Shown here: positions 1 through 64,000 of the stretch, one piece after another
How the letters are laid out: every line of letters starts with the position of its first letter
Numbering within the stretch: the first letter of the stretch is position 1
From: a virus
IMG/VR virus record: IMGVR_UViG_3300032240_002045
Span: 1-64,000 of that record
Length of the DNA: 64,000 bases
Strand: one strand, 5' to 3'
The notes under the pieces: generated by a model
Database searches by the model: none
The model's input: the letters and a program-made list of their open reading frames with translations, nothing else
Told to the model about the DNA's origin: nothing
Made by a program: the position numbers and the translations under genes

Positions 1-1
1 A

Positions 2-205
2 TCACTGGACTTAGCTGTGTTTTTCCCCGATGATCGGGTAGAGGAAGCTAAAGCAGCACGAGAACTTAAATCTGTATGTAAAACGTGTAAGTTCCAAACC
101 GCTTGTTTAGAGTGGGCGCTTGAATATTCTGAAAAGGGTATATGGGCGGGAACTACGGAAGAAGAACGACGAGTAATACGCAGGAGACAAAAAGCTTCTG
201 CATAG
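2..205 (+). CDS. whiB: WhiB-family Fe-S transcription factor (5' truncated by window)
   Basis: FFP...CxxC(KTC)...C LEWAL...GIWAG TTEEERR; frame is open from base 2. Confidence 0.9.
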   Translation, partial: SLDLAVFFPDDRVEEAKAARELKSVCKTCKFQTACLEWALEYSEKGIWAGTTEEERRVIRRRQKASA

Positions 206-243
206 CAAAAAGCCCCCGGTTATTAGCCGGGGGCTTTTTGTTG
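206..243. terminator. Bidirectional intrinsic terminator
   Basis: AAAAAGCCCCCGG-TTATTAG-CCGGGGGCTTTTTG between convergent genes. Confidence 0.9.
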
Positions 244-255
244 TTTGTGTTGGGG

Positions 256-1554
256 TTATGCCCAAGAAGTCATTGTGACTGTTGCTGATAGAGCTGTTGA
301 GGCTGTACCCGCTGCAATTGACTGTGACTTGACTGTGCCAGAAGCACCTGTGAGTTTTGTACCAGGTGTGATAGCGCCTGAGTCGGCAACTGTCCATCCT
401 GAACCTGCAATAACAAGTGTTGTTCCTGAACCACCGGTTACAGTCCAAGTACCAACAAGTGCTGCTGGGATACCTGTACCTGTAGCGATAGTTACCTTTG
501 TACCTACTGGCCATGTGCTTGTTCCGCCAGAGACGGTTACAGTTGCGGCAGTAGTTGTTGTTACGTTGATCTGTGTTGGCTGTGTAGCTGTATTTGTAGC
601 GCCAGTTGTATTTGTGATGTTAGCTGTAGCAAATCCAGCGTCCTTAAGGGAGTCAAGACCAAGAGCGGTTGTGAGACCAAGGATTGAAGGAACGTCGATG
701 TAAGCAACGCCTGATACGTAAGCTCCGTCAGATGCTGACAGTGCTGTAGCAAGCTGAACTTTACCGCGCTGTCCTGTAAGAAGACCTGCGTTAGCTGAGT
801 TAGTTACTGTGAACTTAAGAGCATCTGCTGAAGCAACAGTTGCTGCTGAAAGATTGTAAGCTCCTGCTGTAAGGCCTGTGATATCAACTGAGTCGTTCTT
901 TGCAAGCTTGTTCTGTGCTGTGTAAGTAACAGTTGTTCCATCGCCTGAAACTGCTGTAACCATGTAGTTACCTGCAGCTGGTGTAAATGATGGGTACCCG
1001 CCCCAACCTGTTTCATCAAGTTCGTGGTTACGTGTTGGAACTGTCTGAGTGATTCCGTTGTTTAGTGTCTTTGAGATTCCCGCAAACTCTAAACGAGCTC
1101 CAGTAACTTGAGTTGTAGCTGACCAACCCGCGTCCGCACCAAATCCTGAAAGGGATCCAACAAGGACCTTAGCAATACCTGACTGTGAAGAATCTGAAGT
1201 TGAACCTGAGTTAGTGACGGTGAAACCTGTGTAAGCACCAGCTGAACCTACAAGGGATGCAATCTTTACATCTGTAAGGTTACCTGCTGCGGTAGTAAGG
1301 CCGGAAATAGTTACGTTCTGACCAACTTGAAATGTGTTAGCAGCTGTGTATGTGATGGTTGTGCCATCGCTTGAAGTCGCTGTTACTACAGCTGTCTTGT
1401 AAGAAACTAGATTTGAACCTGTTGTTCCGCCAATATTGGACGCAGCTGTTTCTGTGCGTTCATCGTTTGGCTGTAATGGGAAATTTCCCCATACGTAATC
1501 GATAGCTGGGGATCCAGCGGTATCTAACGTGTGAGCGTTATTGTTTGTTGCCAT
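256..1554 (-). CDS. Virion accessory/structural protein with repeated beta domains and a split PASTA-like domain
   Basis: Thr/Gly/Ala-rich; repeated DGTTxTYTAxNxxxxGxxVxIxGLT units; VPSILGLT..LKDAGF and GTVKSQS PASTA-like segments. Confidence 0.6.
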   Translation of the reverse strand: MATNNNAHTLDTAGSPAIDYVWGNFPLQPNDERTETAASNIGGTTGSNLVSYKTAVVTATSSDGTTITYTAANTFQVGQNVTISGLTTAAGNLTDVKIASLVGSAGAYTGFTVTNSGSTSDSSQSGIAKVLVGSLSGFGADAGWSATTQVTGARLEFAGISKTLNNGITQTVPTRNHELDETGWGGYPSFTPAAGNYMVTAVSGDGTTVTYTAQNKLAKNDSVDITGLTAGAYNLSAATVASADALKFTVTNSANAGLLTGQRGKVQLATALSASDGAYVSGVAYIDVPSILGLTTALGLDSLKDAGFATANITNTTGATNTATQPTQINVTTTTAATVTVSGGTSTWPVGTKVTIATGTGIPAALVGTWTVTGGSGTTLVIAGSGWTVADSGAITPGTKLTGASGTVKSQSIAAGTASTALSATVTMTSWA

Positions 1555-1664
1555 TTAAATGACCTATTTCTCTAGAGTGGTTAAGCACCTGATCGGGGTG
1601 CAAGTACTATTGTCTAAGAGGATTTAATCTTTGTCAGGTCTAGTATTGGACCCCTTTTAAAGGG

Positions 1665-2654
1665 CTAAAGTCCTTTTATTTCAAAGTAATATGCTTTAAA
1701 GTCTATACCGGCTTTTGTTTGGTAATCATCTAACAGTTCTTTTGTGGGAGACCCCCAATACCCCAATATCTCCCCTGTTGCAATCTTTTTAGCCCTAACT
1801 AAAGACGCATGGTAATTGCCCCACAGCTGCTCATTTTTTGACTTATCTGGCACGTTTGTTGATGTGCGCCAATCTTTTTTGTCTGGGTCTCTGCCTAATT
1901 TGTTTTTATGAAGTAACAAAGTATCTTTTATAGAAAAAATTCTGTAACCACGAGTCCATAGCCGTATAGCATACGAAAGCTCTTCACCTTCAAATACCAA
2001 CATAGGATCCGGCAGTACGTCTTCTAACATCGATATTGGTCCAAAAACGTAATGACCAACAATTGTGTACTGTTCAATAAACCCGTTTGGATGCTTTGAC
2101 CAATCAACCGATACAGGGCCTGCGCTAACGGATTTAACAAAATGATTTGGGTCATACGGCTTAAATTCTATTTTTCCATTGTAAATAGTGTCTGTTTTTA
2201 TGTAATTATACGGATCTATAAAATCTCCGTTATGAAGGCGCGGCTTATCCTCAGCATCACCGTACCAATAAGGGACGTAAGCGCTAATAATAGCTTTATC
2301 TATATTGTTAACTTTTAAAATATTTTTATAATTATTGACTATATCCGTGTCCCAGTGTTTTTCAAAAATCATATGAGCATCAACTTGCAAATGATAATTT
2401 TGTTTTCTATCACCTATTAATTGTGAATACATTCTGGCTTTTCCAACACCTAATGGGCCGCCATAGGATAACTTTATGTGGTTTATATTTAAAGTTAAAT
2501 TATCAAGATCATGATCGATTGGGTAAAAATCATGGGTAATTATGTCAAAATAAAGATTTTCGGGAACGTCAGCTGATATTAATGCACTCTTAATAGTTTG
2601 ATGAAGATCGCGCTCATTGCATGCAGAAATTGTTAAAAGTATAGTTTCACTCAT
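1665..2654 (-). CDS. GT60-like (Skp1 hydroxyproline GlcNAc-transferase family) glycosyltransferase
   Basis: GVGKAR, LQVDAHMIF..WD and F.GEE...A.RLWTRGY.IF motifs typical of the GlcNAc/GT60 family. Confidence 0.85.
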   Translation of the reverse strand: MSETILLTISACNERDLHQTIKSALISADVPENLYFDIITHDFYPIDHDLDNLTLNINHIKLSYGGPLGVGKARMYSQLIGDRKQNYHLQVDAHMIFEKHWDTDIVNNYKNILKVNNIDKAIISAYVPYWYGDAEDKPRLHNGDFIDPYNYIKTDTIYNGKIEFKPYDPNHFVKSVSAGPVSVDWSKHPNGFIEQYTIVGHYVFGPISMLEDVLPDPMLVFEGEELSYAIRLWTRGYRIFSIKDTLLLHKNKLGRDPDKKDWRTSTNVPDKSKNEQLWGNYHASLVRAKKIATGEILGYWGSPTKELLDDYQTKAGIDFKAYYFEIKGL

Positions 2655-3366
2655 TTTTGGTTATTACCTTTGGGCTTTGTGGGTTTGGCGGTAAAAGTTT
2701 TCCTAAAGATTTTTTGTATAAATTTGGAAACGATTTAAACCCAGGCTCATTTAAAGATGATCGCAAGTTAGAGTATTCTTCTACTTCTTTGTTCAACTCT
2801 TTAGTTACAGGGGCAATTATGAACGCTGTTGAGTTTAATAAATTTATTGGGTAGTTAAAAATAGTTACGTAGGGGGTACCAGCTTTAAATACCACCGGGA
2901 CATTTGGAACCATCATTTGCCAACAATATTGAATTTGATTAAAATGATTGATGTCAGACCTTAATAATGCAGACATCGGTGTAGCGCCTTCTACAAAATG
3001 ATTGGCAGGACCCTGAAGCAACAGGTAATGATCTGGGTCTGTTTCAATGTACGAATTTAAATAAAAAGTTATAGTCCCATTAGCGGTGGTTGTATCAACC
3101 AAACGCTGCCCGTTAGGAAGAAACTCACCTTTTAATATTTTTACATGGTCTTTGCTTGTGTCTCTCACACCATCCCACATTACTTCAACGTCTTGTGGTA
3201 GCAAGAACTCCCACCCATGCCGGTTTGCCATGGACATGGGTTGACATCTATAACCATGCCCTTCAATAGTGTTATCTAAAAAATCACGTTTGATAGGGGC
3301 GGGTCTAACAACCGGGTAAGAGCACGACGGATCAGATGACCATATTTTTATATATGGCTGGATCAT
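2647..3366 (-). CDS. DUF6065-family protein
   Basis: GYRCQPMSMANRHGWEFLLP and GPAN..V.GATP motifs. Confidence 0.7.
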   Translation of the reverse strand: MIQPYIKIWSSDPSCSYPVVRPAPIKRDFLDNTIEGHGYRCQPMSMANRHGWEFLLPQDVEVMWDGVRDTSKDHVKILKGEFLPNGQRLVDTTTANGTITFYLNSYIETDPDHYLLLQGPANHFVEGATPMSALLRSDINHFNQIQYCWQMMVPNVPVVFKAGTPYVTIFNYPINLLNSTAFIIAPVTKELNKEVEEYSNLRSSLNEPGFKSFPNLYKKSLGKLLPPNPQSPKVITKNE

Positions 3367-4079
3367 TAAGCTCTTTTTGTTCCATATTTGTTTGTAACAT
3401 CTTTTGGATGATATGTTGGCGATTCGTTACGATGAGCAAATTCATTTCTATCGGTCATAAGAACTAATGAATACTTAAAGCCATCGTCAGTCACAGGTTC
3501 AGCGGAATGTTCGTATATAAATGAAGACGGAAAAAGAACAACATCTCCGGCTTTAGGCTTGTATGTTAAATCAAATTTTGGAAAAGTTAGCTCTCCGCCC
3601 TCATAATCATCATTTGGGTATCCAACTACCGAAACGGTGCATCTGTAGGCTTCTCCATCATCCGTGTGTACTTTAAAGAATTCACCTTTTCCGTAACGAA
3701 CAATATTAATACACTCATAGTAATCAATGTAGTTTAAAGAGTGTTTTTGTAAATAATGAGACATGCAAATTTTAACAATGTCGATAAATTGTTCGTACAA
3801 TAAACAAAAGTCTTCGGAGTCATCGTCTCTAGGCCCTAACATGCCATCGTTTTTAATTTTAAAGTCTTTACACTTACGGCTTTCATCATCCTGCCGGTCG
3901 TAACTTAAATACGCAGATTTCCAAGCAAAACGCGTACCATCTTTAGCTAATCCGGTTTCAATGCGGTTAACTACGTCTAACTCTTCAATAATGGCATTAT
4001 GGTAAACATAAATTCCAGGAGCTACTTCTTCAAAATCTACTTCCCACTCTTGGTTATGGCAATAAGTTTTTTCTATCAT
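3366..4079 (-). CDS. 2OG-Fe(II) oxygenase, prolyl-4-hydroxylase-like
   Basis: RYGKGEFFKVHTD (HxD), NDDYEGGELTF, FPSSFIYEH..PV...KYS. Confidence 0.9.
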   Translation of the reverse strand: MIEKTYCHNQEWEVDFEEVAPGIYVYHNAIIEELDVVNRIETGLAKDGTRFAWKSAYLSYDRQDDESRKCKDFKIKNDGMLGPRDDDSEDFCLLYEQFIDIVKICMSHYLQKHSLNYIDYYECINIVRYGKGEFFKVHTDDGEAYRCTVSVVGYPNDDYEGGELTFPKFDLTYKPKAGDVVLFPSSFIYEHSAEPVTDDGFKYSLVLMTDRNEFAHRNESPTYHPKDVTNKYGTKRA

Positions 4080-4104
4080 TTTACGCTCCTTTTATTTAAC
4101 TAAA

Positions 4105-4338
4105 TTACCATTTTCCAATTGGGCATACTGAATCTTGAAGTTTTACTTTTAAACTCATTAAACATCCGCATTTTTTGCATTGACGCGTTATAGGTATAAG
4201 TTCTGGGCACGTTTTGCAAATATTAAGTCTGGTAGCGGCAATATCCTCTGTAACTCTTAATTCTCCGCTAAGTATATGCCAAGGGCGAGTGGTTCCTAAA
4301 TTTTTTTTATACTGTTCCCAAGGAGTTAATTCAGACAT
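4105..4338 (-). CDS. Small Cys-rich protein (DUF6171-like)
   Basis: RLNICKTCP...QCKKCGC...K.KL...CPIGKW. Confidence 0.7.
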   Translation of the reverse strand: MSELTPWEQYKKNLGTTRPWHILSGELRVTEDIAATRLNICKTCPELIPITRQCKKCGCLMSLKVKLQDSVCPIGKW

Positions 4339-4341
4339 AGG

Positions 4342-4548
4342 TTACTCAATTGGTGGGACAAACGTTGAGCCATCATAAGTCCATCCCGGTAAAACTTCCA
4401 AACCATCTGGAATTGATACAAATTTTGGATTTGAAGCCATGCCCGCGTCCATTCTAGGGCCGTAGTTATTAGATACCTCATCGGAGTCAAAGCTGAAAAT
4501 GGTAAAAACATCTTCACCCGCAACACCTGCATAACGTTTCCAAGTCAT
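4342..4548 (-). CDS. Small fibre-associated (assembly chaperone-like) protein
   Basis: C-terminal GWTYDGSTFVPP, typical of proteins downstream of fibre genes. Confidence 0.5.
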   Translation of the reverse strand: MTWKRYAGVAGEDVFTIFSFDSDEVSNNYGPRMDAGMASNPKFVSIPDGLEVLPGWTYDGSTFVPPIE

Positions 4549-4581
4549 AATTATCTCCTTTTTAAAAGTTTAACATAAAAG

Positions 4582-5721
4582 TTAAATTGCGCAAAGTGCT
4601 CCGCCATCTTGGCAACCATAGTATGGAGGTGGGCAAGGACGGCGACATCCGCTTGTAAAGCCAGGGTCAACAGCAAAGCCGGGATCAACAGCAAAGCCGG
4701 GATCAACAGCAAATCCAGGATCAACAGCAAAGCCAGGAGAAGTAAATCCAGGAGAAGCAAAGCCAGGATCAACAGCAAAGCCGGGAGAAGCAAAGCTTGG
4801 AGAACTAAAGCTTGGGGCGGGAGCAGCTGGTGTCACGCTGTTAGATGCTGGGCTGTCAATGCTTGTTCCATTAGCATTTGTTGCTTTTATTTTAAAAGTG
4901 TAGGCAGTTCCATTAGTTAACCCGGTAACTGAAATTGGGCTAGTTGTGTTAGTTCCGGTAAATGACCCGGGCGTAGAAGTGGCAGTAAACAGGCTAATTG
5001 ATTTCCCACCTGTTGAGCTGGAATCGCCAGGTATAGTAAAACTGACACTTGCTGAAGTATTACCAGCAGTAGCCGTTGGTGCAGACATAGTTTTCGGAAC
5101 AGTGGTTGCTTGGATAGACAAAGATGAAGAAGACTCAAGTGAGTACCCATTTACATTTTGAGCGGCGGTTGTTACTGAATAGTAAAGTCCTGAGGATAAT
5201 CCACCGACAGTTATGGATAATCCTGAAGATGTGTTAGTAAATGCCCCAGGGGATGTTGTAGCTCTGTACTGAGTAATGGCACTTCCGCCAGTATTAGGGG
5301 CCGTGTAAGTTGTCGTTATTGCACCATCACCCCAAGCTCGCGCAGTTCCCACATCCACAGCATTTGGTGTTCCCATAGTTTGAGGGACTGTTGTAACCGT
5401 AACTGACCCGCTGTAACTTGCAAATAAACTATCACCTGCGTCGTTTGTTGCAACACCAGTAAAAGTGTAAGGGGTAGCAGATACTAAGCCAGTTACTGTT
5501 TGCGTTAACGAAATGCTTGGGGTAGACGTATAAGAAGTTGGGTTTGAGATAGCTTTATAACTTGTTACTGGTAAACCGCCATCCCAAGAAGGTGCGGTAA
5601 GCACTACATCTACACGCCCATCGTTATATGCGCGACCGGTACCAACATTAGTTGCGGAAACAACTACTGGAGAATCTGGCACTTCACGGCTAGAGGATGA
5701 GATAATTCCAATTGATGGCAT
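4582..5721 (-). CDS. Fibronectin type III repeat protein with C-terminal P(S/G)F repeats and Cys-rich tip
   Basis: Three FN3-like units (GG.PVTSY...GL..T.YTF...ATN..G); tail PSF x2 + PGF x8 then CRRPCPPPYYGC...C. Confidence 0.8.
   Translation of the reverse strand: MPSIGIISSSSREVPDSPVVVSATNVGTGRAYNDGRVDVVLTAPSWDGGLPVTSYKAISNPTSYTSTPSISLTQTVTGLVSATPYTFTGVATNDAGDSLFASYSGSVTVTTVPQTMGTPNAVDVGTARAWGDGAITTTYTAPNTGGSAITQYRATTSPGAFTNTSSGLSITVGGLSSGLYYSVTTAAQNVNGYSLESSSSLSIQATTVPKTMSAPTATAGNTSASVSFTIPGDSSSTGGKSISLFTATSTPGSFTGTNTTSPISVTGLTNGTAYTFKIKATNANGTSIDSPASNSVTPAAPAPSFSSPSFASPGFAVDPGFASPGFTSPGFAVDPGFAVDPGFAVDPGFAVDPGFTSGCRRPCPPPYYGCQDGGALCAI
4657..4815 (-). repeat. 15/18-nt tandem coding repeat (AVDPGF / ASPGF units)
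   Basis: Repeated GCAAAGCCGGGATCAACA variants on the + strand. Confidence 0.9.
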
Positions 5722-5728
5722 GATTACC

Positions 5729-6478
5729 TTAAGCTAACGATAAGTCTCCGACTAGCGCCCAATTATCAGCGTTGTCGAGCTTAATTAGGGTCGCAGATGA
5801 GTATTGAGCACGAAGGTAATAACCCGGTGTTCCTACAATAGAAGCGGTTCCCGCGCCAATAATTTGAACTTTTCCAGCACCCCTACGAAAAATATTAATT
5901 TGCGATCCCTGCGGAAAGGCAGTTGTGCTATTTGCTGGAACTGTAATTTGTAAATTAGAAGCGCTGTTTACAACAATTAAATTGTTTTTATCAGTTAAAG
6001 CTATTTGATACGCAGTTGTTTGGTTGTTAATTGCAAGATCTGGCGGGGTTACCGTTCCTACAAAAGCTCCGGAGGAGTTAACGTAAGATAATACAGTTGC
6101 TGAGGAATTTTGGAATTCAAGGAGATTAGCTGATTGTGACGCTGCCCCTTTTACAATAAGCCCTTTAGTTGTAGAGGCTCCAACCGTAATTACGTTAGCT
6201 GTGTCCCCAGCTTTACGGAGGTATTGTGTATGAGCGTCAGATACAACGCCAACTTCAAGATTGTTGAGGCGAAGACCTACTGTGGAAAATAAGGTAGATG
6301 TTCCATTAAAGGTTCCACCAGAACTAGGTGTGGTTGAACGATTTGGCTCTGTTCCAAGAGTGTTCTCAATAGCAATAACTTCAGCTTGAATTGAGTTAGG
6401 GTGAGAAGCGTCGATAATATCGACCACGTTAATTTTGTCTAAAAATCCCGCAATTGACGTTGGAAACGATGCCGCCAT
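5729..6478 (-). CDS. Tail fibre-like structural protein
   Basis: N-terminal FPTSI...H.N.IQAEV.AIE..LG, HTQYL, GAASQSANL.E.Q and C-terminal W.LVGDL motifs. Confidence 0.65.
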   Translation of the reverse strand: MAASFPTSIAGFLDKINVVDIIDASHPNSIQAEVIAIENTLGTEPNRSTTPSSGGTFNGTSTLFSTVGLRLNNLEVGVVSDAHTQYLRKAGDTANVITVGASTTKGLIVKGAASQSANLLEFQNSSATVLSYVNSSGAFVGTVTPPDLAINNQTTAYQIALTDKNNLIVVNSASNLQITVPANSTTAFPQGSQINIFRRGAGKVQIIGAGTASIVGTPGYYLRAQYSSATLIKLDNADNWALVGDLSLA

Positions 6479-6860
6479 GGTTGTCCTTTCAAAAAACTAT
6501 GTCCTACCTTAGAGGAAATGACCTTGCTTTTGTCCCTAAACCTTAGCTTTGATGCTCTCCATTTGGGCCTTTACCTGGCATTGCGTAAATTCCGCCAATA
6601 CTTGGCTTTTCATTTTCGTTAATAAAAAACTTTCTAATACCAAAACGAGAATCATTTACAGTGATTGGCTTTTCAACTGAGCTTTTAAACTCTATGCCCC
6701 TCATGGTGAGTACCGATTCCATTGCTTTCCTTGAGTGTCTATTACCTTTGTTGCTCCCATAACGCGAGTTAAATTGTCTCTTCCCGCCCTAGTTGACCCA
6801 ATCAAAGCTGCAGCTTTTTGAGCTATTGCTGTTGTTTCAGTCAAAGCTAATTTTCTTTTT

Positions 6861-7202
6861 TTAGCCATTAAACTGACGACCTGGTTTAATTCCATTTTTA
6901 TTAAACTCTGAACCTGGGCCATGTGTTGGGAGCGTATATGGGTCAAATGAAATTGATTTTTTGTCTTTAGTTATAGATTTTGAAGGGGTAATGACTTCCG
7001 CGTCATATATCTCTGGTTCTTTTGTTGAAGTGCTTTTAGGTGAGGGCTCAATTAATTCGCCGTCCAACACTGTTGTTTTTGACGTAGAACTTTTAGAATT
7101 AGTTTTTTTACTTGGTTTTCCCTTTTTAGGTTTTGGAAAAGATCCAAGACCTTTGTTAATAGCTGCCCCTATAACGGCCGCATTTCTTACCTCATCACTC
7201 AT
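6861..7202 (-). CDS. Small basic hypothetical protein (leaderless)
   Basis: ORF with TAGACT -10 element 6 nt upstream of ATG. Confidence 0.6.
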   Translation of the reverse strand: MSDEVRNAAVIGAAINKGLGSFPKPKKGKPSKKTNSKSSTSKTTVLDGELIEPSPKSTSTKEPEIYDAEVITPSKSITKDKKSISFDPYTLPTHGPGSEFNKNGIKPGRQFNG

Positions 7203-7260
7203 CCTCTAAGTCTAAGTGCTTTTCCTCGCAAGATCGGGCTAAAGACGGCACAGCAAAAAC

Positions 7261-7301
7261 AAGACCGCATAAAGCACATATCCAAGGCTTTATGCGGTCT
7301 T
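7261..7301 (-). terminator. Hairpin/terminator after the endolysin gene
   Basis: AAGACCGCATAAAGC...GCTTTATGCGGTCTT inverted repeat. Confidence 0.7.
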
Positions 7302-7313
7302 TGTCTGAAAGCA

Positions 7314-8057
7314 CTAAATAAGATCCATTAACGCTGCCCAAGTTTTTGGCCCAACAATTCCGTTGGAGTCTAAGTTAGCGTGGTTGTTTTGAAATGCAAC
7401 AACTTTTGCTTTTGTAGCCGGTCCAAAATCCCCATCTTCTACGAGTGTGAGTGCGTGTTGAATAGCTTTTACTGCTTCTCCCTTGTCTCCAGGTTTAATT
7501 TGTCCGGGAAAAGCTGGCTTAAGGGCGGGAACTGGATCTACGTGCACATCATTACCTACGTAATTAGGGCGCCCAAAACCTTCAATAAATACTGGGATAC
7601 CCTTAGCATTCTTTTTATAGGCACGAATCTTTTTTACGGCTTCTCCACCGTTTGCTTGCGAACCAGACTTCTTCTTATCTCCAGAAGTATTACCCTCCAT
7701 AGTAGTAACAGTTCCATCGCCATTATCCTTAACTACGATTCCAACGTGCTCAATTGGAGCACCGCCAGCCATAAAGTCAAAGTATACAATATCTCCCGGC
7801 TCTGGCTTTGCTACCGCGGCGTCTGTCCAAGTTCCAAGTTTTTTAAATGCGGCAGCCCCAGCCATTGTTGAAACAGTGTTAGGGATTTTAACTCCGGCTT
7901 GGTTTGCCACCCACATGCAGAAACTTCCGCACCAAGGCAAAAAGTTGGCTTTTGTAAAAGCTCCGTATTTGGTTTCATTATCTTTTGGGCCTTCTACATA
8001 GCCTTCTTCTTTAAGTGCAAGTTCTACCATTAATGCGGCTGTACCTTTGTCTGCCAT
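7314..8057 (-). CDS. Endolysin: CHAP domain plus peptidoglycan-binding domain
   Basis: GYVEGPKDNETKYG, PWCGSF, PGDIVYF, HVGIV, EGNTS; C-terminal DGDFGPAT...FQ...GIVGPKTW. Confidence 0.92.
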   Translation of the reverse strand: MADKGTAALMVELALKEEGYVEGPKDNETKYGAFTKANFLPWCGSFCMWVANQAGVKIPNTVSTMAGAAAFKKLGTWTDAAVAKPEPGDIVYFDFMAGGAPIEHVGIVVKDNGDGTVTTMEGNTSGDKKKSGSQANGGEAVKKIRAYKKNAKGIPVFIEGFGRPNYVGNDVHVDPVPALKPAFPGQIKPGDKGEAVKAIQHALTLVEDGDFGPATKAKVVAFQNNHANLDSNGIVGPKTWAALMDLI

Positions 8058-8067
8058 GTCTTACTCC

Positions 8068-8409
8068 TTAGTTATAGTCTGGGTGGTCTTCAGGCGCCTT
8101 GGCGGCCTCTGGCGCAATTGTAATAGCTGCACCTGTCTGGTTTGCCTCAACCTGTAGATCGGCGGCTGTTTTTGAGTTAACGTCAACTGCAGCAAATGCT
8201 GAATTGATCTCATCTAATGATAGTTTTCCGTCGTTCATAAACCCGCGAGCTAGCTTCTCTACAACTGCGGCAACTGCTGTAAGCCCAGCCACTGTTACTG
8301 CTTTTAATACTGATATACCGGCAATAGAGCCAGCTCCGATTACTCCAAGACCGCTAGCTGCAAAAACAGCAACAATACGAAGCAAAATATTTCCTGTTGT
8401 CTTAAACAT
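8068..8409 (-). CDS. Holin-like membrane protein
   Basis: Two hydrophobic helices, immediately upstream of the endolysin. Confidence 0.6.
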   Translation of the reverse strand: MFKTTGNILLRIVAVFAASGLGVIGAGSIAGISVLKAVTVAGLTAVAAVVEKLARGFMNDGKLSLDEINSAFAAVDVNSKTAADLQVEANQTGAAITIAPEAAKAPEDHPDYN

Positions 8410-8591
8410 TATTCATCTCCTGGGTTTCTAAGTCTAAGGGTTATGCACCATACGACAAATGATGCAAGGGTTACTTTTCCAATAACCGTTTTTGCTGAGC
8501 CTGTAAGGACAAGCCAAGCTGAAAATAATCCAACAAACGTCCAAATTTCTGAAAAGAAATCTTTGGATATGTCTTTAAAAAATTGTTTCAT
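8409..8591 (-). CDS. Small two-TM membrane protein of the lysis cassette
   Basis: Hydrophobic 60 aa, translationally coupled to neighbours. Confidence 0.6.
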   Translation of the reverse strand: MKQFFKDISKDFFSEIWTFVGLFSAWLVLTGSAKTVIGKVTLASFVVWCITLRLRNPGDE

Positions 8592-11554
8592 TAATTAAAT
8601 CTCCTCCGTATAGCGGCAACTACGACAGTTATAACTAAAATCTTTTTTGCTTTTTTACGAGTTACTGGGGACATGTCGTTTCCGATATTCGCAAGAGCCA
8701 CATAAGCTTGATTAATAGCTTGTGCTGCGGCGCCAACGCCTGGTAGAACATCTAATGCTGCGGGTAATTCAACAGGTACTAATTCTACAGGGACTGCAAT
8801 ATCTGGTGCATTAAAAGTAGTGCCTCCGGGTTGACCGATAAATGTGTCCTCTGTAGTAATAGCTTCTGGTGGAATTGGGTCACCTGATCCTGGTGCTGGA
8901 GCCGGCGGTGTTAAGTTGCCGTCTTCACCAACAACTTGCGGTGCTGTTTGAGTACCAAAGAATTGAATACCGCCATTCTCAACACCTGTAACATCTACTT
9001 GTATATGTGGAATTAAAATTTCCGCTGGCGCTGGTTTTGGAATATCTGTAGGCAATTGAGCTGGGTTATTAGGTACAAGACCAATAGCCTCAAAAGCTTT
9101 AATCTCAGTTTTAGTTAAGTAAGTTTCGGGAGCAACAGCTGGTTTCCAAGTCTCTGCTGTAGTATCCTTTGTAACTTCTATTACAACGGGAGGTTCAGGT
9201 GCAGGAGCGGGAGCTGGTTCTGGCGCAGGTGGCGGACCTTCTGGTGTTGGTGGAGGGTCTGCGGGTGTTTCAGGTGCGGGCGCAGGGTCAGGTTGAGGAG
9301 TGGGTATTTCCTCTGGAACGGGCGCTACGTCAGGTACGGGAGGTTGGTCAGGCCCTGTATCGGGATCCGCAACAGGTGGCTCCTCTGGTTGAGCAGGAGG
9401 CTCTGGTTGAGGTTCTGGAGCCACAGGAGCAGGCTCTTCAACGGGAGCGGGCTGTTCTACAGGAGCTGGCTCAGGGGCCACTGGTGGAGCTGTAGGCGAT
9501 GGATCAGGATTTAGGACCGGAGATGGCTCCGGAGACGGCTCAGGCATTGGAGAGGGCTGCTCAACGGGCGTTGGCAAAGGCTCTGGAGAAGAAGGCACAG
9601 CAGCAGCAGCAGCAGCAGCCTTAGCCGCATCGGCTGCCGCTTTATCTGCGGCTTGTTTAGCGGCTAATTCGTCCGCTGCTTTCTTATCGGCTAATGCTTT
9701 TGCTTCTGCAGCAAAACGTTCTTTTTCTGCCGTTTGAATAGCCGATACCGCCACGGTTACTTTTGTAACTGCGGACTCCGCAAATTGATCAGCGGTAGTG
9801 ATAGCTGAGGCTGTAGCTGTTGTTAAAGTTTGAGCAGTTGCTTGAATAACCGTTAAGTTTTCTTGAGATTTTGTTAAGTTTTGTTGAGCGACTACTAGGT
9901 TTTGTTTAGCGGTAGCCAAATCTTGTTGTGCTTGATCATAAGCAGTCTGTGCTTGAGCAATTGTTGCTGTTCCAGTATTTGCAGCATGTATAGCATTTTG
10001 CCATGATTCGTAGGCAGCATTTCTTTCAGCAAGCTTTGTATCGTATGCAGCTTGTGCGTCTGCAGCAGCTTGAGATGTGACGGGCACAGCTGCTTGCGCG
10101 GATGTAAGGGTTTGAGTTGCTGTAGCAAGGGAAGTTTGAGCGCTTGTTAACTGTTGGTTAGCTGCTACAAAAGTAGCAGATGCGGTATTAGCAGCAGCAA
10201 CCAATACAGGGTCTTTAGTAACCACTGTGGTTGCAAAAGCGGTATTCATTGGGTTAGTCCAATAACCAGTTCCATCAGCTCTAGTAATGCCCCAACCAAG
10301 TGTTACGTTTGCCCCACCACCATTTTCGTAGTACCAAAGAATAAAATCTTGTTGCTTATCTGTAGTTGTGTTGTACGTAGGCGAGAACTGACTCCACGTT
10401 GGGCCTTGGTCTCTCCAGTTATTAATAGCAAGTTGACCATCTATGTATAGCTTTGATCCATCATCTGAGTACACGCCATATTTAACCGCCACCGCTTCTT
10501 CTGGAACGGTAATGGTTCCTTCATATTTAATAATAACTCGATCACTACGAACACCCAAAACAACTCCGCTACCCCAACTTGCAGAAATGTATGGAACTGT
10601 TGTTGTTAACACAGGTGTTGCGTTTGCGTCAGGAATTGCGGGAGCGGCTCCTCCGTTATAAGTATATGCAGAGGCTTTCACACCATTAGTTGTGACTGTT
10701 ACGGAAGATGCTTCCGCTGCTGCTTTTGCTGCGGTGGATGCGGCTGTAGCGGCATCGACTGCAGATTGTTGATTTGCAACGTTTGTAGTAGCGACCTCTA
10801 CAACTGTTTGAGCAACTGGCACTGCCGCCACTGCCGCATCTGCTGCGGCTTGAGCTGGTGCAATTTGGTCATGCACGGGACCAAGCTCGGCGTTCTTATT
10901 ATAAAAATTAACGCAAGCAGACCCTGGTGCGCAAGAGGCTGCTGCATCTAAAACTGGTTGAGCTTCTTGTGCTGTAGTTAATGTTGTTTGTGTATTAGTA
11001 ACGGTTTGCGTGGCTAGTGCTACCACCGCTGTTTTATCTACAACTACAGCTGTGGCTGTATCAACAGAGGCTTGCGCGGCGGCAACCAGAACAACAGCCG
11101 TTGCTGCTGATTGCGCTGTTACTGTAGCTGTTTCTACTGCGGTTGTTGCGGCAACAATTGCTGTATGCGCTTCTGCTATTGGGGTTGCTGCAACGGTTGC
11201 AGAGGCGGGTGCGGCACTTGTAACAGCTGAACTTAGTGCTACAGTTGCGGTCTCTATTTTACTTTGAACGGAGGCAATTGCTAATGTGGCAGACTGTGGT
11301 GTACCCGTTGTTGAGTTTTGTTGCTGGGTGGGTTGTGGGTTTGATACAGGGGCACTACCCTGAACGGGAGAAGTCACGGTCGCTGTATCAGATGTTGCTG
11401 AAGGAGCAAGAGAAATCACAATACCTGGAGCAGAACCAGTGGAAGAATCAGGGCTAACTTGAACTGTAAGTTCGTCGGCCTTAGCGCCGTGTTGCCCAGT
11501 TAAATAAAAGAAAATTGCAACAAACAAAGTTGCATAAAAACGTGATGATTTCAT
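8591..11554 (-). CDS. Large exported protein: Ala/Thr coiled coil, PA14 domain, Pro-rich stalk, C-terminal hydrophobic anchor
   Basis: Signal peptide ending AKA-D; SDDGSKLYIDG..I.NW.DQG and YYENGGGA (PA14); PEP repeats; ILVITVVVAAIRRR end. Confidence 0.8.
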   Translation of the reverse strand: MKSSRFYATLFVAIFFYLTGQHGAKADELTVQVSPDSSTGSAPGIVISLAPSATSDTATVTSPVQGSAPVSNPQPTQQQNSTTGTPQSATLAIASVQSKIETATVALSSAVTSAAPASATVAATPIAEAHTAIVAATTAVETATVTAQSAATAVVLVAAAQASVDTATAVVVDKTAVVALATQTVTNTQTTLTTAQEAQPVLDAAASCAPGSACVNFYNKNAELGPVHDQIAPAQAAADAAVAAVPVAQTVVEVATTNVANQQSAVDAATAASTAAKAAAEASSVTVTTNGVKASAYTYNGGAAPAIPDANATPVLTTTVPYISASWGSGVVLGVRSDRVIIKYEGTITVPEEAVAVKYGVYSDDGSKLYIDGQLAINNWRDQGPTWSQFSPTYNTTTDKQQDFILWYYENGGGANVTLGWGITRADGTGYWTNPMNTAFATTVVTKDPVLVAAANTASATFVAANQQLTSAQTSLATATQTLTSAQAAVPVTSQAAADAQAAYDTKLAERNAAYESWQNAIHAANTGTATIAQAQTAYDQAQQDLATAKQNLVVAQQNLTKSQENLTVIQATAQTLTTATASAITTADQFAESAVTKVTVAVSAIQTAEKERFAAEAKALADKKAADELAAKQAADKAAADAAKAAAAAAAVPSSPEPLPTPVEQPSPMPEPSPEPSPVLNPDPSPTAPPVAPEPAPVEQPAPVEEPAPVAPEPQPEPPAQPEEPPVADPDTGPDQPPVPDVAPVPEEIPTPQPDPAPAPETPADPPPTPEGPPPAPEPAPAPAPEPPVVIEVTKDTTAETWKPAVAPETYLTKTEIKAFEAIGLVPNNPAQLPTDIPKPAPAEILIPHIQVDVTGVENGGIQFFGTQTAPQVVGEDGNLTPPAPAPGSGDPIPPEAITTEDTFIGQPGGTTFNAPDIAVPVELVPVELPAALDVLPGVGAAAQAINQAYVALANIGNDMSPVTRKKAKKILVITVVVAAIRRRFN

Positions 11555-11576
11555 CAGCCCCCCGGTGACTACGTCA

Positions 11577-11837
11577 TCAGTTTAAGGGCTTCGTTACACC
11601 TTCTGGGTCGTAAACACTTACAGCTTTAACTTTTAAAGTTTCTTGTAAATCACGTGCGTGGTGTCCGCAGAACAATAGCTCACCATTTAAAAAAGTAGCA
11701 ACAACTTTTGCAGCAGCGCTGCAAGAGTCACATCGATCCTGAAGCGTCAGCTCCCGTGCCGGCGTCTGCAGATCCGTTGTTGTCATTCTGCGCTCCTTCG
11801 GTAGTAGTTTGTCCGTGTTGTACATCGCCAATGCCAC
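11577..11837 (-). CDS. Small actinobacterial Zn-binding protein
   Basis: LTLQDRCDSC...GELLFCGHH; real start is probably MTTT at 11789. Confidence 0.7.
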   Translation of the reverse strand: MALAMYNTDKLLPKERRMTTTDLQTPARELTLQDRCDSCSAAAKVVATFLNGELLFCGHHARDLQETLKVKAVSVYDPEGVTKPLN

Positions 11838-11945
11838 TCATACCGCCCCAATAAGAAGGCCAATACGGAATAACAACCCCGCCAACTCGTAAACCTAATT
11901 TAGAGTTTAAAGTGACGTGTTTGTGTTGGCGATGTTTTTTAGGCA

Positions 11946-12245
11946 TTACTTTTTTAATTTAGATCCTGATACATAACCTGTATTTTTGTTGTATTGATCT
12001 GAACGCGTTCCAGACTTACCTAGTAAAGCGCCACCAACTTCTTTAACTTGATTAGTAAGATTGTTGCTAGCTGCTTTATTTACTGGGTCATTGTCGTAAA
12101 CAGTTTTAAGAGCGCCCGGGGTTGTTCCAACTTTGATGTTAGTGGCAAGAGCTGTACCAACATCGTGCACATTTTGAGCAATATTTCCTACGTAGCCTCC
12201 AACTTTTTTAGCTACATTACCAAACTGGGATGCTCCTGGAATCAT
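11946..12245 (-). CDS. Small basic hypothetical protein
   Basis: Coupled ORF in the minus-strand operon. Confidence 0.6.
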   Translation of the reverse strand: MIPGASQFGNVAKKVGGYVGNIAQNVHDVGTALATNIKVGTTPGALKTVYDNDPVNKAASNNLTNQVKEVGGALLGKSGTRSDQYNKNTGYVSGSKLKK

Positions 12246-12535
12246 CGGCGCTTCATCTCTCTTTCTTTGGTCCGCTTAGCGTCTAACTTCTTAGCTTTAA
12301 GTTTTGCAAGCGCTGCCCCACTTACTGGGCCACCTAACATATCTGGGTTGGCGTTGGCTTCTTGCACAGTTGGATTTAAATTAACAGCGTTGTTAGCTCC
12401 TTGAACGCCTGAAGCAACATCTCTCTTAAAGCGCTGCTCACTCGTCATTCCTCGAGTAATATTCATTTCTCCAATAGCTTGATCTAATGCACGCTTTTCA
12501 AGACCCAGCTGTGAATCACCTTTACGATAAATCAT
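12242..12535 (-). CDS. Small basic hypothetical protein
   Basis: ATGA overlaps on both sides. Confidence 0.6.
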   Translation of the reverse strand: MIYRKGDSQLGLEKRALDQAIGEMNITRGMTSEQRFKRDVASGVQGANNAVNLNPTVQEANANPDMLGGPVSGAALAKLKAKKLDAKRTKEREMKRR

Positions 12536-12825
12536 TTTTCATTCTCCTTCTTGCCTGCACGACGCTTGTTCTCTTTTGCTGTGTTCTTGCTTCTAGAGAT
12601 AGCGCGGAGGTTACCTTTAGAGTCATTACTATGATTGTTGTCTTTATGATCAACAGTTGTGTTCTTAGACTTAATCTTACCGTTAGTTGACTCATAATCA
12701 GCACGAGCTTTGTTTTTAGAAGTAGTAACCCATTTATCTCCTACTTTTTTCTTGTAGACGTAGATAGGGCGTCCGCCATTAGCGTCACTTCCCTTATACG
12801 GACCAAACTTCTTTGTTTCTGCCAT
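12532..12825 (-). CDS. Small HNH-motif protein
   Basis: VDHKDNNHSNDSKGNLRAISRSKN. Confidence 0.7.
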   Translation of the reverse strand: MAETKKFGPYKGSDANGGRPIYVYKKKVGDKWVTTSKNKARADYESTNGKIKSKNTTVDHKDNNHSNDSKGNLRAISRSKNTAKENKRRAGKKENEK

Positions 12826-12829
12826 GTAC

Positions 12830-13414
12830 TTAGACTATCGCACTCGGGGTCCAACGTTCATCACCCTTAGGGGCTCCTGACCCGGCTAATGCGGCAGCTG
12901 CTGCTCCTGCAGCAAATGCTTTACCTCGTCCAGTAGATGTACTTTCTGCAGCTTTTGGTTTTGCTTCTGTTTTAGGCGCAGCCTCCGCTTTAGGAGCAGC
13001 TTCAACTTTAGGAGCAGCTTCTGTAGGTTTTGCTACAGTTTTTGGACGTTCCAACACGGCGGTTTTTCCTCCACCGGTAGATGGGCCAAATTGACGTCCG
13101 CTTGGAATTCCCCCCTTAAACGGCGTTTCAATTTTCTTTGGAGTTTTGCCAATAACTTTGCTTACACCTTTAGCTACAGCGTTTGCGGCACCTTCTGCTT
13201 TTGCTTCTGGAATAAGAAGTGAACCAACGTTAACAACTGCTTTTCCTATACCTAAAGCACCGTAACCTAATTCTTTACCTACTGCTTTAAAGTAATCGCC
13301 GGTGCCCTTTTTTGAAGAGTTGTACTCATCTTGTGCCTGTTTAACTTTGTGAAATTCATTAACGCCAACGGCGTCTTTGGCGGTATCTGATAACCACTTA
13401 CCAATGTCTGCCAT
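12830..13414 (-). CDS. Ala/Lys-rich hypothetical protein (possible internal virion protein)
   Basis: EAAPK repeats, low complexity. Confidence 0.6.
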   Translation of the reverse strand: MADIGKWLSDTAKDAVGVNEFHKVKQAQDEYNSSKKGTGDYFKAVGKELGYGALGIGKAVVNVGSLLIPEAKAEGAANAVAKGVSKVIGKTPKKIETPFKGGIPSGRQFGPSTGGGKTAVLERPKTVAKPTEAAPKVEAAPKAEAAPKTEAKPKAAESTSTGRGKAFAAGAAAAALAGSGAPKGDERWTPSAIV

Positions 13415-13416
13415 GA

Positions 13417-13605
13417 CTACCTCGTCTTCTTATTAAGGGAACGGTTTAATATGTCCGCCGCTTGCTCAGATACATTGTATCTTCCATAGCTTGGGCGCGG
13501 TCCTGAAAACATACCTGGATTTGCTGACCTGAACTCATTAGCGCGTCCAGGCTTAACAACGCCACTATTTTCAGCGCGGGTGCGGCCTACTGCCGGATCT
13601 TTCAT
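13417..13605 (-). CDS. Small basic hypothetical protein
   Basis: Coupled ORF. Confidence 0.55.
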   Translation of the reverse strand: MKDPAVGRTRAENSGVVKPGRANEFRSANPGMFSGPRPSYGRYNVSEQAADILNRSLNKKTR

Positions 13606-13994
13606 TACTTGCCTTTCAAGGCGCGATTGGCATTAGTAAGTTTATTAGGGTTAGCTTTAGCCCAAGCAATTTGTTTTTGACGCTTAACCTCTTTGTCCTC
13701 ATCAGACTTAGCACCGCCCTTACCTGTTACAGGTCGGGCTGCTTGCCACTTTTTAACCATAGCCTTGCGGTCTTTACTTCCAGCTTTGGTCATGGTTGTT
13801 GGGACGTTTTGAAATTCTTTTTTACGATCTTTGGCGTTAGCTTTACGATTAGGGTTTGCCGCTCCCCATTCAGACCATGACTGATCTCCGCCGGCTGCAG
13901 GAGATGAGTTCTTCCATTCAGTGTTATCTACACGTGTAATCTTTGTCTTTGGTGCTTTTGGTGTAGTGGTTTTAGTAATCTTTGGCTTAGCCAT
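13605..13994 (-). CDS. Lys-rich hypothetical protein
   Basis: Coupled ORF with TAATG junctions. Confidence 0.6.
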   Translation of the reverse strand: MAKPKITKTTTPKAPKTKITRVDNTEWKNSSPAAGGDQSWSEWGAANPNRKANAKDRKKEFQNVPTTMTKAGSKDRKAMVKKWQAARPVTGKGGAKSDEDKEVKRQKQIAWAKANPNKLTNANRALKGK

Positions 13995-14119
13995 TACTTA
14001 CTCTTTTTTGTAGAAGCCTTTGGCTTACCGTCTTTGATAGGTACACAATTAGGAACTTCTTTACCATTTTTCATTTTCATACCTAATTGACGATAGTTAG
14101 CCCAACATGGATCAGCCAT
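13994..14119 (-). CDS. 41-aa protein MADPCWANYRQLGMKMKNGKEVPNCVP...
   Basis: Read by hand (below the ORF cutoff); CW..Y...G.K...GK.VPNCVP is a recurrent phage motif; TAATG coupling. Confidence 0.75.
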   Translation of the reverse strand: MADPCWANYRQLGMKMKNGKEVPNCVPIKDGKPKASTKKSK

Positions 14120-14382
14120 TAACAATCCCACTTTCTACGCGCCTTATTTAATCTGCTATTTGGATCTGCTGCTGCTTTTGGAAAATCTTTAGCTTGTCCA
14201 GCAGAACGTGCGCAATATGATTTACGACGTGCGGCAGACTTTGGAGACTTCTTTGCTTGTTCTTTGCTTACAGGCGGTTTAATGTTTTGACCTTTAGCTT
14301 TAAGGGAGGCGCGACCTTTAGCGTTTAATCCGCCTTCTGGGTTTTGTCCCTCTTTGCGTTGCCATGCTGCTGTCTTAGCCAT
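14119..14382 (-). CDS. DUF6321-like basic phage protein
   Basis: AWQRKEGQNPEGGLNAKGRAS...RRKSYCAR...DPNSRLNKARRKWDC. Confidence 0.75.
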   Translation of the reverse strand: MAKTAAWQRKEGQNPEGGLNAKGRASLKAKGQNIKPPVSKEQAKKSPKSAARRKSYCARSAGQAKDFPKAAADPNSRLNKARRKWDC

Positions 14383-14575
14383 TCTTCTTATGCCAATCTT
14401 TAGTTGCTTTTACGCCTTGCTTAATAGTTTTAGCGCCAGCTTTCTTTGTAAGATTAATTTTATCGTACTTGCCTTTATTTCCAGCGTGATCAACAATAAC
14501 TTCGCCTTTTTTGTTCTTTTTAATAGTGTGGCCTTCACCGGCAACTTTAATTGTTTTTGCCATTTTTACCTCCAA
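14375..14575 (-). CDS. Small basic hypothetical protein
   Basis: GGAGG SD before MAKTIK (start probably 14563). Confidence 0.6.
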   Translation of the reverse strand: MEVKMAKTIKVAGEGHTIKKNKKGEVIVDHAGNKGKYDKINLTKKAGAKTIKQGVKATKDWHKKNG

Positions 14576-14704
14576 TTAAAAACTTATTTCTAATTTTTTT
14601 AAAAAATAACTCTACTTTTTGTTCTGTTTTGTATTCAATACTGTTTTTATAATAATCTGATGCAAAATGTGGGCTTTCGGTAGTCCTAGCAATATGACGT
14701 GGTG

Positions 14705-14896
14705 TCAACTGTTCTCACCCATCCAACCAGGACCGGCAATTAATTTAGCCTTTGTATTGGCCGCTGGCTTGTTGTGTGGGACTGGAACAACCTTTGGCTT
14801 AGGGTTTCCTGTCATCTCTGCATGAAACTCGCGTAGGCCGCGTGTGCGGGTTAGATCGATAACGCGGTGCTTGTCATGAGCTTTATCATCTGCCAT
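14705..14896 (-). CDS. Small hypothetical protein (leaderless)
   Basis: CAAACT-N6-ATG. Confidence 0.55.
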   Translation of the reverse strand: MADDKAHDKHRVIDLTRTRGLREFHAEMTGNPKPKVVPVPHNKPAANTKAKLIAGPGWMGENS

Positions 14897-14910
14897 AGGT
14901 AAAGTTTGCC

Positions 14911-15138
14911 CTATTTGCTTTTAAAAGTCAGGGCGTATTTTGCATATGCCAGAATAAGCATATCTGTGAGCTTATCTTTGCTCTCTGGGTGCTTTTCCTT
15001 AAAATGATCACGCCACTGAATTGCGGTGAATTTACTGCTGGCACAGCCATTATTAATGTCATCCCAGATAAGTTTGCTAAAGACGTTTGTACGCGAAGGC
15101 GTGTCTAAGTTATCAAAGAGCCACGTATTAAAAGTCAT
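14911..15138 (-). CDS. YozE/SAM-like small protein
   Basis: MTFNTWL...FSKLIWDD pattern; leaderless promoter. Confidence 0.5.
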   Translation of the reverse strand: MTFNTWLFDNLDTPSRTNVFSKLIWDDINNGCASSKFTAIQWRDHFKEKHPESKDKLTDMLILAYAKYALTFKSK

Positions 15139-15160
15139 GGGGGAAAGATAGCAAGTACAG

Positions 15161-15256
15161 TTATACTTTAAAGTCTAAAGATTCAAACTCATCTACAGCA
15201 TCATCCAAAGTTCGTTCAACATGCTCAGCTGTGCAATCGCCACAATTTCTACACAT
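15161..15256 (-). CDS. 31-aa Cys-rich micro-protein MCRNCGDCTAEH...
   Basis: Read by hand; TAAACT-N6-ATG leaderless start. Confidence 0.55.
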   Translation of the reverse strand: MCRNCGDCTAEHVERTLDDAVDEFESLDFKV

Positions 15257-15573
15257 GATTATAGTTTAGCTTCAAAACGGGAAAAAGCAGGGTAATTACA
15301 CCGCGGTTGCTACTAACCCCAAAGCCCTTTTCGCCTCCACAGCTTTATAGTAAACAAGCGCTTGCCACGTATTGCAAATTCTAAGAGTAGACGGCTGCGC
15401 TTGTGATCATCTGATAGCTGATACGCCCGAAAGACACCAGTGCGTTTTAAATATCTTTCAAGATAGCGCTCTAGCTCTGGTGACAATTCTTCGCTCATAC
15501 AACAACCTTAACACATTTGGCTACTGCCTTGTCAACAGGTGTACCTCTTCAAAAATTTTGATAGGGTGTCTTT

Positions 15574-16557
15574 ATGAAATGTGGCACTTACTCTGGTTAC
15601 AAAAAACATAGAAAAGATAAAAGCTTTATTTGTCAACCCTGCAGATTGGCTATGAATGCCTATCGTAGGGAGTACAACAAGCGTAAGCCTGAGAAGAATG
15701 CTCAATACCATGCTAAGTACAAAGCAAAGTTTGCTCCTGCTAAGGAGGCTGAAAGGGCTGCTAAGAAAGCTGCTCGTGATATTGCGTCTGCAGAAAAGGC
15801 TCAAAAGCTCGCGGTTGCTCGTGCAGAGCGTGCTGCACTCAAAGAAGCTCGCAGGATTGAGAGAGAAGCAGAGTTAGCTAAGATAAAGGCTAACAAAGCT
15901 AAAGTTAGTGCTGCTCAGATGCGTGATGTTCTTAGGTATATCAGGTACCAAAGGCTGCTCATTAATAGCCAACTTAAGAAGCATGCACGTCAAGAGGCTA
16001 TTAATGCTCAAAAAGAACAAGCTAGATTAGCCAAAGAGGTTGCGGTTGCAGAAGAGCAACTTAGACGTCAGCAACGTGAGCAACATAGGCAACTTATGCT
16101 CAACCAGCATGGAACTAGCATTGGTGATTACTCTCGTTGTAAGAAGGCTAACACCACAGCTTGCGCAGACTGCTTAAAAGCAGCCTCCGCCTACCGCAAA
16201 GCTCAAGTAGCAAGAGACCCTGAAAAATTTAAACAACAAAAGAAAAAGTATTTAAAAGCTAATCCTAATAGACGCCATCACAGCAATAGAGATCGTGCCC
16301 GCAAGAAGGGCGTGCCTAGCCAGTACTACACCCGCCAACAGATCTTTAATCGTGATGGCTACGACTGTTACCTATGTAACCTGCCTGTAGATCTCACCGC
16401 GAACCATGTTCAGGGCCAACCTGGTTGGGAGCTGTATCCGCACGTTGAGCACGTTATCCCACTAGCACTCGGTGGCCATGACACCTTAGATAATGTCAAG
16501 ATTGCTCACGCTATTTGTAACATCCGCAAAGGGGTCTCCGCGCCTGTTGCCGTTTAG
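15574..16557 (+). CDS. HNH endonuclease with two (C/H)GT-Y..CxxC modules and a coiled coil
   Basis: RDGYDCYLC...HVEHVIPLALGGHDTLDNVKIAHAICNIRKG. Confidence 0.85.
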   Translation: MKCGTYSGYKKHRKDKSFICQPCRLAMNAYRREYNKRKPEKNAQYHAKYKAKFAPAKEAERAAKKAARDIASAEKAQKLAVARAERAALKEARRIEREAELAKIKANKAKVSAAQMRDVLRYIRYQRLLINSQLKKHARQEAINAQKEQARLAKEVAVAEEQLRRQQREQHRQLMLNQHGTSIGDYSRCKKANTTACADCLKAASAYRKAQVARDPEKFKQQKKKYLKANPNRRHHSNRDRARKKGVPSQYYTRQQIFNRDGYDCYLCNLPVDLTANHVQGQPGWELYPHVEHVIPLALGGHDTLDNVKIAHAICNIRKGVSAPVAV

Positions 16558-16672
16558 GGCTACGGACTTGAGGTCACCCTTGTTACCTACGGCTGAACAC
16601 TGGTGGCTTCCAAATTGTCGACTTTTCCTAACCGTGGGGGGGTCTTCTGACCAGTCATAGTTTGCGAGTGCT

Positions 16673-16746
16673 CGGCGTGTCGCTTGCATTCGTGTGGCGT
16701 GTGCACTATCTTTCATTTATCGCCACAAGGCGAGCCGATAGGAAGG
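16673..16746 (+). promoter_or_regulatory. Cassette 1 promoter and leader
   Basis: CGGCGTGTCG box, TTGCAT-N17-TATCTT, 5' hairpin 16720-16733, CCGATAGGAAGG RBS. Confidence 0.75.
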
Positions 16747-16752
16747 CATAAC

Positions 16753-16923
16753 ATGACACCAGAAATAGGCGATTGGTACACGACACACAATAGCGGGGTG
16801 ATTGGTTGGGTCTGTGAAATAGTTCCCAACCGCACTGGCACATTCCGCTTGCGCTTGCGCACTGTGGACTTAGACATCAAATGGACGACTTTCATTCCAG
16901 AGGGTGTTAAGGTGAGCGCATGA
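16753..16923 (+). CDS. Small hypothetical early protein
   Basis: ATG after the GGAAGG RBS; ATGA overlap with the next gene. Confidence 0.7.
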   Translation: MTPEIGDWYTTHNSGVIGWVCEIVPNRTGTFRLRLRTVDLDIKWTTFIPEGVKVSA

Positions 16924-17789
16924 GCACAATTAAGGAAGACATCACCGCGCTACTCGTTAAGGCGCTCGAGGAAGGCAATGCGCCATGGCGTAAGGGTTGG
17001 GTTGGTGGCATGGCGCCAACATCTCTTGCAACGGGTAAACCGTATCAAGGCATCAACACTCTCATTCTCTCTCTACTAGGTGAGGGATACGCGCACCCGC
17101 TCTGGCTCACATATAAACAAGCCGAGGCCCTAGGCGGTAACGTCAAGAAGGGCGAGAAGTCGGTCCGCGTAGTTTACGCAGCGCAGAAGTCAATCGAGCC
17201 AACCGAGGAGAAGGAGGGCACAAGCTTCTTCTTCTATAAATGGTTTAACGTGTTCAACGTAGATCAATGCGAAGGTATCGAGATCCCCGCACAATTCTTG
17301 CCTACTGGTGAGACCGTCGAGCCACTCGATGCCATTAACACTCTATGGGATGGATACACCAACCGCCCGGAGATGTTCTACAGCGAACAGGGCCGGGCCT
17401 TCTATTCACCTTCGGCCGATTCGATCACGCTTCCAACCTTGCATCAATTCAAGAGCGCAGAAGAGCACGCGTACACCTTCGCTCATGAGATGATTCATTC
17501 AACTGGACACGAGTCCCGCACCAACCGTTGGAAGAATGCGGAAGACAAGCCAAGCCGATTTGGATGCGACACCTACGCCAAGGAAGAATTAATCGCAGAA
17601 GTAGGCGCATGCATGTTGCTAGCGAGCGCCGGGGTTGAATTCGATATCCCTAACTCTGCAGCCTACCTTCGCTCATGGATCAAGGCTTTAAACGATGACA
17701 AGAGCCTAATCTTTAAAGCATCAGCGAAAGCACAAGCAGCAGCCAACTACATCACCGGGGTCAAAGTACAAGAGGAGGTGAATGCATGA
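16920..17789 (+). CDS. ardC: ArdC-family ssDNA-binding antirestriction protein with zincin-like domain
   Basis: PWRKGW, Y.GIN...L, WLTYKQA..LGG.VKKGEK, VFNVDQ, HEMIHSTGH, YAKEELIAE. Confidence 0.9.
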   Translation: MSTIKEDITALLVKALEEGNAPWRKGWVGGMAPTSLATGKPYQGINTLILSLLGEGYAHPLWLTYKQAEALGGNVKKGEKSVRVVYAAQKSIEPTEEKEGTSFFFYKWFNVFNVDQCEGIEIPAQFLPTGETVEPLDAINTLWDGYTNRPEMFYSEQGRAFYSPSADSITLPTLHQFKSAEEHAYTFAHEMIHSTGHESRTNRWKNAEDKPSRFGCDTYAKEELIAEVGACMLLASAGVEFDIPNSAAYLRSWIKALNDDKSLIFKASAKAQAAANYITGVKVQEEVNA

Positions 17790-17890
17790 ACCGCCTACTT
17801 ACTTCACTAGTGCAGCTAGTACTGCTAGGAGTCACCGCGCCGTTGGTTGTATTAATGGTCAAAGACTTCCGCGAGAATAAACTCGAATAG
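17786..17890 (+). CDS. 34-aa single-TM peptide MNRLLTSLVQLVLLGVTAPLVVLMVKDFRENKLE
   Basis: Read by hand; GGAGG SD and ATGA overlap. Confidence 0.65.
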   Translation: MNRLLTSLVQLVLLGVTAPLVVLMVKDFRENKLE

Positions 17891-17912
17891 CTTTCCCCCT
17901 ATCGGAAAACAC

Positions 17913-17940
17913 AGAGCCCCGGCCCAACAGCTGGGGCTTT
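17913..17940 (+). terminator. Cassette 1 terminator
   Basis: AGAGCCCCGGC-CCAACA-GCTGGGGCTTT. Confidence 0.8.
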
Positions 17941-17956
17941 GCTGTTGGCCGGCGCA

Positions 17957-18011
17957 TTTGTTTGTGTTGGCCCACCCGCCCCGTTTATAAGGGAGTATGT
18001 ATGTAGAGAGA
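17957..18011. repeat. Conserved inter-cassette element, copy 1
   Basis: TTTGTTTGTGTTGGCCCACCCGCCCC...AAGGGAGTATGTATGTAGAGAGA. Confidence 0.85.
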
Positions 18012-18020
18012 TACACAGCC

Positions 18021-18041
18021 TGTGGATAAACCTGTGGATAA
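18021..18041. promoter_or_regulatory. Two tandem perfect DnaA boxes
   Basis: TGTGGATAA (reverse complement TTATCCACA) at 18021 and 18033. Confidence 0.7.
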
Positions 18042-18065
18042 AGTTATCTAATTGTTATACAACTA

Positions 18066-18144
18066 CGGCGTGTCGCTATTGGTTTTGTCGGTGAGTTAGT
18101 TTAGATTTATCTCATCAAGCAAACGGCTTGATTACCGATAGGAG
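18066..18144 (+). promoter_or_regulatory. Cassette 2 promoter: GTGTC box plus RecA-NDp/PafBC-type motif
   Basis: CGGCGTGTCG, TGTCGG-N10-TAGATT (18086-18107), 5' hairpin ATCAAGC/GCTTGAT, CCGATAGGAG. Confidence 0.75.
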
Positions 18145-18152
18145 AACAGAAA

Positions 18153-18638
18153 GTGACTACAACAACTAAGCCAACAGTACGCGAGGCTAAATTGGTAATT
18201 GACCACCAATTCACCCGTTTCATGGACGGTCAATACATTGACCCCCTAGCACTAGACATCATTGGCTATTCCGTAGCAAATGAAATGCAAATCCGCGATT
18301 ACCTTTTGGGGTACTCAATGGAAACAGGCGATAACACCCTCGCCGTCAAGTATGTAGCTCACCTAATTGAGCAAGGTATCTCCGAACAGTATCGTCACGC
18401 TTTCTATACTGTGCTTTCCGCGCTTTACTTTATGGACGGCGATAGCGACCTTGCTTTCTTAGCACTAGATGAGGCGAAAGCCCTCAAATCTGATTACGCC
18501 CTTGCTGGCTTGCTAACACGCGTCTATGGAACAGGGTGGAACAGTCAAGAGTTTCGCTCTATGACTGTGGAACTGCACCCAAAAGTGCTAAGCACGATAG
18601 AGGACATAGCAGACAACACGATTGAGCAAATCGCTTAA
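18153..18638 (+). CDS. DUF4192-like protein
   Basis: IRDYLLG...A..ALDEA......Y.LA.LL pattern. Confidence 0.55.
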   Translation: MTTTTKPTVREAKLVIDHQFTRFMDGQYIDPLALDIIGYSVANEMQIRDYLLGYSMETGDNTLAVKYVAHLIEQGISEQYRHAFYTVLSALYFMDGDSDLAFLALDEAKALKSDYALAGLLTRVYGTGWNSQEFRSMTVELHPKVLSTIEDIADNTIEQIA

Positions 18639-18648
18639 ATCCGCAATT

Positions 18649-18676
18649 CTCCCTGAGCATGGAGTTAAACTGCTCA
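18649..18676 (+). ncRNA. Compact H-type pseudoknot in an intergenic leader
   Basis: CTCC/GGAG and TGAGCA/TGCTCA crossing stems with TTAAAC loop. Confidence 0.55.
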
Positions 18677-18707
18677 CCCAACAACTACCGATAGGAAAGG
18701 TAATACC

Positions 18708-19124
18708 ATGTCAAGAGCATTAACAGTAAAAGTGCCGGTTACAAAAGTAATTGCGGCATTAGAGGCATCACTAGCAAAACTAGAAAAGGACTACTCAACT
18801 CAAGAGGGAAAGGAGGCTAAGTACCAAAAGGCACGCGAGGCATGGATTAAAGAACTAACCAACTATGCCATAGCAAACATCAAGAGCGCGGTTAATTTCC
18901 GTACTAACTATCGCGAATGGAATAACACCCTTAACATTGACTATGACATCACAGTTAATGAAAAGGACTTACCAAAAGAGCCGGAAAAAGATTTCGTTAC
19001 TATTCATCAACACTCTTACAATGATAGTAAAGAGGAAATCGAAAGTGCCCTCCGCATCTTAAAGATGACCGACGAGGAGTTCGTTGCCGCATCTACTATG
19101 AAAGCAATCTCCAAATACCTATGA
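18708..19124 (+). CDS. Hypothetical early protein
   Basis: CCGATAGGAAAGG RBS; coiled-coil N-terminus. Confidence 0.8.
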   Translation: MSRALTVKVPVTKVIAALEASLAKLEKDYSTQEGKEAKYQKAREAWIKELTNYAIANIKSAVNFRTNYREWNNTLNIDYDITVNEKDLPKEPEKDFVTIHQHSYNDSKEEIESALRILKMTDEEFVAASTMKAISKYL

Positions 19125-19207
19125 CTATGATGCCTGTCTGTGGGGAGTGCCGTAAGGCACTCTCCCCAGACGAATACGGATACGGACACGATTGTGAGGG
19201 GGAATGA
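19121..19207 (+). CDS. 28-aa CxxC...HxC micro zinc-finger
   Basis: MTMMPVCGECRKALSPDEYGYGHDCEGE; ATGA overlaps at both ends. Confidence 0.6.
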   Translation: MTMMPVCGECRKALSPDEYGYGHDCEGE

Positions 19208-19404
19208 TGAAAAAGCCTACATGTGCTAATTGCGGGGTGTTCCTTAAAGATGAGGAGATCCTCAACGCTATCTATTGGAATACGATCCTGTTTGGTAGCG
19301 AGCGCGTAGCTGAAGCTAATTGCGAAAAGTGCGAGGACTTTAACTACGCTAAAGAAAACTCAATCATTAAAGAACCACACCACAAGTACGATTGGCGGGT
19401 ATAG
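19204..19404 (+). CDS. Small CxxC...CxxC protein
   Basis: CANC...CEKC; coupled start. Confidence 0.65.
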   Translation: MMKKPTCANCGVFLKDEEILNAIYWNTILFGSERVAEANCEKCEDFNYAKENSIIKEPHHKYDWRV

Positions 19405-19430
19405 TTGGAGGCATGATGTAAACAATACTT

Positions 19431-19620
19431 AGGCGCTAGATCGGGCGCCTGTCTTATAAATGAGTCGATCTAGCTCGGCGGTCGGTGAACAGGAACCGCA
19501 CATGGGAAAGCTGCCACCCTCTGGCAGGTTATTAAGGCTCGCAATGATAAACGAGTAAGAGTGCCGTAGTCGGTACCGCCTTTGGGATCGCCCCGTAGCT
19601 AATCAGCTGCGGGGCTTTCT
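19431..19620 (+). ncRNA. Candidate structured non-coding RNA ending in a terminator
   Basis: ORF-free; multiple nested helices (see findings); GCCCCGTAGCT/AGCTGCGGGGC terminator. Confidence 0.5.
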
Positions 19621-19640
19621 CATGCTCGCGATTCGCGGAA

Positions 19641-19699
19641 TGTTTGTGTTGGCCCGCCCTCCCCATTCTATTTCATAGGGAATACATACAGGAGAGAGA
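19641..19699. repeat. Conserved inter-cassette element, copy 2
   Basis: TGTTTGTGTTGGCCCGCCCTCCCC...ATAGGGAATACATACAGGAGAGAGA. Confidence 0.85.
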
Positions 19700-19724
19700 T
19701 TTATAACGATTTGATAACGCTTTG

Positions 19725-19809
19725 CGACACGCCGTTGAAATGGTAGGAGATGTCGGTGGCATGCATTACCTTGTGCTTGTGGGTAACAATGCCTACAACA
19801 CGATAGGAG
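19725..19809 (+). promoter_or_regulatory. Cassette 3 promoter: inverted GACAC box plus RecA-NDp/PafBC-type motif
   Basis: CGACACGCCG, TGTCGG-N10-TACCTT (19751-19772), CGATAGGAG RBS. Confidence 0.75.
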
Positions 19810-19815
19810 ATTCAA

Positions 19816-20379
19816 GTGGGTTATTACGTAGATTTGGTGGATGCTGATTTTATCATCCCTGAGACAGAAGAGGTACTGCAGGCACTCCGCGAGATGCCTA
19901 AGAAGTACAAGTCAATACAGCGCGGTGGCTCATCTAATGGAGATAAGTGGTTCTCATGGATGAATGATGAAGAGATAGAGAGTGCTGAGAGTGCCCAATC
20001 TATATTTGAGGCTCTCGGATTTGAGTGCGAGAAGGACAAGTACGGGACTCCAAATACTTTCTCCCTGGAGTCATACAACAGCAAGACTGGACAAGAAGAC
20101 CTCTTCCTAGCCGTCGTTGCTCAATTCATGCCAGATGATGCATATACAGAGTGGCGCGGTGAAGACGGCGAGATTTGGCGCTACACAGTCAAGGGTAAGA
20201 AACTGATGGTTCAATCCTCTCGTATTGAGTGGAATTATCCTGAGACTTTCCGCGTGGCAAAATTCCATTCAACTGGCTCTTTCAAGGATAATACCTACCA
20301 ATCGCACACAATCTATGTAGACCCATATGAAGATGTGGATGCACAGATTCAAGCAAAATTGGAGAAGGTAAATGCCTAA
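19816..20379 (+). CDS. Hypothetical early protein
   Basis: GTG after RBS; SK.GQE..FL..VA......Y.EWRGEDG..WR motif. Confidence 0.8.
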   Translation: MGYYVDLVDADFIIPETEEVLQALREMPKKYKSIQRGGSSNGDKWFSWMNDEEIESAESAQSIFEALGFECEKDKYGTPNTFSLESYNSKTGQEDLFLAVVAQFMPDDAYTEWRGEDGEIWRYTVKGKKLMVQSSRIEWNYPETFRVAKFHSTGSFKDNTYQSHTIYVDPYEDVDAQIQAKLEKVNA

Positions 20380-21034
20380 CTGGGTCACTAATGAATTAAC
20401 AATCGAATGTGCTGATAGAGATTACCTACTAGCGGTTGGGGCGCGGTTACGCGCTCCAATCCCTGGAAGGGACGGTGACATTCATATAGTTACAGATACC
20501 AAGTTCTCATTTTGGAATATCACTGCTCCTACTGATTTAGATGCTTATCACAGCGTTTGCGATTCAGAGGGGATGAAGAACCCTGATAACTGGTACAACT
20601 GGAACATACGTAACTGGGGAGTTAAGTGGGATGCACGAGTTCATTCTGCTGATGTCAATCATGACTCCCTGACTTATGATTTTGATACAGCCTGGGCTCC
20701 ACCAATCAAAGCCTTAGAGTCTTTATGCGAAGAGTTACCTGACCTTAAGATTACCCTCCGCTACGTTGAAGAACAGGGCTGGGGTGGAGTTATGGTCTTT
20801 AAAGAAGGTGAGACTTATGAGATTGAGGAGTGGGATATCCCTGAGTCTCATGAAGAGGCTGTAAAGGCTTTTGGCGAGTGCTATCACTGCGACGACATTG
20901 GTAATCTCTATGGTGACTGCCCAGAAGCCATAGCATCACAGTCTCACGATCGTGACATTGAGTTAATGGGAGAATGCCGGTGGTGCGAGATTAACGAAGA
21001 TGGTCGCTACGACGATTGTCCGCCAAATGAGTAA
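20372..21034 (+). CDS. YubB/DUF1281 ferredoxin-like protein with two C-terminal Cys/His repeats
   Basis: MPNWVTNEL, WYNWNIRNWGVKWDA, FDTAWAPP. Confidence 0.8.
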   Translation: MPNWVTNELTIECADRDYLLAVGARLRAPIPGRDGDIHIVTDTKFSFWNITAPTDLDAYHSVCDSEGMKNPDNWYNWNIRNWGVKWDARVHSADVNHDSLTYDFDTAWAPPIKALESLCEELPDLKITLRYVEEQGWGGVMVFKEGETYEIEEWDIPESHEEAVKAFGECYHCDDIGNLYGDCPEAIASQSHDRDIELMGECRWCEINEDGRYDDCPPNE

Positions 21035-21110
21035 GGCAAGATGCCCGTGGTGCGGGGATGACTACGAAGTAACAGCGTGGGATCCACCGCACGAATGTAA
21101 GAAAGACTAA
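21027..21110 (+). CDS. 27-aa CxxC...HxC micro zinc-finger
   Basis: MSKARCPWCGDDYEVTAWDPPHECKKD, overlapping the upstream stop. Confidence 0.55.
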   Translation: MSKARCPWCGDDYEVTAWDPPHECKKD

Positions 21111-21134
21111 GTTTCCTCCTATCGGAAACGCCAG

Positions 21135-21163
21135 GCCCTAGCTGAGAAATCGGCTGGGGCTTT
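21135..21163 (+). terminator. Cassette 3 terminator
   Basis: GCCCTAGCTGA-GAAA-TCGGCTGGGGC-TTT. Confidence 0.8.
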
Positions 21164-21181
21164 GTGCGTTGCGCTTGCGGA

Positions 21182-21236
21182 TTTGTTTGTGTTGAAGCCC
21201 ACCCTCCCTCATTAGGGAAATAGGAGGAGGAGAGAG
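21182..21236. repeat. Conserved inter-cassette element, copy 3
   Basis: TTTGTTTGTGTTGAAGCCCACCCTCCC..ATTAGGGAAATAGGAGGAGGAGAGAG. Confidence 0.8.
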
Positions 21237-21305
21237 TGACCAGTCATGACTGCTTATGACCAGTTATAGGCGTGACTGGTCAGAGTTTATTAGTTGGGCG
21301 TCTTG

Positions 21306-21380
21306 CGGCGTGTCGATTGGATTAAGCGAGGAAGCCGAGTAAGTTGATCCTGTGGACATAAGTTCACCAAGAGATAGGAG
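21306..21380 (+). promoter_or_regulatory. Cassette 4 promoter and leader
   Basis: CGGCGTGTCG, TTGGAT-N17-TAAGTT, 5' hairpin GTGGAC/GTTCAC, GATAGGAG. Confidence 0.7.
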
Positions 21381-21386
21381 AAAATA

Positions 21387-21677
21387 GTGAGTGAGATGGG
21401 CAAGTTTTACAATGAGAGAGGCAAGGCCTTTTATAACCGTTATTACAAGCAATTAGAAGGCGCCAAGATAGTTCGCTATTACGGCATGTCTGAAGGAGAG
21501 TTCCCTACCTTTGAAGTGGAGTTATCTAACTGTCAGATTATTAAGATAGAGATCTCCCGCGATCCTGAGGGCAATGGCGGTGGCTTTGTGTTTGGTCTAA
21601 ATCATCCTGATATGGCTGACTGGGATAAGAAGCAAGCCCTATTAGCCCAATTACTGGAGGAGGAAGCTCATGCCTGA
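21387..21677 (+). CDS. Hypothetical early protein
   Basis: SRDPEGNGGGF motif; RBS. Confidence 0.75.
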   Translation: MSEMGKFYNERGKAFYNRYYKQLEGAKIVRYYGMSEGEFPTFEVELSNCQIIKIEISRDPEGNGGGFVFGLNHPDMADWDKKQALLAQLLEEEAHA

Positions 21678-21993
21678 GACGCTACCCTGCAGCGAGCGCA
21701 TTCGCGGTGAGCTAGCTCAGCGCAATGCCATGCTGCGCCAGGTTATGGACAATCCCAACCATGATGATTACTTTGATGACCCAGCTTTATCTATAGATCA
21801 CATGGATGTAACCCGCGTTTGTTTCTCTTACGGCGGTCCAAGCGACTACCTGGAGATCACCCACAATGGGCGGGACATTATTAAAGCCGAGTACCTGTTC
21901 CATGACTGGTATGACGGTGCCCGCGTGTCGGTCGACGAGGGCACGCCTATGTATGAGTATGCTAAAACCCTATTAGAGAACCAGGAGATGTAA
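21670..21993 (+). CDS. Hypothetical early protein
   Basis: SYGGPSD...Y.FHDWYDGA motif; GGAGG SD. Confidence 0.75.
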   Translation: MPETLPCSERIRGELAQRNAMLRQVMDNPNHDDYFDDPALSIDHMDVTRVCFSYGGPSDYLEITHNGRDIIKAEYLFHDWYDGARVSVDEGTPMYEYAKTLLENQEM

Positions 21994-22227
21994 ATGGAGC
22001 TTATGACGAGAGGTACCCTGCGGGGCACACAGCTGCAAAACGGAGCGCTGTGCATCGAGAGTTGGCAGATCAACCAGGATGAGCACGTAGTTCTAGCTCT
22101 GCGGGAGCATTCTTATGATCCCTATGTAGTGTGGACAGCTACAGAGGATGGAATCTGTTCCCGCGGCGATTACTGCCGCACGATCCAGGAGGCTGTAGCT
22201 GCAGCTGAGCGGAGGGCGGGGGTCTAA
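21994..22227 (+). CDS. Hypothetical early protein
   Basis: Coupled ORF; DPYVVW...GDY. Confidence 0.7.
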   Translation: MELMTRGTLRGTQLQNGALCIESWQINQDEHVVLALREHSYDPYVVWTATEDGICSRGDYCRTIQEAVAAAERRAGV

Positions 22228-22430
22228 TGGAAGGAACAATGACAAAAGAAGCTGTAGACACCCTGGTAGAGAGCTTCCTAGCTATTAAAGAGTGGGACGT
22301 TGTAGTCAATGCCCTGGCTTTGGAGGTATTAATAGCCATTCCGCGCTCGCCAGGTGATAGCTACACAGACGAAGAATGCGTTGAAATGATAGCTGAGGTG
22401 ACTGATCACTGGAGGAAGCTCAAGAGTTGA
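22227..22430 (+). CDS. Hypothetical early protein
   Basis: Coupled ORF; YTDEEC motif. Confidence 0.65.
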   Translation: MEGTMTKEAVDTLVESFLAIKEWDVVVNALALEVLIAIPRSPGDSYTDEECVEMIAEVTDHWRKLKS

Positions 22431-22446
22431 GTCGACACGGCTCAAG

Positions 22447-22488
22447 TTTGCTGAGCTGGCTGGGCGCGAGCCTGGCCGGCTCGGCAAA
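22447..22488. terminator. Long hairpin ending cassette 4
   Basis: TTTGCTGAGCTGGCTGGGC-GCGA-GCCTGGCCGGCTCGGCAAA (19 bp with G-U pairs, GNRA loop). Confidence 0.7.
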
Positions 22489-22538
22489 TGTTTGTGTTGG
22501 CCCACCCACCCCATAAGGGAATATATATAAAGAGAGAG
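22489..22538. repeat. Conserved inter-cassette element, copy 4
   Basis: TGTTTGTGTTGGCCCACCCACCCC-ATAAGGGAATATATATAAAGAGAGAG. Confidence 0.85.
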
Positions 22539-22902
22539 GTGATGCAGCTCACGGCGTGTTGCTATTGACTTATCCGGCCCATTCTGCCATGGGGCTCAAT
22601 TGTCGACAAAGCGATTTGCCGATCTAGGCTACTGCTAATTGTCGACAAAGCAACACTGCGGATACGGCCAGATTTACAGCCCATTCCCAGAATGACTTAG
22701 CTGATAACTACTAAGAGAGAGAGAGAGCAAGAGAGAGAGAAAGCCTTACAGGCTCAAATAGCCCTCTAGCCCTCAATATAACGATTAGATAACAATATGA
22801 CTATGAGCGTGGGAGAGCCTTGACTCTCTATGTATCCCTATGGTTATCATTCTCTTAACGGTGAAGGTATCACCGCGATATAAATTACAGTGAGGTATTA
22901 AC

Positions 22903-23040
22903 ATGGCAAAGAAAGCGTTCACACGCATTATTGATATAGAGACTGGCGAGGAGCTAGTTTCAGCTGATTTAACCGAAGCTGCTGCAAAGCGCTTCATTAA
23001 GTACTATCAGGTATTCGGCATATATGGAAAGGTGGCTTAA
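22903..23040 (+). CDS. 45-aa hypothetical protein MAKKAFTRIIDIETGEE...
   Basis: Read by hand; GAGG SD, upstream TTGACT promoter and 5' hairpin. Confidence 0.65.
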   Translation: MAKKAFTRIIDIETGEELVSADLTEAAAKRFIKYYQVFGIYGKVA

Positions 23041-23042
23041 TC

Positions 23043-23624
23043 ATGGCTATTGAGCAAGTCCTATATAAGGACTACCTAATCTCTATTGAACCTGATATGG
23101 AGCCTATGAACCCCCGCGAGTGGGATAACTTCGGCACTATGGTGTGTTTCCACAATAAGTACCGCCTAGGCGATACACACACTATTGATTCTCCCGACTT
23201 TAGCTCATGGAGCGAGGTGCGTGACTACATTGAGGCTGATCTAGGTGGCATGGTTATCCTGCCTCTATTCTTATATGACCATAGTGGTATCTCTATGTCA
23301 GTAGGTGCTCCCCGCGCCCAACACGCTTCATGGGATAGTGGTCAAGTTGGGTTTATTTATTGTACTGATGGCGACATGGTGCGCGAAAACCTCAAGGATC
23401 TTGAGCAAGCCGAAGCCTTACTTCGTGGTGAGGTTGCTGCATATAACCGTTACTTAACTGGAGACGTATATACCTACCGCATTGAGAAAGCTTCAACCTG
23501 TGATAGTTGTAATCATACCTCCGCGGAATTTGTAGACTCATGCAGTGGTTGGGATAGCGTCGATGATGCTATGAAAGAGGCTATGCAAGTAGTTGACTAC
23601 CAAGCTGCGCAGGTGAGCGCATGA
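23043..23624 (+). CDS. Conserved hypothetical phage/plasmid protein
   Basis: NPREWDNFGTMVCFH..Y.LGD, YDHSG, WDSGQVG, YL.GDVY, DSCSG. Confidence 0.8.
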   Translation: MAIEQVLYKDYLISIEPDMEPMNPREWDNFGTMVCFHNKYRLGDTHTIDSPDFSSWSEVRDYIEADLGGMVILPLFLYDHSGISMSVGAPRAQHASWDSGQVGFIYCTDGDMVRENLKDLEQAEALLRGEVAAYNRYLTGDVYTYRIEKASTCDSCNHTSAEFVDSCSGWDSVDDAMKEAMQVVDYQAAQVSA

Positions 23625-23764
23625 GTCAAGATCAAGAGTCAATTAGCTGGGGAGAGTTGGCGGAGCTAACTCATGCAACCCAAGTTGAACGGTTTAATTG
23701 GTGCTCATGCGAAGAGCAAGAGGACTTTCCCTATTCAGACTGCCCAAGAAAGGAGTTAGTATGA
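23621..23764 (+). CDS. 47-aa protein with H...CSC...YSDCP motif
   Basis: Read by hand; ATGA overlaps at both ends. Confidence 0.65.
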   Translation: MSQDQESISWGELAELTHATQVERFNWCSCEEQEDFPYSDCPRKELV

Positions 23765-24015
23765 CAAGAAAGTACTCTGTAAGAAAAGAAGTTGAACCCC
23801 GAAAATATTGTTCTGTGCAGTTTGATATGCAGATACGACTAGATTCTCCTGAAATAACTGATGAGCAATTAGAAAAGCTTATAGTTAACTTGAGAAAGTA
23901 TTCTAGAAAAGCCACGTATGACTCCGGGGTTCGAGCCCGTATGGTGCTTGTAACGGCGCAAGTTGGAGAAGCAAAAGTTGTCCCAGAGCAACATCCAGGA
24001 AAGGGGTTAGTATGA
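23761..24015 (+). CDS. Hypothetical protein
   Basis: AGGAG SD before MTRKYS. Confidence 0.6.
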   Translation: MTRKYSVRKEVEPRKYCSVQFDMQIRLDSPEITDEQLEKLIVNLRKYSRKATYDSGVRARMVLVTAQVGEAKVVPEQHPGKGLV

Positions 24016-24120
24016 GCTATAAGATAACCGCAGAAGTTGATGATCAATGGTTTGAGATTCTAGGCCAAATTACACGTCACCAAGAGGGTTTCGTGTGGAT
24101 GGGGGTAGAGGAGAATAAAG

Positions 24121-24351
24121 ATGGATTATGAGACAGTTAACCTAATAGTTGGGAGTATTAAAGTGTGTAAAAAAATACGCGCTACCGCCGTCATAGAGTA
24201 CGATATTGAAGAGGTACTAAGAGATTTACGTACGGACTTCCCTGATGAGGAGTTTACAGAAGAGAGTGTTGTGGATATGATTCATAACTGGATTAAAGAC
24301 GACTTCGGGAATACCCTCGCGGACGTCAGAATTGAGGAGATCAATGGCTAA
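24121..24351 (+). CDS. Hypothetical acidic protein
   Basis: GAGGAG SD. Confidence 0.6.
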   Translation: MDYETVNLIVGSIKVCKKIRATAVIEYDIEEVLRDLRTDFPDEEFTEESVVDMIHNWIKDDFGNTLADVRIEEING

Positions 24352-24634
24352 GAGAGTAACTGCTAACTTTAATGGTGAGCTTCGTAAAAACAATGTCAGA
24401 GGTGGTGGTTGGATTGCAGAATATTCAGTTACTCGAGCTGATCTAGATAAGCCTGTAGCTGCAAATTATTCAGCGTGGGCTAACCCATCAGCTGGTAAGA
24501 AGTGGTTGAAAGAGATGGTGCTAGCCCATACTCCTAAGAAGAGTATCAAGATGGTTGCCGGTACGGATAAAGATGATAAAGGTAAGCCTATTTACTTTAA
24601 TGGCGACGTTCCCTTTAAGGTTGATTTGGTTTAA
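24344..24634 (+). CDS. Hypothetical protein
   Basis: GAGGAG SD before MAKRVTA. Confidence 0.7.
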   Translation: MAKRVTANFNGELRKNNVRGGGWIAEYSVTRADLDKPVAANYSAWANPSAGKKWLKEMVLAHTPKKSIKMVAGTDKDDKGKPIYFNGDVPFKVDLV

Positions 24635-24816
24635 TGGAAGAGATCATTCCTGAGCCTAATTGGCTCCCAAGCGCTGACCCAACCGCAATTCCATATGAGG
24701 ATGATGAGGAAGATGAAGACGATCACGATCACGAAGACGACGGTGACGACGACGGTGACTACGACAAGCATGCACTTGACGAAATTACCTTTGGATTCAC
24801 CCAACCTACTAACTGA
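24634..24816 (+). CDS. Very acidic small protein
   Basis: Asp/Glu tract; TAATG coupling. Confidence 0.5.
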   Translation: MEEIIPEPNWLPSADPTAIPYEDDEEDEDDHDHEDDGDDDGDYDKHALDEITFGFTQPTN

Positions 24817-24947
24817 GCTGTACTCATACCTTGAAGATCAAGAGAGTTTAACTAAAACATAAGAGCGTTAAAGCATATCTAAACCTTTCTGATGCTAAGG
24901 ACGGTCATGACTCTCTCACTAGACGAGCCGCACCTGCGCTACTTATG

Positions 24948-24980
24948 AAAAAACCCCCGGTTATTAGCCGGGGGTTTTTA
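24948..24980. terminator. Bidirectional terminator (same core as 213-233)
   Basis: AAAAAACCCCCGG-TTATTAG-CCGGGGGTTTTT. Confidence 0.9.
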
Positions 24981-24987
24981 CTATTTG

Positions 24988-27012
24988 TTATGCCTTAGGC
25001 ACTTCACAAAAATCTGTTGAACAATACTTTTCACCGATTGCATCTGCAGCCATTCCTGCGTATACATCAGTAAAATCAATTGGCAAGAGAGTAAGAGTGT
25101 AAGCTTCGTAATCTTCTTTAGTCATCTGTGTGTATGGCATCTGTGGATAAGTCATATTACCCATAGGTAAGAATGAGACAGTCTTTAATTGTCCGTCGAA
25201 CATATGAAGTACAGTTCCAACCGCGTCTTTTTCCTTCTCCGCATCAAAAGAGATCGTTACTGATACAGAGTTGTCGGACCAATGGCGTTGAGCCATAGCT
25301 GCAATTGAAGTCTTCTCGTAAATAGATACATCTTTTTCTGATCGAAGAGCAAGAGATTTAATTGGGAAAAACGTTACAGAAGTTCCGGTTGGATCTTCAC
25401 TTGCTGGTTCAATACGATATCCGGAAGCTTTGAACAATGGGAGCATGGGATCTTCGTTAGCAAAACGAATGGCACGAAGGAAGTACTCACCGCCCGGTGT
25501 CCAGTGAACGCCAGGTGATTCACCAGCCAAGATTGACACTGTGCCTGATGGCTTTACAGTTGTTGTCTTGATTGATTCACGGATACCAAGCCACTCTGAG
25601 TATGACTTATCGTATGACTGGATCTTTTCGTATCCCGCATCCATCCATTCACGTAGTGTTGGTAGCCCTACACGATCTGCAAAGTTAGCTATACCTGAGA
25701 TTGAAGTTCCAATACGACGATTGCGTTGCATGATCGCGTTGGTTTCTTCCCAATGTGTAGGCAATAGAGTTACAGTCTTTGCGTATAGGTAGGCAAACTT
25801 AAGTGTGCGCTTGAAGTCTTCCAAGTTGTCATGGCGATTTAAGTAAGTTTCTACCAATGTGCAACACTCAAATGATTCAAGTGATTGTTCTGCGCATGGG
25901 TTGTAACCCGCAGCTCGCCAGTCCTTGTTGTTAGGTGGATCAATGAGACGACCATACTTACGTGTCACGTCCATCCAAATAACACCCGGCTCACCATTCA
26001 AAGCTATGCCTTCAACAATGTGGTTCATGTCGTCTCCAACATTAACTTCCACGCTGTTGTTAGACATCCACGCCCAACCCGGTGCTGCTGGATCATATGA
26101 GTTGCGCTCTGGGTATACCGCTGGGTTCTTTAGGTTTAGGAAGTCCTTGTCATCAAGGCGACCCATGAGTAGCTCTGCTGATCTGCGAACGTTACCGCTT
26201 ACAACACAAACTCCGATCAAGTTACCGATATCAGCAATATCACGACGAGTTAGCTTCTCTCCCGCACGTCCCTTGAATAGGTTACGTACATAGTTGTGAA
26301 GCTTCTCTAGTGGTTCGTGTCCCGCGGCTGTTCCTCCAAAGGTTTTGATCGGAGTTCCGGCTGGTCTGATTTGTGAGTAGTCAAATACTGGGCTCTTCTG
26401 ATCTGGCTTAAGGTAGCTATTGATGACTGTGGTAACTGAGTCGACCCAACCTTCGCGGGTATCTGGGATAACGATTGGTTCTGTATCTGGTTCTGGTGCA
26501 TAGATTGTAAAGTCCTTATCTGCCCCTTTATCATCGAAGCCGACACCCACGCCAAGCATGGAGGCTTCCATTAAGAAGGCGAATGGTTTAGCTGGGTTGA
26601 TCTTGGTCATCGAGTCGGTTGATACGAATGAACAATTTTGTAGCGCTGCTGAGTTCTTCTGCTCATTAACAAGAGGAGTACCCATAACCCATAGTCCGCG
26701 ACCCGGCGGGGTCCACTTCAAATTAAAGAGTCGATCAAACGCTTCTTTAGCTGAGGACTGAGCCTTTGAGTCATTCCAAGGTAGTCGCTGGCTTTTAGCG
26801 TGATCCTTTTGGATTGAGTACATGCCGTTAACTACTCGCTCGCATACATCTACCCAAGTCTCTTTGGTGCCATCCTCTTTCAAACGGGAGTATGTTCGGA
26901 GAAAAGTAATCTCTCCAACTGAGTTTCCGCCAGCATCTTTATAGCCCCAAGGTACAGTTTTACCCTTGTAGCTGTTTACATGATCCTCGGCTAAACGAAA
27001 TGACAGTGCCAT
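24988..27012 (-). CDS. nrdJ: Class II (adenosylcobalamin) ribonucleotide reductase
   Basis: RTYSR, PPGRGLW, LQNC, GNVRRSAE, NPCAEQ.L, TTVKPSGTVS, C-terminal CSTDFC. Confidence 0.95.
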   Translation of the reverse strand: MALSFRLAEDHVNSYKGKTVPWGYKDAGGNSVGEITFLRTYSRLKEDGTKETWVDVCERVVNGMYSIQKDHAKSQRLPWNDSKAQSSAKEAFDRLFNLKWTPPGRGLWVMGTPLVNEQKNSAALQNCSFVSTDSMTKINPAKPFAFLMEASMLGVGVGFDDKGADKDFTIYAPEPDTEPIVIPDTREGWVDSVTTVINSYLKPDQKSPVFDYSQIRPAGTPIKTFGGTAAGHEPLEKLHNYVRNLFKGRAGEKLTRRDIADIGNLIGVCVVSGNVRRSAELLMGRLDDKDFLNLKNPAVYPERNSYDPAAPGWAWMSNNSVEVNVGDDMNHIVEGIALNGEPGVIWMDVTRKYGRLIDPPNNKDWRAAGYNPCAEQSLESFECCTLVETYLNRHDNLEDFKRTLKFAYLYAKTVTLLPTHWEETNAIMQRNRRIGTSISGIANFADRVGLPTLREWMDAGYEKIQSYDKSYSEWLGIRESIKTTTVKPSGTVSILAGESPGVHWTPGGEYFLRAIRFANEDPMLPLFKASGYRIEPASEDPTGTSVTFFPIKSLALRSEKDVSIYEKTSIAAMAQRHWSDNSVSVTISFDAEKEKDAVGTVLHMFDGQLKTVSFLPMGNMTYPQMPYTQMTKEDYEAYTLTLLPIDFTDVYAGMAADAIGEKYCSTDFCEVPKA

Positions 27013-27123
27013 AGTTCTCCCTTATTTTGTGAATGGTTTCTTAGTTTAACGACTTACTCAGAGTAGTTCGAGACTTACCCTGTTCCATGCTGTGGTACCA
27101 AGCTCTTATATGATAATAAGAAG

Positions 27124-28605
27124 CTATTTATCTTCAAGCGATTGACGAATAATCTCCGTCGTTTGAGCTTCATTAAGACCACCGTTTGGTAGTTCTCGAA
27201 GAGCTTGAGCCTTATCTCCAAAGATAGAAGATAGCACTCCCGCTGACCCGCTTTTTTCTACAGTCATACGGATAAACTCTTTTGATGAACCCATATCGTT
27301 AAGTTTTCCAATCAAACTATAAAGTCTATCGATCTCTTGTGAAAGGTTTGGATCTGCGTATCCGCCGTTCATTTCTTCAGCAAAACGCATAAAAGCGACC
27401 CTTTGACCCTGCATTTCAATGATTGCATTAAGTAAACCTTTAACCTGTTCAGTCGTCTTTACCTCTACTGGAAGCTTAAATGCGCACACTGATTGAGGTT
27501 TAAAAGCTGGACAATTAGAAGCTACAAAACAAGTGTCACACACCCTAAGACTGGTTGATTGTGACTCCAAAATAGTAACGTCTTTGATGACATCATTACC
27601 ATCACCATCTTGCTCAACAACAGATTTTTGAGTGTATCCAAAGACCGGTAAATTGCCCATTTCCTCTGGAGTTCGGGGTTCAAGTTTCCGCATCTGGACC
27701 CCCCTGTTATCAGCTACGGGAGGGGTAGTTTCCCCACTTTGCTCCACTTCACTCCCCCCACTGTTATCATATAAGAAGTCGTCATCAGGCTCGTTAATCA
27801 TCTTGTTCATCCTCATTTCAAACTGTTCATATGACCACACCGCTAATCTACAAACCTCTTGATCATCATCTTCTAAGATTTTATCGGCATCAAGTCCGGC
27901 TGTTCCGTAGATATGGTTGTACCTCATCCGAGCTTGATCTTTCATCTTCTTGGGGTAACGTACCAGACGTGAGCCATCCCAAATAATAGTTTCCCCGTGC
28001 ATCATAGGTGATAGCCACGACAATGTGCTGGCGGTCTCTACCTTGACCTGCCGTAGGTTGTCAGGCTTGGCACAGCCTAGTGCGTGAAACCTAGTTCCGT
28101 CTTGAATAGCGTGAGCTCTGGTTGCCGAGGCAAGCATGCTGTCTGCCTCTATGGCCTCTCCAGGAATGGCTATGTCTAAATATGTATCTACCAACCTTTT
28201 TAAGCCTCGTAGGCCGCTTTGTGGGTTCCATACGGGCTGGAATTTGCCCGGTGGTACCTCCGCCCAAGCTGTCTTACGTTGAGCCTCTACAAATTCTGGG
28301 CTAATGCGTTCACCATTAATCTCCGTAAACACAGTCAAACGATCAATATTGTTGGCTATAAAGTTTTCGTAATTAGCTGCAAATTCTTCTAATTCAATTG
28401 TCGACAAATTGGTATTTTTAGGAATCCCAGGGTGAACATAAATATAACTGTCTTTAGAAAAGTAGTTGTCCAACATATAGTCACTCTTTTTTGGCAAACC
28501 TCGCTTGACCAAACGCCAAAAGCTAACGCCGACATGGTTAGCGGTGGTTGACTCTAAGAGTAGACGGTTAGAAGGGACTTCCGCCCCTAGGTAAATAATC
28601 TTCAT
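27124..28605 (-). CDS. tRNA-guanine transglycosylase (TGT/DpdA)-like protein, apparently degenerate, with C-terminal Cys cluster
   Basis: PVW, RFHALG, STLSW...GE..WDG where DSSSW is expected; CDTC....CP.F.....C. Confidence 0.55.
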   Translation of the reverse strand: MKIIYLGAEVPSNRLLLESTTANHVGVSFWRLVKRGLPKKSDYMLDNYFSKDSYIYVHPGIPKNTNLSTIELEEFAANYENFIANNIDRLTVFTEINGERISPEFVEAQRKTAWAEVPPGKFQPVWNPQSGLRGLKRLVDTYLDIAIPGEAIEADSMLASATRAHAIQDGTRFHALGCAKPDNLRQVKVETASTLSWLSPMMHGETIIWDGSRLVRYPKKMKDQARMRYNHIYGTAGLDADKILEDDDQEVCRLAVWSYEQFEMRMNKMINEPDDDFLYDNSGGSEVEQSGETTPPVADNRGVQMRKLEPRTPEEMGNLPVFGYTQKSVVEQDGDGNDVIKDVTILESQSTSLRVCDTCFVASNCPAFKPQSVCAFKLPVEVKTTEQVKGLLNAIIEMQGQRVAFMRFAEEMNGGYADPNLSQEIDRLYSLIGKLNDMGSSKEFIRMTVEKSGSAGVLSSIFGDKAQALRELPNGGLNEAQTTEIIRQSLEDK

Positions 28606-28607
28606 TG

Positions 28608-29066
28608 TTATTTAATGCGGCCATCTTCAATAAAAGCCTCTTGCTGTTGCACAATCTCTTCGACTATCTCATTCCATTTACGAATGCCAACCTTGCTGTC
28701 GGGTCTAAACTCTTCACGGATATAGGTAGGGTTCATAAATACTAACGTGGTTACACCGATTTCCAACAATCTTTTAGTAAGGTTTGGATCAGGAGTTATC
28801 ACATAATCAACTGGTCCTTGGGATCTAACCCATTCTACTTGTCTAAATGCTGGAAACTCACCGGGCATAGGCACCTCACCAATAATGTCATCTACCTTGG
28901 TGATTTTGTGTTGGCGCAGCCAGTGGTCTGCTTTGTCTTTATCTTCCGCCAAAAGAAATACTTTGTTGTGTTCTTTTAATGTGTGATACAGCAACATCCC
29001 ATTTGGAATCGGTGCATTGGTATTTGTATGACGAAGTACCCCGTCTATAAACATTAACACGGCCAT
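28608..29066 (-). CDS. HAD-fold protein lacking the first catalytic Asp
   Basis: VLMFIDGVL (cf. DxDGxL), WL..H.I, GVTTLVF. Confidence 0.55.
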   Translation of the reverse strand: MAVLMFIDGVLRHTNTNAPIPNGMLLYHTLKEHNKVFLLAEDKDKADHWLRQHKITKVDDIIGEVPMPGEFPAFRQVEWVRSQGPVDYVITPDPNLTKRLLEIGVTTLVFMNPTYIREEFRPDSKVGIRKWNEIVEEIVQQQEAFIEDGRIK

Positions 29067-29089
29067 GGCCGAACACTACCACCTTTTAA

Positions 29090-30019
29090 TTACTTGCGAG
29101 CCCCTAGAGCGCGTCGTATCAATGTGTTAGCGTCTGGTAGTTCCATACCGTAAGTGCTAGCTTCGTATTCTTTTTTAGAAGCGGTTCCTATATCTTTTAA
29201 CTTACGTAATGCTTGAATAGTTCCAACAGATTTTCCGGCTTGCCATCGATAATTGTGTACATCTGAATACCCTAAACCTGTAGGGCTGAAAGCGTATTTT
29301 CGTCCTTGGTGTATGTCCTCAAATAATGCTGTCCCTTGATCAACCGCTAGTTTTAATGCGGACTCCGCATTTCGACGAGCTGTATCAGTGGTAGCTGCTT
29401 GAATGTCATTAAAAGCCTTTGAATAACGCGACAATATCTCAGTAGCTAATGAAGTATCGGTATCAACTTTTTTTTCCCACATTTTATTTATTGGTGGGGA
29501 TTTAACCTCCGGTTGCACTGTCCACTCATCTTGTGTAAGTGAATAAGCTGCATAAGGTTTAATATTTTTAATATCTGATTGAACATTTACATAAAATGTA
29601 AGTTCGTAAGCTTCTAAAAAATTACCGGTATGCGGATGAAGCTCACGAAAACCCTCATTAAACATAGAAGCAATTTGTTTGTCGCTTAAAGTTTTATATT
29701 GTGGGTTGTTTTGTCTAAAAGCTAAATAATTAACTCCAATTAAACAATCTAAATCTGCTGGAGTTCTTGCGGCCGTCCACTGATAAGAAACTGCGGATCC
29801 GGCTAACCAAACATGAACATAAGCCTCAGGGTTAGCGTAATTAGCTTTTAAATGTTCAAGAAGAATGCGTAAAACAGATGATCTAACTGACGGAATTATC
29901 TTGTTGTTTCTAAATAAACGCGGATCCAAACCGGCGCCGGAAGGACTAAAATATGAAGTTTCTGAAGGTTCCAATGACACGGGGTGCGCTTGCGCAATCA
30001 ACGCGTCATAAATACTCAT
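29090..30019 (-). CDS. Pol-beta superfamily nucleotidyltransferase
   Basis: WLAGSAVSYQW...ADLDCLI...ELTFYVN...AYSL..DEW. Confidence 0.75.
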   Translation of the reverse strand: MSIYDALIAQAHPVSLEPSETSYFSPSGAGLDPRLFRNNKIIPSVRSSVLRILLEHLKANYANPEAYVHVWLAGSAVSYQWTAARTPADLDCLIGVNYLAFRQNNPQYKTLSDKQIASMFNEGFRELHPHTGNFLEAYELTFYVNVQSDIKNIKPYAAYSLTQDEWTVQPEVKSPPINKMWEKKVDTDTSLATEILSRYSKAFNDIQAATTDTARRNAESALKLAVDQGTALFEDIHQGRKYAFSPTGLGYSDVHNYRWQAGKSVGTIQALRKLKDIGTASKKEYEASTYGMELPDANTLIRRALGARK

Positions 30020-30026
30020 TTAAGTA

Positions 30027-30254
30027 TTATAGTTCTTTTTCCTTATGTTCTTTGTACATAACATCGGATTCAAACTCAAATTTACGATGACGCTCTGATG
30101 CATCGGACACAGCTTTTGTCATGTACCCGCAAGCTTGATGCGCCCCAACAAATTGTTGTGCCCATAAAATAGCCAGCGTTTCGTTCTCCGCGACATCAAC
30201 TTGGAAAGACGCCATACAAGTGCATGTCATTTCGATGAAAGCCATAACGGCCAC
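30027..30254 (-). CDS. Small CxC...HxxC protein
   Basis: MTCTC...HQACG. Confidence 0.6.
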   Translation of the reverse strand: MAVMAFIEMTCTCMASFQVDVAENETLAILWAQQFVGAHQACGYMTKAVSDASERHRKFEFESDVMYKEHKEKEL

Positions 30255-30268
30255 CCTTCACTGTGTAG

Positions 30269-30577
30269 TTACAGTATACCGCGCTCGTCTAGGGCCTCGC
30301 GGATTGAACCCGAAACTGTTTCTTCCTCTTTAGGCTTCAAAATCTCCATAATTAACCCAGCAGTCATGTTTGACTGGTCAGAGTAGTTAATAATGTCCAA
30401 AATGTCCTGACACCCGTGCTTCATGTCTTGCCTATTAGCTACCCGGTCAATCTTGACAGCTTCTCCTAGATCAGCGGTGGCAAAAAATGAACCGTCTTGG
30501 CGCTTAACAATTAAAAAAGCTGTTGCATCATTTGATACTTCTTCGTCGTGTGTATGTTCTGTTGTTTCTTCGCTCAT
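30269..30577 (-). CDS. Hypothetical protein
   Basis: Coupled ORF. Confidence 0.7.
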   Translation of the reverse strand: MSEETTEHTHDEEVSNDATAFLIVKRQDGSFFATADLGEAVKIDRVANRQDMKHGCQDILDIINYSDQSNMTAGLIMEILKPKEEETVSGSIREALDERGIL

Positions 30578-31131
30578 TTGTATAGTCCTCTTTCAGTATA
30601 GGCTTTTTTCTGGTTATACATTTTAACTGGGCAAAAATCACATAAATGAATCTTAGTCTTAGTCGCTCCTAGACCGGCATCTTTACGCTCTTTAGCTGTG
30701 TCCGGCTTTAACTCTTTGCGATCGCTCTTATAATCTGGACACTGACCTTTTGGGCTATTGTGGATTTTCCAACAAGACATGGCGTCCGCTGAATAAGTAT
30801 CCTTTACATTGTAAAAATTAGTCCCAAGAATATCTAAACCTTTTGAACCGCCACCTAAAATTTGTTCTTTAATTTGAGCAAGAATTTTTTCTTTTAATTG
30901 GGGGTTACCCATCCAAGCAACAGTTAAACAATCGGTTAAAACACCAAAATGCCCAGCTTGTTGGCATGTTCCAATATACATATCAATAAAAGGATTATCG
31001 GATTGATCGTAGCGACCTTCGCCTAAAGCTTTTCCGCTTTTTGTATAGGGAACTTCTTGAATCGTTTTACACTGCTTACATACAAGCAGGTTTATCCGAT
31101 CGGGTTCTAAATTATCAATTGGATTTGCCAT
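30574..31131 (-). CDS. Cys-rich hypothetical protein (leaderless)
   Basis: CKQC, CW..H..P...C.DY, LCDFCP; TAGGAT-N6-ATG. Confidence 0.75.
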   Translation of the reverse strand: MANPIDNLEPDRINLLVCKQCKTIQEVPYTKSGKALGEGRYDQSDNPFIDMYIGTCQQAGHFGVLTDCLTVAWMGNPQLKEKILAQIKEQILGGGSKGLDILGTNFYNVKDTYSADAMSCWKIHNSPKGQCPDYKSDRKELKPDTAKERKDAGLGATKTKIHLCDFCPVKMYNQKKAYTERGLYK

Positions 31132-31174
31132 GGGCAGATCCTACCACAGGGTTAATTGGCAGAATTAATTTTAA

Positions 31175-31396
31175 TTACGGGGTGCCTTTTAAAGGCATTG
31201 GTGCTTTAGTTCGTGCTTTTGTGTCATATGGCATAGTTTGAGGAGCTTTTGGCATTGCTTTTGTATCAAACGGTATATTGCTAACGCTGGGAGATCCGGA
31301 AAAAACACGTGAAGGGTCGGATGCGCGGTTAGGGGGAGTTTTTGTAGGCAAGGGGCTAGATGCTGAGCGTGGAGTAACAGGCGGCATTGAGCTCAT
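31175..31396 (-). CDS. Pro-rich small disordered protein
   Basis: GAGG SD; internal DTKA repeat. Confidence 0.55.
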   Translation of the reverse strand: MSSMPPVTPRSASSPLPTKTPPNRASDPSRVFSGSPSVSNIPFDTKAMPKAPQTMPYDTKARTKAPMPLKGTP

Positions 31397-31423
31397 TAAT
31401 ATCCTCTTTCTTATTCCGCTAAA

Positions 31424-31852
31424 TTAGCGATTTCCGCTGTTAATTTTAATAACTTTTTTAGGGCCATCGTTTTTTACTTTAGCCTGTGCCTCTTTAGCGG
31501 CTTGACCGCTTTTAGCTTTGTTTACATAGTCAGTTGATGCGCGGTTATACGCCATTTGACGAGCTTTATTTGCGCTAGAAATAGGTTTATCACCCTCTTC
31601 ATATGAAGGGCCAGAAAAACCACTTGCTGAATGAAAACGCCCTTGTGGGTGACGTTTAAAGCTAGACGCTTCAAATGTGTTTTCGTCTTCCCACGCCCGT
31701 CTAACTGAAACCTCGTGGTTAGAACCGCCAAGTCGTTGCCTAAATCCAGAAGAAGTATCGTCTTCCTCAGGATGATTAGGCACATCATCGTTATTTAATG
31801 ATCGCATTTTGCGAACATGACTTAACGGAAACTGCGAGCTGTCTGGATTCAT
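31424..31852 (-). CDS. Disordered hypothetical protein
   Basis: Coupled ORF; N-terminal SSQF. Confidence 0.65.
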   Translation of the reverse strand: MNPDSSQFPLSHVRKMRSLNNDDVPNHPEEDDTSSGFRQRLGGSNHEVSVRRAWEDENTFEASSFKRHPQGRFHSASGFSGPSYEEGDKPISSANKARQMAYNRASTDYVNKAKSGQAAKEAQAKVKNDGPKKVIKINSGNR

Positions 31853-32058
31853 TACTCTCCCGGATTAACCTTATTTGGCTCTTCGGAATTAATAAAACCA
31901 TAATTCATATATGGATGCAAACCTGAGCGGTTCTTGACCACTTCTTGATCGCCCATACCAGATGCAACAGTTGTATTTGGACGACGCTTACGGTACTTGC
32001 CGTCAGTTGCGCCTTCGTTAAGCTCAGCGTTCTGTGAACGTGAAATGTTTACTGTCAT
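31852..32058 (-). CDS. Small hypothetical protein (MTVNISRSQN...)
   Basis: ATGA overlap with the upstream ORF; the track start at 32169 is probably too long. Confidence 0.6.
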   Translation of the reverse strand: MTVNISRSQNAELNEGATDGKYRKRRPNTTVASGMGDQEVVKNRSGLHPYMNYGFINSEEPNKVNPGE

Positions 32059-32288
32059 GCCATTCGGCCTTTCACTAGTTTGCTCGCCTTGCGTCGATTG
32101 CATGATGGGCAAATGGTTTGGTTCTGTAATGATTGTACGGGGTTCATGACACTTCCGCACGAAGAACACGCTTTTGAACCGTTGTATACGGTAGTTTTTA
32201 GCTCATTCTGTGTGGATAACTTAACGTCTTCCGCCCCTGCCATGCCTTCGCCGGTGGAGTCAGTAAATAGCCCTGGATCGTTCTTCAT
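32055..32288 (-). CDS. Small CxxC...CxxC protein
   Basis: CSSCG..MNPVQ......CPSC. Confidence 0.7.
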   Translation of the reverse strand: MKNDPGLFTDSTGEGMAGAEDVKLSTQNELKTTVYNGSKACSSCGSVMNPVQSLQNQTICPSCNRRKASKLVKGRMA

Positions 32289-32656
32289 ACGTTTCCTAAC
32301 GTGTTACGGCTGGATGACTGTGTTGTATTTGGGGTCTGGCTAAAGTCAGACTCGTTACGCTGTACTGTAGCAGTACGGCGCGGAAGCTCAATTATGTCTG
32401 CAATACCTATCTCATACTCAGTAAATCCATAGCGTGATGGGAATAGCTTTACCTGTGGAAGCGGTGGGCGGACATATTCTTGGATTTCCGCGGCTGTCAT
32501 ATTCCATGTGGCAAGTGATTGACTGAGAAGGCGCTCTTGATTAGAAGAAAATGGGCCAATGTATTCCTGTGGCGGCATAGCAGCTTCAGCTGGAGCTGAA
32601 GTAGTTGCTGTCCACGCTCTGCGCCCGTAGACGCCGTCTGCTTGTTTACCGGACAT
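32285..32656 (-). CDS. Hypothetical protein
   Basis: Coupled ORF. Confidence 0.7.
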   Translation of the reverse strand: MSGKQADGVYGRRAWTATTSAPAEAAMPPQEYIGPFSSNQERLLSQSLATWNMTAAEIQEYVRPPLPQVKLFPSRYGFTEYEIGIADIIELPRRTATVQRNESDFSQTPNTTQSSSRNTLGNV

Positions 32657-33039
32657 TATTGACTCATTGTTGCGTTTGAAAATTGCGTGGTTCTATTAGT
32701 AGGCATGTTGTTTGCCGGGTTGTAACGTGAGTGAGGTGAATACGAAGGCGTGCGTGGAGCGCGTGGGCCAGCTGGTACTGCTTGAGTAAAATCAACGGAA
32801 CCGCCCATTGGGTGTTGAACAACTTGACCCATATTCTTGCTAACTCCATTTGGATTTGGAGCGGATTGAGCGGCATTAAAAGCGCGAGGTGATACCCGAG
32901 AAGCTGGTTGTGCTTGCGTAAAATCAATCTGTCCGCCTGCGGGGCCTGTTACAACTTTTCCAATATTAGAATTAATTTGTGGTACGCGATTCATATTTGA
33001 AGATCGGTCCATAGGCGTCATGCCAATTGAATTAGGCAT
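32656..33039 (-). CDS. Disordered protein with internal duplication (G.VV..P.GG..DFTQA.PA)
   Basis: Two imperfect repeats. Confidence 0.65.
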   Translation of the reverse strand: MPNSIGMTPMDRSSNMNRVPQINSNIGKVVTGPAGGQIDFTQAQPASRVSPRAFNAAQSAPNPNGVSKNMGQVVQHPMGGSVDFTQAVPAGPRAPRTPSYSPHSRYNPANNMPTNRTTQFSNATMSQ

Positions 33040-33042
33040 AGT

Positions 33043-33387
33043 TTATCCCACCACAGTCATGTCGTAATTATTAGTTTTTGCTCCAACTGGTGGCTTGCTA
33101 GCAAGACCGGGGCCCGTGTTACGTTGCATAGGTGTGGAACCAATAACTTTCATACCTGCATTAGGATTTTTTTTAACAGGAGCTGATGGCTTAATAGGGT
33201 TTGATGGCATGGGCCCACCAACAACAGTCATATCGTAATTATTAGTTTTTGCTCCAACTGGTGGCTTGCTAGCAAGACCAGGACCGGTATTGCGTTGCAT
33301 TGGTGTTGAACCAATAACTTGCATACCGGCATTAGGATTAATTTTTGGAACGCGATTTGTATTTGACGACCTGTCTATAGCTGCCAT
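33043..33387 (-). CDS. Disordered protein with a ~41-aa near-perfect duplication
   Basis: NPNAGM.VIGSTPMQRNTGPGLASKPPVGAKTNNYDMTVVG x2. Confidence 0.7.
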   Translation of the reverse strand: MAAIDRSSNTNRVPKINPNAGMQVIGSTPMQRNTGPGLASKPPVGAKTNNYDMTVVGGPMPSNPIKPSAPVKKNPNAGMKVIGSTPMQRNTGPGLASKPPVGAKTNNYDMTVVG

Positions 33388-33388
33388 G

Positions 33389-33919
33389 TTATTTCCATCC
33401 CGGACGCATACGCGCCATTTGATCGACTCTTTGCTTATCTAGGGCTAATGGGGCTGTACTGCGCATATTTGCTTTACCGTCATTTGGTAAATGTGGTGCG
33501 GGTGCAGCCATAGCGTTTTCAACATTGCGAGCGCTACGATAAACGTTTCCATCTTTTGCGGCTTTCATTTGTCGCGCAATTCCGCGAGTATTTTCTAATC
33601 CTTCTGGATAGTAATAACCCGCAGAATCAATGCGTTCGCCTTTGTGCACACCGCGTTGGTATGAACGCTGTCCTACACGAATCTTTAATGAATTAAGTAC
33701 TGTGTCTGAGGTGCTTGAAGGACGACCGCGATCGTCACGACGTGATCGAATAGTTCCTAAATAACCATCTGGGTACTCTGCTTGCGGTGCGCGTCCAACG
33801 CCTAAACGAAGGAAGTCAAGCTCAGAACGAGCAACAGGTACACCGCCACCACCATAATTAGTATTCGTACCATACATCCCGGCAGCGCCGAGGTTTTGTA
33901 CGTTTTGATGGGTAGCCAT
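33389..33919 (-). CDS. Conserved basic phage protein
   Basis: P.AEYPDGYLGTI.SRR.DR...RSYQRGVHKGERID...Y.YP. Confidence 0.75.
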   Translation of the reverse strand: MATHQNVQNLGAAGMYGTNTNYGGGGVPVARSELDFLRLGVGRAPQAEYPDGYLGTIRSRRDDRGRPSSTSDTVLNSLKIRVGQRSYQRGVHKGERIDSAGYYYPEGLENTRGIARQMKAAKDGNVYRSARNVENAMAAPAPHLPNDGKANMRSTAPLALDKQRVDQMARMRPGWK

Positions 33920-33923
33920 AAGA

Positions 33924-35132
33924 CTATGGTAAGCGGTTTTCGCCCGCCAAAACTGCTAAATCTCTACGTGGGTCATATCCGTCCCCAACAACTAATGAAA
34001 CAATACCTGTTGGTGATTCTAAACCACTCTTGTCACGGAACCAGGCGCTTCCGCCATCCATAGCCGGCACTTGAATCCACAAACGTGGGCCAACTTGATC
34101 AGCGCGGAAATGGTGGAAGTGACCTGTTAACAAAATGTCAGCAGAACCTACAGGTGTGCGACCAGTAGCTTGTCCTGCAATCCATTTGCCCATATCTTTT
34201 GCTTGATGGCCGTGTGCCATACCAACAATAGTTCCGCCTAAATCAATTGCTAACGTTGCGTTGTCTGGCTTTGGATAATAAAAAGTAACATGTGACAATG
34301 CGGAATTTTCCGCGCATGCATCTTGCACGGCTGATACAACTTCAATTTGCCATGAATCGATTGGGTCAGTCATCATAATTCTATGCGTTTCATCATGGTT
34401 ACCTGGAACAACTGGAACAATAAGCTTTTCACATAATGGTGCAAAAGCTTTAATCCAAGCCATTAATACACGGCGTCCTACACGCACTTGTTGGCTTACT
34501 CCAAGGTCACTGCGACCTAATACTTTTCCATTTTGTGAAGTGCTTCCTTCAATGCAATCACCTAATTGAGGAAGTACTACTGTGCCAATCTTTCGCCCCA
34601 ACTTCAATAGTTCTTTGTGACGAGCTACTGACTCGTCTATCCCCTTCAAAACTCTTTGAATTGTAGCTTCGGTTCCACCGTTGGCGTCCTTCCCATACTG
34701 GGTATCGCCTATTGCGTAAATGGCAAACAGCTCCCCAACGTAAGATTCTGTCTTGTTTGGTTTCCACTTGCTTACCTCTTTTACCAATTCATCATAATCA
34801 ACGTCATGCCCAGAAGTGTGCTCCGCAGGCTTTACGCTTACACGTGCCGCCTCTAGCCACTCACCGTCGTAACGTTGCCAACGGCTTTTACGCACACTAA
34901 TTACTGTCCATACTTTTGGATCTAAATCAAAGTCTTTAAACATCTCTACAGCATCAGGTAACTCTCCGGCTGTACGGGGTGTAGAAACAAAATAACCACC
35001 ATCTGGCCCAATGTCTAAACGAGCTCTGTACTCTGGTGGTGTGTTAGTTCTTTTGTAATCATTTTCCGCGCCATTTAAATCAGCGTTAATCAATGCTTTT
35101 CCAAGTATGTTTAATTTTTTGGACACGTGCAA
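33924..35132 (-). CDS. Calcineurin-like metallophosphoesterase (Mre11-like)
   Basis: GDTQYGK, LGDCIEG, VPGNHDE, AHGH, GHFHH. Confidence 0.88.
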   Translation of the reverse strand: MHVSKKLNILGKALINADLNGAENDYKRTNTPPEYRARLDIGPDGGYFVSTPRTAGELPDAVEMFKDFDLDPKVWTVISVRKSRWQRYDGEWLEAARVSVKPAEHTSGHDVDYDELVKEVSKWKPNKTESYVGELFAIYAIGDTQYGKDANGGTEATIQRVLKGIDESVARHKELLKLGRKIGTVVLPQLGDCIEGSTSQNGKVLGRSDLGVSQQVRVGRRVLMAWIKAFAPLCEKLIVPVVPGNHDETHRIMMTDPIDSWQIEVVSAVQDACAENSALSHVTFYYPKPDNATLAIDLGGTIVGMAHGHQAKDMGKWIAGQATGRTPVGSADILLTGHFHHFRADQVGPRLWIQVPAMDGGSAWFRDKSGLESPTGIVSLVVGDGYDPRRDLAVLAGENRLP

Positions 35133-35347
35133 TAGCTCCTTAAATGTGAGCGGAATGCGGTTAATTTAAAAGGAAGATCCTCATTTAAATTTAATTCCGC
35201 ATAAAGGCTTGAAATATTAATGTTTTTGCTATTTTCTTTAATAGACTCAAACGCTTTTTGCTCATCTACAGCTAGAGTAGAAAGCCAATAACCAACTGAG
35301 CATGCATCTGAAGCTGTTTGGATATGTTTATTAAGGACTTCCAACAC
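35111..35347 (-). CDS. Small Zn-binding protein upstream of the phosphoesterase
   Basis: GGGAG SD and GTG at 35347; CSVG..L...HLR..CTC. Confidence 0.6.
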   Translation of the reverse strand: MLEVLNKHIQTASDACSVGYWLSTLAVDEQKAFESIKENSKNINISSLYAELNLNEDLPFKLTAFRSHLRSYCTCPKN

Positions 35348-35505
35348 GCGTAGTCTCCCGTCTCGTCGCGACGTATCAAGACTAACATAAAAGTTAGGTT
35401 GGCGGGGGTTGTGAGATCCCCCAACTCCTGTAGCTGCATGTGCCAACTTCATGATGTAGTAACTGTGCACAGTCCTACAAGACACGATCTTGTGTCTGCC
35501 TCCCG

Positions 35506-35578
35506 CTGCCCTTCCTGGGATCGAACCAGGGACACCGCGATTAACAGTCGCGTGCTCTGCCGGCTGAGCTAAAGGGCA
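35506..35578 (-). tRNA. tRNA-Asn (GTT), CCA not encoded
   Basis: TGCCCTT acceptor, D arm GCTC/GAGC, anticodon arm CGCGA-CTGTTAA-TCGCG, T arm CCTGG-TTCGATC-CCAGG. Confidence 0.95.
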
Positions 35579-35639
35579 AAAACTAGGGACACCCAAAGGT
35601 GCCCCTAGGACAAGGTAGCGATACTCTGTCGAGCTTAGT

Positions 35640-36134
35640 CTACTTGATTTTTATAGTTTTTGGTTTTAGCTCTTCTGGAATTTGACGTTCTACAGTGATA
35701 GTTAACAAGCCGTCTTTAAGATCGGCCCCCTTAACTACCATGTATTCGCCAAGTACAAATTGCTGTGTCCATAAACGTTTTGCAATGCCTTGATGAAGAA
35801 CCTCATCGGTATCTTCGTCAACTTTTTCAATACTTTTTACTTTAAGAAGGTCTTTTTCTACAGTAATTTCTACATCTTCTTTTGAATACCCCGCTAAAGC
35901 TAATTCTACTTTGTAAGTATCATCATCAACTTTTAACAAGTTATAGGGTGGAAAAGAAGACTGTTTAATGGGTAAAGTAGACCAACGATGAATTTGATCT
36001 TGAAACCCTAAAAAGAATTGATTACTTAAAATTTCGTTTAAACTCGTTTGATTATTAACAATCTTATGAGCAAACGCTGGTGTTAATTTAGGATTTGGGT
36101 GATCCCATTGAGGATTTGCAAGGCCTGAAGCCAT
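35640..36134 (-). CDS. Hsp20 small heat-shock protein
   Basis: FPPYNL, ELALAGY, LHQGIAKR, A.LKDGLLTI...IPEE.KPK.I.I. Confidence 0.92.
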   Translation of the reverse strand: MASGLANPQWDHPNPKLTPAFAHKIVNNQTSLNEILSNQFFLGFQDQIHRWSTLPIKQSSFPPYNLLKVDDDTYKVELALAGYSKEDVEITVEKDLLKVKSIEKVDEDTDEVLHQGIAKRLWTQQFVLGEYMVVKGADLKDGLLTITVERQIPEELKPKTIKIK

Positions 36135-36203
36135 AATATATCTCCTTAGACGATATAAGTTAATTGACTCCCAATCGGCGAGTCCCTATAAGTATACATA
36201 AAA

Positions 36204-36235
36204 AAACCCCCGCTAGTCATAGACTGCGGGGGTTT
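36204..36235 (-). terminator. Intrinsic terminator
   Basis: AAACCCCCGC.AGTC-ATA-GACTGCGGGGGTTT with A/T tracts. Confidence 0.8.
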
Positions 36236-36246
36236 ATTTTTAAAAC

Positions 36247-36573
36247 TTATTCAGACATACCATCTTTAAACGTTGGAGCTGAGCGCTTAACGGAAGGTGA
36301 AAGGATACGACCGTTCCCTTGAGTAGCAGACGCTTCCGGTGAAGTCTGCTTCTGGAACATTACGCGAATTCCGTAACGAGCGCCGCCAGTTGCGGTAACA
36401 AACTTACGTGATGGCTTAGCCATACCGTATGGATCGCCAGCTGCCGTGTTCTTCTTCTTCATAAGCTTGCCCTTTAGAGGCTGAGCAACTACTGGCTTTG
36501 CGCCAGCCGCGTTGCGTGGTTCAGCCGATGTTGGGGCAATCGGTGCTGGGTTCTTCTTTGAATCTGATTTCAT
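36247..36573 (-). CDS. Basic hypothetical protein
   Basis: AAGGA SD. Confidence 0.65.
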   Translation of the reverse strand: MKSDSKKNPAPIAPTSAEPRNAAGAKPVVAQPLKGKLMKKKNTAAGDPYGMAKPSRKFVTATGGARYGIRVMFQKQTSPEASATQGNGRILSPSVKRSAPTFKDGMSE

Positions 36574-36614
36574 GTGTTTTCCTTTGGCCTAAGGTTTAAA
36601 TAACTGTATCAGGG

Positions 36615-36893
36615 TTAACGTACTTCAACGGTGTAAACAATGGCAGAGATCTGACCATCGTGGCTATCAATTGTTGAAAACCCTGGGATGCACACTAGGT
36701 CAAGGCCTCGTGGTGCGGTGTAACCACGAGCAATTGCTATGGCTTTTGTTGCTTGGTTTACTGCTCCAGCGCCAACAGCGCGAAGTTTACATCCGCGTGT
36801 TTCATAAATGCTGTGTGCGATTGCTGACGCAACTGCTTGTGGGTTGGATCCAGCACTAACGCGTAGGATCTGTTCTTCTGTATGCTCGGTCAT
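36615..36893 (-). CDS. spoVS: SpoVS-family (Alba-like fold) protein
   Basis: LRVSAGSNP.AVA.AIA...AVGAGAVNQA.KAIAIARG..AP.G.DL.CIP.F. Confidence 0.9.
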   Translation of the reverse strand: MTEHTEEQILRVSAGSNPQAVASAIAHSIYETRGCKLRAVGAGAVNQATKAIAIARGYTAPRGLDLVCIPGFSTIDSHDGQISAIVYTVEVR

Positions 36894-36964
36894 GTGTTCC
36901 TTCGGTGTACGAATAGTGGTGCCCCGCAGGAATAATTATGAAGTACTTAAGCTCAGGTGTAAGT

Positions 36965-37135
36965 CTAAAAATCAATAGGGGTAGGGGCGGTAGCCAAAGC
37001 CCCGCAAAGCTCGCATTCCATATCAAGCATATATAGGGATATTTCCCCATCTTCGAACATAGCTTTAACGTTCCACAGGGTGGAACCGCAAATGCAAACG
37101 TGTAGTGGGGCTTCTTTATCCCTTAGATCAAGCAT
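36965..37135 (-). CDS. 56-aa actinophage-type Zn-ribbon protein
   Basis: Read by hand: MLDLRDKEAPLHVCICGSTLW...YMLDMECELCGALATAPTPIDF. Confidence 0.75.
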   Translation of the reverse strand: MLDLRDKEAPLHVCICGSTLWNVKAMFEDGEISLYMLDMECELCGALATAPTPIDF

Positions 37136-37358
37136 CCCATTTAGCCTTTAACTCATCAAGTAATTTGCGGTTGCTTTCAATCTCTGCCTCAATCAAAGCA
37201 ACCTCTTCTTCAGACATTTTGTCTTTATTTTCTTCATAAAAGTTAAGACCAACATTAAAATTACTTTCAAATACGGCAATTTGCGCTTGTTTACGTTGTT
37301 TTAAAAATTCATGCTGTTCGGCTATATTAGCCGCAATCTTGTCTTGACGATTACTCAT
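37128..37358 (-). CDS. Coiled-coil hypothetical protein
   Basis: MSNRQDK start overlapping the upstream stop. Confidence 0.65.
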   Translation of the reverse strand: MSNRQDKIAANIAEQHEFLKQRKQAQIAVFESNFNVGLNFYEENKDKMSEEEVALIEAEIESNRKLLDELKAKWDA

Positions 37359-37525
37359 GATTGACCGCCCCAACCCCCGCCTTTAAATTGAACGGCTGGT
37401 GGGGTCCACACTTTAGTCATAAAGTTTGCGCATTTAGAGCACACAGGCCGGTCAACGGCATCAAAAGCCATGTGAATCTCAACAGTGCTATCACATGTTA
37501 CGCATGTAAAATCGTAATTAGGCAT
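37355..37525 (-). CDS. FmdB-family zinc-ribbon protein
   Basis: Read by hand: MPNYDFTCVTC...CSKC...P.VQFKGGGW. Confidence 0.8.
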   Translation of the reverse strand: MPNYDFTCVTCDSTVEIHMAFDAVDRPVCSKCANFMTKVWTPPAVQFKGGGWGGQS

Positions 37526-38061
37526 TATTTCTCCCTGAACTTTGGGTCTTGTAGCTTATCGTACACTTCTTTTTCATATGCCGTTTCGTGCATCCCCGCG
37601 ACTAAACGGGCTAACGAGTAAGAGTCAGCAGCGTTGTCGTCTGTAAACTCAACCCCCCACTTCTTGTACACGTACAAAAGCATTTGACTCTTTGGAACCC
37701 CGTTGCCTTTTCCGGTTACATACTTCTTTAAATTAGTGGGTGGGACAATAAGCGGGTAAATGCCAAAATCTAATAACGTAAGTTTTACCATTCCCCCAAG
37801 TTCACCAAGCATGTTAGCCATCTGGGATCCAAATGCGTAACCTTCCATAGCTACGTCTACAATTTCAAAATTAAACAAAGTCTCCATGATGTGAACCTGT
37901 ATGTCTTTAAGGCGCTCAATTCCACGCTTTTCTGACTTGTAAACAGTAGTCCATTGGTTTTCCCCGCGAAGTACAGTTATGGCAAATCCACTATAAGACT
38001 GGTCTATTCCTACGTGTACTGGGCCGTTAAATAACTCAGCGGGGCTACCAAAACTTTTCAA
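37525..38061 (-). CDS. ruvC: RuvC-like Holliday junction resolvase
   Basis: VGIDQS, AMEGYAF, P..LKKYVTGKGN..K, DDNAADS. Confidence 0.85.
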   Translation of the reverse strand: MKSFGSPAELFNGPVHVGIDQSYSGFAITVLRGENQWTTVYKSEKRGIERLKDIQVHIMETLFNFEIVDVAMEGYAFGSQMANMLGELGGMVKLTLLDFGIYPLIVPPTNLKKYVTGKGNGVPKSQMLLYVYKKWGVEFTDDNAADSYSLARLVAGMHETAYEKEVYDKLQDPKFREK

Positions 38062-38555
38062 GTAGTCATCCAGGTCGATCTGCCTGACATCTTGTTAAGG
38101 TTGACTCGGCGGGTGATCTCACGATTAATAAAAGATATATCTTTAGAAAGCTTGCCTGACATAATATTAATTAAACCGTGATAATTAGACAACTCTTGAA
38201 ACTTATCCGCGCTTGTGCGGTAATCCTCATCTACTTCAATCTCCGCATCAAGTAAAGCTACTGCTATACCGGCAGCTTTCATTGACAATTTTTTCTTAGC
38301 CTTAATCACAGTCATTTCTTTTTCAGCTTCTGCTTTATCAGTATTTGCGCACCACATTTGCAGGTTAATAAACTCTAAATAAGCCACGTACTTTGCATAC
38401 ATATCCATCAGTTCATCGTCGTCCACGGAAGTAACGTCGTCTGGAATTGCTGGCGGATCGTAACTATAACCTTCATTAAGGGTTAAACCTTGACCTTTTA
38501 ACTTATCAATAGCACGTTTGCTGGCCTCTGCTAGCTGTAGCTCAATTGGACTCAT
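38058..38555 (-). CDS. Helical protein (possibly UvsY-like recombination mediator)
   Basis: Position in the recombination module; coiled coil ending SREITRR-like. Confidence 0.45.
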   Translation of the reverse strand: MSPIELQLAEASKRAIDKLKGQGLTLNEGYSYDPPAIPDDVTSVDDDELMDMYAKYVAYLEFINLQMWCANTDKAEAEKEMTVIKAKKKLSMKAAGIAVALLDAEIEVDEDYRTSADKFQELSNYHGLINIMSGKLSKDISFINREITRRVNLNKMSGRSTWMTT

Positions 38556-39414
38556 TTGTGTACCCCTCACATTTTTTGCAACCTGCTGGGTTAATATTAC
38601 AGTCAAGAGGGGTTAACGCGTCAACCGCTTTAACAATACGTTCTGCTGCTGCAAAAATATGGTTGATAGAAAAATCACTCTTTGGAACAATAAATTCTTT
38701 TATATCTTGTGTTGCTTTAGACTCATAAATAAGAACGGCTTCTTGAGGGACATCTGGGTAACCAATTAATTCAGCTAATTTCATGTAAATTTGGATTTGA
38801 GTTACATGTTTACCAAAAGGTTCTGTTAATTTTTTCCAAGTTTTTTCAAAATCATTATCATTTTCTTTAAGTAATTGAGGGGCTTCGTACCTAAAAGTTC
38901 CTACACCCACTGATTTAATTTCTAACATTAAAGGGTTGCCAAACCCAATCAACCAACCATCTGAGTGGCCTGATATACGCAAGGGTTCGTAGTTAAGCGG
39001 GACTTCGTTATATTTCCAATTGTTTTCTCCGCAATCAGCACACTCTGTGTTTCCCATATTCCAAAACTTTGATCGACAATTACGGCATAAATAAAGGCCA
39101 TAAAGTTTTCCCATTCCATGTAACCAACCTTGCCATTTAGCATGGATTGAATGGCCCTCTTCAAATACAGAAAGCAATTTAAATGAAAATTTACGGTCAG
39201 CTGGAGCGTGACCTAAAAGTTGAAAATACGAAGCTCTGTGGCACCAATCAGCTCCTGCCATCTCTGAAGGATGTAATACATCATGTCGACGGGCTTCTTC
39301 GTCTCTAGGGGTTGTTAATACGTGTCGTTCTACTGAACCTAACACGCGGGTATCTGTTTTACCAGCTTTTACAAATGCTTCTAATGATCCGGTTGATTTA
39401 TATTGCTTTGTCAT
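38542..39414 (-). CDS. Cas4-like PD-(D/E)XK exonuclease
   Basis: HPSE....WC.R, G..IH, GHSDG, LEIKS, QIQIYM, C-terminal C...C..C. Confidence 0.85.
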   Translation of the reverse strand: MTKQYKSTGSLEAFVKAGKTDTRVLGSVERHVLTTPRDEEARRHDVLHPSEMAGADWCHRASYFQLLGHAPADRKFSFKLLSVFEEGHSIHAKWQGWLHGMGKLYGLYLCRNCRSKFWNMGNTECADCGENNWKYNEVPLNYEPLRISGHSDGWLIGFGNPLMLEIKSVGVGTFRYEAPQLLKENDNDFEKTWKKLTEPFGKHVTQIQIYMKLAELIGYPDVPQEAVLIYESKATQDIKEFIVPKSDFSINHIFAAAERIVKAVDALTPLDCNINPAGCKKCEGYTNESN

Positions 39415-39426
39415 ACGCGGACACTA

Positions 39427-39750
39427 TCACGCTTTTTTAAGCTCTACCCATTCCTTTAAAGTTTTTCCCGCTTTTGTTGCTTTACGTTTTAACGCGTTGC
39501 GTTCGCGGTGTGACATGCCTCCCCATATACCGTGTTGTTCATCCATCTTGTCTGCGTACAACAAGCATTGTTTACGAACAGGGCATTCAGGTAATCCATC
39601 TTTACCGTAACACACTGCTTTAGATATCTCCGCAATTGGTTTGTACTTTGCTTTATCTCTTGGGGGATACCAAAGCTCCGTGTCTAATCCACGGCATTTA
39701 GCGTTGTATCGCCAACTTTCGACATGCTCGTTATCTTGGTACAAGTACAC
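39427..39750 (-). CDS. whiB: WhiB-family transcription factor (second copy)
   Basis: W...AKC.G.D...WYP...K.VC.......CPVR.QCL.YA......GIWGG....ER. Confidence 0.92.
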   Translation of the reverse strand: MYLYQDNEHVESWRYNAKCRGLDTELWYPPRDKAKYKPIAEISKAVCYGKDGLPECPVRKQCLLYADKMDEQHGIWGGMSHRERNALKRKATKAGKTLKEWVELKKA

Positions 39751-40070
39751 TCCTGAAGATTCTGGCGTAGTTCCAGAAAATCATCTTCAGTAAGCACAAC
39801 GTAATTTTCGTTGTTCAAACTAAAACCGAGGACGGGTGTCCGACTGTCAAGAATTGCTTCTTTAACAATCTTTTCCAAAACTGTCGCTTTGACAGTGAAG
39901 GAAGTTTTGCCCGTCCACTTATGTTCAATAAGTAGATCGCTACTACGGACATCACCTTTACGACTCCAGAATGATCCGCTTCCAGCTGAGCGCTGTCCGC
40001 CAATCTCTTTTGCTAGTCGTACCTCGTGCTTCTTAGACTGCTTTTGTCCCTCAGTCCTCATCGGACTCAA
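39732..40070 (-). CDS. Hjc-like PD-(D/E)XK resolvase
   Basis: E.RLAK..GG....GSG....KGDV......IEHK; approximate coordinates, the ORF track extends to 39684. Confidence 0.7.
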
Positions 40071-41112
40071 CAGCTACGTGCTTAGATCCGGCTTTAATCG
40101 AATCCAACACGTCCCGTTCAAGGGCTTCTTTCAAGTCTAGCTCTTCCCGTATAGAATCAAGCATAGCATCACTGCCCTGCCACTGGCGACCTGCGTAACG
40201 GTAGTAAGCGCCCGCTCTAACAATAACTTTGTTAATGATGCCCATCGCTACAATTTCTTTAGCAAAATCAAATTCACCGGCTGGTATGTCTCCACCGGAG
40301 GCAAAGTAAAAGTCAACTGTTGCCGTCTGTGAGGGTGGGGCTGACTTGTTCTTAATAATTCTTACCTTAATAGACTGACCAATACGACGTTTTTCTTGAC
40401 CCGTTCCCGACTCAATCCATTCATCACGGCGTACCTCCATGCGGGTAAAGAACGCGTAGTCCTTTCCTAAACCACCTGGGGTTGTTCGTGGGTCGCCGTA
40501 CATAACGCCAATTTTAGAACGCCACTGGTTGATAACAATTCCAATGAATGGGCGCTCTGCTTCTGTAAGGGAACGCTTTGAAGCTTTACCTACCTTGCGA
40601 AAGAACTTGTTAGTTAAAAGGGCTGTTCGTCCGACTGTTGATTCTTCCATTTGTTTTTCATCTTCAGATGAAGGTACAAGGGCAGGAAGGCTATCAATAA
40701 CGATACAGTCCACAGCTTTACTTTCAGTGAACTCGATAACTGCTTCATATGCCATCTCCATAATGTTAGTAGAAACTACGTATACGCGTGAAGTGTCAAC
40801 CCCGCACATCTCTGCGTAACCGGGTACCCACTCTTCTGCTGCAACCCATACTGTTGTAAAATTTGGGTCACGTTTTTGGTTTGCTGCAATAGTCTTTAAC
40901 GCTAAAGCAGTTTTACCATTGCTTGCTTCACCAATAACCTCATGCCATTGATTAGCCGGCCATCCGCCACCAAGTGAAACGTCTACAGCTATAGATCCTG
41001 TTGTAAAACGAGCTGCTACAGCAATAATATCTGACCCTAAAACAACAGTGTCTGCACCCATCTTCTTGTTAATTGCGTTAAGAACTTTTGCTAAATCTGC
41101 TGTTATTGCCAT
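40051..41112 (-). CDS. recA: RecA/UvsX recombinase
   Basis: TGS...D..LGGG.P, GEASNGKT, VIDSL.AL, INQ.R.KIGVMYGDP.TTPGG, KNK.APP. Confidence 0.95.
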   Translation of the reverse strand: MAITADLAKVLNAINKKMGADTVVLGSDIIAVAARFTTGSIAVDVSLGGGWPANQWHEVIGEASNGKTALALKTIAANQKRDPNFTTVWVAAEEWVPGYAEMCGVDTSRVYVVSTNIMEMAYEAVIEFTESKAVDCIVIDSLPALVPSSEDEKQMEESTVGRTALLTNKFFRKVGKASKRSLTEAERPFIGIVINQWRSKIGVMYGDPRTTPGGLGKDYAFFTRMEVRRDEWIESGTGQEKRRIGQSIKVRIIKNKSAPPSQTATVDFYFASGGDIPAGEFDFAKEIVAMGIINKVIVRAGAYYRYAGRQWQGSDAMLDSIREELDLKEALERDVLDSIKAGSKHVAVESDED

Positions 41113-41477
41113 TAAATATGTCCAATGATTGTCTGTGGGTTAAATCCGCCTGCTTGTACCTGCTTTGATGCTTGAGTTGGCCCGGATGATTTAGGTCCAC
41201 TAGTAATACCGGTGCCTATACCTGAACCGCTTTGTTGAAGTGGGTAACCGCAATCGTAACAACGTTTACGTGCTTCAGGAGTAGCCCCTCCATAGTTACC
41301 ACTACCGCAACCGGGACAACGATCACCTACAGGTGTTCGCATAGTCGGGTAATTTTGTGGCGCATTAGGCGTCTGTGGCGCTTGTTGTTGAGGTATTGCC
41401 ACACCTTGGTATGAGGGCTGTTGTGGTACCGGCGTGGTACCAAGTTTATTTGCCCACCAATTAGAACTCATCGTCAT
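41112..41477 (-). CDS. Zn-ribbon hypothetical protein
   Basis: CPGCGSGNY...RCYDCGYP. Confidence 0.75.
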   Translation of the reverse strand: MTMSSNWWANKLGTTPVPQQPSYQGVAIPQQQAPQTPNAPQNYPTMRTPVGDRCPGCGSGNYGGATPEARKRCYDCGYPLQQSGSGIGTGITSGPKSSGPTQASKQVQAGGFNPQTIIGHI

Positions 41478-41961
41478 CTCCTTTTATCTCAATCTCTTCC
41501 AAGGCTACTCCGCCTTGCTCTAAAACGCCAAGTCTTACTCCGATAGATATAGCTCCAAGTAAAGTTGTGGCAGCTACAGATTTATAAATTTCCCGCATAA
41601 TTTTTAAATCATCTTCTAATTCTTTTTGAAGCTCTGGGCTTTTACTTTCAGTACTTTCTTTTAATATTTTTAATTGGGCTGCGGTAATCACATCCGAACT
41701 AATAGTTGAAATATAATCTATATACGGTAAAACTTCTTTAATCTCAATTAACCTATTGTCGCTATCTTCTTGTTCTTTTGTATTTCCCTCGTCACTTACA
41801 CGAGTTAACCCTAAATACTCTGCAAGAGCGTTCTCATCTCCCACTCCTACGTCGTATATAAACCAACGAAGTAAAGTACTAGAAGGAAACTCATCTGAAA
41901 CAAAGTCAAAATCAAGGTTGTCATCGTCATCTTTTTTAAAGAAATTTGAAAACCAACTCAC
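41461..41961 (-). CDS. Acidic hypothetical protein
   Basis: Coupled to the polA stop. Confidence 0.7.
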   Translation of the reverse strand: MSWFSNFFKKDDDDNLDFDFVSDEFPSSTLLRWFIYDVGVGDENALAEYLGLTRVSDEGNTKEQEDSDNRLIEIKEVLPYIDYISTISSDVITAAQLKILKESTESKSPELQKELEDDLKIMREIYKSVAATTLLGAISIGVRLGVLEQGGVALEEIEIKGDDDEF

Positions 41962-43934
41962 TTAGCATCTCCCCAACGCTGAACAACTGAAATGTCAGCA
42001 ATCAAAGGGATTGGAATAATCTTTAAATCCTCCATCGCTTCGCGAATAGCTTCTTTGGTTTGATCTACCAAATGATCGGGAGTAAGTGTCACCAATTCGT
42101 CATGAACGGTTAAAATCAACTTAGCCTCCTTTGGAATCAAGTTATGAGCGCGAACCATGGCTAACTTAATAATGTCAGCAGCTGAACCTTGAATACGAGT
42201 ATTAAAGGCCTGTCGCTCTGCGCTTGCCCGAAAGCCTACCACGCGTGAGTTAATGTCAGGGAGATAGCGTCTACGCTTAAGAAGGGTGGTTACGTAACCT
42301 AAGTTACGCGCCACGCCGATAACAAGGGTGCGGTATTCGTTAACGGCTGAAAACTTGTCACCGAAATCTGTTAAAAGTTTACGAGCCTCTTTTACGGTAC
42401 ACCCAATGCTTTTAGCAATTTTGTCTGGCCCCACACCATAAGCCATAGCTAATACAAGTACCTTACCGGCTTTACGATCTACACCCATAGTGTCACCTAC
42501 GGTTGTATAGATATCCCCGCCCTTTAAATAATTGTCCATCATGATGGGATCTTGAGACATTGCAGCAATAACACGTGGTTCGATCTGTGAATAGTCAGCC
42601 ACTACAAGCTTGTAACCTTCTGGAGCTTTGAACAAGTTCCGAATCGCTTTACCGTGGTCTGTGTTAGGTGCGGGAACGTTTTGTAAATTTGGATTACGGC
42701 TTGAAAAACGCCCGGTCTCCGCCCCCCATTGAATGAAATCTGCATAGACGCGACCATTTACCAAAAGGCTGTCCTTATGCTCTGTCTTAACCTTACCGTT
42801 TGTAGTCTTGGTAACCTCTCCGCCAAGGTAAGGAATCACATAGGTGCTTAATAATTTGTTTAAATCAGCGTATTTAAGCAAAGCACCAGCTAACTCATCA
42901 GTATCACGAAAAGGTTCTAAAGCCTCAGCTGATACAGAATAATCTTTGTAGTTTAAAGCGCCTTCGTTCTTCTCACCTTTACCGGTCAAAATAACGGGCT
43001 TGAGTCCACGGCAACCTTCGTCTTTAGGGCCGTACAGAAGATACTGTTTTTCGGAATTAGAGTTAATATTAAAAACCCCAGCTATTGAATAAATCTCTTT
43101 GCGTACATCTTCAATCTCGATGTTTAGCTTGTCGTACAAAATTTGTAACTGCTCCATGTCAATCGGTGCACCTGTAAGTTTCATATCGCATAAGACTTTA
43201 AGAACATCCATCTCTATACCCATAACATAATCAACATCCGCGGCTTTTACTTTTTCGCGAACAGCTTTCCACAAAAGAAATGTGTACTTAGCGTCAAGGT
43301 AAGCGTACTTGGCAACCTCATCAAATGAATAGATCTCCACCATGTGGCCAATGCCTTTTTCCATCTTAAAACCAAACTCACGATCTAAACAATCATCAAG
43401 TCCAACTTTGTTTTTGTTCTTGTTGTCGTAAAGAAACGAAGCCATAAGCGTGTCAAAATAAGGACCTGAAGGTATTTGACCATCGTAGTACTTGGCAACA
43501 GAACTGAGATCAAATCCTAAATTGTGACCAATAGTTAAGATCTTGTCATTAAAAAATAAAGGTTTTAAAGCTTTGAATACTTGCGCAGGATATAGTTGCG
43601 TGGGTGCTGGACCAAAAGCTTTAATAGCTTTTTTCTTATCCCTAGAATAATCCGAGTCTCTAGCTTGAAGACCAGCGAGGATGCGCTTCTCCCCTTGTCC
43701 GGTGAGAGGAAATGCTTCACTAATAAACGCACCATGAGGGTGGCCAAGCGGTATGACATCACCTCTATCATGCGTAGACAGACTAATCCAAAGAACCTCA
43801 TTTACCGCCGGAACCCCTCTTCGGTCCCCAACTGTTTCTACGTCAAATGCAAACGCATCTTGTTTCATGTAATGCTCGACCATATTGTTAAGTTGCTCAA
43901 CGGTCGTAATTATGTGCTCCAAAGTAATCTCCAA
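41958..43934 (-). CDS. polA: Family A DNA polymerase with 3'-5' exonuclease
   Basis: FDVET, HNLGFD, YAYLDA, TGRFSSRNPNLQN, DYSQIEPR, K....AMAYG, IQGSAADI, VHDELV. Confidence 0.96.
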   Translation of the reverse strand: MEITLEHIITTVEQLNNMVEHYMKQDAFAFDVETVGDRRGVPAVNEVLWISLSTHDRGDVIPLGHPHGAFISEAFPLTGQGEKRILAGLQARDSDYSRDKKKAIKAFGPAPTQLYPAQVFKALKPLFFNDKILTIGHNLGFDLSSVAKYYDGQIPSGPYFDTLMASFLYDNKNKNKVGLDDCLDREFGFKMEKGIGHMVEIYSFDEVAKYAYLDAKYTFLLWKAVREKVKAADVDYVMGIEMDVLKVLCDMKLTGAPIDMEQLQILYDKLNIEIEDVRKEIYSIAGVFNINSNSEKQYLLYGPKDEGCRGLKPVILTGKGEKNEGALNYKDYSVSAEALEPFRDTDELAGALLKYADLNKLLSTYVIPYLGGEVTKTTNGKVKTEHKDSLLVNGRVYADFIQWGAETGRFSSRNPNLQNVPAPNTDHGKAIRNLFKAPEGYKLVVADYSQIEPRVIAAMSQDPIMMDNYLKGGDIYTTVGDTMGVDRKAGKVLVLAMAYGVGPDKIAKSIGCTVKEARKLLTDFGDKFSAVNEYRTLVIGVARNLGYVTTLLKRRRYLPDINSRVVGFRASAERQAFNTRIQGSAADIIKLAMVRAHNLIPKEAKLILTVHDELVTLTPDHLVDQTKEAIREAMEDLKIIPIPLIADISVVQRWGDAK

Positions 43935-43936
43935 TT

Positions 43937-43979
43937 AAAAAAGGGGGCTAGGAAAGAGTGTGCAAACCTAGCCCCCAAC
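43937..43979 (-). terminator. Terminator between the ssb and polA genes
   Basis: GGGGGCTAGG...CCTAGCCCCC followed by a T-run on the minus strand. Confidence 0.75.
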
Positions 43980-43982
43980 TAA

Positions 43983-44672
43983 TTAAATAAGGGAAAGTGC
44001 TACGCCCTCAAGCTCATCCCAAGTCGATTCCTTAATTGCGGAACGATCAAAAGGCTTGAACTGCTGGAACGCTGCTTCCCCAGCGGCTTCGTCAAGACCA
44101 AGATGTGAAGCATCTTCGGCCAAATCACGAGGCTTAATTGGAGTAATGATGTAGTTGGTTGTTTGCTGCTTACCTGTGCGTGTAACTGACCAATACTTGC
44201 TGGTTAGTGGGCCTGCTCCGGAGTGTTCAATCCCGGCAAGTTGCTTAAACAACTTTGCACTAGCAACTAAAAGTTGACGTTGTGGGCCACCCTCTACGCT
44301 GTAGTTAATTACAGTAAAAGCCTTCTTATCTTCGGCTTTGTCTTGTAAACGAATACATAGCGGACAGTTGTTTTCTAAACAAACGTAAGAACGCTTACCG
44401 CTTGTTTTTTGATTAAGAAAATGTTGCTTATAAACAGCAAACGGTCCCTTAATACCTTCTGGATCCATGAAACGAATAATCTGGTATTCGCCCTCAAGGA
44501 ACTTAAAATCTGTTGGGTAGTCTCCAACAGGTGCTGCTGCTTTTTCTGCTGCATCCCAACCAGCTTGAATAACTGAGCTAGTTGCTTGAATTGGGCGTGC
44601 TGTTAAAGCATCGCTATTGATTGAGAACTCGTCGTTCTCTGGTACGAACGTATCTGTTCGGTCTATGGCCAT
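43983..44672 (-). CDS. Phage ssDNA-binding protein (gp32-like)
   Basis: IIRF......F..Y.QHF...YVC...CPLC; TR.GK...T.Y; located beside polA. Confidence 0.7.
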   Translation of the reverse strand: MAIDRTDTFVPENDEFSINSDALTARPIQATSSVIQAGWDAAEKAAAPVGDYPTDFKFLEGEYQIIRFMDPEGIKGPFAVYKQHFLNQKTSGKRSYVCLENNCPLCIRLQDKAEDKKAFTVINYSVEGGPQRQLLVASAKLFKQLAGIEHSGAGPLTSKYWSVTRTGKQQTTNYIITPIKPRDLAEDASHLGLDEAAGEAAFQQFKPFDRSAIKESTWDELEGVALSLI

Positions 44673-44685
44673 TGGCTGATTTCTC

Positions 44686-45159
44686 CTAGTTTAGTTTAGT
44701 TTCGGTTGCGCGGATGTTATCCCACGCCTCGGCTATCTCGTTAGTGAGTTTCCGGTGTTCTGTCCATTCTATACGTTTAATGTGTAGAAGTCCAGCTTTT
44801 CCAAATACCTCAATAACGGTTTCAATCATGGAACGCGTATAAAGCCTACGCCCCATTTGGTCCTCTCCGCGAATATTTTTCTTGGAAGGGAGTCGGTATG
44901 GTGAAGCAGGAAGATGTCCTTCTTTTATCCATGTTCGGATTGTTATTACAGGACGACCTAGTGCTTGCGCAAGCGCACCAATAGTAAACATCTCAACGTC
45001 TACACCGTTAGGTAATGTTTTCATATACGGCTTTGAGTCCCAACCTTGAAGAGGTTCAATCTCTCTCTTCTTTGGTTCTGCAACTTTTCGCTTACGTTTA
45101 CTGCCTGGATAAAATGCATCCAAGTCAGAAAAAGTAGAATCAATTAAATCATCAGACAT
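44686..45159 (-). CDS. MerR-like HTH DNA-binding protein
   Basis: FTIGALAQALGR...TIRTWI.EG.LP...RLYT. Confidence 0.8.
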   Translation of the reverse strand: MSDDLIDSTFSDLDAFYPGSKRKRKVAEPKKREIEPLQGWDSKPYMKTLPNGVDVEMFTIGALAQALGRPVITIRTWIKEGHLPASPYRLPSKKNIRGEDQMGRRLYTRSMIETVIEVFGKAGLLHIKRIEWTEHRKLTNEIAEAWDNIRATETKLN

Positions 45160-45551
45160 TAGAGCTCTTTTACAATAAACGCATAAGAAATCTTTTTAGG
45201 GAACATCTCATCAATATCATTTTCGGAAAGTTCCCCGGTATACACACAAGCTAAAATTTCATTTTCTTGTAGTACTGGAACCATTTTTATACATTTGTCA
45301 TAAATGTTTCGTTCCTTAAGCAATCTTTCAGCAATATCCATATCTAAAGGATTGGAAACTTTTCTTTGATTAGTTAATTTAACGTCGTCAATTTCTAAAA
45401 CAATGTGACCACGCTCGTCTGTTTTGCCAAGAGCTTCAACATCCGCTTTTAAACGAGTTTTAAGTTCGTTTGAGCGATCAACCAATAAATCAATCTCTGA
45501 TTTAATGTTTAAATACTGTTTGACCGTTTGTTTTACCGTGTTAATGTCCAT
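45159..45551 (-). CDS. Hypothetical replication-module protein (leaderless)
   Basis: Coiled-coil N-terminus; TAGGTT-N6-ATG. Confidence 0.7.
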   Translation of the reverse strand: MDINTVKQTVKQYLNIKSEIDLLVDRSNELKTRLKADVEALGKTDERGHIVLEIDDVKLTNQRKVSNPLDMDIAERLLKERNIYDKCIKMVPVLQENEILACVYTGELSENDIDEMFPKKISYAFIVKEL

Positions 45552-45557
45552 AGCCAG

Positions 45558-45599
45558 AACCTAATGGCTACCCCTGACAAACGTCAAGACGACACGCGG
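45558..45599 (-). promoter_or_regulatory. Replication-operon promoter: GTGTC box, TTGACG and TGTCAG-N10-TAGGTT
   Basis: Minus strand CCGCGTGTCGTC TTGACG TT TGTCAG GGGTAGCCAT TAGGTT CTGGCT ATG. Confidence 0.75.
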
Positions 45600-45743
45600 T
45601 TAGTCTTTTAAGTAAGCCTCAAGAGCGGCAATAATTATGCTTGTGACTGTGACGCCTTCAATAGCGGCTTTCTTTTGAACGGCTGTCCACAGGTCATCGG
45701 ACACGCGGATAGTACGCGTAGGGGTCTTAGGTGCGTTAGGCAT
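45600..45743 (-). CDS. 47-aa ribbon-helix-helix DNA-binding protein
   Basis: Read by hand: MPNAPKTPTRTIRVSDDLWTAVQKKAAIEGVTVTSIIIAALEAYL. Confidence 0.85.
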   Translation of the reverse strand: MPNAPKTPTRTIRVSDDLWTAVQKKAAIEGVTVTSIIIAALEAYLKD

Positions 45744-45784
45744 TAGATAATTGTAATGTCACCCAACCGGTATTATTGGGTAAA

Positions 45785-47374
45785 TTAGACCGCAGAAGCC
45801 CCTAGGAAGGCTTTTAAGCTCCCAACCGTCATTGGAATACCCCCCTTGTCGTCAATCCCCTCACCGTCCACCACAGCACTTGCTAGGGCATTTTTCTGTT
45901 GAAGAGACTCAAACTGACGTTCTTCAATAGATCCTTGGACAATCAAATCTTGAATAACTATCGACGGCCACGTTGACGAAGCGCGTTTAATGCGGCCATT
46001 GCGTTGGGTAGCAGCGCCAGAAGACCATGGTAAATCAAAGTTGATAAGAAGGTTAGCAGCAGGCAGGTCCACGCCGTAACCCCCAGCATCAGAGCTAATA
46101 AGAACACGGATATTGGGTAAAGTATTAAATGCAATTTTGTTCTCCTCTTTAGTTTTAGCGTCAATTTTACCTGAGTAAAGTCGACATTGATCTGGACCTA
46201 ACGCTTCTGCAATCATATTTAACATGTCTACATAAGTTGCAAAAATAACAACTTTGTTAGCGTCATTTTGATCAAGAAACTCATTTACGTATTGAATTAG
46301 GTAATCAAGTTTTGGGGAATTATCTAAACCATCAAGCGCTCCTGATTGTTTTAAGTCATTAGCGTAAGCAGATCCTTCACCTTTTGCATCAAGGTATTTC
46401 TTTGAACTTGTATGTAACAGTTGCGGATGGGAACAAAGCATTTTTAAACAACCTACCTTAGACATAATACGTCCGCGGATTTCATCTTCTGGACCACCGT
46501 GCTTGTTTTCATACCCGTAATGAGCCATTACGTTAAATCCAGCGCCAAAAAGGTTCTGCGCTTCATCAAGGTCATTAACCAAATCGTTAGCTATGCGGGC
46601 GTACAAACGGGAAGATTTACGGTCTAGAACAATCTTTACCGGCTCTTTATGAATTGAGTCGGGCAAGAAAGGAGCAACGTCAGCATCTTTCTGAGCTTTA
46701 CGTACACATGCATCTTTAAGTTTTGTATGAAGCACGGGCAGATTGCGATAGTTGTTAACCGCTCCCCAATTGTTACGTACGATAAAAGTAGAGTCAAAAA
46801 TATCAAATCTACCTAATACGCCAGGGTCTACAAACTGCATGATGCTGTACAGCTCTTCCGGCTTACCATTCTCAATTGGGGTGCCAGTTAAAGCAAATCT
46901 AAAATCAGCATTGCCTAGCTTCTTTACAGCTTTAGATCTTTTTGATTTAAAAGACTTAATAGCTGTTGCTTCGTCAAGTACTACAAATCCGCGAGGTAAG
47001 TTTCGTACGGACTCCCAATCATTGACAACTTGTTCATAATTAAGAATGATGTAATCGACCCCAGAATTACGCCAATCAAGGGCTTCTTGGTACTGCTCAC
47101 TTCGTTTCTTAGGCGTTCCATCAATAACAAGAGACTTTGAAGTTCCATTTGTAAATTTTCCAATCTGGTTGTGCCATTGGTATTTAAGACTTGATAAACA
47201 AATAACAAGCCCTGGCTCTTTGATTTTCTTTTCATCCATCAAGCGCTCAATTGCGGCAATAGTCAAAACTGTTTTGCCAAGACCTAAGTCGTACGCAACC
47301 AGCATCTTTTGTCGGTCGCACATGCGATCAACTGCTTCTGGTTGGTAGGGCAATAATGTCCCTGTAAAAGTCAT
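45785..47374 (-). CDS. SNF2-family helicase
   Basis: LLPYQ, DLGLGKT, LDEAT, LTGTPIEN, GGYGVDL, Q.NGRI.R. Confidence 0.92.
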   Translation of the reverse strand: MTFTGTLLPYQPEAVDRMCDRQKMLVAYDLGLGKTVLTIAAIERLMDEKKIKEPGLVICLSSLKYQWHNQIGKFTNGTSKSLVIDGTPKKRSEQYQEALDWRNSGVDYIILNYEQVVNDWESVRNLPRGFVVLDEATAIKSFKSKRSKAVKKLGNADFRFALTGTPIENGKPEELYSIMQFVDPGVLGRFDIFDSTFIVRNNWGAVNNYRNLPVLHTKLKDACVRKAQKDADVAPFLPDSIHKEPVKIVLDRKSSRLYARIANDLVNDLDEAQNLFGAGFNVMAHYGYENKHGGPEDEIRGRIMSKVGCLKMLCSHPQLLHTSSKKYLDAKGEGSAYANDLKQSGALDGLDNSPKLDYLIQYVNEFLDQNDANKVVIFATYVDMLNMIAEALGPDQCRLYSGKIDAKTKEENKIAFNTLPNIRVLISSDAGGYGVDLPAANLLINFDLPWSSGAATQRNGRIKRASSTWPSIVIQDLIVQGSIEERQFESLQQKNALASAVVDGEGIDDKGGIPMTVGSLKAFLGASAV

Positions 47375-47378
47375 GGCG

Positions 47379-47909
47379 TTACCCTAGCAGGGTACGTATC
47401 TGCTTAATCAAATTGGGCATATCGCTGTTGTTGGTGATAACCCCGTCAAAATCCCAATCATCCAAATCAATCTCTGAAATATGGTCATTGGCTGGCCCTA
47501 CGTTTACCCTATTAATACGCCAAATATGTCCGCCAAGATTTTTAATACGCGCTGCTTCATTCTTAAATCTAACATCAGTAACAACAACCTTGTCGTCTGC
47601 AGTAAAGCTGTTAAGGGCAGCGTTAATCCAAACCGTGTCGTCTAACAGTTGTCTACCACCCACACCTAAATCTTGTAAAAGACGTCGAATCTCAGGATGC
47701 TGTGTTTTTGCTTCTTCCCAACCTTTAAACTCAACGATATCCTGTAAACGAAAACTCATACCGTTATGATCAATAAGAGGGTCCATAGCAAAAAGAAGTT
47801 CGCGGATTTTGTCAGCAAAGGCTACACGTTCGTATCCATGAATTCCCATAAGCATCCCAGCTACAGTGTCTTTTCCTGATCGTGCGTAACCTGATAATCC
47901 AATAATCAT
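47379..47909 (-). CDS. Deoxynucleoside monophosphate kinase
   Basis: IIGLSGYARSGKDT, FAD, R.LLQ.LG, TDVRF.NE, HISE. Confidence 0.92.
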   Translation of the reverse strand: MIIGLSGYARSGKDTVAGMLMGIHGYERVAFADKIRELLFAMDPLIDHNGMSFRLQDIVEFKGWEEAKTQHPEIRRLLQDLGVGGRQLLDDTVWINAALNSFTADDKVVVTDVRFKNEAARIKNLGGHIWRINRVNVGPANDHISEIDLDDWDFDGVITNNSDMPNLIKQIRTLLG

Positions 47910-48835
47910 AAAACCGCCTTTAATCCGTGTACGGAATGTCTAGCATTTGTTATACCTAAATTTACCTCATCAAGACTCATTCCGCCAATATCTTTCATAT
48001 CGGTGTGGTTGTAGTTAAAAAACCAAGCTTCCATGTCGTACTCTTGACAAATTGATAACACGGATTTAGAGGCGTTCTTTCCCGCTTCATCGTTGTCTAA
48101 AGCAAATATTAAACGATCAGCTCCGCGTAAGTAAGTAAGTTGTGACATTGAAATTAAAGCACCGTAAGTAGCAACTCCACCAGTAATTCCAAGGGAGGCT
48201 AAACGAACAACATCTAAAGGAGACTCAACAACAATCATATCCCCTCCAACATATTGTTGATAACCAAACAATGAGTTGCTTTTCTTCATTTTTGCTGGTG
48301 TGTTATTAAAATATCGTTTTGAGTAACCTTTCTCCTGCCACCCAAGTAACTTTTGAGTTTTTGCATCTCGAATAGGGATAATCCAATTTTTGTTTCTTGC
48401 GTCCCAGCACAGCTCATAGTAACGCGCCGCGTTACTAGTCAATCCCCTAGCGATTAAAGCCTCTGCTGGTGGTTCTACAAAAGCACTAAGCATTGATTCT
48501 GTTATATGAGTGGGTTCCTCAATTGGAGCTTTCTTCTCTTCGATAATTCGGTTAAATCTAGAAACTAAAAGAGAAGGGGAATCAAACCATTCTTTAGCTT
48601 TATCGTAGTCAATACCTGAAACATAATTAATAAGTGAATAAACGTTTCCTTTAAACTGACAAGAAAAACATATAAATGCACCGGTGTCGGCGTTAATCCA
48701 AAAAGAAGGGTTTCTATCTTCATGCCCTGTTCTGTCTTTGTGTGCAGGGCAGTAACTCTGTAGCTCATCACCGCGAGTTGTAATTGTTTCCATACCTAAA
48801 CGTGTAAGCGTGTCCTCCATCTCCTCAACTGTCAT
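47906..48835 (-). CDS. DNA primase (CHC2 Zn finger plus TOPRIM)
   Basis: CPAH...PSF......CFSC; VESPLD; DNDEAG. Confidence 0.9.
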   Translation of the reverse strand: MTVEEMEDTLTRLGMETITTRGDELQSYCPAHKDRTGHEDRNPSFWINADTGAFICFSCQFKGNVYSLINYVSGIDYDKAKEWFDSPSLLVSRFNRIIEEKKAPIEEPTHITESMLSAFVEPPAEALIARGLTSNAARYYELCWDARNKNWIIPIRDAKTQKLLGWQEKGYSKRYFNNTPAKMKKSNSLFGYQQYVGGDMIVVESPLDVVRLASLGITGGVATYGALISMSQLTYLRGADRLIFALDNDEAGKNASKSVLSICQEYDMEAWFFNYNHTDMKDIGGMSLDEVNLGITNARHSVHGLKAVL

Positions 48836-50082
48836 AGATCTTCCATACCTAATTCACGGAATTGACCAGTCTCCCAATCCCAACATAGGGAAACTTCGCT
48901 GTTGCCGGAGTTACGACTTGCAACAACTCGGAGCAAACGCGTGTCGTCTACAGCCTCATCTTCTTTCTGCAAACCAAAAATAACATCCGCATCTTGATGA
49001 AATGATGATGAGTAACCAATTGCATCTGCTGTTACTTGTCCCTTCTTCATCTTCCAAGAAAGTACTTGAGTTGAAATAACAATAGGCTTTTCAATCTTTT
49101 GAGCAAGACGTTTTAAAGAACGTGTAATGTTGGTGAGAGCCTGTGGCGTATTTGATTCCCCAGTCTGCTCATCAATCATTAAGTAAGTGCCGTCAATAAA
49201 AACAATATCAGGATTCTTAGCTTGAATTTTGCTAGCAATACCGCTTACAGTTTGTCCGCCAGATGAATCAATAAACCAAAACTTATCGCGCATATTAGGT
49301 ATGTTATTAACAATGCGGTAATACATAGCTTCTTCTTCAGGAGTAAGAGCTCCGGTCATTAAACGCCTATGTGAAATACGAGATCGCATTGCGTAGTAAC
49401 GGCTTAACTGTTCTGAGTTGCTCATCTCAAACGAGTAAAACATTGGCGTGTGCCCTTGTAGCTGAGCATTTATAGCAATCTGCAAAGCAAGAGTTGACTT
49501 ACCCGTTTTAGGGGGAGCAATAATTACAACAAGCTGACCGGGTTGTAGCCCAGAAGTAGATTGGTCAATAGTGTTAAATCCTGTAGGTATGCCAAGTAAC
49601 CCGGGATTACTTTTACGCCATTCGTAATCTGCTATTGCTGTTGCGGCGGCCTTAGTTACTTCAAGGTCATTAGATTTGTTAAGCCCATCTTCTTCAAGCT
49701 TAATCATTCCATTTTGCAAAGCAAGTAACGCAGATTCGTGGTCTTGTTCTCTTTCTAAAGCCTCTAAAGCAGAACCAAGCGTAGAAACAATACGTTGCTT
49801 GCGTCTTTCCGCAATTAACTTATCAATTAAATAAAAAATACTATCTGGACAAGGAGTTAGCTCATAAGTTGGAAAATTTTCTTTTACAACATCAATACTT
49901 GGGCACTCTTGATACTCAGAAAAATGACTTTGAATAAACCTAAATAATTTTTTATCTGTAGCGTCAGCAAACCAAGACTCGTTAATATTTTTTTCTAAGG
50001 CTAAAGATGCATCGCGACTATCGATGATCTTGCTAATTAACTTAACTTGGTTATTCATAAACTTTGTATGTCCAATCCCCAA
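48832..50082 (-). CDS. dnaB: DnaB-like replicative helicase
   Basis: GIPTGF, APPKTGKS, SFEM, FIDG.YLM, QDAD. Confidence 0.92.
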   Translation of the reverse strand: MGIGHTKFMNNQVKLISKIIDSRDASLALEKNINESWFADATDKKLFRFIQSHFSEYQECPSIDVVKENFPTYELTPCPDSIFYLIDKLIAERRKQRIVSTLGSALEALEREQDHESALLALQNGMIKLEEDGLNKSNDLEVTKAAATAIADYEWRKSNPGLLGIPTGFNTIDQSTSGLQPGQLVVIIAPPKTGKSTLALQIAINAQLQGHTPMFYSFEMSNSEQLSRYYAMRSRISHRRLMTGALTPEEEAMYYRIVNNIPNMRDKFWFIDSSGGQTVSGIASKIQAKNPDIVFIDGTYLMIDEQTGESNTPQALTNITRSLKRLAQKIEKPIVISTQVLSWKMKKGQVTADAIGYSSSFHQDADVIFGLQKEDEAVDDTRLLRVVASRNSGNSEVSLCWDWETGQFRELGMEDL

Positions 50083-50462
50083 TGGCCGTAACTTAGAATT
50101 CTCTTTGGTATGTCAAGCACACCAATTACTTCTGGTCTATACGGTAACTCTGCTACTAAATGATTTATTGAATCGTACGCCGAGAAGTATCTAAACGGAT
50201 TAGTACCCATGCTGTCAAGCACATCTACTGTTTTGCCTAGTTCTTCTTGGTCTATGTCAAAAGAGGCAAGCTCTAAAGTCACACCGTTTTTTGTAGTATA
50301 CAAATAAAGAAAACTTAAAATTTCTCTTCTAATTTTCTTGTCGACCTTTGGTACAGGGAAGAACTTTAATTTTTTTTCAACCTTGAGCTCAACTGTTAAG
50401 AATATATCGCTGACTACAATAATTCTTCTGGGGAGCTCGTTACTGATGTCCCCGTTTCTCAA
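50055..50462 (-). CDS. Hypothetical protein (possibly degenerate HAD fold)
   Basis: MRNGDISN..P.RIIVV.D...LPYRP. Confidence 0.6.
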   Translation of the reverse strand: MRNGDISNELPRRIIVVSDIFLTVELKVEKKLKFFPVPKVDKKIRREILSFLYLYTTKNGVTLELASFDIDQEELGKTVDVLDSMGTNPFRYFSAYDSINHLVAELPYRPEVIGVLDIPKRILSYGHWGLDIQSL

Positions 50463-50463
50463 T

Positions 50464-50778
50464 CTAAAGTACCTCTACCTTGCCAAACTTAATAATGAAC
50501 TCACGGAAGTCTTTGCTTGACTTCTGGGCTTTGGCAGCATCGTCAGTAGTTGCCCTGCTTGAGATCTCTAACGGGTATGTCCCGTTATTTGTTTCAATTC
50601 TTGCTTGAACAAATTTAACATGTTTGCAGGTATCTCTTGAAGAAAAACCGGGGCAAGTGCAATTAAATTCTTCCGTGTCACCGACGGACACTTCATAAAT
50701 TCCCGGTCCTTGCACATTTTTTTGAGGTAAAAAAACTTGAACTAAACGAAAATCATCAGTCATTTGAAATTCTTTCAT
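50464..50778 (-). CDS. SWIM zinc-finger protein
   Basis: YEV......CTCPGF.....CKH. Confidence 0.8.
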   Translation of the reverse strand: MKEFQMTDDFRLVQVFLPQKNVQGPGIYEVSVGDTEEFNCTCPGFSSRDTCKHVKFVQARIETNNGTYPLEISSRATTDDAAKAQKSSKDFREFIIKFGKVEVL

Positions 50779-51479
50779 CGACGCAGGTCCCCTTTAGCGG
50801 CAGTGATGGGTAAATAAGAAAAAGCTTCGTTTGCAAAGCTTTCAGTTGCATCACCGTAGAGTCCCGCCCAGTTCTTGAGTTCGATATTCGTTGTGACAAT
50901 AGTAGGCAATCCATTGTTAAAACGGGTTCTCAACACGTGATGAAGTAAGTTCTTTTGCCACCCGGACAGACTAGCGTGTTCTTTGCCCAAGTCGTCAATA
51001 ATGAGAACGCGGATGTTATAGGCGTCATCCTTGCATTCCCCTAACATACCGTTATAGAGGTTTTCCGCCTCGGCGGTAAAATCATCCATAAGCTCACCCT
51101 TTAAATCAATAATGTCATTAAAGGTGGCAAAGTAGCAAGGTCGTATTAAAACCTTGTTCTCAGATGGTGAGAAAGAATCTAAAGGAAACTTAGTAATCAT
51201 CTCTTGAATTATTGCTAAAGCTAAAGTTGTTTTGCCTCGACCCGGTTGACCGCAGAGGAGAAGACCGCGGCCACAGGCCTTTGAACCAACTGCACGGATA
51301 ATCTTTCCGTCCTCTACTGATTTAATCCAACGCCGGATCTTTTCAATATCTGAAGGTTCGGTATCTGTGCAATCGTCAAGGGTCCAACCGACCCGTGCAT
51401 CGGGAACAGATGCAATCTGCAACCAAGAACGGCGTCGAACCTTTAACTCTTTTGGATTAAACATTAAATACCTTCCCAA
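50775..51479 (-). CDS. DnaC/IstB-like AAA+ helicase loader
   Basis: GLLLCGQPGRGKT, LIIDDLGKE, R.....PTIVTTN. Confidence 0.88.
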   Translation of the reverse strand: MGRYLMFNPKELKVRRRSWLQIASVPDARVGWTLDDCTDTEPSDIEKIRRWIKSVEDGKIIRAVGSKACGRGLLLCGQPGRGKTTLALAIIQEMITKFPLDSFSPSENKVLIRPCYFATFNDIIDLKGELMDDFTAEAENLYNGMLGECKDDAYNIRVLIIDDLGKEHASLSGWQKNLLHHVLRTRFNNGLPTIVTTNIELKNWAGLYGDATESFANEAFSYLPITAAKGDLRR

Positions 51480-52339
51480 GATTTCTCCGCGGAGACCTTA
51501 GCAGTTTCAAGATCTTCATCGGTAACACTAGCCCTTCGGCAATCAATTGCAAGAGAGCCAAATTGGGAAACAAACCTTTTCCAAATATGTTCAGGGTCAT
51601 TGATATGAGTTTCATGAGCTAACTGACTGAAATACCGGTCCATCATAAGTAACTCAAGTTCGCCATCTGTGCCGTGAGCTTTTCTAGCATTTGCAAAAGC
51701 TATCTTAAAACGGCTCTTAGCCACGGTCCAAGGTTTAACATGCCACATGTCCTCAAGTCTGCGAACAAATTCTGTTGAAGACTTATCGGCAGACCACAAA
51801 GCAGGATTTTGATTTACGGAAGCTGCCAAAACGGAATCGTGCTTTTTCTGTTTTGCTTCTTGGTATTCCGCGGTTCGGCGGGCCCTGTCTTTTAATAGCC
51901 GGTCTTGGATGTCATCCGGGTCGTTATCCATCTGCCCTAAGAACGTCATTTCGCCTCCCGTTTTTAAATCTACTTTGATAAAAGTTTCTTCCCCGACCTC
52001 GTCGGGAACTCTTTCTTGCTTATCAGCAAATAAGCTATTAGTGCTTAATCTGCTATTTGACTGTGTCTGTATACAGAGAGAACGGGTTTTCAGTACTTCT
52101 GAAATACGGCTTTCCAGTAAATCCCACCCAGCGGGTGTGATCTCAATAATGCTTCTATACGCACCATTGGAATACTTCTGTTTTGTTGTACGGGTCAATC
52201 CAGAGGCCTTTAACTCGTTCAGTGATTTTTGGCAAGCATCTCTACCCTCTTCAAATACCTCTGAAAGGGCTTTGGCGCCCCCGTAGAGCTCTTTAGAGGC
52301 AATCTCCATGAGAACACCTAGGGCTCGGGCTGTAATCAC
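51464..52339 (-). CDS. Replication initiator-like winged-helix protein
   Basis: ARALG...EGRDA...L.ELK..G; directly upstream of the DnaC-like gene. Confidence 0.65.
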   Translation of the reverse strand: MITARALGVLMEIASKELYGGAKALSEVFEEGRDACQKSLNELKASGLTRTTKQKYSNGAYRSIIEITPAGWDLLESRISEVLKTRSLCIQTQSNSRLSTNSLFADKQERVPDEVGEETFIKVDLKTGGEMTFLGQMDNDPDDIQDRLLKDRARRTAEYQEAKQKKHDSVLAASVNQNPALWSADKSSTEFVRRLEDMWHVKPWTVAKSRFKIAFANARKAHGTDGELELLMMDRYFSQLAHETHINDPEHIWKRFVSQFGSLAIDCRRASVTDEDLETAKVSAEKSWEGI

Positions 52340-52947
52340 GCCTCAGAGGCCTTTCTGACTCTTTCTAACTCCTCAACAATAGCCTTAGCAAAGATGTTGG
52401 CAATAGCTTCAATTCCAAAATAAAGGTTGGCTGCGTGCTCTTCATCGTAGGTCTCATCTTCATCATCTTCGTCTTCATCTTCCTCGTCTATATCCTCATC
52501 CTCAGGTTCAACGTAAGGCTCTTCCACAACTTTTGGCGTTTCCTCTTCCGCGGTTGGGATTACAGGTTCTACTACAGACTTGACCCCATCGGATGCCTTG
52601 ATTGGTAGAAGCCCCTCGGTTAGATCAAAACAGGGAATTCCCAATTGAGTTGCTAAGGCAAGAGCATTTTGGCATTCAGGGTCTTCATCAGACCACAGGA
52701 TAAAACACGAAGTGTTCTTTGGGTCGGTTTTGCCAAGCGCCTCTGAAATCGGGCTTTGAAAGACTGGCTTGTTTTTGTCTTTAGAAAATTGGGCTGCAAA
52801 TATTTTTGCTTGACTCATTTTTCCAAACTCAACAATATGAACAACACCATCTGCGCCTTTAGCGTAAAAATGATCTTCCATAAGGGCTTCTAAATTAGCT
52901 CTGCTAGTTATCCCATTGCCGGCAATAACTACATAATATTTTTCCAT
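52336..52947 (-). CDS. Hypothetical protein with acidic tail
   Basis: AGGAG SD; Rossmann-like VVIAGNG; Asp/Glu tract. Confidence 0.65.
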   Translation of the reverse strand: MEKYYVVIAGNGITSRANLEALMEDHFYAKGADGVVHIVEFGKMSQAKIFAAQFSKDKNKPVFQSPISEALGKTDPKNTSCFILWSDEDPECQNALALATQLGIPCFDLTEGLLPIKASDGVKSVVEPVIPTAEEETPKVVEEPYVEPEDEDIDEEDEDEDDEDETYDEEHAANLYFGIEAIANIFAKAIVEELERVRKASEA

Positions 52948-52987
52948 TAGCTCTCCTTGTTAGGGGAGGCCTACCATACACGATTAT

Positions 52988-53269
52988 TTACTCAGGTCTA
53001 GTCGGGTTAATGACGGCTGATCGGTGTGTTGCGACCTTTTCAGCTAAGGCTAGTAAAAACGATCCAAAATATCCCCCAGCAATTGCCCATACAACAAGTT
53101 TAGGGAACGGTTGAGAGACCATCACATAAACAGAAACAGAAGAAATTCCCAAAGAAAATGACGCATTAATAAACAAATTTCCACCAAGAATTGATAAAAA
53201 ATTAATAAGTGGTTTTAATACAGCTAAACAAAAAGCTGTAAACATACCAATAAGCAATAGCTCTATCAT
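52988..53269 (-). CDS. Small multi-TM membrane protein
   Basis: Three hydrophobic segments; leaderless TAGTAT-N6-ATG. Confidence 0.65.
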   Translation of the reverse strand: MIELLLIGMFTAFCLAVLKPLINFLSILGGNLFINASFSLGISSVSVYVMVSQPFPKLVVWAIAGGYFGSFLLALAEKVATHRSAVINPTRPE

Positions 53270-53281
53270 GAGCCGATACTA

Positions 53282-55858
53282 CTACGTTTTTGGTTGAGCT
53301 AGGTAAATTGCTACAGTGCTACCAAGGTTTAATTGATTTTTAAGTGCGTAGTCCCCAAGTCGTGTTTGAACAGCAAAACGATTTTTATAAAAATGGCTTC
53401 TAGCAGCATTTGTTGCTCCACCTTCCCATAACAAATCATTTGATGTTCCAGGGCCACTACTGCCATCAAAAAACGAAGAAAGAGCGGATGCATTTTCAAA
53501 TAGTGCCGAGTCAAGCCACATAATGTGTGTGCTCACAGCTACCCAATTAACTCCAACAACAGCTGAATAAGCATTTGATGGTGCTGTGCTAGTTACATAC
53601 GCTCTATCCCAAACAGTTTCAAAAGAGGTTACATTGGTAGTTGATCCTGTAGTAGTGCTAATTAGTGTGTTGGTATTGTCGTACCAAGATATATATGGGG
53701 TAACTAATTCGTCTCCAGTTACATATTCATATTTTTGTAAATAAACACTAAATGTGTAATTTGTATTTGGGTAATAAATTGGCATTAATTGAGATGTTGT
53801 TGATCCGTCCCACGATTTAACGTTTACTGTTCCATCAGCCGTTGCTACTAATTTAAGTGAATTTCCCGAAGTCCAAGATGTTCCAGTAGTGGCCACTCTT
53901 GTTATATTTGTGTTAGTTACAGCAAATTCAATATATGATTTTTGCAAATTTGCTGTATCAACCCCTACTGCTGTAATAGTACGAAGTCCGTCAAAAGGCG
54001 CACCCACACCATAAACATAAACTACGCTGCCAACTCGATAATTATTGCTATAGGTTGTCTCTAATCTTGCAACATTTGAAGTAAGGCTTTTAAAAGCAAT
54101 TGCCCATACTTCCGCACCAGGTTCTGCCGAGTTAGGATCAATTGTTTTTGTTGTTGCGCTTCCCGATACGGACCAAGGAGTTACAACAGGTGAAGAGTTA
54201 GTTCCACTAATTAAAGCAAAATGTGGGTTAGTCAATTCATTAATTCTTGTAGCTCGAAGAGTCATGTGTATTTGTCTAGCTTCATCAAATGACGTTACTG
54301 ATGCCGCTTGTTCAAATTGCGCACAATCAAAATAATGATATTCATTAGAAGAAGACGCTGCGGCAGATGCAATAGTTATAAGTGGTGCGGCGTAATATGC
54401 CGTAGAGGGAGCTGTTGCTGTAATTGTCGGTCTAGCGGAAAATGCCCCGACCGCGTTATTAACTGCGCTGCCTGTACTTGTGGAAATAAATTCTCCAAGT
54501 CGGTCGTACCAATTTATTTTAAGAGTGATAGCTCTTAAAGTAGTTCCAGCTGCGGAGTAGACACTAAATACATAGCTCAAACCCCCGGTAACGGGTATTC
54601 CTTTAAGAACAGGAGATGAGACACCGCAAGAGATAGTTACGGTACCTGCGGATGCTGTGGCATTTTTTACAGCTAAAATTCCAAGTTGTTTATTTGGGTA
54701 TTGAGTTAAAGCTGTGGATTCAGCCCAAGGGGTTGGGTACGGAACAAGATTTGGGTACGCATCAGTAGCTACGTTAAAACAATTAAACGAGGCGATATCA
54801 CTTGCAGTTAACGCCCAAGATATTGAAGTAGATGTGACAGCTGTAATTGTTTTTGGCGTTCCTACGGTGTTAAACAGCGGTTGAGCAAACCCGTCTGTGT
54901 TTATTTTATTTCCTACGGCGTAGTTGTGAGCTCCGATAACAGCTGTAACAACGTTACTAGTTAAAGATATGCTGGTAATTAAATCTTTAGTTAAAGCTTT
55001 AAACAACCCAGTTCCGTCTACAGATAACCAATGACCAGAGCTTTCTTCAAAAGATGAATCGTTATAATCAAGCATTAAATTATTGCTTTTTACAATGCCG
55101 TCTACACTTGGGTTTGGTGTACCAGATACAGGTTGTGGAACCGCGTAGCCTGTAAATGCTTTCATAAACTCTCTAAGCCCTTTTGAGCTTCCCTTTTTTT
55201 GACCAATTAATACCGCATCACGAACCAAAATACGAGTTTGTTGATAACCAATTTCAGGTTCATAGGTAAGACCAAATTCTTGCAAAAGGGATGGCAAAAG
55301 TGACCCATTAACTCGTTCAATGTCGTAACGGTTAATTAATAAAGATGTAATTGTTTGAGCATAGTCCAATTCAAAACCAAATAAGTTTAAAAATGAACGC
55401 AAATCATCGTTATCCCAATCAGAGGTTGCGGTATAAGCTTGTGTAATTTTATAAATTTCAGGAAGATATTTATATAAGTTATCCCCATTGTTATAATTTT
55501 TTACAGATACGCCTGTAACATCACCGGCGCGTACCCACGCATAAGTTAAAGTATTATAAACAAACATAGAATAATAGAAGAAAGCTTCTTGACGTAAAGT
55601 TTGATCGTTATAATACGTATTTGTTAAAGCTTCTTTTGGAGAATTAACAAGAATATCTCCATCCCAAGCATTTACGGGATAACCGTAGCTATTTCTTACA
55701 ATACGAATATTTGACCATTTACCAGAAGGCGTTGTCCATTTAAGCTGAATGTACCCATGGTCGCGGGATTGAGCAGTAAAAGATCCGGCTAAATAGCTAA
55801 CGGATGCAGAAGATCCATAGCTACTTAAACCGTAATAATCAATACCGTAACGTGACAT
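53282..55858 (-). CDS. Baseplate wedge/tail protein (P2 gpI-like) with carbohydrate-binding-like modules
   Basis: LYKYLPEIY...L..FL..FG...D, KG...G; DSSFE....W; follows baseplate J. Confidence 0.75.
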   Translation of the reverse strand: MSRYGIDYYGLSSYGSSASVSYLAGSFTAQSRDHGYIQLKWTTPSGKWSNIRIVRNSYGYPVNAWDGDILVNSPKEALTNTYYNDQTLRQEAFFYYSMFVYNTLTYAWVRAGDVTGVSVKNYNNGDNLYKYLPEIYKITQAYTATSDWDNDDLRSFLNLFGFELDYAQTITSLLINRYDIERVNGSLLPSLLQEFGLTYEPEIGYQQTRILVRDAVLIGQKKGSSKGLREFMKAFTGYAVPQPVSGTPNPSVDGIVKSNNLMLDYNDSSFEESSGHWLSVDGTGLFKALTKDLITSISLTSNVVTAVIGAHNYAVGNKINTDGFAQPLFNTVGTPKTITAVTSTSISWALTASDIASFNCFNVATDAYPNLVPYPTPWAESTALTQYPNKQLGILAVKNATASAGTVTISCGVSSPVLKGIPVTGGLSYVFSVYSAAGTTLRAITLKINWYDRLGEFISTSTGSAVNNAVGAFSARPTITATAPSTAYYAAPLITIASAAASSSNEYHYFDCAQFEQAASVTSFDEARQIHMTLRATRINELTNPHFALISGTNSSPVVTPWSVSGSATTKTIDPNSAEPGAEVWAIAFKSLTSNVARLETTYSNNYRVGSVVYVYGVGAPFDGLRTITAVGVDTANLQKSYIEFAVTNTNITRVATTGTSWTSGNSLKLVATADGTVNVKSWDGSTTSQLMPIYYPNTNYTFSVYLQKYEYVTGDELVTPYISWYDNTNTLISTTTGSTTNVTSFETVWDRAYVTSTAPSNAYSAVVGVNWVAVSTHIMWLDSALFENASALSSFFDGSSGPGTSNDLLWEGGATNAARSHFYKNRFAVQTRLGDYALKNQLNLGSTVAIYLAQPKT

Positions 55859-57573
55859 TAGCTTAAGATACCCCCAGTAAGAGTTAAGCCTATGTTGGTT
55901 GCGTAATCAGTTTTTGGGATTTCATTAACGTTACAAACAATATCCCCAACTGTTAATGCCGTAACGCCGTTTGCAATGCTTACTACGGTTGTTGAAACAT
56001 TTCCCGCAATACAAGCATATGAAAAAGTAGTTCCTGTAACAACCGTAACAACGTACGTTCCGTCAAAAGTGCTATCCACTCCAGTAACTTTAATGGTTGT
56101 TCCAACGGTTAAAGTGTGAGTAACACTTGTAGTTAAAGTTGCCACATTTGAGGTAAGAATTTTATTTGTAATATTGTAAGTTTTATCTTGGTCTGATCGA
56201 ACAAGTTTTGTAATTGCAACTCTAGAGACCCCGTCTATAGAAGCTATTGTTGTCATAACATCTTGCAAAGTAATTCTGTCGCCAAAGGCAACGTTTTCAA
56301 ATGCAAGTAACTCTGTCAAAATTGCGTTTATATCTGTTTGAACAAGAGATTGTCGGTATTGAGGTAGCACAGTGATTGATGCGTTAATAAGAACTGTTAC
56401 ATAAGAAGGTGGTTGAAATGTTATGGTCGTATTTGCTGGAATTTTGTCTGTCATATACGACGATACTGTTGTTTTAAGAGAATTAAAGATTGTGGAGGGT
56501 GTTACGCCATCTACTTGAACTCCCGAATCTCCGTAAGGAGCAAAAAATACAGTTACACTTGTGTATACATCTGCAATAGCTGTTGCTTTAGCAACTCCAG
56601 ATACTTGTACAACAAGGGACGCATAGTCTGATAAAGCTACGGCTCGGTTTAAAGTTTTAATACTTGCGGGCGCTGATACGCGAATTGAATCAGTGCTTTC
56701 CTGATCAGCTCCTCCGCTAGCAGATCCCGGAATTGATGAAGAAATGTATTTATTAAGAACTGTTAACCCTGTTGCGGAAAAGTTAGTAATGTACTTAATA
56801 GTGTTAACCGCAACATTTCCGGCAGCTCCTCCACCAATTCTATAGGTGGCTGTAATTTGAGCCGTATTTGGCGGAATACGTCCGCTAATACCGTCACCAA
56901 ACACAATGTAAGTAACACCATTACCGTTTGTGTATGTAGAAAATACTGGGTCATAGCCATTGTAATCAATAAGATACGGAACTTGGGTGTAGTTAGTGCC
57001 GCCCACTACAACTGAAATGCTTCCGTTAATAACGGAAGATTGGTTTAATTCAAAAGATTGATTTACTGTTCCGTCTGAGGTACCAATCTGCTCATCTGTA
57101 ATAGTTTGCCCTTGAGTAACCGTAACCGTAGTTGTAGTAGAACCCGCCGGTACAACGACGGCAGCATCGGTTTCAAAGATAATTTGAGTTGTAGAAGCAT
57201 TAGAAACTGCAGAAGTTGCTACTTTTGTAAGTTTAGGGACAGTAACGTTAACAGCGGATGTGTTACTAAATGTAACCGTACAGGTAGCTGCGGTTGGTTC
57301 TGTTGGCTTATACCCTAAAAGTTTTGCTAATTGAAGGACGTTTTCACGTTGGCTAGCTGTAGAGATAAATGCTTCATTTGCAGATTTATCAATATAATAA
57401 TTAAGGATATCTCCCATATAGGCAAACGTTTCAAGGATGGTCATGCCAAAATCTGCGGGATCGCGGTTTGTCCAAAGTGGGGCATAGTATGGAATTAGAT
57501 CAACTAGATCTGCGCGAAGAGATGTGTAATCTCTAGAGGTGTAATCCACCTGTGGGATGTAATTGCTTGCCAT
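55858..57573 (-). CDS. Baseplate J/gp6-like wedge protein
   Basis: DYTSRDY, W....DFG...E..AY.GD, FGDG..G..P, YR.GGG..GN, GGAD.ES, RAV...DY. Confidence 0.92.
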   Translation of the reverse strand: MASNYIPQVDYTSRDYTSLRADLVDLIPYYAPLWTNRDPADFGMTILETFAYMGDILNYYIDKSANEAFISTASQRENVLQLAKLLGYKPTEPTAATCTVTFSNTSAVNVTVPKLTKVATSAVSNASTTQIIFETDAAVVVPAGSTTTTVTVTQGQTITDEQIGTSDGTVNQSFELNQSSVINGSISVVVGGTNYTQVPYLIDYNGYDPVFSTYTNGNGVTYIVFGDGISGRIPPNTAQITATYRIGGGAAGNVAVNTIKYITNFSATGLTVLNKYISSSIPGSASGGADQESTDSIRVSAPASIKTLNRAVALSDYASLVVQVSGVAKATAIADVYTSVTVFFAPYGDSGVQVDGVTPSTIFNSLKTTVSSYMTDKIPANTTITFQPPSYVTVLINASITVLPQYRQSLVQTDINAILTELLAFENVAFGDRITLQDVMTTIASIDGVSRVAITKLVRSDQDKTYNITNKILTSNVATLTTSVTHTLTVGTTIKVTGVDSTFDGTYVVTVVTGTTFSYACIAGNVSTTVVSIANGVTALTVGDIVCNVNEIPKTDYATNIGLTLTGGILS

Positions 57574-57998
57574 TAGTTGCTTACCTCCAAGATAACATCC
57601 CCTGATCGGCTAAGAATAGCCGTTTTAATTTGAACGCTTTGTTCATTTCTTTCTTTTTCGTACTTATATTGTACGGTAGCAATTACGTATCCGTCTGCTG
57701 GGTCTGTAGTAACGGTAACTTTTGTTAAAGTTAGGGGTTTTAACCATTGAGCAAACCCCGCTGCAACAGCTTGTTGAATAGATGATTCAGCCGTGGTTTC
57801 AGGTTCAAAAGCCGAGTTGCCGGCGGTGCTGCCAAAGGTAGGGCGCATTACGCGTTCACTCAACCTAGTCATAACTACCAAAACCACACGGTCTTGCCAA
57901 ATCTTTTTTTCATCAGTTGTATAAGACACCGCCCCCGATGAATCAAAAGAAAACGGCAAAGAGATAGCTCTTTCTGTCATGATAATACCCCCATCCAT
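57573..57998 (-). CDS. gp25/GPW-like baseplate protein
   Basis: ISLPF, T...ERVMRPTFG. Confidence 0.88.
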   Translation of the reverse strand: MDGGIIMTERAISLPFSFDSSGAVSYTTDEKKIWQDRVVLVVMTRLSERVMRPTFGSTAGNSAFEPETTAESSIQQAVAAGFAQWLKPLTLTKVTVTTDPADGYVIATVQYKYEKERNEQSVQIKTAILSRSGDVILEVSN

Positions 57999-58513
57999 AC
58001 CGGAAAGTTAGGATCTCCGGCTATAAACATAACCCAAACTTTTTGATCTAAAGTTGGAACTCCGCGATGAGCTGTGTGCTCTTTTGCATCTGTTGAATCA
58101 TTAAAAGCAGTACCTGAAGATTCATTCCATTTTTTGGCTGTATCTGCGGCGGTTTCGTGTTTATGGTCAAGATAATATGTTGAGTCTGGGGAGTTGCCTA
58201 CATGGTTATTTGTATGAGCTAGATTTAACGTAATGCCATGAGTGTGCGCCGGACTTCCGCCACTTGCGGTTGTAACAGAGTCTGAGTGGTTAGCGTGAGC
58301 TTGGAGTAGGGCAGCCACCTCAGATGCTAAATGTTTTTTATGATTAGGGTGATCAGCATTAAAAACCACAGGTAAACATGGGTCTGCCCATTCAGTAGGG
58401 TTACTCCCAAGAACTTGTGGAACGATAAGTTTAATACGTTGTTTATTATCTGGGTCCGCGTTGTCTACGCATATCCCTAAATAAATTCCATAAAAACGTT
58501 TATCAAAAGTCAT
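57977..58513 (-). CDS. Baseplate spike (gpV/gp5 OB-fold) with His-rich insertion
   Basis: G.Y.G..VDN.DP....RI...VP.V...WA.PC ... P.....VWV.F..GDP..PVW.G. Confidence 0.8.
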   Translation of the reverse strand: MTFDKRFYGIYLGICVDNADPDNKQRIKLIVPQVLGSNPTEWADPCLPVVFNADHPNHKKHLASEVAALLQAHANHSDSVTTASGGSPAHTHGITLNLAHTNNHVGNSPDSTYYLDHKHETAADTAKKWNESSGTAFNDSTDAKEHTAHRGVPTLDQKVWVMFIAGDPNFPVWMGVLS

Positions 58514-58515
58514 GA

Positions 58516-59853
58516 TTATGCCCCTTTCTTCAATACACGTTTAGTAATAATAGGGGATTTTTTGGTTTGAGGGATTATGTTATTAAGAGTTCGAGTTGTG
58601 CTTTTCCAAACAGGATTTGCTTGATCGCGTTTAGCCGCTGGCAACTGTTTACGGTTAGAAGATCCACCAAATGTGCCTTTACTTTGTGGGGTTGGAAAAG
58701 TAGCTGGTTTACTCAAACCTGTTTGGGGCACCACTTTTGTCTGTTTTACATTAGGAATGATTGTTCGTTTTTGCAAATAATCCGGTGAGGTAATAACCTT
58801 GTTATCTGCCCAAGAGCCGGCAATACCCAAAGAATCAGCTCCAACGGTAATAACTGTTGTATAAAGTTGTTGGTTAAGCTGCTGCTCAATAATCTTATGC
58901 TCAGTGCTAAGAACTGTCCAATACCCAGAATAAGTCGTACCGAGCCCATCTAAAAAGATTGGTAGATCTGGGCGTAGGTCTGGATTTCCCAAAACTTCAA
59001 CATAAGCACGGTATGGAAAAGTATTTCTATTCTCTGCAGCATCGGCCTCATATTGCGCGGTTTCAACGTCTTGAGCAACAATACTTGCGTCAAAATGATC
59101 AAAAATTTCAGGCTCTTGTTTACGTCTTGTTTTTGGGTTTTTAATTTGTTTTGTTATTGCCAACCTAGAGTTTGTAGTCTTATCTACACCACTAACCGCC
59201 ACCGCAGATTTTTGAGCATCTTGAAACGCCAAAGTTTCACCAATTAATGGTTTAAAAGAATAAATAGTTGACCCTTGTGGATCTGTAACCGCACGCATAA
59301 TAAATTTAGGGGCATTTTGTCGAAGATTTGTAAAATCTTCTAGCATTGGTTGAAAATAAAGTTCAGTATTTTCCGCTCGTAAAGTGTAACCAGATTGTTT
59401 TGCTAAACGAACCATAAATTCCCAATCAGTGTGGCCCGCTTGAGAAATTTGCGGGTAGACACGAGGGTGCGGTGTTGGATCGCAAACAAATGAATGTTTT
59501 GTAGCAATTTCTTTAATAACCCTGTCAGCAGTGGTATTGCTATATATTCTTTGAGAAGGCTGCCCCATAAGATAAGACGCACCAATAATTACAAGTTCTG
59601 TAAAGTTTTTTCCAGGCGTTTGGTCTGTTCGTATATGGTGAACATAGCCATAAAAGTTTCTTTTTGTGGTTGTTCCAGTAATTACAAGTTTTACAGCTGT
59701 TTTTGGTTTTATAACATCATAATCAACCCCCCAATCCCTAAATTTAACAATAGCAATTTCATGTTCAAATCGACTTTGTTTAAGGGTGGCAGAATAAACA
59801 TAATGGGGAGTTAAGTTAGTTCCAGGAAATTCTACTTGGATATGATTAAACAT
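58516..59853 (-). CDS. Baseplate hub / late control D-like protein
   Basis: F.GYV, Q.G.TDWEF..RLA...G, G.P..RP...I...G.G..YSG.W.V....H. Confidence 0.85.
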   Translation of the reverse strand: MFNHIQVEFPGTNLTPHYVYSATLKQSRFEHEIAIVKFRDWGVDYDVIKPKTAVKLVITGTTTKRNFYGYVHHIRTDQTPGKNFTELVIIGASYLMGQPSQRIYSNTTADRVIKEIATKHSFVCDPTPHPRVYPQISQAGHTDWEFMVRLAKQSGYTLRAENTELYFQPMLEDFTNLRQNAPKFIMRAVTDPQGSTIYSFKPLIGETLAFQDAQKSAVAVSGVDKTTNSRLAITKQIKNPKTRRKQEPEIFDHFDASIVAQDVETAQYEADAAENRNTFPYRAYVEVLGNPDLRPDLPIFLDGLGTTYSGYWTVLSTEHKIIEQQLNQQLYTTVITVGADSLGIAGSWADNKVITSPDYLQKRTIIPNVKQTKVVPQTGLSKPATFPTPQSKGTFGGSSNRKQLPAAKRDQANPVWKSTTRTLNNIIPQTKKSPIITKRVLKKGA

Positions 59854-60127
59854 TTGGAATTCTCAACACAGTTCCAGGTGTAATATCTGTTAAGTTTGTA
59901 ATTGTAGGATTGTATTCTGGAATAATCCACCAATATCCCGGACGTTTGTAGTATTTATAGGCAATTTGATCTAAACGTTCCCCTTGTACATAAACGTGTT
60001 CCCAATACTCAACAAGGCCAAGTTGTGAAAATTCATAAAAAACAACAACATTGTCATCTTTTGTTATTTTTGTTGAAAAGTAGTCAACTGTTGAATATTC
60101 GTATCTGGAACCTTTATAAATAGCCAT
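59846..60127 (-). CDS. LysM/tail X-like baseplate protein
   Basis: GERLDQIAYKYY.....WW.I...NP......I.PGT.LRIP. Confidence 0.85.
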   Translation of the reverse strand: MAIYKGSRYEYSTVDYFSTKITKDDNVVVFYEFSQLGLVEYWEHVYVQGERLDQIAYKYYKRPGYWWIIPEYNPTITNLTDITPGTVLRIPNV

Positions 60128-61203
60128 TATGCACCTGCTGAAATTCCTGAGCCTGAGAAGCACTCGATTGAGAAAGATACAGTAGTACGAAGTGGAATCA
60201 TTGTTTCCGTAAATGCGGTATGGTTAATTGATATATTTGAAATCCATCCCACGTAAGATAAATTGTTTTGGGCATCTGGACCCAATGAAAAAGCCAACAA
60301 AGTTGGCGATAAATAACCAACATTTGATGTTTTTTTCTGTAAAAGAGTTGTCCACTCACCTGTAGCGGTTCCAGCACCGTTAATAGCTTTAAACAAATAT
60401 TCTATATCTGCCATTGTGCCTTGTTCTAACAGTTTATTAATTTGTTCATTAAAATTGTATTTTGCTAAAGGATAACCGCTTGCATAATAAGTAGAATCAT
60501 AAATATTTGAAGCTTTTGCATAAGCAAAATCATTTGTTCTATCAAGCATAATACTTAAAGATACTGACTCTTGACCCGGAAATACTCCAGACACAACGCG
60601 CAAAGTATCAGCGTTAGAAGGCGTAATATCCATATTACGTTGTACGTTTGTGCTAATGCTCTCAGGGTTCCAAAGGAATTGAAAACCATAATTGTGGTCA
60701 ATTTGTACGCGCTTAGGTCCGGTTGTTGTGCCCGTTCCACCGCTTCTTGTTGCGTCTCCACTAGTGGTATCAACAGTGCTTACGTCTCCAGCGCCCGCAA
60801 AATACCAAATACGCCCGCGACGAAGTCCATGAAAATTTGAAGAAAACGTTTTGCCAACAACTTCTCGATCAACTATTCCGGGTCTAAGGGGTAGGCTCCA
60901 AGTATGAGGGGGAAGATTAAATTGATAACCTTCAGGTGTTATTTTACCCGTAAAAGGTTCAGCAACAGTATCCGATGAAGTAGGTTTAGCGGCAGCCAAC
61001 TTTGCTAAAGCCAAACGACGTTCCATTGCAGCATCTGATAGATAGACCGCAGAAATCGTTCCAGTACCTGTTGCCGCTGTTACAGCGTGTACATCAGTAT
61101 TTTGATCAAGGCGATTTACGCCAACAGCCGTAGCTGCGTCTGTATTTGTAGCCGAAATGGCGGAAGCGTACCCACCGTCAATTAACAATCTAGAAATAAT
61201 CAT
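60127..61203 (-). CDS. Tail tube initiator-like protein
   Basis: FQFLWNP.SI, LDRTND, GT..D.EYL..AING, H..F...M.P. Confidence 0.7.
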   Translation of the reverse strand: MIISRLLIDGGYASAISATNTDAATAVGVNRLDQNTDVHAVTAATGTGTISAVYLSDAAMERRLALAKLAAAKPTSSDTVAEPFTGKITPEGYQFNLPPHTWSLPLRPGIVDREVVGKTFSSNFHGLRRGRIWYFAGAGDVSTVDTTSGDATRSGGTGTTTGPKRVQIDHNYGFQFLWNPESISTNVQRNMDITPSNADTLRVVSGVFPGQESVSLSIMLDRTNDFAYAKASNIYDSTYYASGYPLAKYNFNEQINKLLEQGTMADIEYLFKAINGAGTATGEWTTLLQKKTSNVGYLSPTLLAFSLGPDAQNNLSYVGWISNISINHTAFTETMIPLRTTVSFSIECFSGSGISAGA

Positions 61204-63302
61204 TTAGTGGCCGCTCCCTTAATTAGTTCTTCGCTTTCCAATAAACGTTTAAATTCATCAAAAAGTTGTTGAGCATTTTTACCATCCGCGTTAATTTGAA
61301 GAGTAACTCCGCCAAGGTTATAAACTTTTCCATTATCACCAGTTGCTTTAAAACCAGCTAAACCTTTGTAGCCTGAGTTAGTTCCGCCATTTCCACCATC
61401 CCAGCTTGAAGAAAGGATTGCAGCAATAGCCGTTGTTTCATCGCCAGATTTTAAAGCGGCAATAATATTATCGTAACCTCTTGAAGCGCTGTCTTTTCCA
61501 GTTAAAGTTTTTGCGGTTGCAGATACTCCAGCTTCCCAACTTCCATAAGCTTTAACACCTGAATCAAGTTGACCTACAGCGCCCTCATCTAATTTTGTAT
61601 TAAGTGGGTTATATGCTGCACTGTTTTTCCAGTGACCGCCTTCTTTTTGTTCCCACATAACAAGTGCATCAATTGCACCTTTAGTTGGTTTAATATTTAA
61701 TTGTGTAAGAAGGGCAGAAGCAAACGCTTTTTGTCCCTTAGAAGAGTCTTTGTTACTGATGGTCATGTTACCGGCGCGAGGACCCCGTGGAGTTTGGGCT
61801 TGATACTCATATGATTGATCGGTCGCTGTTCCCTTTGGACCGCCAGCTGTCCCTGAGCCAGTTGACGGTAGAGTTCCGCCACCCACGGCTCCGGTTCCGC
61901 CCATAGGGCCAGTTTCATCAATTCCATATGCCGCAAATAGCCCTGTTCCAGCAAGAATTGCTGCTATCGCGGAATTTATTTTGCCGCCTCCAGCAATCTT
62001 TGATGCAATTACTTTTTCACCTGCTCCGCCAGCTGCTCCTAAAAACGTAACAATTGCCGCATTCATTGAGGTAAGTTTCTTTAACATACCAAGAGAGTTT
62101 TTAGTAATTGCTTCGCTCATATCAGAAATTGCATTAGCTGCTGTTGTGTATCCAGATGCACCAGCATCTTGTACACCCGCTAATTGTTTTGTAGCTGTTG
62201 AAGCGCGTCGACTTGTAGCAAGTACTGCGGTAGTTGTAGCTCCCAGTTCATTTAATTTTTCTTTAGATATAGCTTCTCCACCGGTTTCAGCTTTAAACAA
62301 AAGACCGTTAGCAACCATTTGTTTAGCCATTGGGTCATTTCCAAAATACATTTCAAGCATTGAGTCCATAGAGTTTCCTGGTTGTAAACCGATTTGCATC
62401 TCTTGTTTGCTTGGTTTTTTACCAGAGCCATAGTTAGCTGAGTAATCTCGACAAATTTTTAACCACAAATCTTGAATAATTTGATCAGGCGGTTTCATAT
62501 TGCCTTCAGCGTCGCGGATTTGAATACCGATACCGCGAAGCATATTTACATTTCGACCCTGTTGCATCGAACCGTAAGCTCGCATTGTTCCTTCAAATCC
62601 CTGTCCTGGGATGAGGTTAGATGCGCTTGCAACTCCCATAGCTACGCTATTAGCACCACCAGTTATATTAGGGCCAGATATACCCATGCTCTGTGCGGCA
62701 GCTAGCCCTCTTTGTACATCCATTGAGTTTGTAATTGTTCCTGCGCTAGCAAGACTGCCTACAGTGCCTTTCATGTTGTTGTAGGCTTGATTAGACCCAA
62801 TTTGTTTATTAAAATTGTTAAAGTAGGAAGTACGGGCCATAAGAAGTTGGCTTTCAACAGCTTCTCCTGGAGAGAACATCATTCCACTTGCTATAGACCC
62901 TGCGTATAAAGCTCCAGCCGCGGGGTTGTTTTTAATATAACTAGATAGATTAACGCCACCGCCACCGCCCGAGCCACCATTGCTTGTGTTAACGTTATTA
63001 ACTGGCGGTACGGTTGCAACAATATTTCCGCCCATAGGCTGATACGGAACCATAACTCCGCCAGCACTTTGATAATCCCTACTCCCAGCTGGAGGGGTAA
63101 ATTTAGGGTTGGCAGCTACTTGAGTGCTGCTATAGCCACCGCCGCCTCCGCCGCCTCCGCCGCCTCCGCCAGACATGCGGGAAACGCCAGAGCTTAAGCT
63201 ACTGACCCATCCTGCAGTGTCTTGCTTAAGAAGGTTCATTTGCTGGCGTACGTCAGAAAGGCCGTTCTTTATATCAACAATGACATTTTTTGGATCTGCC
63301 AT
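61200..63302 (-). CDS. Tape measure protein with C-terminal lysozyme-like domain
   Basis: Position between chaperone and baseplate; W...EGG......YNPLNT...Y.SWE.G..AT. Confidence 0.8.
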   Translation of the reverse strand: MADPKNVIVDIKNGLSDVRQQMNLLKQDTAGWVSSLSSGVSRMSGGGGGGGGGGGGYSSTQVAANPKFTPPAGSRDYQSAGGVMVPYQPMGGNIVATVPPVNNVNTSNGGSGGGGGVNLSSYIKNNPAAGALYAGSIASGMMFSPGEAVESQLLMARTSYFNNFNKQIGSNQAYNNMKGTVGSLASAGTITNSMDVQRGLAAAQSMGISGPNITGGANSVAMGVASASNLIPGQGFEGTMRAYGSMQQGRNVNMLRGIGIQIRDAEGNMKPPDQIIQDLWLKICRDYSANYGSGKKPSKQEMQIGLQPGNSMDSMLEMYFGNDPMAKQMVANGLLFKAETGGEAISKEKLNELGATTTAVLATSRRASTATKQLAGVQDAGASGYTTAANAISDMSEAITKNSLGMLKKLTSMNAAIVTFLGAAGGAGEKVIASKIAGGGKINSAIAAILAGTGLFAAYGIDETGPMGGTGAVGGGTLPSTGSGTAGGPKGTATDQSYEYQAQTPRGPRAGNMTISNKDSSKGQKAFASALLTQLNIKPTKGAIDALVMWEQKEGGHWKNSAAYNPLNTKLDEGAVGQLDSGVKAYGSWEAGVSATAKTLTGKDSASRGYDNIIAALKSGDETTAIAAILSSSWDGGNGGTNSGYKGLAGFKATGDNGKVYNLGGVTLQINADGKNAQQLFDEFKRLLESEELIKGAATK

Positions 63303-63305
63303 GTG

Positions 63306-63464
63306 TTACTTCCTTCCTGAGTGCCGTTGAGACCTAGATATCCAGTTAGAACGTTCTCTAACTGACAAACCGCGAATTTCCGTTAATGTCCATCCTGTAA
63401 ACATCCTAGTAAGTAACTCGTACTCATTAAGAAGTTCGTCGTAATCTGTTGCGCTATAGTCGAA
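63306..63464 (-). CDS. Tail assembly chaperone C-terminal extension (reached by frameshift)
   Basis: +1 frame FDYSATDYDELLNEYELLTRMFTGWTLTEIRGLSVRERSNWI..., no start codon at its 5' end. Confidence 0.7.
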   Translation of the reverse strand, partial: FDYSATDYDELLNEYELLTRMFTGWTLTEIRGLSVRERSNWISRSQRHSGRK

Positions 63465-63999
63465 ACAAATCTGTCAAACTAAGCGGAAGATTAATATCTT
63501 CACCGCATGCCTGACAAGCTTTCTTCACCTCCCCGAGGCGTGGTCCCGGGTTACGTTTAATAATTTCGTCAAGAATTTTAGTTCGGTCAGCCATACCTAA
63601 ACTAAGAGCTGTAGTTGCTCCAGAAGATGGTCGATCGTCAATTCCTGTAATACATCCAGCTAACAAAATGGTGTTAATTTCCGCCACAGTTTTATCTGTG
63701 TTATCAACCAACTTTTTTTGAACTATACCGTTTGGAAGAATTACAGAAACAGCCCCGCTTTTAGTTAACACTTTAAAGCTTCTGTCTGCAATTGGGTCTT
63801 CTAATGTTTGTGTTGGAACGTCTTCTACAAGGTCAATTTCTGCAGTTTGAGGTTGGTTACAATTTGGACATTGAATATTAAGAGAAAGAGTTTCCCCAAA
63901 AGTTGCTCTGCGAATACCGATTAAAATTGCGTCTCGATCACCCGAAAGCAAACTATCAATGTACTCTTTAGTAACTTCTTCATTTCCAAGTTTTACAAG
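63454..63999 (-). CDS. Tail assembly chaperone / T4 gp26-like protein (5' truncated)
   Basis: GDRDAIL..IR..TFG, CPNC, LP.G..Q, PGP.......C.AC. Confidence 0.8.
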   Translation of the reverse strand, partial: LVKLGNEEVTKEYIDSLLSGDRDAILIGIRRATFGETLSLNIQCPNCNQPQTAEIDLVEDVPTQTLEDPIADRSFKVLTKSGAVSVILPNGIVQKKLVDNTDKTVAEINTILLAGCITGIDDRPSSGATTALSLGMADRTKILDEIIKRNPGPRLGEVKKACQACGEDINLPLSLTDLFRL

Positions 64000-64000
64000 C

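Follow-up and report, generated by a model that had tools for sequence, protein, structure and literature searches.

In a 64,000-nucleotide stretch of phage DNA (the window), we identified a compact gene run encoding an FN3 protein with a proline-aromatic repeat tail, a prolyl-4-hydroxylase (P4H)-like oxygenase, a DUF6065 protein and a GT60-like glycosyltransferase. Tails of this kind and the hydroxylases are co-inherited in related phages, a pattern counted with phylogeny ignored. We regard the chances as about even that the run is a phage-encoded protein-tailoring cassette targeting the fibre-associated FN3 protein at its Pro-(Gly/Ser)-Phe tail: the oxygenase probably modifies this tail, the case for the transferase acting there too is evenly balanced, and a hydroxyproline-O-HexNAc linkage is a tentative proposal. 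No published description of a phage tail-hydroxylase/GT60 cassette was found in the literature searched.

The source is an uncultured lake phage, probably of an actinobacterial host; its complete genome has 97,993 bp and direct terminal repeats. Running from 5721 to 1665 on the minus strand, the genes for the FN3 protein, orf68, DUF6171, the PF13640 oxygenase, DUF6065 and the PF11397 (GT60) transferase follow one another with intergenic spacings of –8 to +33 nt, and each cassette enzyme is encoded exactly once in the genome. An earlier note on this DNA had described the same gene-by-gene content, and all coordinates and strands agree. No minus-strand terminator-like site was found between position 8200 and a terminator-like palindromic hairpin at 202..244 (listed without strand), which would close both the minus-strand run and a converging WhiB gene. 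This hairpin, which counts 9 GC pairs in its 20-bp stem and includes a T run, was called on the plus strand only; its use on the minus strand is suggested by its near-palindromic sequence. The last gene of the operon, whose membership is uncertain, encodes a 432-aa Ser/Thr/Gly-rich protein (256..1554, minus strand) without a family match in Pfam or PHROG. Homologues lie 3′ of the cassette in four relatives (L001, 7e-168; L002, L019 and L041), and the protein may be another part of the fibre or serve as an alternative acceptor.

The candidate substrate (379 aa; 4582..5721, minus strand) consists of three FN3 domains (Pfam fn3, 4.3e-12) followed by a repeat tail and a Cys-rich C-terminus. No other ORF of the genome has at least seven Pro and at least seven aromatic residues within 40 residues. 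The repeat tract, our candidate modification site, spans residues 303–355 (4657..4815, minus strand) and contains ten P-(S/G)-F units, located by regular expression at residues 303, 308, 313, 319, 324, 329, 335, 341, 347 and 353. Two of them are PSF and eight PGF, with AVDPGF accounting for five of the latter; Ser is present in five of the ten units. At the DNA level, Tandem Repeats Finder reports the same interval as an array with a period of 18 nt, 7.6 copies and 84% matches. The translation continues 3′ of the tract into a four-Cys C-terminal end (4585..4656, minus strand), and relatives carry Cys-rich segments or Hint/intein-like domains at this position. Directly upstream of the substrate gene lies a gene for a 249-aa tail-fibre-like protein (5729..6478, minus strand), which matches phrog_8780 minor tail protein (3.2e-16) as well as phrog_16053 tail fiber and has paralogues at genome positions 79715–80545 and 84222–84842. 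Judged only by its neighbouring genes, the FN3 protein would be a fibre-associated component of the virion.

The comparison set consisted of hundreds of related phage fragments. A substrate-centred sample of 78 loci was picked by the FN3 N-terminal part alone, and counts were based on 61 non-redundant loci, each continuing for 1.5 kb or more downstream. Tract and P4H gene occur together in 10 of these, a tract without P4H in none, P4H without a tract in 2 and neither in 49 (Fisher 7e-10, phylogeny ignored); both P4H loci scored as tract-less have weak tracts. In the hydroxylase-centred sample, a tract is present in 67 of 80 loci at a median distance of 781 bp from an enzyme gene, and 11 of the 13 tract-less loci have less than 1.3 kb upstream of the first P4H gene. 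The linkage exceeds chance: in ~2.6 Mb of related phage DNA, a P4H, DUF6065 or GT60 gene is no more than 3 kb away from 94 of 98 Pro-aromatic tracts. Hydroxylation of the tail is thus well supported, because P4H-like genes track Pro-aromatic-tailed FN3 proteins, and the linkage between hydroxylases and Pro-repeat FN3 genes anticipated by the earlier note is strongly borne out. The tail motifs themselves vary widely (PGF, PNF, PPVFT, PPTFT, PPSF, PFFPPFF, APPGFF), with Pro and an aromatic residue as the constant. In many-hydroxylase arrays, divergent hydroxylases numbering 6 at the median and 11 at most accompany PFFPPFF or APPGFF tracts, and the FN3 N-terminal part of the window protein is 32–45% identical to the Pro-Phe-tailed proteins of these phages. 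The gene 5′ of the one for the Pro-aromatic protein encodes a homologue of the 249-aa protein at 50 of the 80 hydroxylase-centred loci and at 48 of the 78 substrate-centred ones.

The identities that had been assigned to the three enzymes hold. The 237-aa oxygenase (3366..4079, minus strand) matches 2OG-FeII_Oxy_3 (PF13640) at 4.8e-13 (50.3 bits; cut-off 27), and its HxD...H...K set is intact: H138, D140, H191 and K202 are invariant among 13 orthologues. By sequence it resembles collagen-type, Bacillus anthracis and PBCV-1 P4Hs and lysyl hydroxylases, its best solved relatives being B. anthracis P4H (3.5e-6), the lysyl hydroxylase LH3 (2e-4) and PBCV-1 P4H (5c5t; 6e-4). Its matches included neither a PhyA nor a HIF-PHD chain. 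The next gene, whose start overlaps the oxygenase stop, encodes a 239-aa type 1 DUF6065 protein, a putative hydroxylase partner (2647..3366, minus strand; PF19541, 1.4e-32) with invariant C41 and N122. Its structural model (pLDDT 77) points to a dUTPase fold, with VIA Z scores of 8.2–10.6 against 14 dUTPase or dUTPase-fold chains and a Foldseek value of 5e-4. A window-type P4H followed by DUF6065 is found in 70 of 80 loci, and type 1 is confined to P4H loci; a search of 50,697 phage records for DUF6065 homologues of this protein found none. Between the substrate and oxygenase genes lie two small accessory genes on the minus strand. The 68-aa orf68 (4342..4548) has no Pfam or PHROG match, but at 13 of the 80 hydroxylase-centred loci and several GT60 loci a homologue separates the substrate gene from the first of the enzyme genes. 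DUF6171 (4105..4338; PF19668, 3.2e-8; phrog_13558, 2.8e-14), a small Cys-rich, zinc-ribbon-like protein (CxxC...CxxC), occurs at 26 of the 80 hydroxylase-centred loci, mostly directly 5′ of the first P4H gene.

The transferase (329 aa; 1665..2654, minus strand) resembles polypeptide HexNAc-transferases of the GT-A type. It matches PF11397, “Glycosyltransferase (GlcNAc)”, at 2.9e-23 (83.4 bits, cut-off 21), and Q90-x-D92-A-H94, which contains its DAH motif, is invariant in 21 homologues. The top Foldseek matches of its model (pLDDT 90.3) are the polypeptide GalNAc-transferases T2, T10, T12 and T1, from 5.5e-11. Together, the Pfam match above cut-off, the invariant DAH and this fold point to a protein acceptor. 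Its linkage to the repeats, which had also been anticipated, stands only in part. A P4H gene lies within 4 kb of all 14 non-redundant GT60 genes adjoining Phe-type tracts, but GT60 is found in none of the 80 hydroxylase-centred loci, arrays included, and in only 2 of 61 substrate-centred loci, where no association with the tract was seen (1 of 10 with a tract versus 1 of 51 without). GT60 is therefore optional and lies outside the conserved core. Nor is the transferase always tied to the oxygenase, as had been supposed, because one GT60 clade (SH-aLRT 99) adjoins Tyr-type repeats and DUF6065 type 2 in a cassette without a P4H gene; PF13640 is absent from its whole records, which are 4–50% complete. 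GT60 cassettes divide into 14 of Phe type with P4H and 5 of Tyr type without, with none off the diagonal. Counting against a cassette that tailors the adjacent protein, L005 combines P4H, DUF6065 and GT60 with a neighboring gene that lacks a tract.

These observations leave some room for two independent decorations, in which the oxygenase acts on the tail and GT60 glycosylates existing hydroxyls in a mucin-type manner, without any hydroxyproline-sugar linkage. Acceptors would then be Ser in SPGF/SPSF, Ser or Thr in the FN3 domains, or the Ser/Thr-rich 432-aa protein downstream, whose homologues follow the cassette in the four relatives named above. This alternative, which we consider unlikely but take seriously, is favored by the facultative nature of GT60, by the Ser/Thr specificity of the ppGalNAc-transferases nearest in fold, by the clade beside Tyr/Thr-containing repeats and by GT60 members that glycosylate Ser and Thr on polypeptides (PMC8724618). 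Mycobacteriophage transferases likewise decorate C-terminal extensions of the phages' own structural proteins, capsid and tail-tube, in an actinobacterial host (Freeman et al. 2023, as summarized in PMC12619734). On the other hand, a P4H gene accompanies every GT60 gene beside a Phe-type tract, divergent P4H-GT60 pairs recur in SAR86 cell genomes, and L004 and L165 have (PNF)n tracts free of Ser, Thr and Tyr, on which an O-glycan would require a newly made hydroxyl. Hydroxyproline as the sugar acceptor is plausible.

It is improbable, in our view, that the oxygenase modifies a residue other than Pro, for instance the β-carbon or ring of Phe, whose hydroxyl would then serve any action of the transferase on the tail. 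In favor of this reading, the tracts keep their aromatic residue as strictly as Pro, lysyl hydroxylases are among the solved relatives, the presence of up to 11 divergent hydroxylases with FF-rich tracts suggests several target positions, and the absence of P4H from Tyr-type cassettes would fit. However, the latter pattern counts as one event because it stems from a single clade, and the best sequence relatives are prolyl 4-hydroxylases. The minimal site of collagen P4H is X-Pro-Gly, which the Pro-Gly of the units fits, and we know of no aromatic hydroxylation in this oxygenase family.

Slightly less probable still is that the enzymes target phage DNA, a component of the host surface, or a small molecule such as a secondary metabolite, with fibre adjacency reflecting a shared variable region: this reading could draw on the interpretation of cyanophage arrays as secondary-metabolite tailoring (Iyer et al. 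2010; PMC2938197), on the nucleotide-binding enzyme's fold predicted for DUF6065, on the low GC content of the enzyme block (35.6–38.9% versus 43.5% for the genome), which marks it as a mobile module, and on the 41 of 122 non-redundant GT60 genes with neither hydroxylase nor tract nearby, but P4H goes one-to-one with Pro-aromatic tails within a family whose other members are differently tailed, the oxygenase is of P4H rather than TET/JBP or AlkB type, the transferase fold is nearest to polypeptide transferases, and peptide-synthetase or halogenase genes were not noted in the genome, short of a systematic survey.

Tail modification by the cassette has partial parallels. In the Skp1 pathway of Dictyostelium and Toxoplasma, the prolyl 4-hydroxylase PhyA acts first and the GT60 enzyme Gnt1 second (PMC11570480, PMC3515798); the phage likewise pairs a 2OG oxygenase gene with a PF11397/GT60 transferase bearing a DxH-type motif, and the predicted O2-dependent logic of hydroxylation followed by HexNAc addition would be shared. 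The oxygenase, however, is collagen/PBCV-1-like and a PhyA-like similarity was not seen. With neither PhyA nor HIF-PHD among its matches, the parallel is an analogy for step one rather than common ancestry of the pair. Skp1 also offers a single Pro, whereas the phage tail has ten candidate sites in tandem repeats, a fibre-module setting, a dUTPase-fold partner (as modelled) and a GT60 that is optional in relatives. The P4H of chlorovirus PBCV-1 acts on (Pro-Ala-Pro-Lys)n (PMC3634087) and is likewise a virus-encoded collagen-type enzyme for Pro-rich repeats, which in the phage are candidates. PBCV-1 is, however, a eukaryotic virus, its repeats are not Pro-aromatic, and an adjacent dedicated substrate gene, a transferase or a DUF6065 partner is not described. 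In phage Syn9, 2OG oxygenases are linked with a protein of dUTPase fold that has a conserved Cys, which DUF6065 matches by predicted fold and, with its C41, by description; its ten oxygenases and halogenases were proposed to serve secondary metabolism, with no protein substrate (PMC2938197), whereas our phage combines a single oxygenase with a GT60 and a co-inherited protein bearing a repeat tail. In plant and algal hydroxyproline-rich glycoproteins (extensins, PRPs), Pro-rich tandem repeats are also hydroxylated by collagen-type P4H, and O-glycosylation of hydroxyproline follows (extensin Ser-Hyp4; PMC5371791). There, however, secretory-pathway enzymes and GT31, GT77 and GT95 transferases are used, and homology to the phage system is limited to the P4H superfamily. 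The plant PPVYK repeat resembles the PPVFT motif of relative L009. The mycobacteriophage targets mentioned above are capsid and tail-tube proteins rather than an FN3 fibre-associated tail. To our knowledge, no oxygenase step or repeat tract is known from mycobacteriophage virion glycosylation. The hydroxylase-array modules of uncultured lake phages share the FN3 N-terminal family, the upstream fibre gene, P4H with type 1 DUF6065, orf68 and DUF6171. In the window, a single hydroxylase and a single GT60 instead accompany sparser xxP(G/S)F hexapeptide and pentapeptide units.

The window cassette is a minimal, one-hydroxylase form of this tract and hydroxylase-array module, plus a transferase. Gene content, catalytic residues, folds and the joint inheritance of tail and hydroxylase are what these data show; which residue is targeted, which sugar is added, in what order the steps occur, where the product sits in the virion and what role it plays are inferred from them. 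GlcNAc as the sugar, a virion location, O2 dependence and a glycan valency set by repeat number, as put forward in the earlier note, are conjectural. The cassette would act late in infection, and in the host cytoplasm, because no cassette protein has a signal peptide. The P4H-like oxygenase and type 1 DUF6065 would hydroxylate the tail using Fe(II), 2-oxoglutarate and O2, most likely at the Pro of each X-Pro-Gly/Ser unit. The GT60-like enzyme, with its polypeptide GalNAc/GlcNAc-transferase build and DxH metal site, would then add a sugar to the tail, most likely HexNAc with a UDP-sugar as donor, for which the new hydroxyl would be the simplest acceptor. An accessory fibre of the phage would thereby gain a distal stalk that is both hydroxylated and glycosylated.

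The window comprises the initial 64 kb of the complete genome (97,993 bp, with direct terminal repeats) of an uncultured virus; a 25-kb megablast against 50,697 phage records returned no match. Downstream of a CHAP endolysin gene (7314–8057), a minus-strand gene run encodes a tail-fibre-like protein (5729–6478; phrog_8780, 3e-16), the FN3 protein (4582–5721), orf68 (4342–4548), a DUF6171 protein (4105–4338), a prolyl-4-hydroxylase-like (P4H) oxygenase of family PF13640 (3366–4079), a DUF6065 protein (2647–3366), a PF11397 transferase of the GT60 type (1665–2654), and a Ser/Thr/Gly-rich protein of 432 amino acids (256–1554). Intergenic distances within the cassette range from –8 to +33 nt, and no minus-strand terminator-like site was found along the gene run ahead of a hairpin at 202–244. 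The gene-by-gene description in the earlier note, including gene coordinates and the units of the repeat tail, proved correct in every detail. Two paralogues of the tail-fibre-like gene are located in the main structural region outside the window (genome positions 79715–80545 and 84222–84842), so the copy next to the cassette belongs to an accessory fibre module of its own, located behind the lysis genes at the end of the genome.

The GC content of the DUF6171-P4H-DUF6065-GT60 block (1665–4338) is 35.6–38.9%, compared with 43.5% for the genome (sd 3.2%, 1-kb windows) and 46.8% for the FN3 gene, which fits a lateral acquisition of the four enzyme-block genes as a unit. A WhiB gene (2–205; PF02467, 1.7e-14) and the best cellular-genome match of the transferase, a phage-like gene array on a contig of an Acidimicrobiaceae MAG, together point to an actinobacterial host. 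Among the comparison loci, the 10-kb contig CAYVOK010000061.1 (L241), assigned to an Acidimicrobiaceae MAG, carries six P4H-like, two DUF6065 and one GT60 gene in a phage-type array. This contig is probably a piece of a phage that ended up in an actinobacterial bin, and it gives a hint of the host group.

The candidate substrate, the FN3 protein, contains P[SG]F at ten positions between residues 303 and 353, five of these units reading AVDPGF, and the tail-coding DNA is a tandem array with an 18-nt period. This Pro-aromatic tract reaches 7 Pro and 7 aromatic residues per 40 and is followed by a four-Cys end. The FN3 part is 32–45% identical to FN3 proteins of phages with hydroxylase arrays, where a fibre-like gene also lies upstream. 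Across the N-terminal FN3 family the C-terminal ends are swapped among phages, being Gly-rich, Hint-like, Pro-aromatic or of other kinds. Many IMG/VR relatives (L314–L391) have both a Gly-rich stretch and a conserved ...TGSGSITF-type domain at this end, and others have Hint-like or Pro-aromatic ends; the closest relatives of the FN3 part (47–55% identity) lack tract, P4H and GT60, and L315 alone among them has a DUF6065-like gene. At the low-Pro extreme of the tract family stands the L359 FN3 protein: its (FSPFGVFG)n tail has a single Pro in every eight residues, and the sole P4H-like gene of this locus lies a few genes away. A Hint/intein-like domain directly follows the tract in many relatives (L041:6066–7976, L082:3349–4707, and many tails in L082–L160). 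It starts with C-[IV]-x-x-D-T, gives weak matches to the Pfam Hint and Intein_splicing families (1e-3 to 4e-3), and points to self-cleavage, or to a transfer of the tail after its modification; its place is taken by the four-Cys end in the FN3 protein studied here.

To characterize the association of tail and enzymes, we used three comparative samples. In all of them, gene calls in the relatives are crude ORF picks and some repeat genes are mis-framed, so that the counts represent lower bounds. One sample was substrate-centred and built with a profile of only the N-terminal part of the FN3 protein; 78 of at least 512 loci were examined. Among the 61 non-redundant loci with downstream sequence, a P4H gene is present in all ten with a tract and in none of 49 others, while two further P4H-bearing loci have weak tracts (Fisher 7e-10 for the tract-P4H association, phylogeny ignored). 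This bears out the proposed linkage of the hydroxylase to Pro-repeat FN3 genes in related phages. From this co-occurrence within a single FN3 family, it follows that tail and hydroxylase would be one exchanged module on a conserved fibre adaptor, and we consider it the strongest evidence for the tail as the substrate.

The hydroxylase-centred sample (80 of at least 533 IMG/VR loci examined) contains a tract in 67 loci, a DUF6065 gene in 77, a fibre-like gene in 50, and GT60 in none. In 11 of the 13 loci lacking a tract, the available sequence ahead of the first P4H gene is shorter than 1.3 kb. These array loci carry a median of six and a maximum of 11 hydroxylase paralogues (n = 80), as opposed to only one P4H-like gene in the whole 97,993-bp genome. 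For the transferase-centred sample, relatives were found on 431 IMG/VR and 450 metagenome contigs, and 159 loci were examined. Here, the recurrent order is fibre-like gene, Pro-aromatic-tailed FN3 gene, orf68 and/or DUF6171, P4H, DUF6065 and GT60. All 24 tracts passing the strict threshold are located within 918 bp of an enzyme gene, and the tails vary widely: (PNF)n, PPVFT, PPTFT, PPSF/PPDF, PPPPSF, PPGFF and FFPFFPP. Taken together, the support, all of it comparative, points to the Pro-aromatic tail of a fibre-associated protein as the likely substrate, inherited together with the enzymes.

Another Pro-rich protein is encoded nearby (8591–11554, minus strand, 987 amino acids), closely upstream of the genes for the holin-like protein and the endolysin. 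It combines a PA14 domain (6.7e-7) with a signal-peptide-like segment at the N-terminus, a hydrophobic anchor at the C-terminus, long stretches rich in Ala, Thr and Gln, and a Pro-rich region of the PEPSPEP type. Overall, it resembles a secreted or cell-surface protein of the phage. We considered it as an alternative substrate, which we do not favor given the signal peptide, the lack of aromatic periodicity, and the lack of a conserved linkage in relatives.

The oxygenase matches PF13640 with 50.3 bits (cut-off 27). Four residues, H138, D140, H191 and K202, do not vary among 13 orthologues and correspond to the His-x-Asp...His iron triad plus a Lys, which we take from its position to be the 2-oxoglutarate-binding residue. 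A profile search of solved structures retrieved the P4H of B. anthracis (3.5e-6), the lysyl hydroxylase LH3 (2e-4) and the P4H of PBCV-1 (6e-4), followed by a weaker match to the transmembrane P4H (4e-3); P3H1 was also among the matches. No PhyA or HIF-PHD chain was found among the 17 PDB matches at E ≤ 1 or the 14 at E ≤ 0.1, a result that does not exclude membership of that family. Among the phage records, the sole matches were partial cyanophage 2OG oxygenases. By predicted activity, the enzyme is a collagen-type peptidyl hydroxylase.

The gene for the DUF6065 protein (113.5 bits against PF19541, cut-off 26.6) overlaps the P4H gene at 3366, and in 70 of 80 loci DUF6065 comes directly after a P4H gene of the window's type. 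Two types of DUF6065 can be distinguished: type 1, to which the window's protein belongs, is confined to P4H loci, and the second type also occurs with other kinds of tail. No homologue is present in the 50,697 phage records, so that no cultured phage record has the gene. The structural model (pLDDT 77) shows the beta-barrel fold of dUTPases. It aligns with 14 dUTPase or dUTPase-fold chains at VIA Z 8.2–10.6 and rmsd 2.6–3.2 Å over 99–123 residues, the next chains being clearly lower, and the corresponding Foldseek match is 5e-4. On the basis of this predicted fold, we rejected a cupin or a second oxygenase. As regards the five conserved catalytic motifs of dUTPases, no match was seen at the sequence level; the invariant residues are C41, G51, G66, N122 and P165, and a G-x-x-D-x-D-x-Y/W stretch in type 2 proteins recalls dUTPase motif III by inspection only. 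One possible role of the protein is that of a subunit acting with the hydroxylase, recalling PDI, the partner subunit of vertebrate collagen P4H. It could also bind a uridine nucleotide, or be a fibre-associated structural protein like the dUTPase-related proteins of herpesviruses, which are among the fold matches.

The transferase (329 amino acids) matches PF11397 over residues 57–270 (83.4 bits, cut-off 21, E 2.9e-23), a family present in all 21 homologues. Its Q90-x-D92-A-H94 motif, DxH rather than DxD, is invariant in 21 sequences; DxH defines GT60 and GT27. GT27 enzymes are relatives of GT60, which comprises Ser/Thr polypeptide GlcNAc-transferases and Gnt1 (West and colleagues, PMC8724618). 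In the model (pLDDT 90.3), the enzyme adopts a GT-A fold without an extra (ricin) domain, and the top Foldseek matches are GalNAc-T2, T10, T12 and T1 (5.5e-11 to 1e-8), a predicted fold that argues for a protein acceptor. PDB searches with the single sequence and with a profile gave no match, and thus no solved GT60 structure by sequence; tblastn against the phage records found only jumbo-phage transferases at 24% identity. A single-sequence search of viral contigs was likewise negative, and relatives appeared once an alignment was used; one of the closest homologues (P0002, 65% identity) is on a contig outside the examined loci.

The GT60 gene is an optional addition to the module. The co-occurrence of transferase and hydroxylase with the repeats, named as a test in the earlier note, holds for Phe-type tracts: in all 14 non-redundant cases with a GT60 gene beside one, a P4H gene lies within 4 kb. 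It does not extend to the hydroxylase-centred loci (0 of 80 with GT60) or to a P4H-less Tyr clade. Five GT60 genes beside Tyr-type repeats have no P4H gene, and there are no off-diagonal cases; PF13640 has no match anywhere in the full records searched for five P4H-less loci, four of them Tyr-type, these records being 4–50% complete. In one exception, L005, P4H, DUF6065 and GT60 are all present and the neighboring gene lacks a tract. Because the transferases of the Tyr-type loci without P4H form one clade (SH-aLRT 99), the pattern counts as a single event and was rejected as independent statistical support. It fits a transferase that would need a hydroxyl, which Tyr has natively and which the oxygenase would supply on Phe-type tails, and the (PNF)n tails of L004 and L165 are without any Ser, Thr or Tyr. 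Whether the enzyme-made hydroxyl is on Pro or on Phe, the pattern does not say. The P4H-less clade shows, as judged from its gene content, that the GT60 family would be able to work without an oxygenase. Its members at six loci (L019, L041, L057, L073, L205 and L208) neighbor YYAPTYY, APYH and APYWTPYY repeats with DUF6065 type 2 and no P4H, and this Tyr/Trp-repeat clade may be a Tyr- or Thr-directed module variant. Divergently transcribed P4H-like/GT60-like pairs in SAR86 and Neomarinimicrobiota cell genomes (L266, L270, L273 and L274), outside any phage context, add an independent linkage.

We propose that the oxygenase, together with type 1 DUF6065, would hydroxylate the tail, most likely at the Pro of the X-Pro-Gly/Ser units; the classical site of collagen P4H is X-Pro-Gly. 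The GT60-like enzyme would then add a HexNAc, most simply onto the new hydroxyl. In its complete form, the reading is that a P4H paired obligately with type 1 DUF6065, and a GT60 enzyme, would place hydroxyproline-O-HexNAc on the ten units of an accessory-fibre tail; this is tentative, and we regard it as less likely than not. DNA hypermodification, for which the combination of oxygenase, transferase and nucleotide-fold protein might speak, was rejected as the main reading on the basis of the P4H-type oxygenase, the polypeptide-type transferase fold, and the specific association with the tail.

The parallel drawn earlier to the Skp1 pathway holds for the GT60 family and the two-step logic, whereas substrate and context differ and the hydroxylase type appears to differ, no PhyA or HIF-PHD chain being among the PDB matches. 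The P4H of PBCV-1 shares hydroxylase type and a repeat substrate but comes without transferase or partner. Virion glycosylation in mycobacteriophages is reported to decorate C-terminal extensions, as proposed here, although no oxygenase step is known to us from that system. The Syn9 array has oxygenases and a dUTPase-fold protein in common with the cassette and has been read as metabolite tailoring. Genes for 2OG-Fe(II) oxygenases are numerous in aquatic phages and were catalogued around 2010; to our knowledge, their substrates have not come to light since. Secondary-metabolite tailoring (PMC2938197) is the one reading of them that we found in print. Our literature search found no description of phage hydroxyproline glycosylation, DUF6065, Pro-aromatic tails, or an oxygenase combined with a Pro-rich tail fibre. 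The proposed chemistry is of a known kind and its setting is new; the window adds a minimal form with one hydroxylase plus a transferase.

In the window the module takes its simplest form, in which a single hydroxylase, partner and transferase accompany one candidate substrate that has ten near-identical sites. If our reading is true, it would, as the simplest member of a widespread lake-phage fibre-tailoring family, offer a tractable entry to the function of orphan aquatic-phage 2OG oxygenases. Hydroxyproline glycosylation would then be seen for the first time in phages or bacteria, and hydroxyproline formation, possibly with its glycosylation, would reach beyond eukaryotes and giant viruses to bacteriophages. 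DUF6065, a family with the dUTPase fold, would acquire a function, one step in the maturation of phage adsorption structures would depend on oxygen, and there would be a new kind of modular fibre tip that is swapped along with its own tailoring enzymes.

Follow-up and report, generated by a model that had tools for sequence, protein, structure and literature searches.

A conserved element between terminators and promoters in phage early-gene arrays: a candidate junction for cassette reassortment

The window analyzed here is the first 64 kb (64,000 nucleotides) of a 98-kb circularly assembled phage genome. In its early-gene array, four junctions carry a constant element of ~55 bases, which lies behind the terminator and ahead of the following promoter. 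Comparison with related contigs showed this element to be the point where the terminator and promoter sides, with their flanking cassettes, become uncoupled. We tentatively propose, at a probability of roughly 45%, that junctions leading from terminator to promoter are portable and have this element as their conserved core; they would be reassorted by recombination, and the core would also serve as a boundary or insulator.

The clade carrying the element consists of uncultured freshwater phages of roughly 90-98 kb. They are probably actinophages, and Nanopelagicaceae would be our guess for the host. The genome encodes RecA. A search of all 98 kb found no integrase, resolvase, Y1 transposase or relaxase, which extends to the whole genome the earlier statement that the window lacks an integrase. 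Since neither a repressor nor an integrase was found, the phage looks lytic.

Layout of the array

The original prediction described five plus-strand early units whose four junctions share one layout. This layout is real, and sequence analysis supported the terminator hairpins at the junctions. The first cassette, however, is preceded by a box, a promoter and a ribosome-binding site (RBS), with no constant element. The junction order is terminator, TGTTTGTGTTG(G/A), CCCNCCCNCCC, AGGGA, GAGAG, operator-like block, CGGCGTGTCG box, promoter, leader hairpin and GATAGGA. The features are as follows, junction 0 and blocks 1 and 2 having in part been read from the sequence:

16558-16753, plus: junction 0, upstream of cassette 1; AATTGTCGAC 16613, TGACCAGTCA 16648, box 16673-16682, leader hairpin; -35 TTGCAT 16684-16689, -10 TATCTT 16707-16712, GATAGGA 16737-16743
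16754-17890, plus: cassette 1; small ORF, ArdC-like protein with ArdcN and zincin peptidase domains (16920-17789, plus), small ORF
17893-17946, plus: trailer hairpin 3' of cassette 1, then terminator hairpin 1
17959-18012, plus: constant element E1; 12-mer 17959-17970, C tract CCCACCCGCCCC 17971-17982, AGGGA 17990, GAGAG 18006
18020-18152, plus: block 1; two CTGTGGATAA at 18020 and 18032, GTTAT-N6-GTTAT 18043-18058, box 18066-18075; -35 TTGGTT 18079-18084, TGTCGGTG 18086-18093, -10 TAGATT 18102-18107; leader hairpin 18114-18132, GATAGGA 18137-18143
18153-19404, plus: cassette 2; ORFs 18153-18638, 18708-19124 and 19204-19404
19590-19638, plus: terminator hairpin 2 (19590-19615), small GC hairpin (19626-19638)
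19641-19698, plus: constant element E2; 12-mer 19641-19652, C tract 19653-19664, AGGGA 19677, GAGAG 19692
19703-19815, plus: block 2; ATAAC-N6-ATAAC 19703-19718, inverted box 19725-19734, TGTCGGTG 19751-19758; -10 TACCTT 19767-19772, GATAGGA 19802-19808
19816-21126, plus: cassette 3; ORF 19816-20379, Api92-like DUF1281_C protein 20372-21034, small ORF, trailer hairpin 21108-21126
21127-21170, plus: terminator hairpin 3
21184-21236, plus: constant element E3; 12-mer 21184-21195, C tract 21198-21208, AGGGA 21214, GAGAG 21230
21237-21386, plus: block 3; three TGACCAGTCA-type sites at 21237, 21257 and 21273, box 21306-21315; -35 TTGGAT 21317-21322, -10 TAAGTT 21340-21345, GATAGGA 21373-21379
21387-22430, plus: cassette 4; four small ORFs, of which three belong to families also present in relatives
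22446-22489, plus: terminator hairpin 4, 20 pairs
22489-22538, plus: constant element E4; 12-mer 22489-22500, C tract 22501-22512, AGGGA 22516, GAGAG 22532
22539-22902, plus: block 4 (long); GTGA-N6-TCAC 22539-22552, box variant 22552-22561, two AATTGTCGACAAAGC at 22598 and 22637, GA repeat 22715-22739, ATAAC-N6-ATAAC 22778-22793
22903-24979, plus: cassette 5; ORFs to 24816, array-ending bidirectional terminator 24949-24979

E3 differs in the last base of its 12-mer (A) and in a 2-nt insert ahead of the C tract, and the 12-mer of E4 directly forms the U-rich tail of terminator hairpin 4. The loop of the cassette 1 trailer hairpin contains CCCTATC, the complement of the RBS leader. GATAGGA precedes cassettes 1-4, as described before, and additionally an internal gene at 18690. 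ORF 18153-18638 matches DUF4192 weakly, and a structured, ORF-free stretch runs from cassette 2 to 19590. Overall, the cassette genes have an anti-defence or plasmid-leading-region flavour.

The variable blocks had been reported to differ each time. Their contents are as described, but GTTAT/ATAAC pairs recur at 18043-18058 and 22778-22793. Similarly, the CGGCGTGTCG box was confirmed at 16673, 18066 and 21306 and, with one mismatch, at 22552, but the copy at 19725 is inverted, which had not been stated. The relatives' 46 junctions draw on a small box vocabulary (GTGA-N6-TCAC, 19; GGCGTGTCG box, 16; GTTAT pairs, 11). Because few box types recur, a different host regulator for each cassette is unproven, and a phage-encoded regulator is as likely as a host-encoded one. 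Two candidate-host genomes (1.2-1.4 Mb) contain 0 and 2 copies of the extended DnaA-like word CTGTGGATAA, and one 98-kb relative contains 7; among relatives, the DnaA-like box occurs mainly in palindromic-type arrays.

Cassette reshuffling at the junctions

More than 45 IMG/VR contigs carry the element, with as many as 8 copies per array, and in related contigs it lies at synteny breakpoints. We compared 46 distinct junctions from related contigs. Where the downstream gene family was the same, the upstream family was also common in only 2 of 25 pairs, and in the reverse comparison in 2 of 20. Likewise, terminator-side and promoter-side similarity coincided in 1 of 13 and 1 of 15 pairs. Many pairwise homologies begin at the first base of the 12-mer or stop at the end of the element; E2 shares 88.7% identity across 97 nt with a copy in a relative (L033) in which the genes on both sides are unrelated. 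An identical gene pair was seen with no junction, with one junction, or with junction-cassette-junction; presence or absence concerns the entire junction and not the element by itself.

The idea of plug-in exchange at the constant element is supported insofar as neighbours are rarely kept across junctions, but exchange is not confined to the element. Similar operator/promoter blocks have the gene behind them in common in only 4 of 15 cases, the blocks swapping independently, and genes are reshuffled within cassettes too. Element subtypes are homogenised within genomes and unlinked to flanking genes. With uncoupled neighbours, homogenised subtypes, RecA and no recombinase, the element behaves like the junctions of the promoter-early stem-loop (PeSL) cassettes of T4, and the comparison made in the original prediction is apt as an analogy (PMC2839356, PMC4122927). 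Taken as a whole, that interpretation is partly supported.

A selfish hairpin element (MITE, PATE or REP-like) spreading into terminator-promoter gaps with no phage function would also account for the unlinked, homogenised subtypes, for presence and absence between the same gene neighbours, and for the sharp-ended 12-bp terminal inverted repeats of a palindromic form found in some relatives. We regard this as improbable. Whole junctions come and go, there is no target-site duplication, and the genome lacks a Y1 transposase, relaxase, integrase or resolvase. Moreover, the element always has one position and orientation, with the terminator on one side and the promoter on the other, and 20 positions are invariant across 68 distinct copies despite core genes only 65-75% identical.

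The hairpin-forming repeats that divide the cassettes are also reminiscent of an integron-like site-specific system. The DnaA-like boxes and repeats resemble the description of the injection-stop region of phage T5, which would fit the DNA-injection pause signal suggested earlier. Both ideas are very improbable, the least probable of those considered. No tyrosine or serine recombinase was found in the genome, every cassette has its own promoter, and a site-specific recombinase acting on direct solitary copies across essential genes would be lethal. As for a pause, four to eight sites about 1.5 kb apart are without known precedent, and a circular assembly marks no entering end.

Structured core and solitary copies

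Within the conserved core, the strict 12-mer is accompanied by a C-rich loop, which covarying stems close. Of the 28 copies that bear an insert, 21 have the loop closed in this way, by 15 different stem sequences (shuffle mean, 0.16). This hairpin evidence comes from relatives, because the four window copies lack the insert, and GG/CC pairing could give them no more than a mini-stem of 2-3 bp. In boundary-type copies, a third covarying hairpin with a U-rich tail stands at the end. The palindromic form, 60-95 nt long, replaces the standard element; both of its arms bear the same word variant, covarying even within the 12-mer, and its basal stems of 20-24 bp are perfectly Watson-Crick paired, with zero G-U pairs in 28 elements.

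The word TGTTTGTGTTG has 10 exact copies in the 98-kb genome, all on the plus strand, compared to about 0.03 expected from base composition. It is the commonest 11-mer of the genome whether or not the array is masked, and 0 of 100 shuffles reached its count at one mismatch. A chance origin is excluded. Solitary 12-mers elsewhere in the genome are far above chance; beyond the junction copies, the window holds three that had escaped the original prediction, listed here with the HNH endonuclease genes:

242-253, plus: solitary 12-mer directly behind a bidirectional terminator, kept at the same place in relative G001
11918-11929, plus: solitary 12-mer, intergenic
63805-63816, plus: solitary 12-mer, antisense inside minus-strand ORF 63454-64248, where it encodes PTQT
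12532-12825 and 15574-16557: HNH endonuclease genes

The copy at 63805 arose through substitutions relative to G001. At 11918, the word appears as CCAACACAAACA in the minus-strand transcript, 81 nt ahead of a DUF7455 gene (11577-11837).

These copies bear on an unlikely alternative, a polar, stoperator-like site. The asymmetric 12-bp word would be bound by a clade-specific protein and halt RNA polymerase from one side only, standing in the blocking orientation behind early terminators and in the permissive one only inside genes, while the palindromic form would block both directions. Indeed, the word is strict and sharp-edged, exact copies being 60-100 times more frequent than expected from neighbours with 1-2 mismatches, and it lies 0-20 nt behind terminator hairpins. 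Inside ORFs, 13-16 copies are antisense and 0-1 sense against a 2:1 background, a bias that includes genome G003, whose 12-mers occupy both strands; the statistic is modest (p about 0.002-0.03). The word is not enriched in 81 candidate-host genomes (10 matches, 9 for a control word), and actinophages offer a precedent in 13-bp asymmetric, orientation-dependent stoperators (PMC9283540). However, the cognate protein is putative, the orientation to transcription is opposite in the array and the late genes, unlike that of L5 stoperators, and no copy stands at the end of the array, where read-through would matter most. The covarying C-loop hairpin and the same-variant palindrome arms would also be left unaccounted for.

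A regulatory RNA is somewhat less probable again. The element would be transcribed by read-through in the array or, in boundary-type copies, as its own small RNA. Its GU-rich 12-mer would seed antisense pairing with CCAACACAAACA sites of other phage mRNAs, and its C-rich loop would be an anti-RBS seed of the actinobacterial type, the palindromic form sequestering the seed in cis. In agreement with this, CAACACAAACA lies in the sense transcript of the containing or following gene at every solitary copy, several sites are just upstream of the SD or AUG (genome position 88635, L014 3880, G003 43874), palindrome arms covary even inside the word, boundary-type copies end as described, and pairing of C-rich loops with G-rich RBS regions is documented (PMC6486639). 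Furthermore, solitary copies occur only in genomes with an unpaired array 12-mer (26 in 9 genomes, 0 in 7 palindromic-type genomes or contigs), although each genome type may be a single clade, so that no more than one or two independent events may underlie the pattern. Against such an RNA, no promoter precedes the array copies in the window, target sites are mostly deep in ORFs and not at the RBS, palindromic-type genomes have a boundary-type copy but no solitary sites, and the element did not match the 6C family (Rfam RF01066).

T5 and some other phages carry site-specific single-strand nicks in virion DNA. A phage nickase, e.g., an HNH endonuclease, could cut here in the same way. The two HNH genes and the confinement of 12-mers to a single strand in 7 of the 8 genomes that have unpaired-type arrays would fit, but both strands are used in G003 and all palindromic-type genomes, an adjacent HNH gene is present in only two of the compared arrays, and the C-loop hairpin is left unaccounted for. 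We consider nick sites highly improbable.

The proposed junction and known systems

According to the junction explanation, the junctions separate independently transcribed early cassettes, which, as the comparative patterns suggest, would be gained, lost and reassorted via general homologous recombination over the shared ~25-55 bp patch. Partners would be co-infecting relatives and also copies inside one genome, as proposed for T4-type PeSLs. The core itself would be a boundary or insulator module, neither promoter nor terminator, and the full element is found only where a promoter follows a terminator. The strict 12-nt word would be the recognition sequence for a putative, probably phage-specific partner. 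The covarying stems would present the C-rich tract as a 10-11 nt loop. This would require nucleic acid in single-stranded form, most likely RNA from transcription that, as is assumed here, runs past the upstream terminator. Actinobacterial sRNAs usually pair through unpaired C-rich loops (PMC6486639). The RNA part is opposed by the perfect palindromic stems, which fit DNA-level pairing or templated correction better because they lack G-U pairs. Additionally, selection for evolvability is insufficient by itself for 20 invariant positions, the junction role leaves solitary 12-mers inside genes unexplained, and the last terminator of the array (24949-24979) has no element.

Several known systems are similar. 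Integron attC sites are likewise imperfect palindromes between tandem cassettes, conserved at their ends and variable in the centre, but here there is no integrase, each cassette comes with its own promoter and terminator, the conserved ends measure 12 bp, and the core sites follow the reverse order of those in attC. The 6C sRNA and other actinobacterial C-rich-loop sRNAs (PMC6486639; RF01066) share the variable stem, the conserved ~10 nt C-rich loop and the actinobacterial setting; here there is one C loop instead of two, and array copies lack their own promoter or terminator. Cluster A mycobacteriophage stoperators (PMC9283540) are also strict asymmetric words of 12-13 bp, repeated throughout an actinophage genome, frequently in short gaps between genes and in non-random orientation. 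Our phage differs in having about 10 sites instead of more than 20, an orientation to transcription that is not the same in the early array as elsewhere in the genome, neither repressor nor integrase found, and a word set in a larger structured element.

The PeSL cassettes of T4-type phages (PMC2839356, PMC4122927) are likewise short, conserved terminator/promoter junctions, dense in a hyperplastic early region and flanking small, mostly unknown genes. Insertions, deletions and replacements between relatives are bounded by the junctions, and exchange is ascribed to general recombination with no dedicated recombinase. The phage lineage and host phylum differ, and mini-circles are among the PeSL findings. 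Conservation in PeSLs falls on the sigma-70 promoter together with the stem-loop, whereas here promoter and terminator hairpin both vary; what stays invariant is a distinct spacer module (12-mer, C tract, AGGGA, GAGAG) that carries a covarying hairpin of its own.

Genome context and layout of the junctions

The window is the first 64 kb of a single contig of 97,993 bp whose ends overlap by 123 bp, and we thus regard the assembly as circular. The genome has a GC content of 43%. Nearly all of its genes lie on the minus strand, which is broken up by a plus-strand island at 15574-24816. We recognised genes for baseplate J, gpD, a family A DNA polymerase, a class II ribonucleotide reductase, an SNF2 helicase, RecA, DnaB, DnaG and a DnaC-like loader. 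Neither megablast at the DNA level nor tblastn with a 987-aa protein turned up a cultured relative, and the nearest PolA proteins among cultured phages were those of Streptomyces phages (38% identity). One relative fragment, the 7.3-kb contig C44 (loci L056 and L063), sits in the bin of a Candidatus Nanopelagicaceae MAG. This contig bears a typical terminator and element as well as the sole copy of the 12-mer in that 1.3-Mb MAG, and it is probably a phage fragment binned together with its host. Because of these polymerases and this fragment, we guess that the host is probably a freshwater actinobacterium, an assignment based on one contig that is probably mis-binned.

Two HNH endonuclease genes adjoin the array (15574-16557 and 12532-12825); the 327-aa one of the two lies directly before cassette 1, where relatives have a constant element. 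Elsewhere in the window, tandem 18-nt coding repeats (GGATCAACAGCAAAGCCG and variants) occupy 4667-4800 of the plus strand, within a minus-strand ORF (4582-5721).

The original prediction described four junctions of common layout between the five early cassettes, and we found this layout at all four, in the predicted positions: a terminator, the constant element (copies E1 to E4, each opening with the 12-mer), an operator-like block, a promoter and a leader. The terminators, which belong to the junctions in relatives too, are as follows.

17908-17946, terminator hairpin 1
19590-19615, terminator hairpin 2
21127-21170, terminator hairpin 3
22446-22489, terminator hairpin 4

At the start of cassette 1 the constant element is missing, although box, promoter, leader hairpin and GATAGGA are all there, and cassette 5 ends in a bidirectional terminator, also without it. 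The full element is therefore confined to places where a promoter comes after a terminator. Each cassette comes with a promoter-like -35/-10 pair and a terminator of its own. Directly downstream of the CGGCGTGTCG box, the sequence allows a promoter reading of TTGNNT, 17 nt, TANNNT, and two of the promoters (18086-18107 and 19751-19772) also match TGTCGGTG-N8-TAnnnT. The promoters sit 77-133 nt 3' of the conserved core and vary in sequence between junctions. The core itself has no -10/-35 pattern, and a promoter within the element was rejected, as neither strand showed a consistent one.

It had further been proposed that each variable block holds the operator of a different host regulator. The boxes are indeed present, but across 46 junctions their vocabulary is small and re-used: GTGA-N6-TCAC occurs in 19, the GGCGTGTCG box in 16, GTTAT pairs in 11, and TGTGGATAA in 4 plus nearly every junction of the palindromic form EB described below. 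Copies of CTGTGGATAA numbered 0 and 2 in two candidate-host genomes versus 7 in one relative phage. The 360-nt leader region ahead of cassette 5 contains a long GA repeat, (GA)6-7 twice, at 22715-22739, and GAGAG tracts are repeated in the non-coding DNA of all relatives.

Recognisable products of the plus-strand cassettes are as follows.

16920-17789, plus strand, ArdC
18153-18638, plus strand, DUF4192 (weak match)
20372-21034, plus strand, Api92-like DUF1281_C

Cassettes of three relatives (L014, L003 and L028) encode DUF932, GP88 and an AAA_5 ATPase. Judged by these sequence matches, the content resembles that of plasmid leading regions and anti-restriction islands, and given such gene types the junction motif could be used to search uncultured freshwater phages for islands of accessory or counter-defence genes. 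The 3' trailers of cassettes 1 and 3 (17893-17911 and 21108-21126) form small hairpins (TTTCC/GGAAA and GTTTCC/GGAAAC) with CC(C/T)CCTATC in the loop, the complement of the common ribosome-binding-site leader CCGATAGGAG; cassettes 2 and 4 are without such a hairpin.

Conservation of the element and proposed exchange of cassettes

Scanning IMG/VR with TGTTTGTGTTGGCCCNCCC, we recovered 45 loci, many of them on contigs of 90-98 kb. For an unbiased sample, we drew 80 relatives with a neighbouring protein of 493 aa, and the 11-mer was present within the 10-kb flank at most of the sampled loci, down to approximately 55% protein identity. In the 10-kb flank of more distant relatives (50-53% identity in the neighbouring protein), we found neither this word nor another repeated 12-mer, which is not proof of absence. 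In all relatives examined, the junctions form arrays, 3-8 to each, among which small gene families are shuffled; the largest arrays have eight copies of the element. Between unrelated flanking genes, the element is the best-conserved stretch (80-96% identity).

To analyze exchange, we grouped the array ORFs into families; 46 distinct complete junctions then gave 982 inter-contig pairs for comparison. The downstream family was shared in 25 pairs, only 2 of which also shared the upstream family; conversely, the upstream family was shared in 20 pairs, again with only 2 sharing the downstream one. Similarity on the terminator side accompanied the same upstream gene (5/20 pairs versus 8/962 otherwise), similarity on the promoter side accompanied the same downstream gene (4/25 versus 11/957), and the two sides were similar together in only 1/13 and 1/15 pairs. 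In pairwise alignments, 21 pairs had only the element and its right side in common, and at least 13 of these homologies begin at base 1 of the 12-mer; 10 pairs shared only the left side and the element, and 6 shared the element alone. One junction (L033) joins an E2-like element to a promoter like that of block 1, before a different gene. The same gene neighbours were seen with no junction, with one junction or with junction, cassette and junction between them. Subtypes of the variable part are uniform inside one genome (four identical copies in the related phage G001), and across genomes the element subtypes lie between unrelated genes.

These data are in good agreement with the proposed exchange of cassettes at the element: neighbour pairs are rarely kept, the two halves of a junction are uncoupled, and homology edges fall at the element. 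As a recombination joint in evolution, the element is thus well supported by comparison of sequences. The window had been noted to contain no integrase, and this extends to the whole 98-kb genome, which has no match to PF00589 or PF00239 and in which we found no integrase, resolvase, Y1 transposase or relaxase. The genome does encode RecA.

A short conserved intercistronic spacer (window 18639-18707, also in G001 and L042) joins ORF family F10 to varying downstream genes, namely F16 in the window and in L042 and F3 in G001. Its parts are a TGAGCA...TGCTCA hairpin, a run rich in CA (CCAACAAC) and GATAGGA, and by its sequence the spacer resembles a second type of portable joint, located within cassettes.

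The invariant core and its solitary copies

Among 68 distinct copies of the element, the 11-mer and the nine C residues of CCCNCCCNCCC are invariant. Besides the window's form, which we call EA, other relatives have a form EB, in which TGTTTGTGTTGGG is followed by a variable palindrome and then CCCAACACAAACA. This form measures 60-95 nt and pairs perfectly over 20-24 bp, its arms share identical rare variants of the word (e.g., TGTTTGTGCTG or TGTTTGTGTCG), and CCTGTGGATAAC follows 2-12 nt after it. Hybrids of EA and EB were also found. The invariant core, that is, an over-represented 12-nt word, a hairpin with a C-rich loop and a palindromic alternative form, is a new thing to explain; we did not find the 12-mer in the literature searched.

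In 28 EA copies, 2-5 additional bases lie between the 12-mer and the C tract, and in 21 of these the complement occurs 3' of the C tract, so that a perfect stem of 5 bp or more closes a C-rich loop of 10-11 nt. Fifteen different stem sequences were seen, while shuffled controls gave a mean of 0.16 such stems and a maximum of 3. The remaining 40 copies, including those of the window, have a fourth C and a possible GG/CC(A) mini-stem only, which is just 2-3 bp in the window's four copies. A second small hairpin, CCCT/AGGG, comes next. RNAalifold found no common structure for all 68 copies, because the stems are confined to the insert-bearing class. Short stems with such large loops need a single-stranded nucleic acid. 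Actinobacterial sRNAs such as 6C use unpaired C-rich loops as their pairing surface (PMC6486639). A G-quadruplex or i-motif is not general, as the window's four copies and many others have no more than three C runs.

Beyond the four array copies, the genome contains six 12-mers (at 242, 11918, 63805, 72472, 76606 and 88635), and 3 of the 10 copies of this asymmetric word lie within ORFs. Four EA-type genomes together have 37 copies of the exact 11-mer versus 0.4-0.6 expected from neighbours with 1-2 mismatches; the 12-nt word is over-represented 60-100 times, compared to just 5-8 fold for a control word. Of the copies within ORFs, 13-16 run antisense to the ORF and 0-1 sense, against a background of 2:1. 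In the related genome G003, solitary copies occupy both DNA strands, yet each is antisense to the gene at its site. Their orientation is therefore set by the direction of the gene and not by the polarity of the genome, which weakens a genome-wide polarity signal for replication or packaging. The in-ORF copies are non-orthologous and use two reading frames (xTQT and xNTN) of unrelated proteins, for which reason a conserved peptide was rejected as their cause, and they arose by substitutions that leave the length unchanged rather than as insertions. Conservation was seen for two intergenic copies adjacent to hairpins: the one at 242 (in G001) and the one at 88635 (in G001 and G005, with one mismatch). 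Solitary copies are confined to EA-type genomes (26 in 9 genomes versus 0 in 7 EB-type genomes or contigs), a contrast that may reflect only one or two independent lineages.

Two host-derived explanations were discarded. A Chi- or KOPS-like motif is not apparent, the 12-mer occurring 10 times in 81 Nanopelagicaceae genomes versus 9 times for the reversed control word. Nor does the word mimic the boxA antitermination site of host rrn operons, which is ACCTTGAGAACTCAAC in the leader and spacer of three candidate hosts; no site within 3 mismatches of the 12-mer was found there.

A different word, TGTAATTGTT, occurs in 7 copies across the whole genome, all on the plus strand (e.g., window 48779, 54842, 55346 and 62730), and in G003 in 4 and 0 copies on the two strands. 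It is 5-8 fold above its mismatch neighbours across four genomes; codon usage may drive it, or it may represent a second oriented motif.

Possible roles of the core and comparison with known systems

We rank first an insulator module that would act through a single-stranded structure, most likely in read-through RNA. None of the readings explains well the perfect Watson-Crick stems of EB and the missing element at the end of the array, which are the main observations left over. Identifying the partner of the core would show by what means the phages insulate or coordinate their early transcription.

One rival is a polar protein site at the core, similar to the stoperators of cluster A phages (PMC9283540). 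Those are asymmetric 13-bp sites with many copies per genome, and here an asymmetric 12-bp word has 10. Stoperators have a single orientation relative to transcription, whereas the 12-mer is on the sense strand behind the early cassettes but antisense in or near all other genes. Moreover, stoperators belong to temperate phages with an immunity repressor, while this genome has no integrase or resolvase and one weak MerR/HTH_17 match, in a 157-aa protein.

The other rival, a trans-acting regulatory-RNA module, seems to us rather improbable. The invariant GU-rich 12-mer would be an antisense seed against CCAACACAAACA sites, which the phage would place in the sense strand of other mRNAs, some just 5' of ribosome-binding sites; one CCAACACAAACA site lies 26 nt ahead of the AUG of the gene at genome position 88247-88609. 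The C-rich loop would be a second seed of actinobacterial type, targeting G-rich ribosome-binding sites. Lineages with the palindromic form would hold the seed paired in cis and would for this reason lack dispersed targets. If true, RNA reading through the early cassettes would coordinate, with no chaperone needed, how the other parts of the genome are expressed. The 6C RNA presents C-rich loops on hairpins; here there is one such loop, closed by covarying stems in 21 of the 28 insert-bearing copies. Searched with the 6C covariance model (RF01066), this genome and four relatives gave nothing at E up to 10, though with limited sensitivity, as a control genome scored only below the cut-off. Known RNA families gave no match at E up to 1 in 15000-25500.

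In six relatives (L002, L004, L009, L015, L029 and L039), an inverted copy of the element lies at the divergent boundary of the array. There, a third covarying hairpin begins with the GAGAG tract and has the loop GGGGAAGT and a U-rich tail, and by its sequence such a copy looks like a complete small RNA gene of approximately 90-100 nt. The window has no boundary-type copy.

Selfish-element, nick-site, integron-like and injection-pause readings rank lower. A nick site of T5 type would be a physical break of one strand of virion DNA at the word. Integrons have an adjacent integrase and promoterless cassettes read from a common promoter, whereas here PF00589 and PF00239 are unmatched and each cassette carries its own promoter-like pair and terminator. 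Hairpins of MITE or IS200-IS605 type depend on a cognate transposase and show a target-site duplication or a fixed target, while neither a Y1 transposase nor a relaxase is encoded here; no target-site duplication surrounds the palindromic copies.

The closest likeness is to the PeSLs of T4-type phages (PMC2839356, PMC4122927), as had been suggested, and the pattern of exchange is the same. In both, a stem-loop terminator is part of the junction, the motif is crowded in hyperplastic regions beside small variable genes, and indels or replacements among relatives are bounded by it. Nearby PeSL copies also recombine to give mini-circles. The PeSL motif, however, has a sigma-70-type early promoter inside the repeated sequence, while here the promoters are variable and lie outside the core, the invariant part being neither promoter nor terminator. 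Overall, the PeSL principle, by which early accessory cassettes are self-contained and conserved junctions permit their reshuffling without a dedicated recombinase, has in these arrays a second, independent case, from another lineage of phages and another phylum of hosts.

Follow-up and report, generated by a model that had tools for sequence, protein, structure and literature searches.

Early mRNA 3′ hairpin loops predicted to pair with Shine-Dalgarno leaders in a family of freshwater phages

Introduction

Why would early operons of a phage carry, just behind their last stop codon, the reverse complement of the sequence that leads their first gene? The question is raised by the early-cassette block of the 64,000-nucleotide stretch of DNA analysed here (the window), whose phage is probably actinobacterial. 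For this block, the initial annotation had proposed that finished mRNAs close on their own ribosome binding sites (RBS), or that released 3′ fragments shut off all early leaders together, either of which would act as a built-in timer. The cases of 5′-3′ UTR pairing known to us in bacteria are few, each of them an individual gene (icaR, hok, and hbs). The answer that we consider fairly probable is that the 3′ hairpin loops of early mRNAs pair with Shine-Dalgarno (SD) leaders and hide the SD, in the manner of icaR and hok.

Results

Leaders and trailers of the early cassettes

Direct reading of the sequence bore out the five annotated leader sites and the two trailers, each lying ahead of a terminator hairpin of approximate limits (Table 1), while the list of leaders proved incomplete, a sixth GATAGG leader being present before the HNH gene. 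Five matches to CCGATAGG occur in the window against 0.88 expected, a number reached in 0 of 100 shuffles, and all five are confined to 16735-21125. Three of these are on the + strand, 10-12 nt upstream of start codons, and the two inverted copies lie in near-identical 17-mers directly 3′ of the last stops of cassettes 1 and 3. All six window copies of GATAGGA likewise fall within the early-cassette block. Beyond the window, the genome holds just two further copies of CCGATAGG, both in late coding DNA, and the trailer 17-mer has its only two occurrences in the whole 97,993-bp genome at these two sites. The leader motifs of the window end 8-12 nt upstream of the start codon, and GATAGG is never used by late genes, whose SD is TAAGGAG or TTAGGAG.

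Trailers are found in two of the five early cassettes of the window, with complements of 8-13 nt in cassette 1, where 17890-17905 is complementary to the leader, and of 9 nt in cassette 3. Cassette 2 is without a trailer of its own, and its leader is a 10-nt complement of trailer 3. The arrangement of GGCGTGTCG, -35, and -10 in the cassette 1 promoter is seen again across the phage family.

Table 1 Features of the early block and its 3′ boundary
Feature	Position	Strand	Remarks
GATAGG leader of HNH gene	15560-15565	+	ATG 15574
Predicted sigma-A-type promoter, cassette 1	16684-16712	+	TTGCAT-17 nt-TATCTT, GGCGTGTCG upstream; predicted TSS ~16719
5′-terminal hairpin, cassette 1 leader	16720-16733	+	UCGCC-ACAA-GGCGA, MFE fold
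Cassette 1 leader CCGATAGGAAGGC, motif and SD	16735-16747	+	CCGATAGGA at 16735-16743; ATG 16753; in predicted fold pairs with 17890-17905
Cassette 1 coding part	16753-17890	+	56-aa ORF, ArdC-like protein, 34-aa hydrophobic ORF
ArdC-like protein	16920-17789	+	ArdcN and zincin peptidase domains
34-aa hydrophobic ORF, last gene of cassette 1	17786-17890	+	
Trailer 1 hairpin, TTTCC-CCCTATC-GGAAA	17892-17908	+	TTTCCCCCTATCGGAAA; begins 2 nt after stop codon (TAG 17888-17890)
Terminator-like hairpin, cassette 1	17911-17945	+	
Cassette 2 leader CCGATAGGAG	18135-18144	+	CCGATAGGA at 18135-18143; GTG 18153
Internal leader CCGATAGGAAAGG, second gene of cassette 2	18688-18700	+	CCGATAGGA at 18688-18696; ATG 18708
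Predicted -10 TACCTT, cassette 3	19767-19772	+	Predicted TSS ~19779
Cassette 3 leader CGATAGGAG	19801-19809	+	GTG 19816
Trailer 3 hairpin, GTTTCC-TCCTATC-GGAAAC	21111-21129	+	TTTCCTCCTATCGGAAA at 21112-21128; directly 3′ of TAA 21108-21110
Terminator hairpin, cassette 3	21130-21165	+	
Cassette 4 leader GATAGGAG	21373-21380	+	GTG 21387; own cassette without trailer
Conserved two-tier hairpin closing early block	24894-24942	+	Alignment A1

The cassettes do not fit a hok-type type I toxin-antitoxin: their products, those of ordinary early phage genes, are ArdC-like, Api92-like, and unknown proteins, and the 34-aa hydrophobic ORF is the last gene rather than the regulated first gene. No toxin, antisense Sok-like RNA, or known 3′ processing step was seen in the early cassettes, and the covariance models of Rfam 15 gave no match at E ≤ 1 on either strand of 14500-25500.

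Comparison across the phage family

Relatives, found via a conserved inter-cassette element, belong to a family of ~96-kb freshwater phages, and the covariation check called for by the initial annotation was run on them: the motifs co-occur, flanking bases change together, and stems compensate. GATAGG leaders and CCTATC trailers occur together in a subgroup of the family (Fisher p = 6e-4 at the level of contigs, the contigs being related and the test uncorrected for phylogeny). Every ArdC-homologue cassette that has a GATAGG leader and its 3′ end within the examined DNA also has a CCTATC trailer (6/6; a seventh, in L104, was left out of the count because the sequence ends before the cassette 3′ end), and the one such cassette with a TTAGGGG leader (n = 1) is without the trailer. 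CCTATC is the top-ranking non-homopolymer 6-mer in 3′ hairpin loops of the family. The trailer core is held in hairpin loops that stay constant while the stems vary between phages (TTTCC/GGAAA, TTTATC/GATAAA, TCTTC/GAAGA, TTTACCT/AGGTAAA, CCCAGAG/CTCTGGG, GCGGGG/CCCCGC, CCAGCG/CGCTGG, and GTGAGCTG/CAGCTCAC). In the end-of-block hairpin, 7 of 15 pairs show compensatory changes (alignment A1), and its loop reads CCUAUC in the relatives and CUCACU in this phage. The base flanking the motif co-varies as well, as C:G in the window phage and U:A in the relatives: leaders read C-GATAGG in four of six cases in the window and T-GATAGG in 22 of 28 in the relatives (C in none), and trailers read CCTATC-G in both window copies and CCTATC-A in 12 of 13 copies from relatives (G in none).

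The flank covariation would also be expected if (C/T)GATAGG were an inverted double-stranded DNA site recognized by a protein of the phage or its host, placed in opposite orientations at gene starts and ends, and further repeats resembling operators, among them GGCGTGTCG in either orientation, do occur in the early spacers. We nevertheless hold this explanation to be highly improbable, since the leader copy is positioned by the start codon, with the spacing of an SD, and not by the promoter, the trailer copy sits within hairpin loops whose stems co-vary, and orientation is strictly set by position, CCTATC lying within 140 nt upstream of the inter-cassette element in 24 of 150 contexts and GATAGG in 4 of 150.

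Complementarity beyond a single motif

Antiparallel complementarity between leaders and 3′ loops was also measured without reference to any motif, by comparing the leader of the first gene (-24 to -1) with the 3′ hairpin loops in 78 family cassettes, a match being a perfect antiparallel complement of at least 7 nt. Matches to the cassette's own loop were found in 12 of 78 cassettes (15.4%; 27% at 6 nt or more). The rate was 8.1% when the loop came from another cassette on that contig and 3.2% when it came from a different contig, and none of 5000 permutations reached the observed count, the contigs not being phylogenetically independent. The matches comprise eight different sequence types, all located at -15 to -1 so as to cover the SD and spacer, and several of the matched loops are true terminator loops. 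For the DNA-site explanation, such an antiparallel relation in eight unrelated sequences of different phages would need as many DNA-binding specificities.

The complementarity could instead be incidental, with GATAGG acting as an extended SD, or as an enhancer of translation, peculiar to this lineage, and the loops having a separate role such as protein binding or 3′ stabilization. G-rich SDs and C-rich terminator regions would favor chance complementarity, TAGGAG is common as an SD in late genes also, and a match of at least 7 nt is absent from most cassettes. Independence is likewise favored by GAUAGGAG matching the actinobacterial 16S tail, CUCCUUUC, at 7 of 8 positions. This explanation appears quite unlikely, in view of the joint shift of the flanking base in leaders and trailers, the 5-fold lower rate in cross-genome pairs, and the near-zero controls: own pairs of at least 7 nt numbered 2 as parallel complements, 3 reversed, and 0 in the same sense, and at 8 nt or more there were 7 antiparallel pairs compared to 0, 0, and 0.

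The advantage of a cassette's own loop over those of other cassettes in the same genome was a trend only (MWU p = 0.07), and an own-versus-swapped test on eight GATAGG pairs gave p = 0.04-0.14. For several CCUAUC loops, namely that of L059 at 5781 and those in the hairpins closing the early block of L074 and L123, the cassette itself has no GAUAGG leader, so closure in cis alone cannot account for all loops. Since some loops lack a cis partner and the own-cassette advantage is only a trend, either variant of SD-hiding pairing may apply, and the pairing probably occurs in trans as well as in cis.

Acting as an insulator on RNA from a leaky terminator, the anti-leader loop would silence the leader of the next cassette 200-290 nt downstream, so that each cassette would be translated only from its own promoter. 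The distance from trailer to next leader is 199-285 nt in seven cases, and the L028 trailer at 5704 and the L059 trailer at 5781 have their best, or their sole, nearby partner in the leader downstream. On the other hand, the cassette's own upstream leader outpairs the downstream one in six of eight cases and is the source of the motif-agnostic signal, and the end-of-block loops have no leader downstream, making a role as insulator very unlikely.

Predicted folding and pairing energy

Pairing of leader and trailer was present in the predicted MFE structure of all six full-length cassettes folded (window cassettes 1 and 3 and the ArdC cassettes of L028, L059, L096, and L112), although these helices are short, 7-13 bp across ~1 kb of translated RNA, and the folding ignores ribosomes and kinetics. 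In cassette 3, CTCCTATCG (21116-21124, trailer 3) pairs with the leader, and in cassette 1, the helix has a probability of P = 0.7-1.0 and is lost (P = 0.003) when the 5′ end is set at 16560, the 5′ ends being assumed from promoter-like hexamers. The full-length fold pairs the 5′ end with the 3′ end, unlike the nascent fold, and the mean predicted probability that the SD is unpaired falls from 0.45-0.67 in nascent transcripts of 100-400 nt to 0.08-0.12 at full length, compared to 0.26-0.62 with a shuffled trailer and 0.43-0.55 where the cassette has none. In trans, trailer-plus-terminator fragments paired with most of the GATAGG leaders in the window at a predicted net energy (ddG) of -8 to -14 kcal/mol, with weaker values for the HNH leader (-3.4 and -5.4 kcal/mol) and in one case for the internal leader (-5.7 kcal/mol); the same fragments gave 0 to -8 kcal/mol with three control leaders.

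A real helix might also protect rather than repress, either by shielding the leader from endonuclease or 5′-exonuclease attack, or by bringing terminating ribosomes beside the start site and thereby prolonging or boosting expression. For this explanation, the leader and trailer sequence evidence is identical, and stabilization of the hbs type, for which there is precedent (PMC5737220), fits the sequence data just as well. In addition, the trailers begin 0-3 nt past the last stop, a position at which ribosomes that terminate would open the helix again next to the SD. Against it, the leaders have a 5′-terminal hairpin of their own, and the helix overlies the SD itself (-15 to -1), an arrangement that reduces initiation in icaR (PMC3868564) and in a screen of 8-mers (PMC12697547). 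Overall, we regard protection as unlikely.

Discussion

The pairing of trailers with SD leaders proposed in the initial annotation gains support from co-occurrence, loops with co-varying stems, flank covariation, complementarity in eight sequences, and predicted energetics, and together the comparative data and model folds suggest a protein-free closing of finished early messages. We propose that the early + strand operons of this phage and its ~96-kb freshwater relatives may be built as leader/anti-leader units, in which the short 5′ UTR of the first gene would consist of a 5′ hairpin followed by an extended SD element, here (C)CGAUAGGAG. An anti-SD loop, here CCUAUCGG with a CCUCC or CUUUCC flank, would be placed between the last stop and the terminator or within the terminator loop. 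Once the 3′ end is transcribed, this loop would nucleate an RNA-RNA helix of 7-13 bp that takes in the SD region, by which the ~1.1-1.4 kb message could close on itself in cis and, probably, other early mRNAs with the same leader could be bound in trans, via full mRNAs or stable 3′ hairpin-terminator fragments. With the SD covered, initiation on completed early messages would be reduced; repression as the outcome of pairing is what icaR and the anti-SD (aSD)-like 8-mers would lead one to expect. A timing role with a co-transcriptional burst of translation, the remaining part of the initial proposal, is something that we can only infer.

Two known cases resemble this design in part. In hok mRNA of the type I toxin-antitoxin system of plasmid R1, fbi/tac pairing between 5′ and 3′ ends closes the full-length mRNA and leaves it translationally inert, with a different structure in the nascent RNA, and the phage mRNAs are similarly predicted to close at full length from a different nascent fold. 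Saito and Richardson are said to have described in 1981 that the 3′ end of T7 gene 1.2 early mRNA can pair with its RBS; that is a lone case exposed by RNase III-site mutants, while the phage family here has a conserved multi-operon design.

In icaR of Staphylococcus aureus, the SD region is bound, and initiation blocked, by an anti-SD motif rich in pyrimidines that lies in the 3′ UTR of the same mRNA, and both cis and trans (dimer) pairing were weighed (PMC3868564). In the phages, the predicted 3′ UTR of cassettes such as 1 and 3 likewise holds a complement of the SD region belonging to the same gene or operon. However, the icaR case concerns one chromosomal gene, with a 3′ UTR of more than 100 nt and an RNase III step (PMC3868564), whereas the phage 3′ UTRs are ~25-60 nt and display the motif in a hairpin or terminator loop, an arrangement that is repeated from operon to operon within a genome and, with differing sequences, throughout a phage family. 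Long-range UTR-UTR pairing is also found in the short, highly expressed hbs mRNA of B. subtilis, where a 14-bp interaction protects against RNase Y and leaves the SD uncovered (PMC5737220), unlike the phage helix, which overlies it. The same physical principle acts in aSD-like 8-mers, distant pyrimidine-rich words that pair with an RBS hundreds of nucleotides away, lower translation and RNA level, and are normally selected against and depleted from genes (PMC12697547). In the phages, such words are kept at one fixed place, the 3′ hairpin loop, which argues for selection in their favor. In Hfq-less Gram-positives, sRNAs with C-rich loops, such as the actinobacterial 6C sRNA, target G-rich SDs through a loop seed without a chaperone (PMC6486639). 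The phage seed is likewise shown in a hairpin loop, is predicted to pair with the SD regions of several mRNAs, and, as in 3′-UTR-derived sRNAs, adjoins or sits inside a terminator hairpin, but it fits the phage's own leaders and not host mRNAs.

A bolder extension of SD-hiding pairing, which we think doubtful, is that early mRNAs are self-locking and form a protein-free, dose-dependent switch from early to middle expression. With the loop right at the last stop, terminating ribosomes would keep the 5′-3′ helix open during traffic, and when initiation lapses, the message would close permanently. Accumulating 3′ hairpin-terminator ends with a common seed would then silence other early leaders in trans, with seed and leader co-evolving separately in each genome.

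In this phage family, anti-SD-like words, which are normally purged from genes, are kept in 3′ hairpin and terminator loops and co-vary with the leaders, and this comparative signal makes the leader-trailer idea testable with simple reporters. If confirmed, the leaders and trailers would provide natural matched leader/anti-leader pairs with which to study how RNAs pair over long range in hosts that lack Hfq (actinobacteria), and would represent the first family-wide, modular mRNA closure controlling the early genes of phages, among them an ArdC-like operon with an anti-restriction role.

Leaders and trailers of the early cassettes

The virus record is 97,993 bp long with direct terminal repeats, the window being its first 64 kb, and carries a plus-strand block of short operons (cassettes) at ~15.5-24.9 kb, with nearly all else on the minus strand. 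Its DNA polymerase I is closest to those of the Streptomyces phages Alone3 and BRock (~113-116 kb; 38% identity). This likeness supports placing the uncultured freshwater phage in an actinophage-like lineage and, together with a weak DUF4192 match in one early protein, makes an actinobacterial host likely. A terminator-like hairpin closes every early cassette, with a conserved ~55-bp element (GTTTGTGTTGGCCCACCCnCCCC...GGGAnTA...AGAGAGA) and then promoter-like sequence (GGCGTGTCGn-TTGnnn-17-TAnnTT) beyond it, and predicted transcription starts (near 16719, 18114, 19779 and 21352) lie just 15-30 nt 5' of the leader motif. The variable part of the 55-bp element folds into a strong hairpin in the related contig L028 (CCCTTATCCC-TTC-GGGATAGGG). 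Another word, GGCGTGTCG, abuts the TTGnnn -35-like hexamer, often as GGCGTGTCGGCTTGAC, with 74 instances in the family; it is found in either orientation with respect to the cassettes, resembling an activator or operator site.

The initial annotation had placed a shared leader before early start codons and its complement at the 3' ends of cassettes 1 and 3, and direct reading of the sequence found these leader and trailer positions to be exact. The word CCGATAGG has five copies in the window, where 0.88 would be expected (0 of 100 shuffles reached 5), and only two elsewhere in the whole genome, each time in late coding DNA, while all six window copies of GATAGGA fall inside the early block. 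The HNH gene, too, is preceded by such a leader, the sixth. The SD always begins with the GG of GATAGG, 8-12 nt from the start codon, and the motif is restricted to genes that come first or follow a spacer, being absent from translationally coupled internal genes; late-gene SDs are TAAGGAG or TTAGGAG and never GATAGG. Trailers 1 and 3 share 16/17 identity, start 0-2 nt past the last stop codons and form the hairpins TTTCC-CCCTATC-GGAAA and GTTTCC-TCCTATC-GGAAAC, respectively. Two other roles for the trailers were rejected: as RBSs of minus-strand ORFs they are not at a workable distance from any start codon, and as tRNA anticodon loops they proved, by inspection, to be without U33 and without a purine at 37.

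Coordinates of features in the window and in related contigs
Feature	Position	Remarks
HNH-gene leader	15560	
GGCGTGTCG	16674, 18067, 19725 (-), 21307	
Cassette 1 predicted helix	16735-16747 with 17890-17905	P = 0.7-1.0
34-aa hydrophobic ORF	17786-17890	ATGA overlap (translational coupling) to ArdC-like gene; similar small membrane-like ORF at the homologous position after the ArdC homologue of relative L096
~55-bp element	17954-18011, 19636-19700, 21179-21235, 22484-22540	motif GTTTGTGTTGGCCCACCCnCCCC...AGAGAGA at 17960, 19642, 21185, 22490
Direct repeat D13	20974-21000, 21041-21067	C-terminal CxWC motif of the 220-aa Api92-like protein, repeated in the following ORF
Short Cys-rich ORF, cassette 3 end	21027-21110	CPWCG...HEC
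Tandem AG-rich 16-mers (x2)	22713-22745	AAGAGAGAGAGAGAGC / AAGAGAGAGAGAAAGC; long spacer after cassette 4; relatives' spacers also hold GAGAGAG runs
Two-tier hairpin, early-block end	24894-24942; L074:850-905(-), L123:4674-4729, L237:3139-3194	before convergent terminator
DNA polymerase I	41958-43934 (-)	

Co-occurrence and covariation in related phages

Relatives were obtained both by searching with the ArdC-like protein and by scanning for the 55-bp element. A metagenome scan with the protein gave 80 loci at <=43% identity, 0 of them with the family element; the element itself was found in ~150 contexts across ~60 IMG/VR contigs, many of 88-98 kb, from freshwater metagenomes. An exact scan of IMG/VR with the trailer 17-mer returned 25 matches, none homologous to the window, which is about the number that a 16-base word was estimated to give by chance in so large a collection. 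GenBank phages yielded no match to 16500-21500 by megablast or blastn, and searches of the literature turned up no account of this family's leaders or trailers.

GATAGG leaders are confined to a subgroup of the family, the remaining members having GAAAGGGGC-type SDs, and loop-presented CCTATC trailers are found in that subgroup too (at contig level, Fisher p = 6e-4 without phylogenetic correction). Where an ArdC-homologue cassette has a GATAGG leader and its 3' end lies in the fetched DNA (six cases), a CCTATC trailer always stands just before the terminator, with differing intervening genes; a seventh such cassette, in L104, is truncated short of its 3' end and was left out of this count. The sole ArdC homologue with a TTAGGGG leader is without a CCTATC trailer. 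Covariation across related phages, which the initial annotation had proposed as a check, was observed, the base flanking the core changing in concert in leaders and trailers: the window phage has C-GATAGG in 4/6 leaders and CCTATC-G in 2/2 trailers, and the relatives have T-GATAGG in 22/28 leaders (C in 0) and CCTATC-A in 12/13 trailers (G in 0).

CCTATC is the commonest non-homopolymer 6-mer in the 3' hairpin loops of the family and lies <=140 nt upstream of the 55-bp element, at the preceding cassette's 3' end, in 24 of 150 unique contexts, as against 4 for GATAGG. The loop is constant on wholly different stems (TTTATC/GATAAA, TCTTC/GAAGA, TTTACCT/AGGTAAA, CCCAGAG/CTCTGGG, GCGGGG/CCCCGC, CCAGCG/CGCTGG and GTGAGCTG/CAGCTCAC), and four of these loops in the relatives are the terminator loop itself. 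Among single changes in the loop, four are C>T and four are others, where 3/18 would be expected to be C>T, an excess only suggestive of G.U tolerance. The conserved two-tier hairpin at the early-block end shows compensatory changes in 7/15 pairs (alignment A1), and its loop reads CCUAUC in three relatives and CUCACU in the window phage.

Leader-loop complementarity without a preset motif

For 78 family cassettes, the stretch from -24 to -1 relative to the predicted first start codon was compared with all 3' hairpin loops, scoring the longest perfect antiparallel complement with a threshold of at least 7 nt. Matches were present within the same cassette in 12/78 (15.4%), compared to 8.1% for other cassettes of the same contig and 3.2% for other contigs, and 0 of 5000 permutations reached the own-pair count. 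Among the controls on own pairs, the parallel complement matched in 2, the reversed sequence in 3 and the same-sense sequence in 0; with the threshold raised to 8 nt there were 7 true matches and 0 in each control. The 12 matches represent eight words (GAGGGCTAA, GGGCTGATT, GGGGCTAA, CGAAGGGC, GGGGAAG, GGGCTGT, TGATAGG and CGATAGGAG), every one at -15 to -1 and covering the SD and spacer, and several of the matched loops are clean terminator loops. These results make it very unlikely that leader and loop share a double-stranded DNA protein site, and unlikely that their complementarity is incidental.

The terminator before the ArdC cassette has different stems in L104/L127 and L112 (CGCCCGCTCCC vs CGCGGTCTCTC) and a retained loop, ACTTCCCC, which complements GGGGAAG within the same-cassette leader GATAGGGGAAGCAA and is a putative second anti-leader word within the GATAGG subgroup. 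In L216 (IMGVR_UViG_3300032247_000689), the hairpin GTTTCT-AACCTTTC-GGAAAC, ~75 nt upstream of the 55-bp element at 7635, is clearly homologous to window trailer 3, and its loop has a 9-nt complement to the CGAAAGGTT leader that precedes an ORF in a different cassette of that contig.

Predicted pairing in cis and in trans

Folding of the full-length cassette 1 RNA from its predicted 5' end closed the leader onto the trailer (CCGAUA + GGAAGGC with GCUUUCC-ccc-UAUCGG; 13 pairs, 3-nt bulge). A 9-bp helix is predicted for cassette 3 (CGAUAGGAG/CUCCUAUCG), and the ArdC cassettes of four relatives show the same predicted closure with 11-22 pairs. The predicted mean SD unpaired probability was 0.45-0.67 in the nascent first 100-400 nt and 0.08-0.12 at full length, compared to 0.26-0.62 at full length with a shuffled trailer and 0.43-0.55 in cassettes 2 and 4, which are without a trailer. 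The fold depends on the 5' end: with a start at 16560, the leader of cassette 1 is predicted to pair locally. In trans, the computed gain of trailer-plus-terminator fragments with GATAGG leaders was mostly -8 to -14 kcal/mol; it was smaller for the HNH leader (-3.4, -5.4) and in one internal-leader value (-5.7), and three control leaders had 0 to -8 kcal/mol with the same fragments.

Pairing in cis is indicated by the own-pair excess and by lineage-specific extensions in ArdC cassettes, such as CATCTGATAGG (L059) and TGATAGGGGA (L096, L127). On the trans side, the motif is common to several leaders per genome whereas the loop is in only some cassettes, trailer 3 complements the cassette 2 leader over 10 nt and its own over 9 nt, and some CCUAUC loops belong to cassettes without a GAUAGG leader. 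The difference between own and same-genome pairs is a trend only (p = 0.07). Cassette-specific co-evolution beyond the shared core, in eight GATAGG pairs, is weak (p = 0.04 for energy, 0.10 for helix length), and strict cis specificity is therefore not claimed; both cis and trans pairing are likely. A variant in which the loop, lying 200-290 nt upstream of the following leader, would act as an insulator against read-through is possible, with weaker support.

Relation to known systems

The initial annotation had proposed that trailers fold back on their own RBS or act as released fragments. Its core, trailer-leader RNA pairing, stands as the best explanation, drawing on motif-agnostic complementarity, flank covariation and predicted folds, with fold-back and trans fragments both likely. 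That 3' loops pair with SD leaders and thereby repress is, on sequence and modeling, moderately probable, and pairing as such, without repression, is more so; a built-in "timer" role is speculation. No match was found in Rfam for 14500-25500 on either strand (E <= 1). Among the closest systems are hok fold-back, the 5'/3' helix of hbs (PMC5737220), the distant aSD-like 8-mers (PMC12697547), shown in past work to repress by pairing at long range and to be depleted from genes, and sRNAs with a loop seed in bacteria lacking Hfq, for example actinobacterial 6C (PMC6486639); membership of the hok family was rejected, given that the phage element is without a toxin and without an antisense RNA. The icaR 5'-3' UTR interaction (PMC3868564) is also among the closest, and by analogy the phage element may work alike. 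Three points are new relative to icaR: the putative phage element is modular, it recurs in several operons and many phages, and its anti-leader is displayed in a hairpin or terminator loop.
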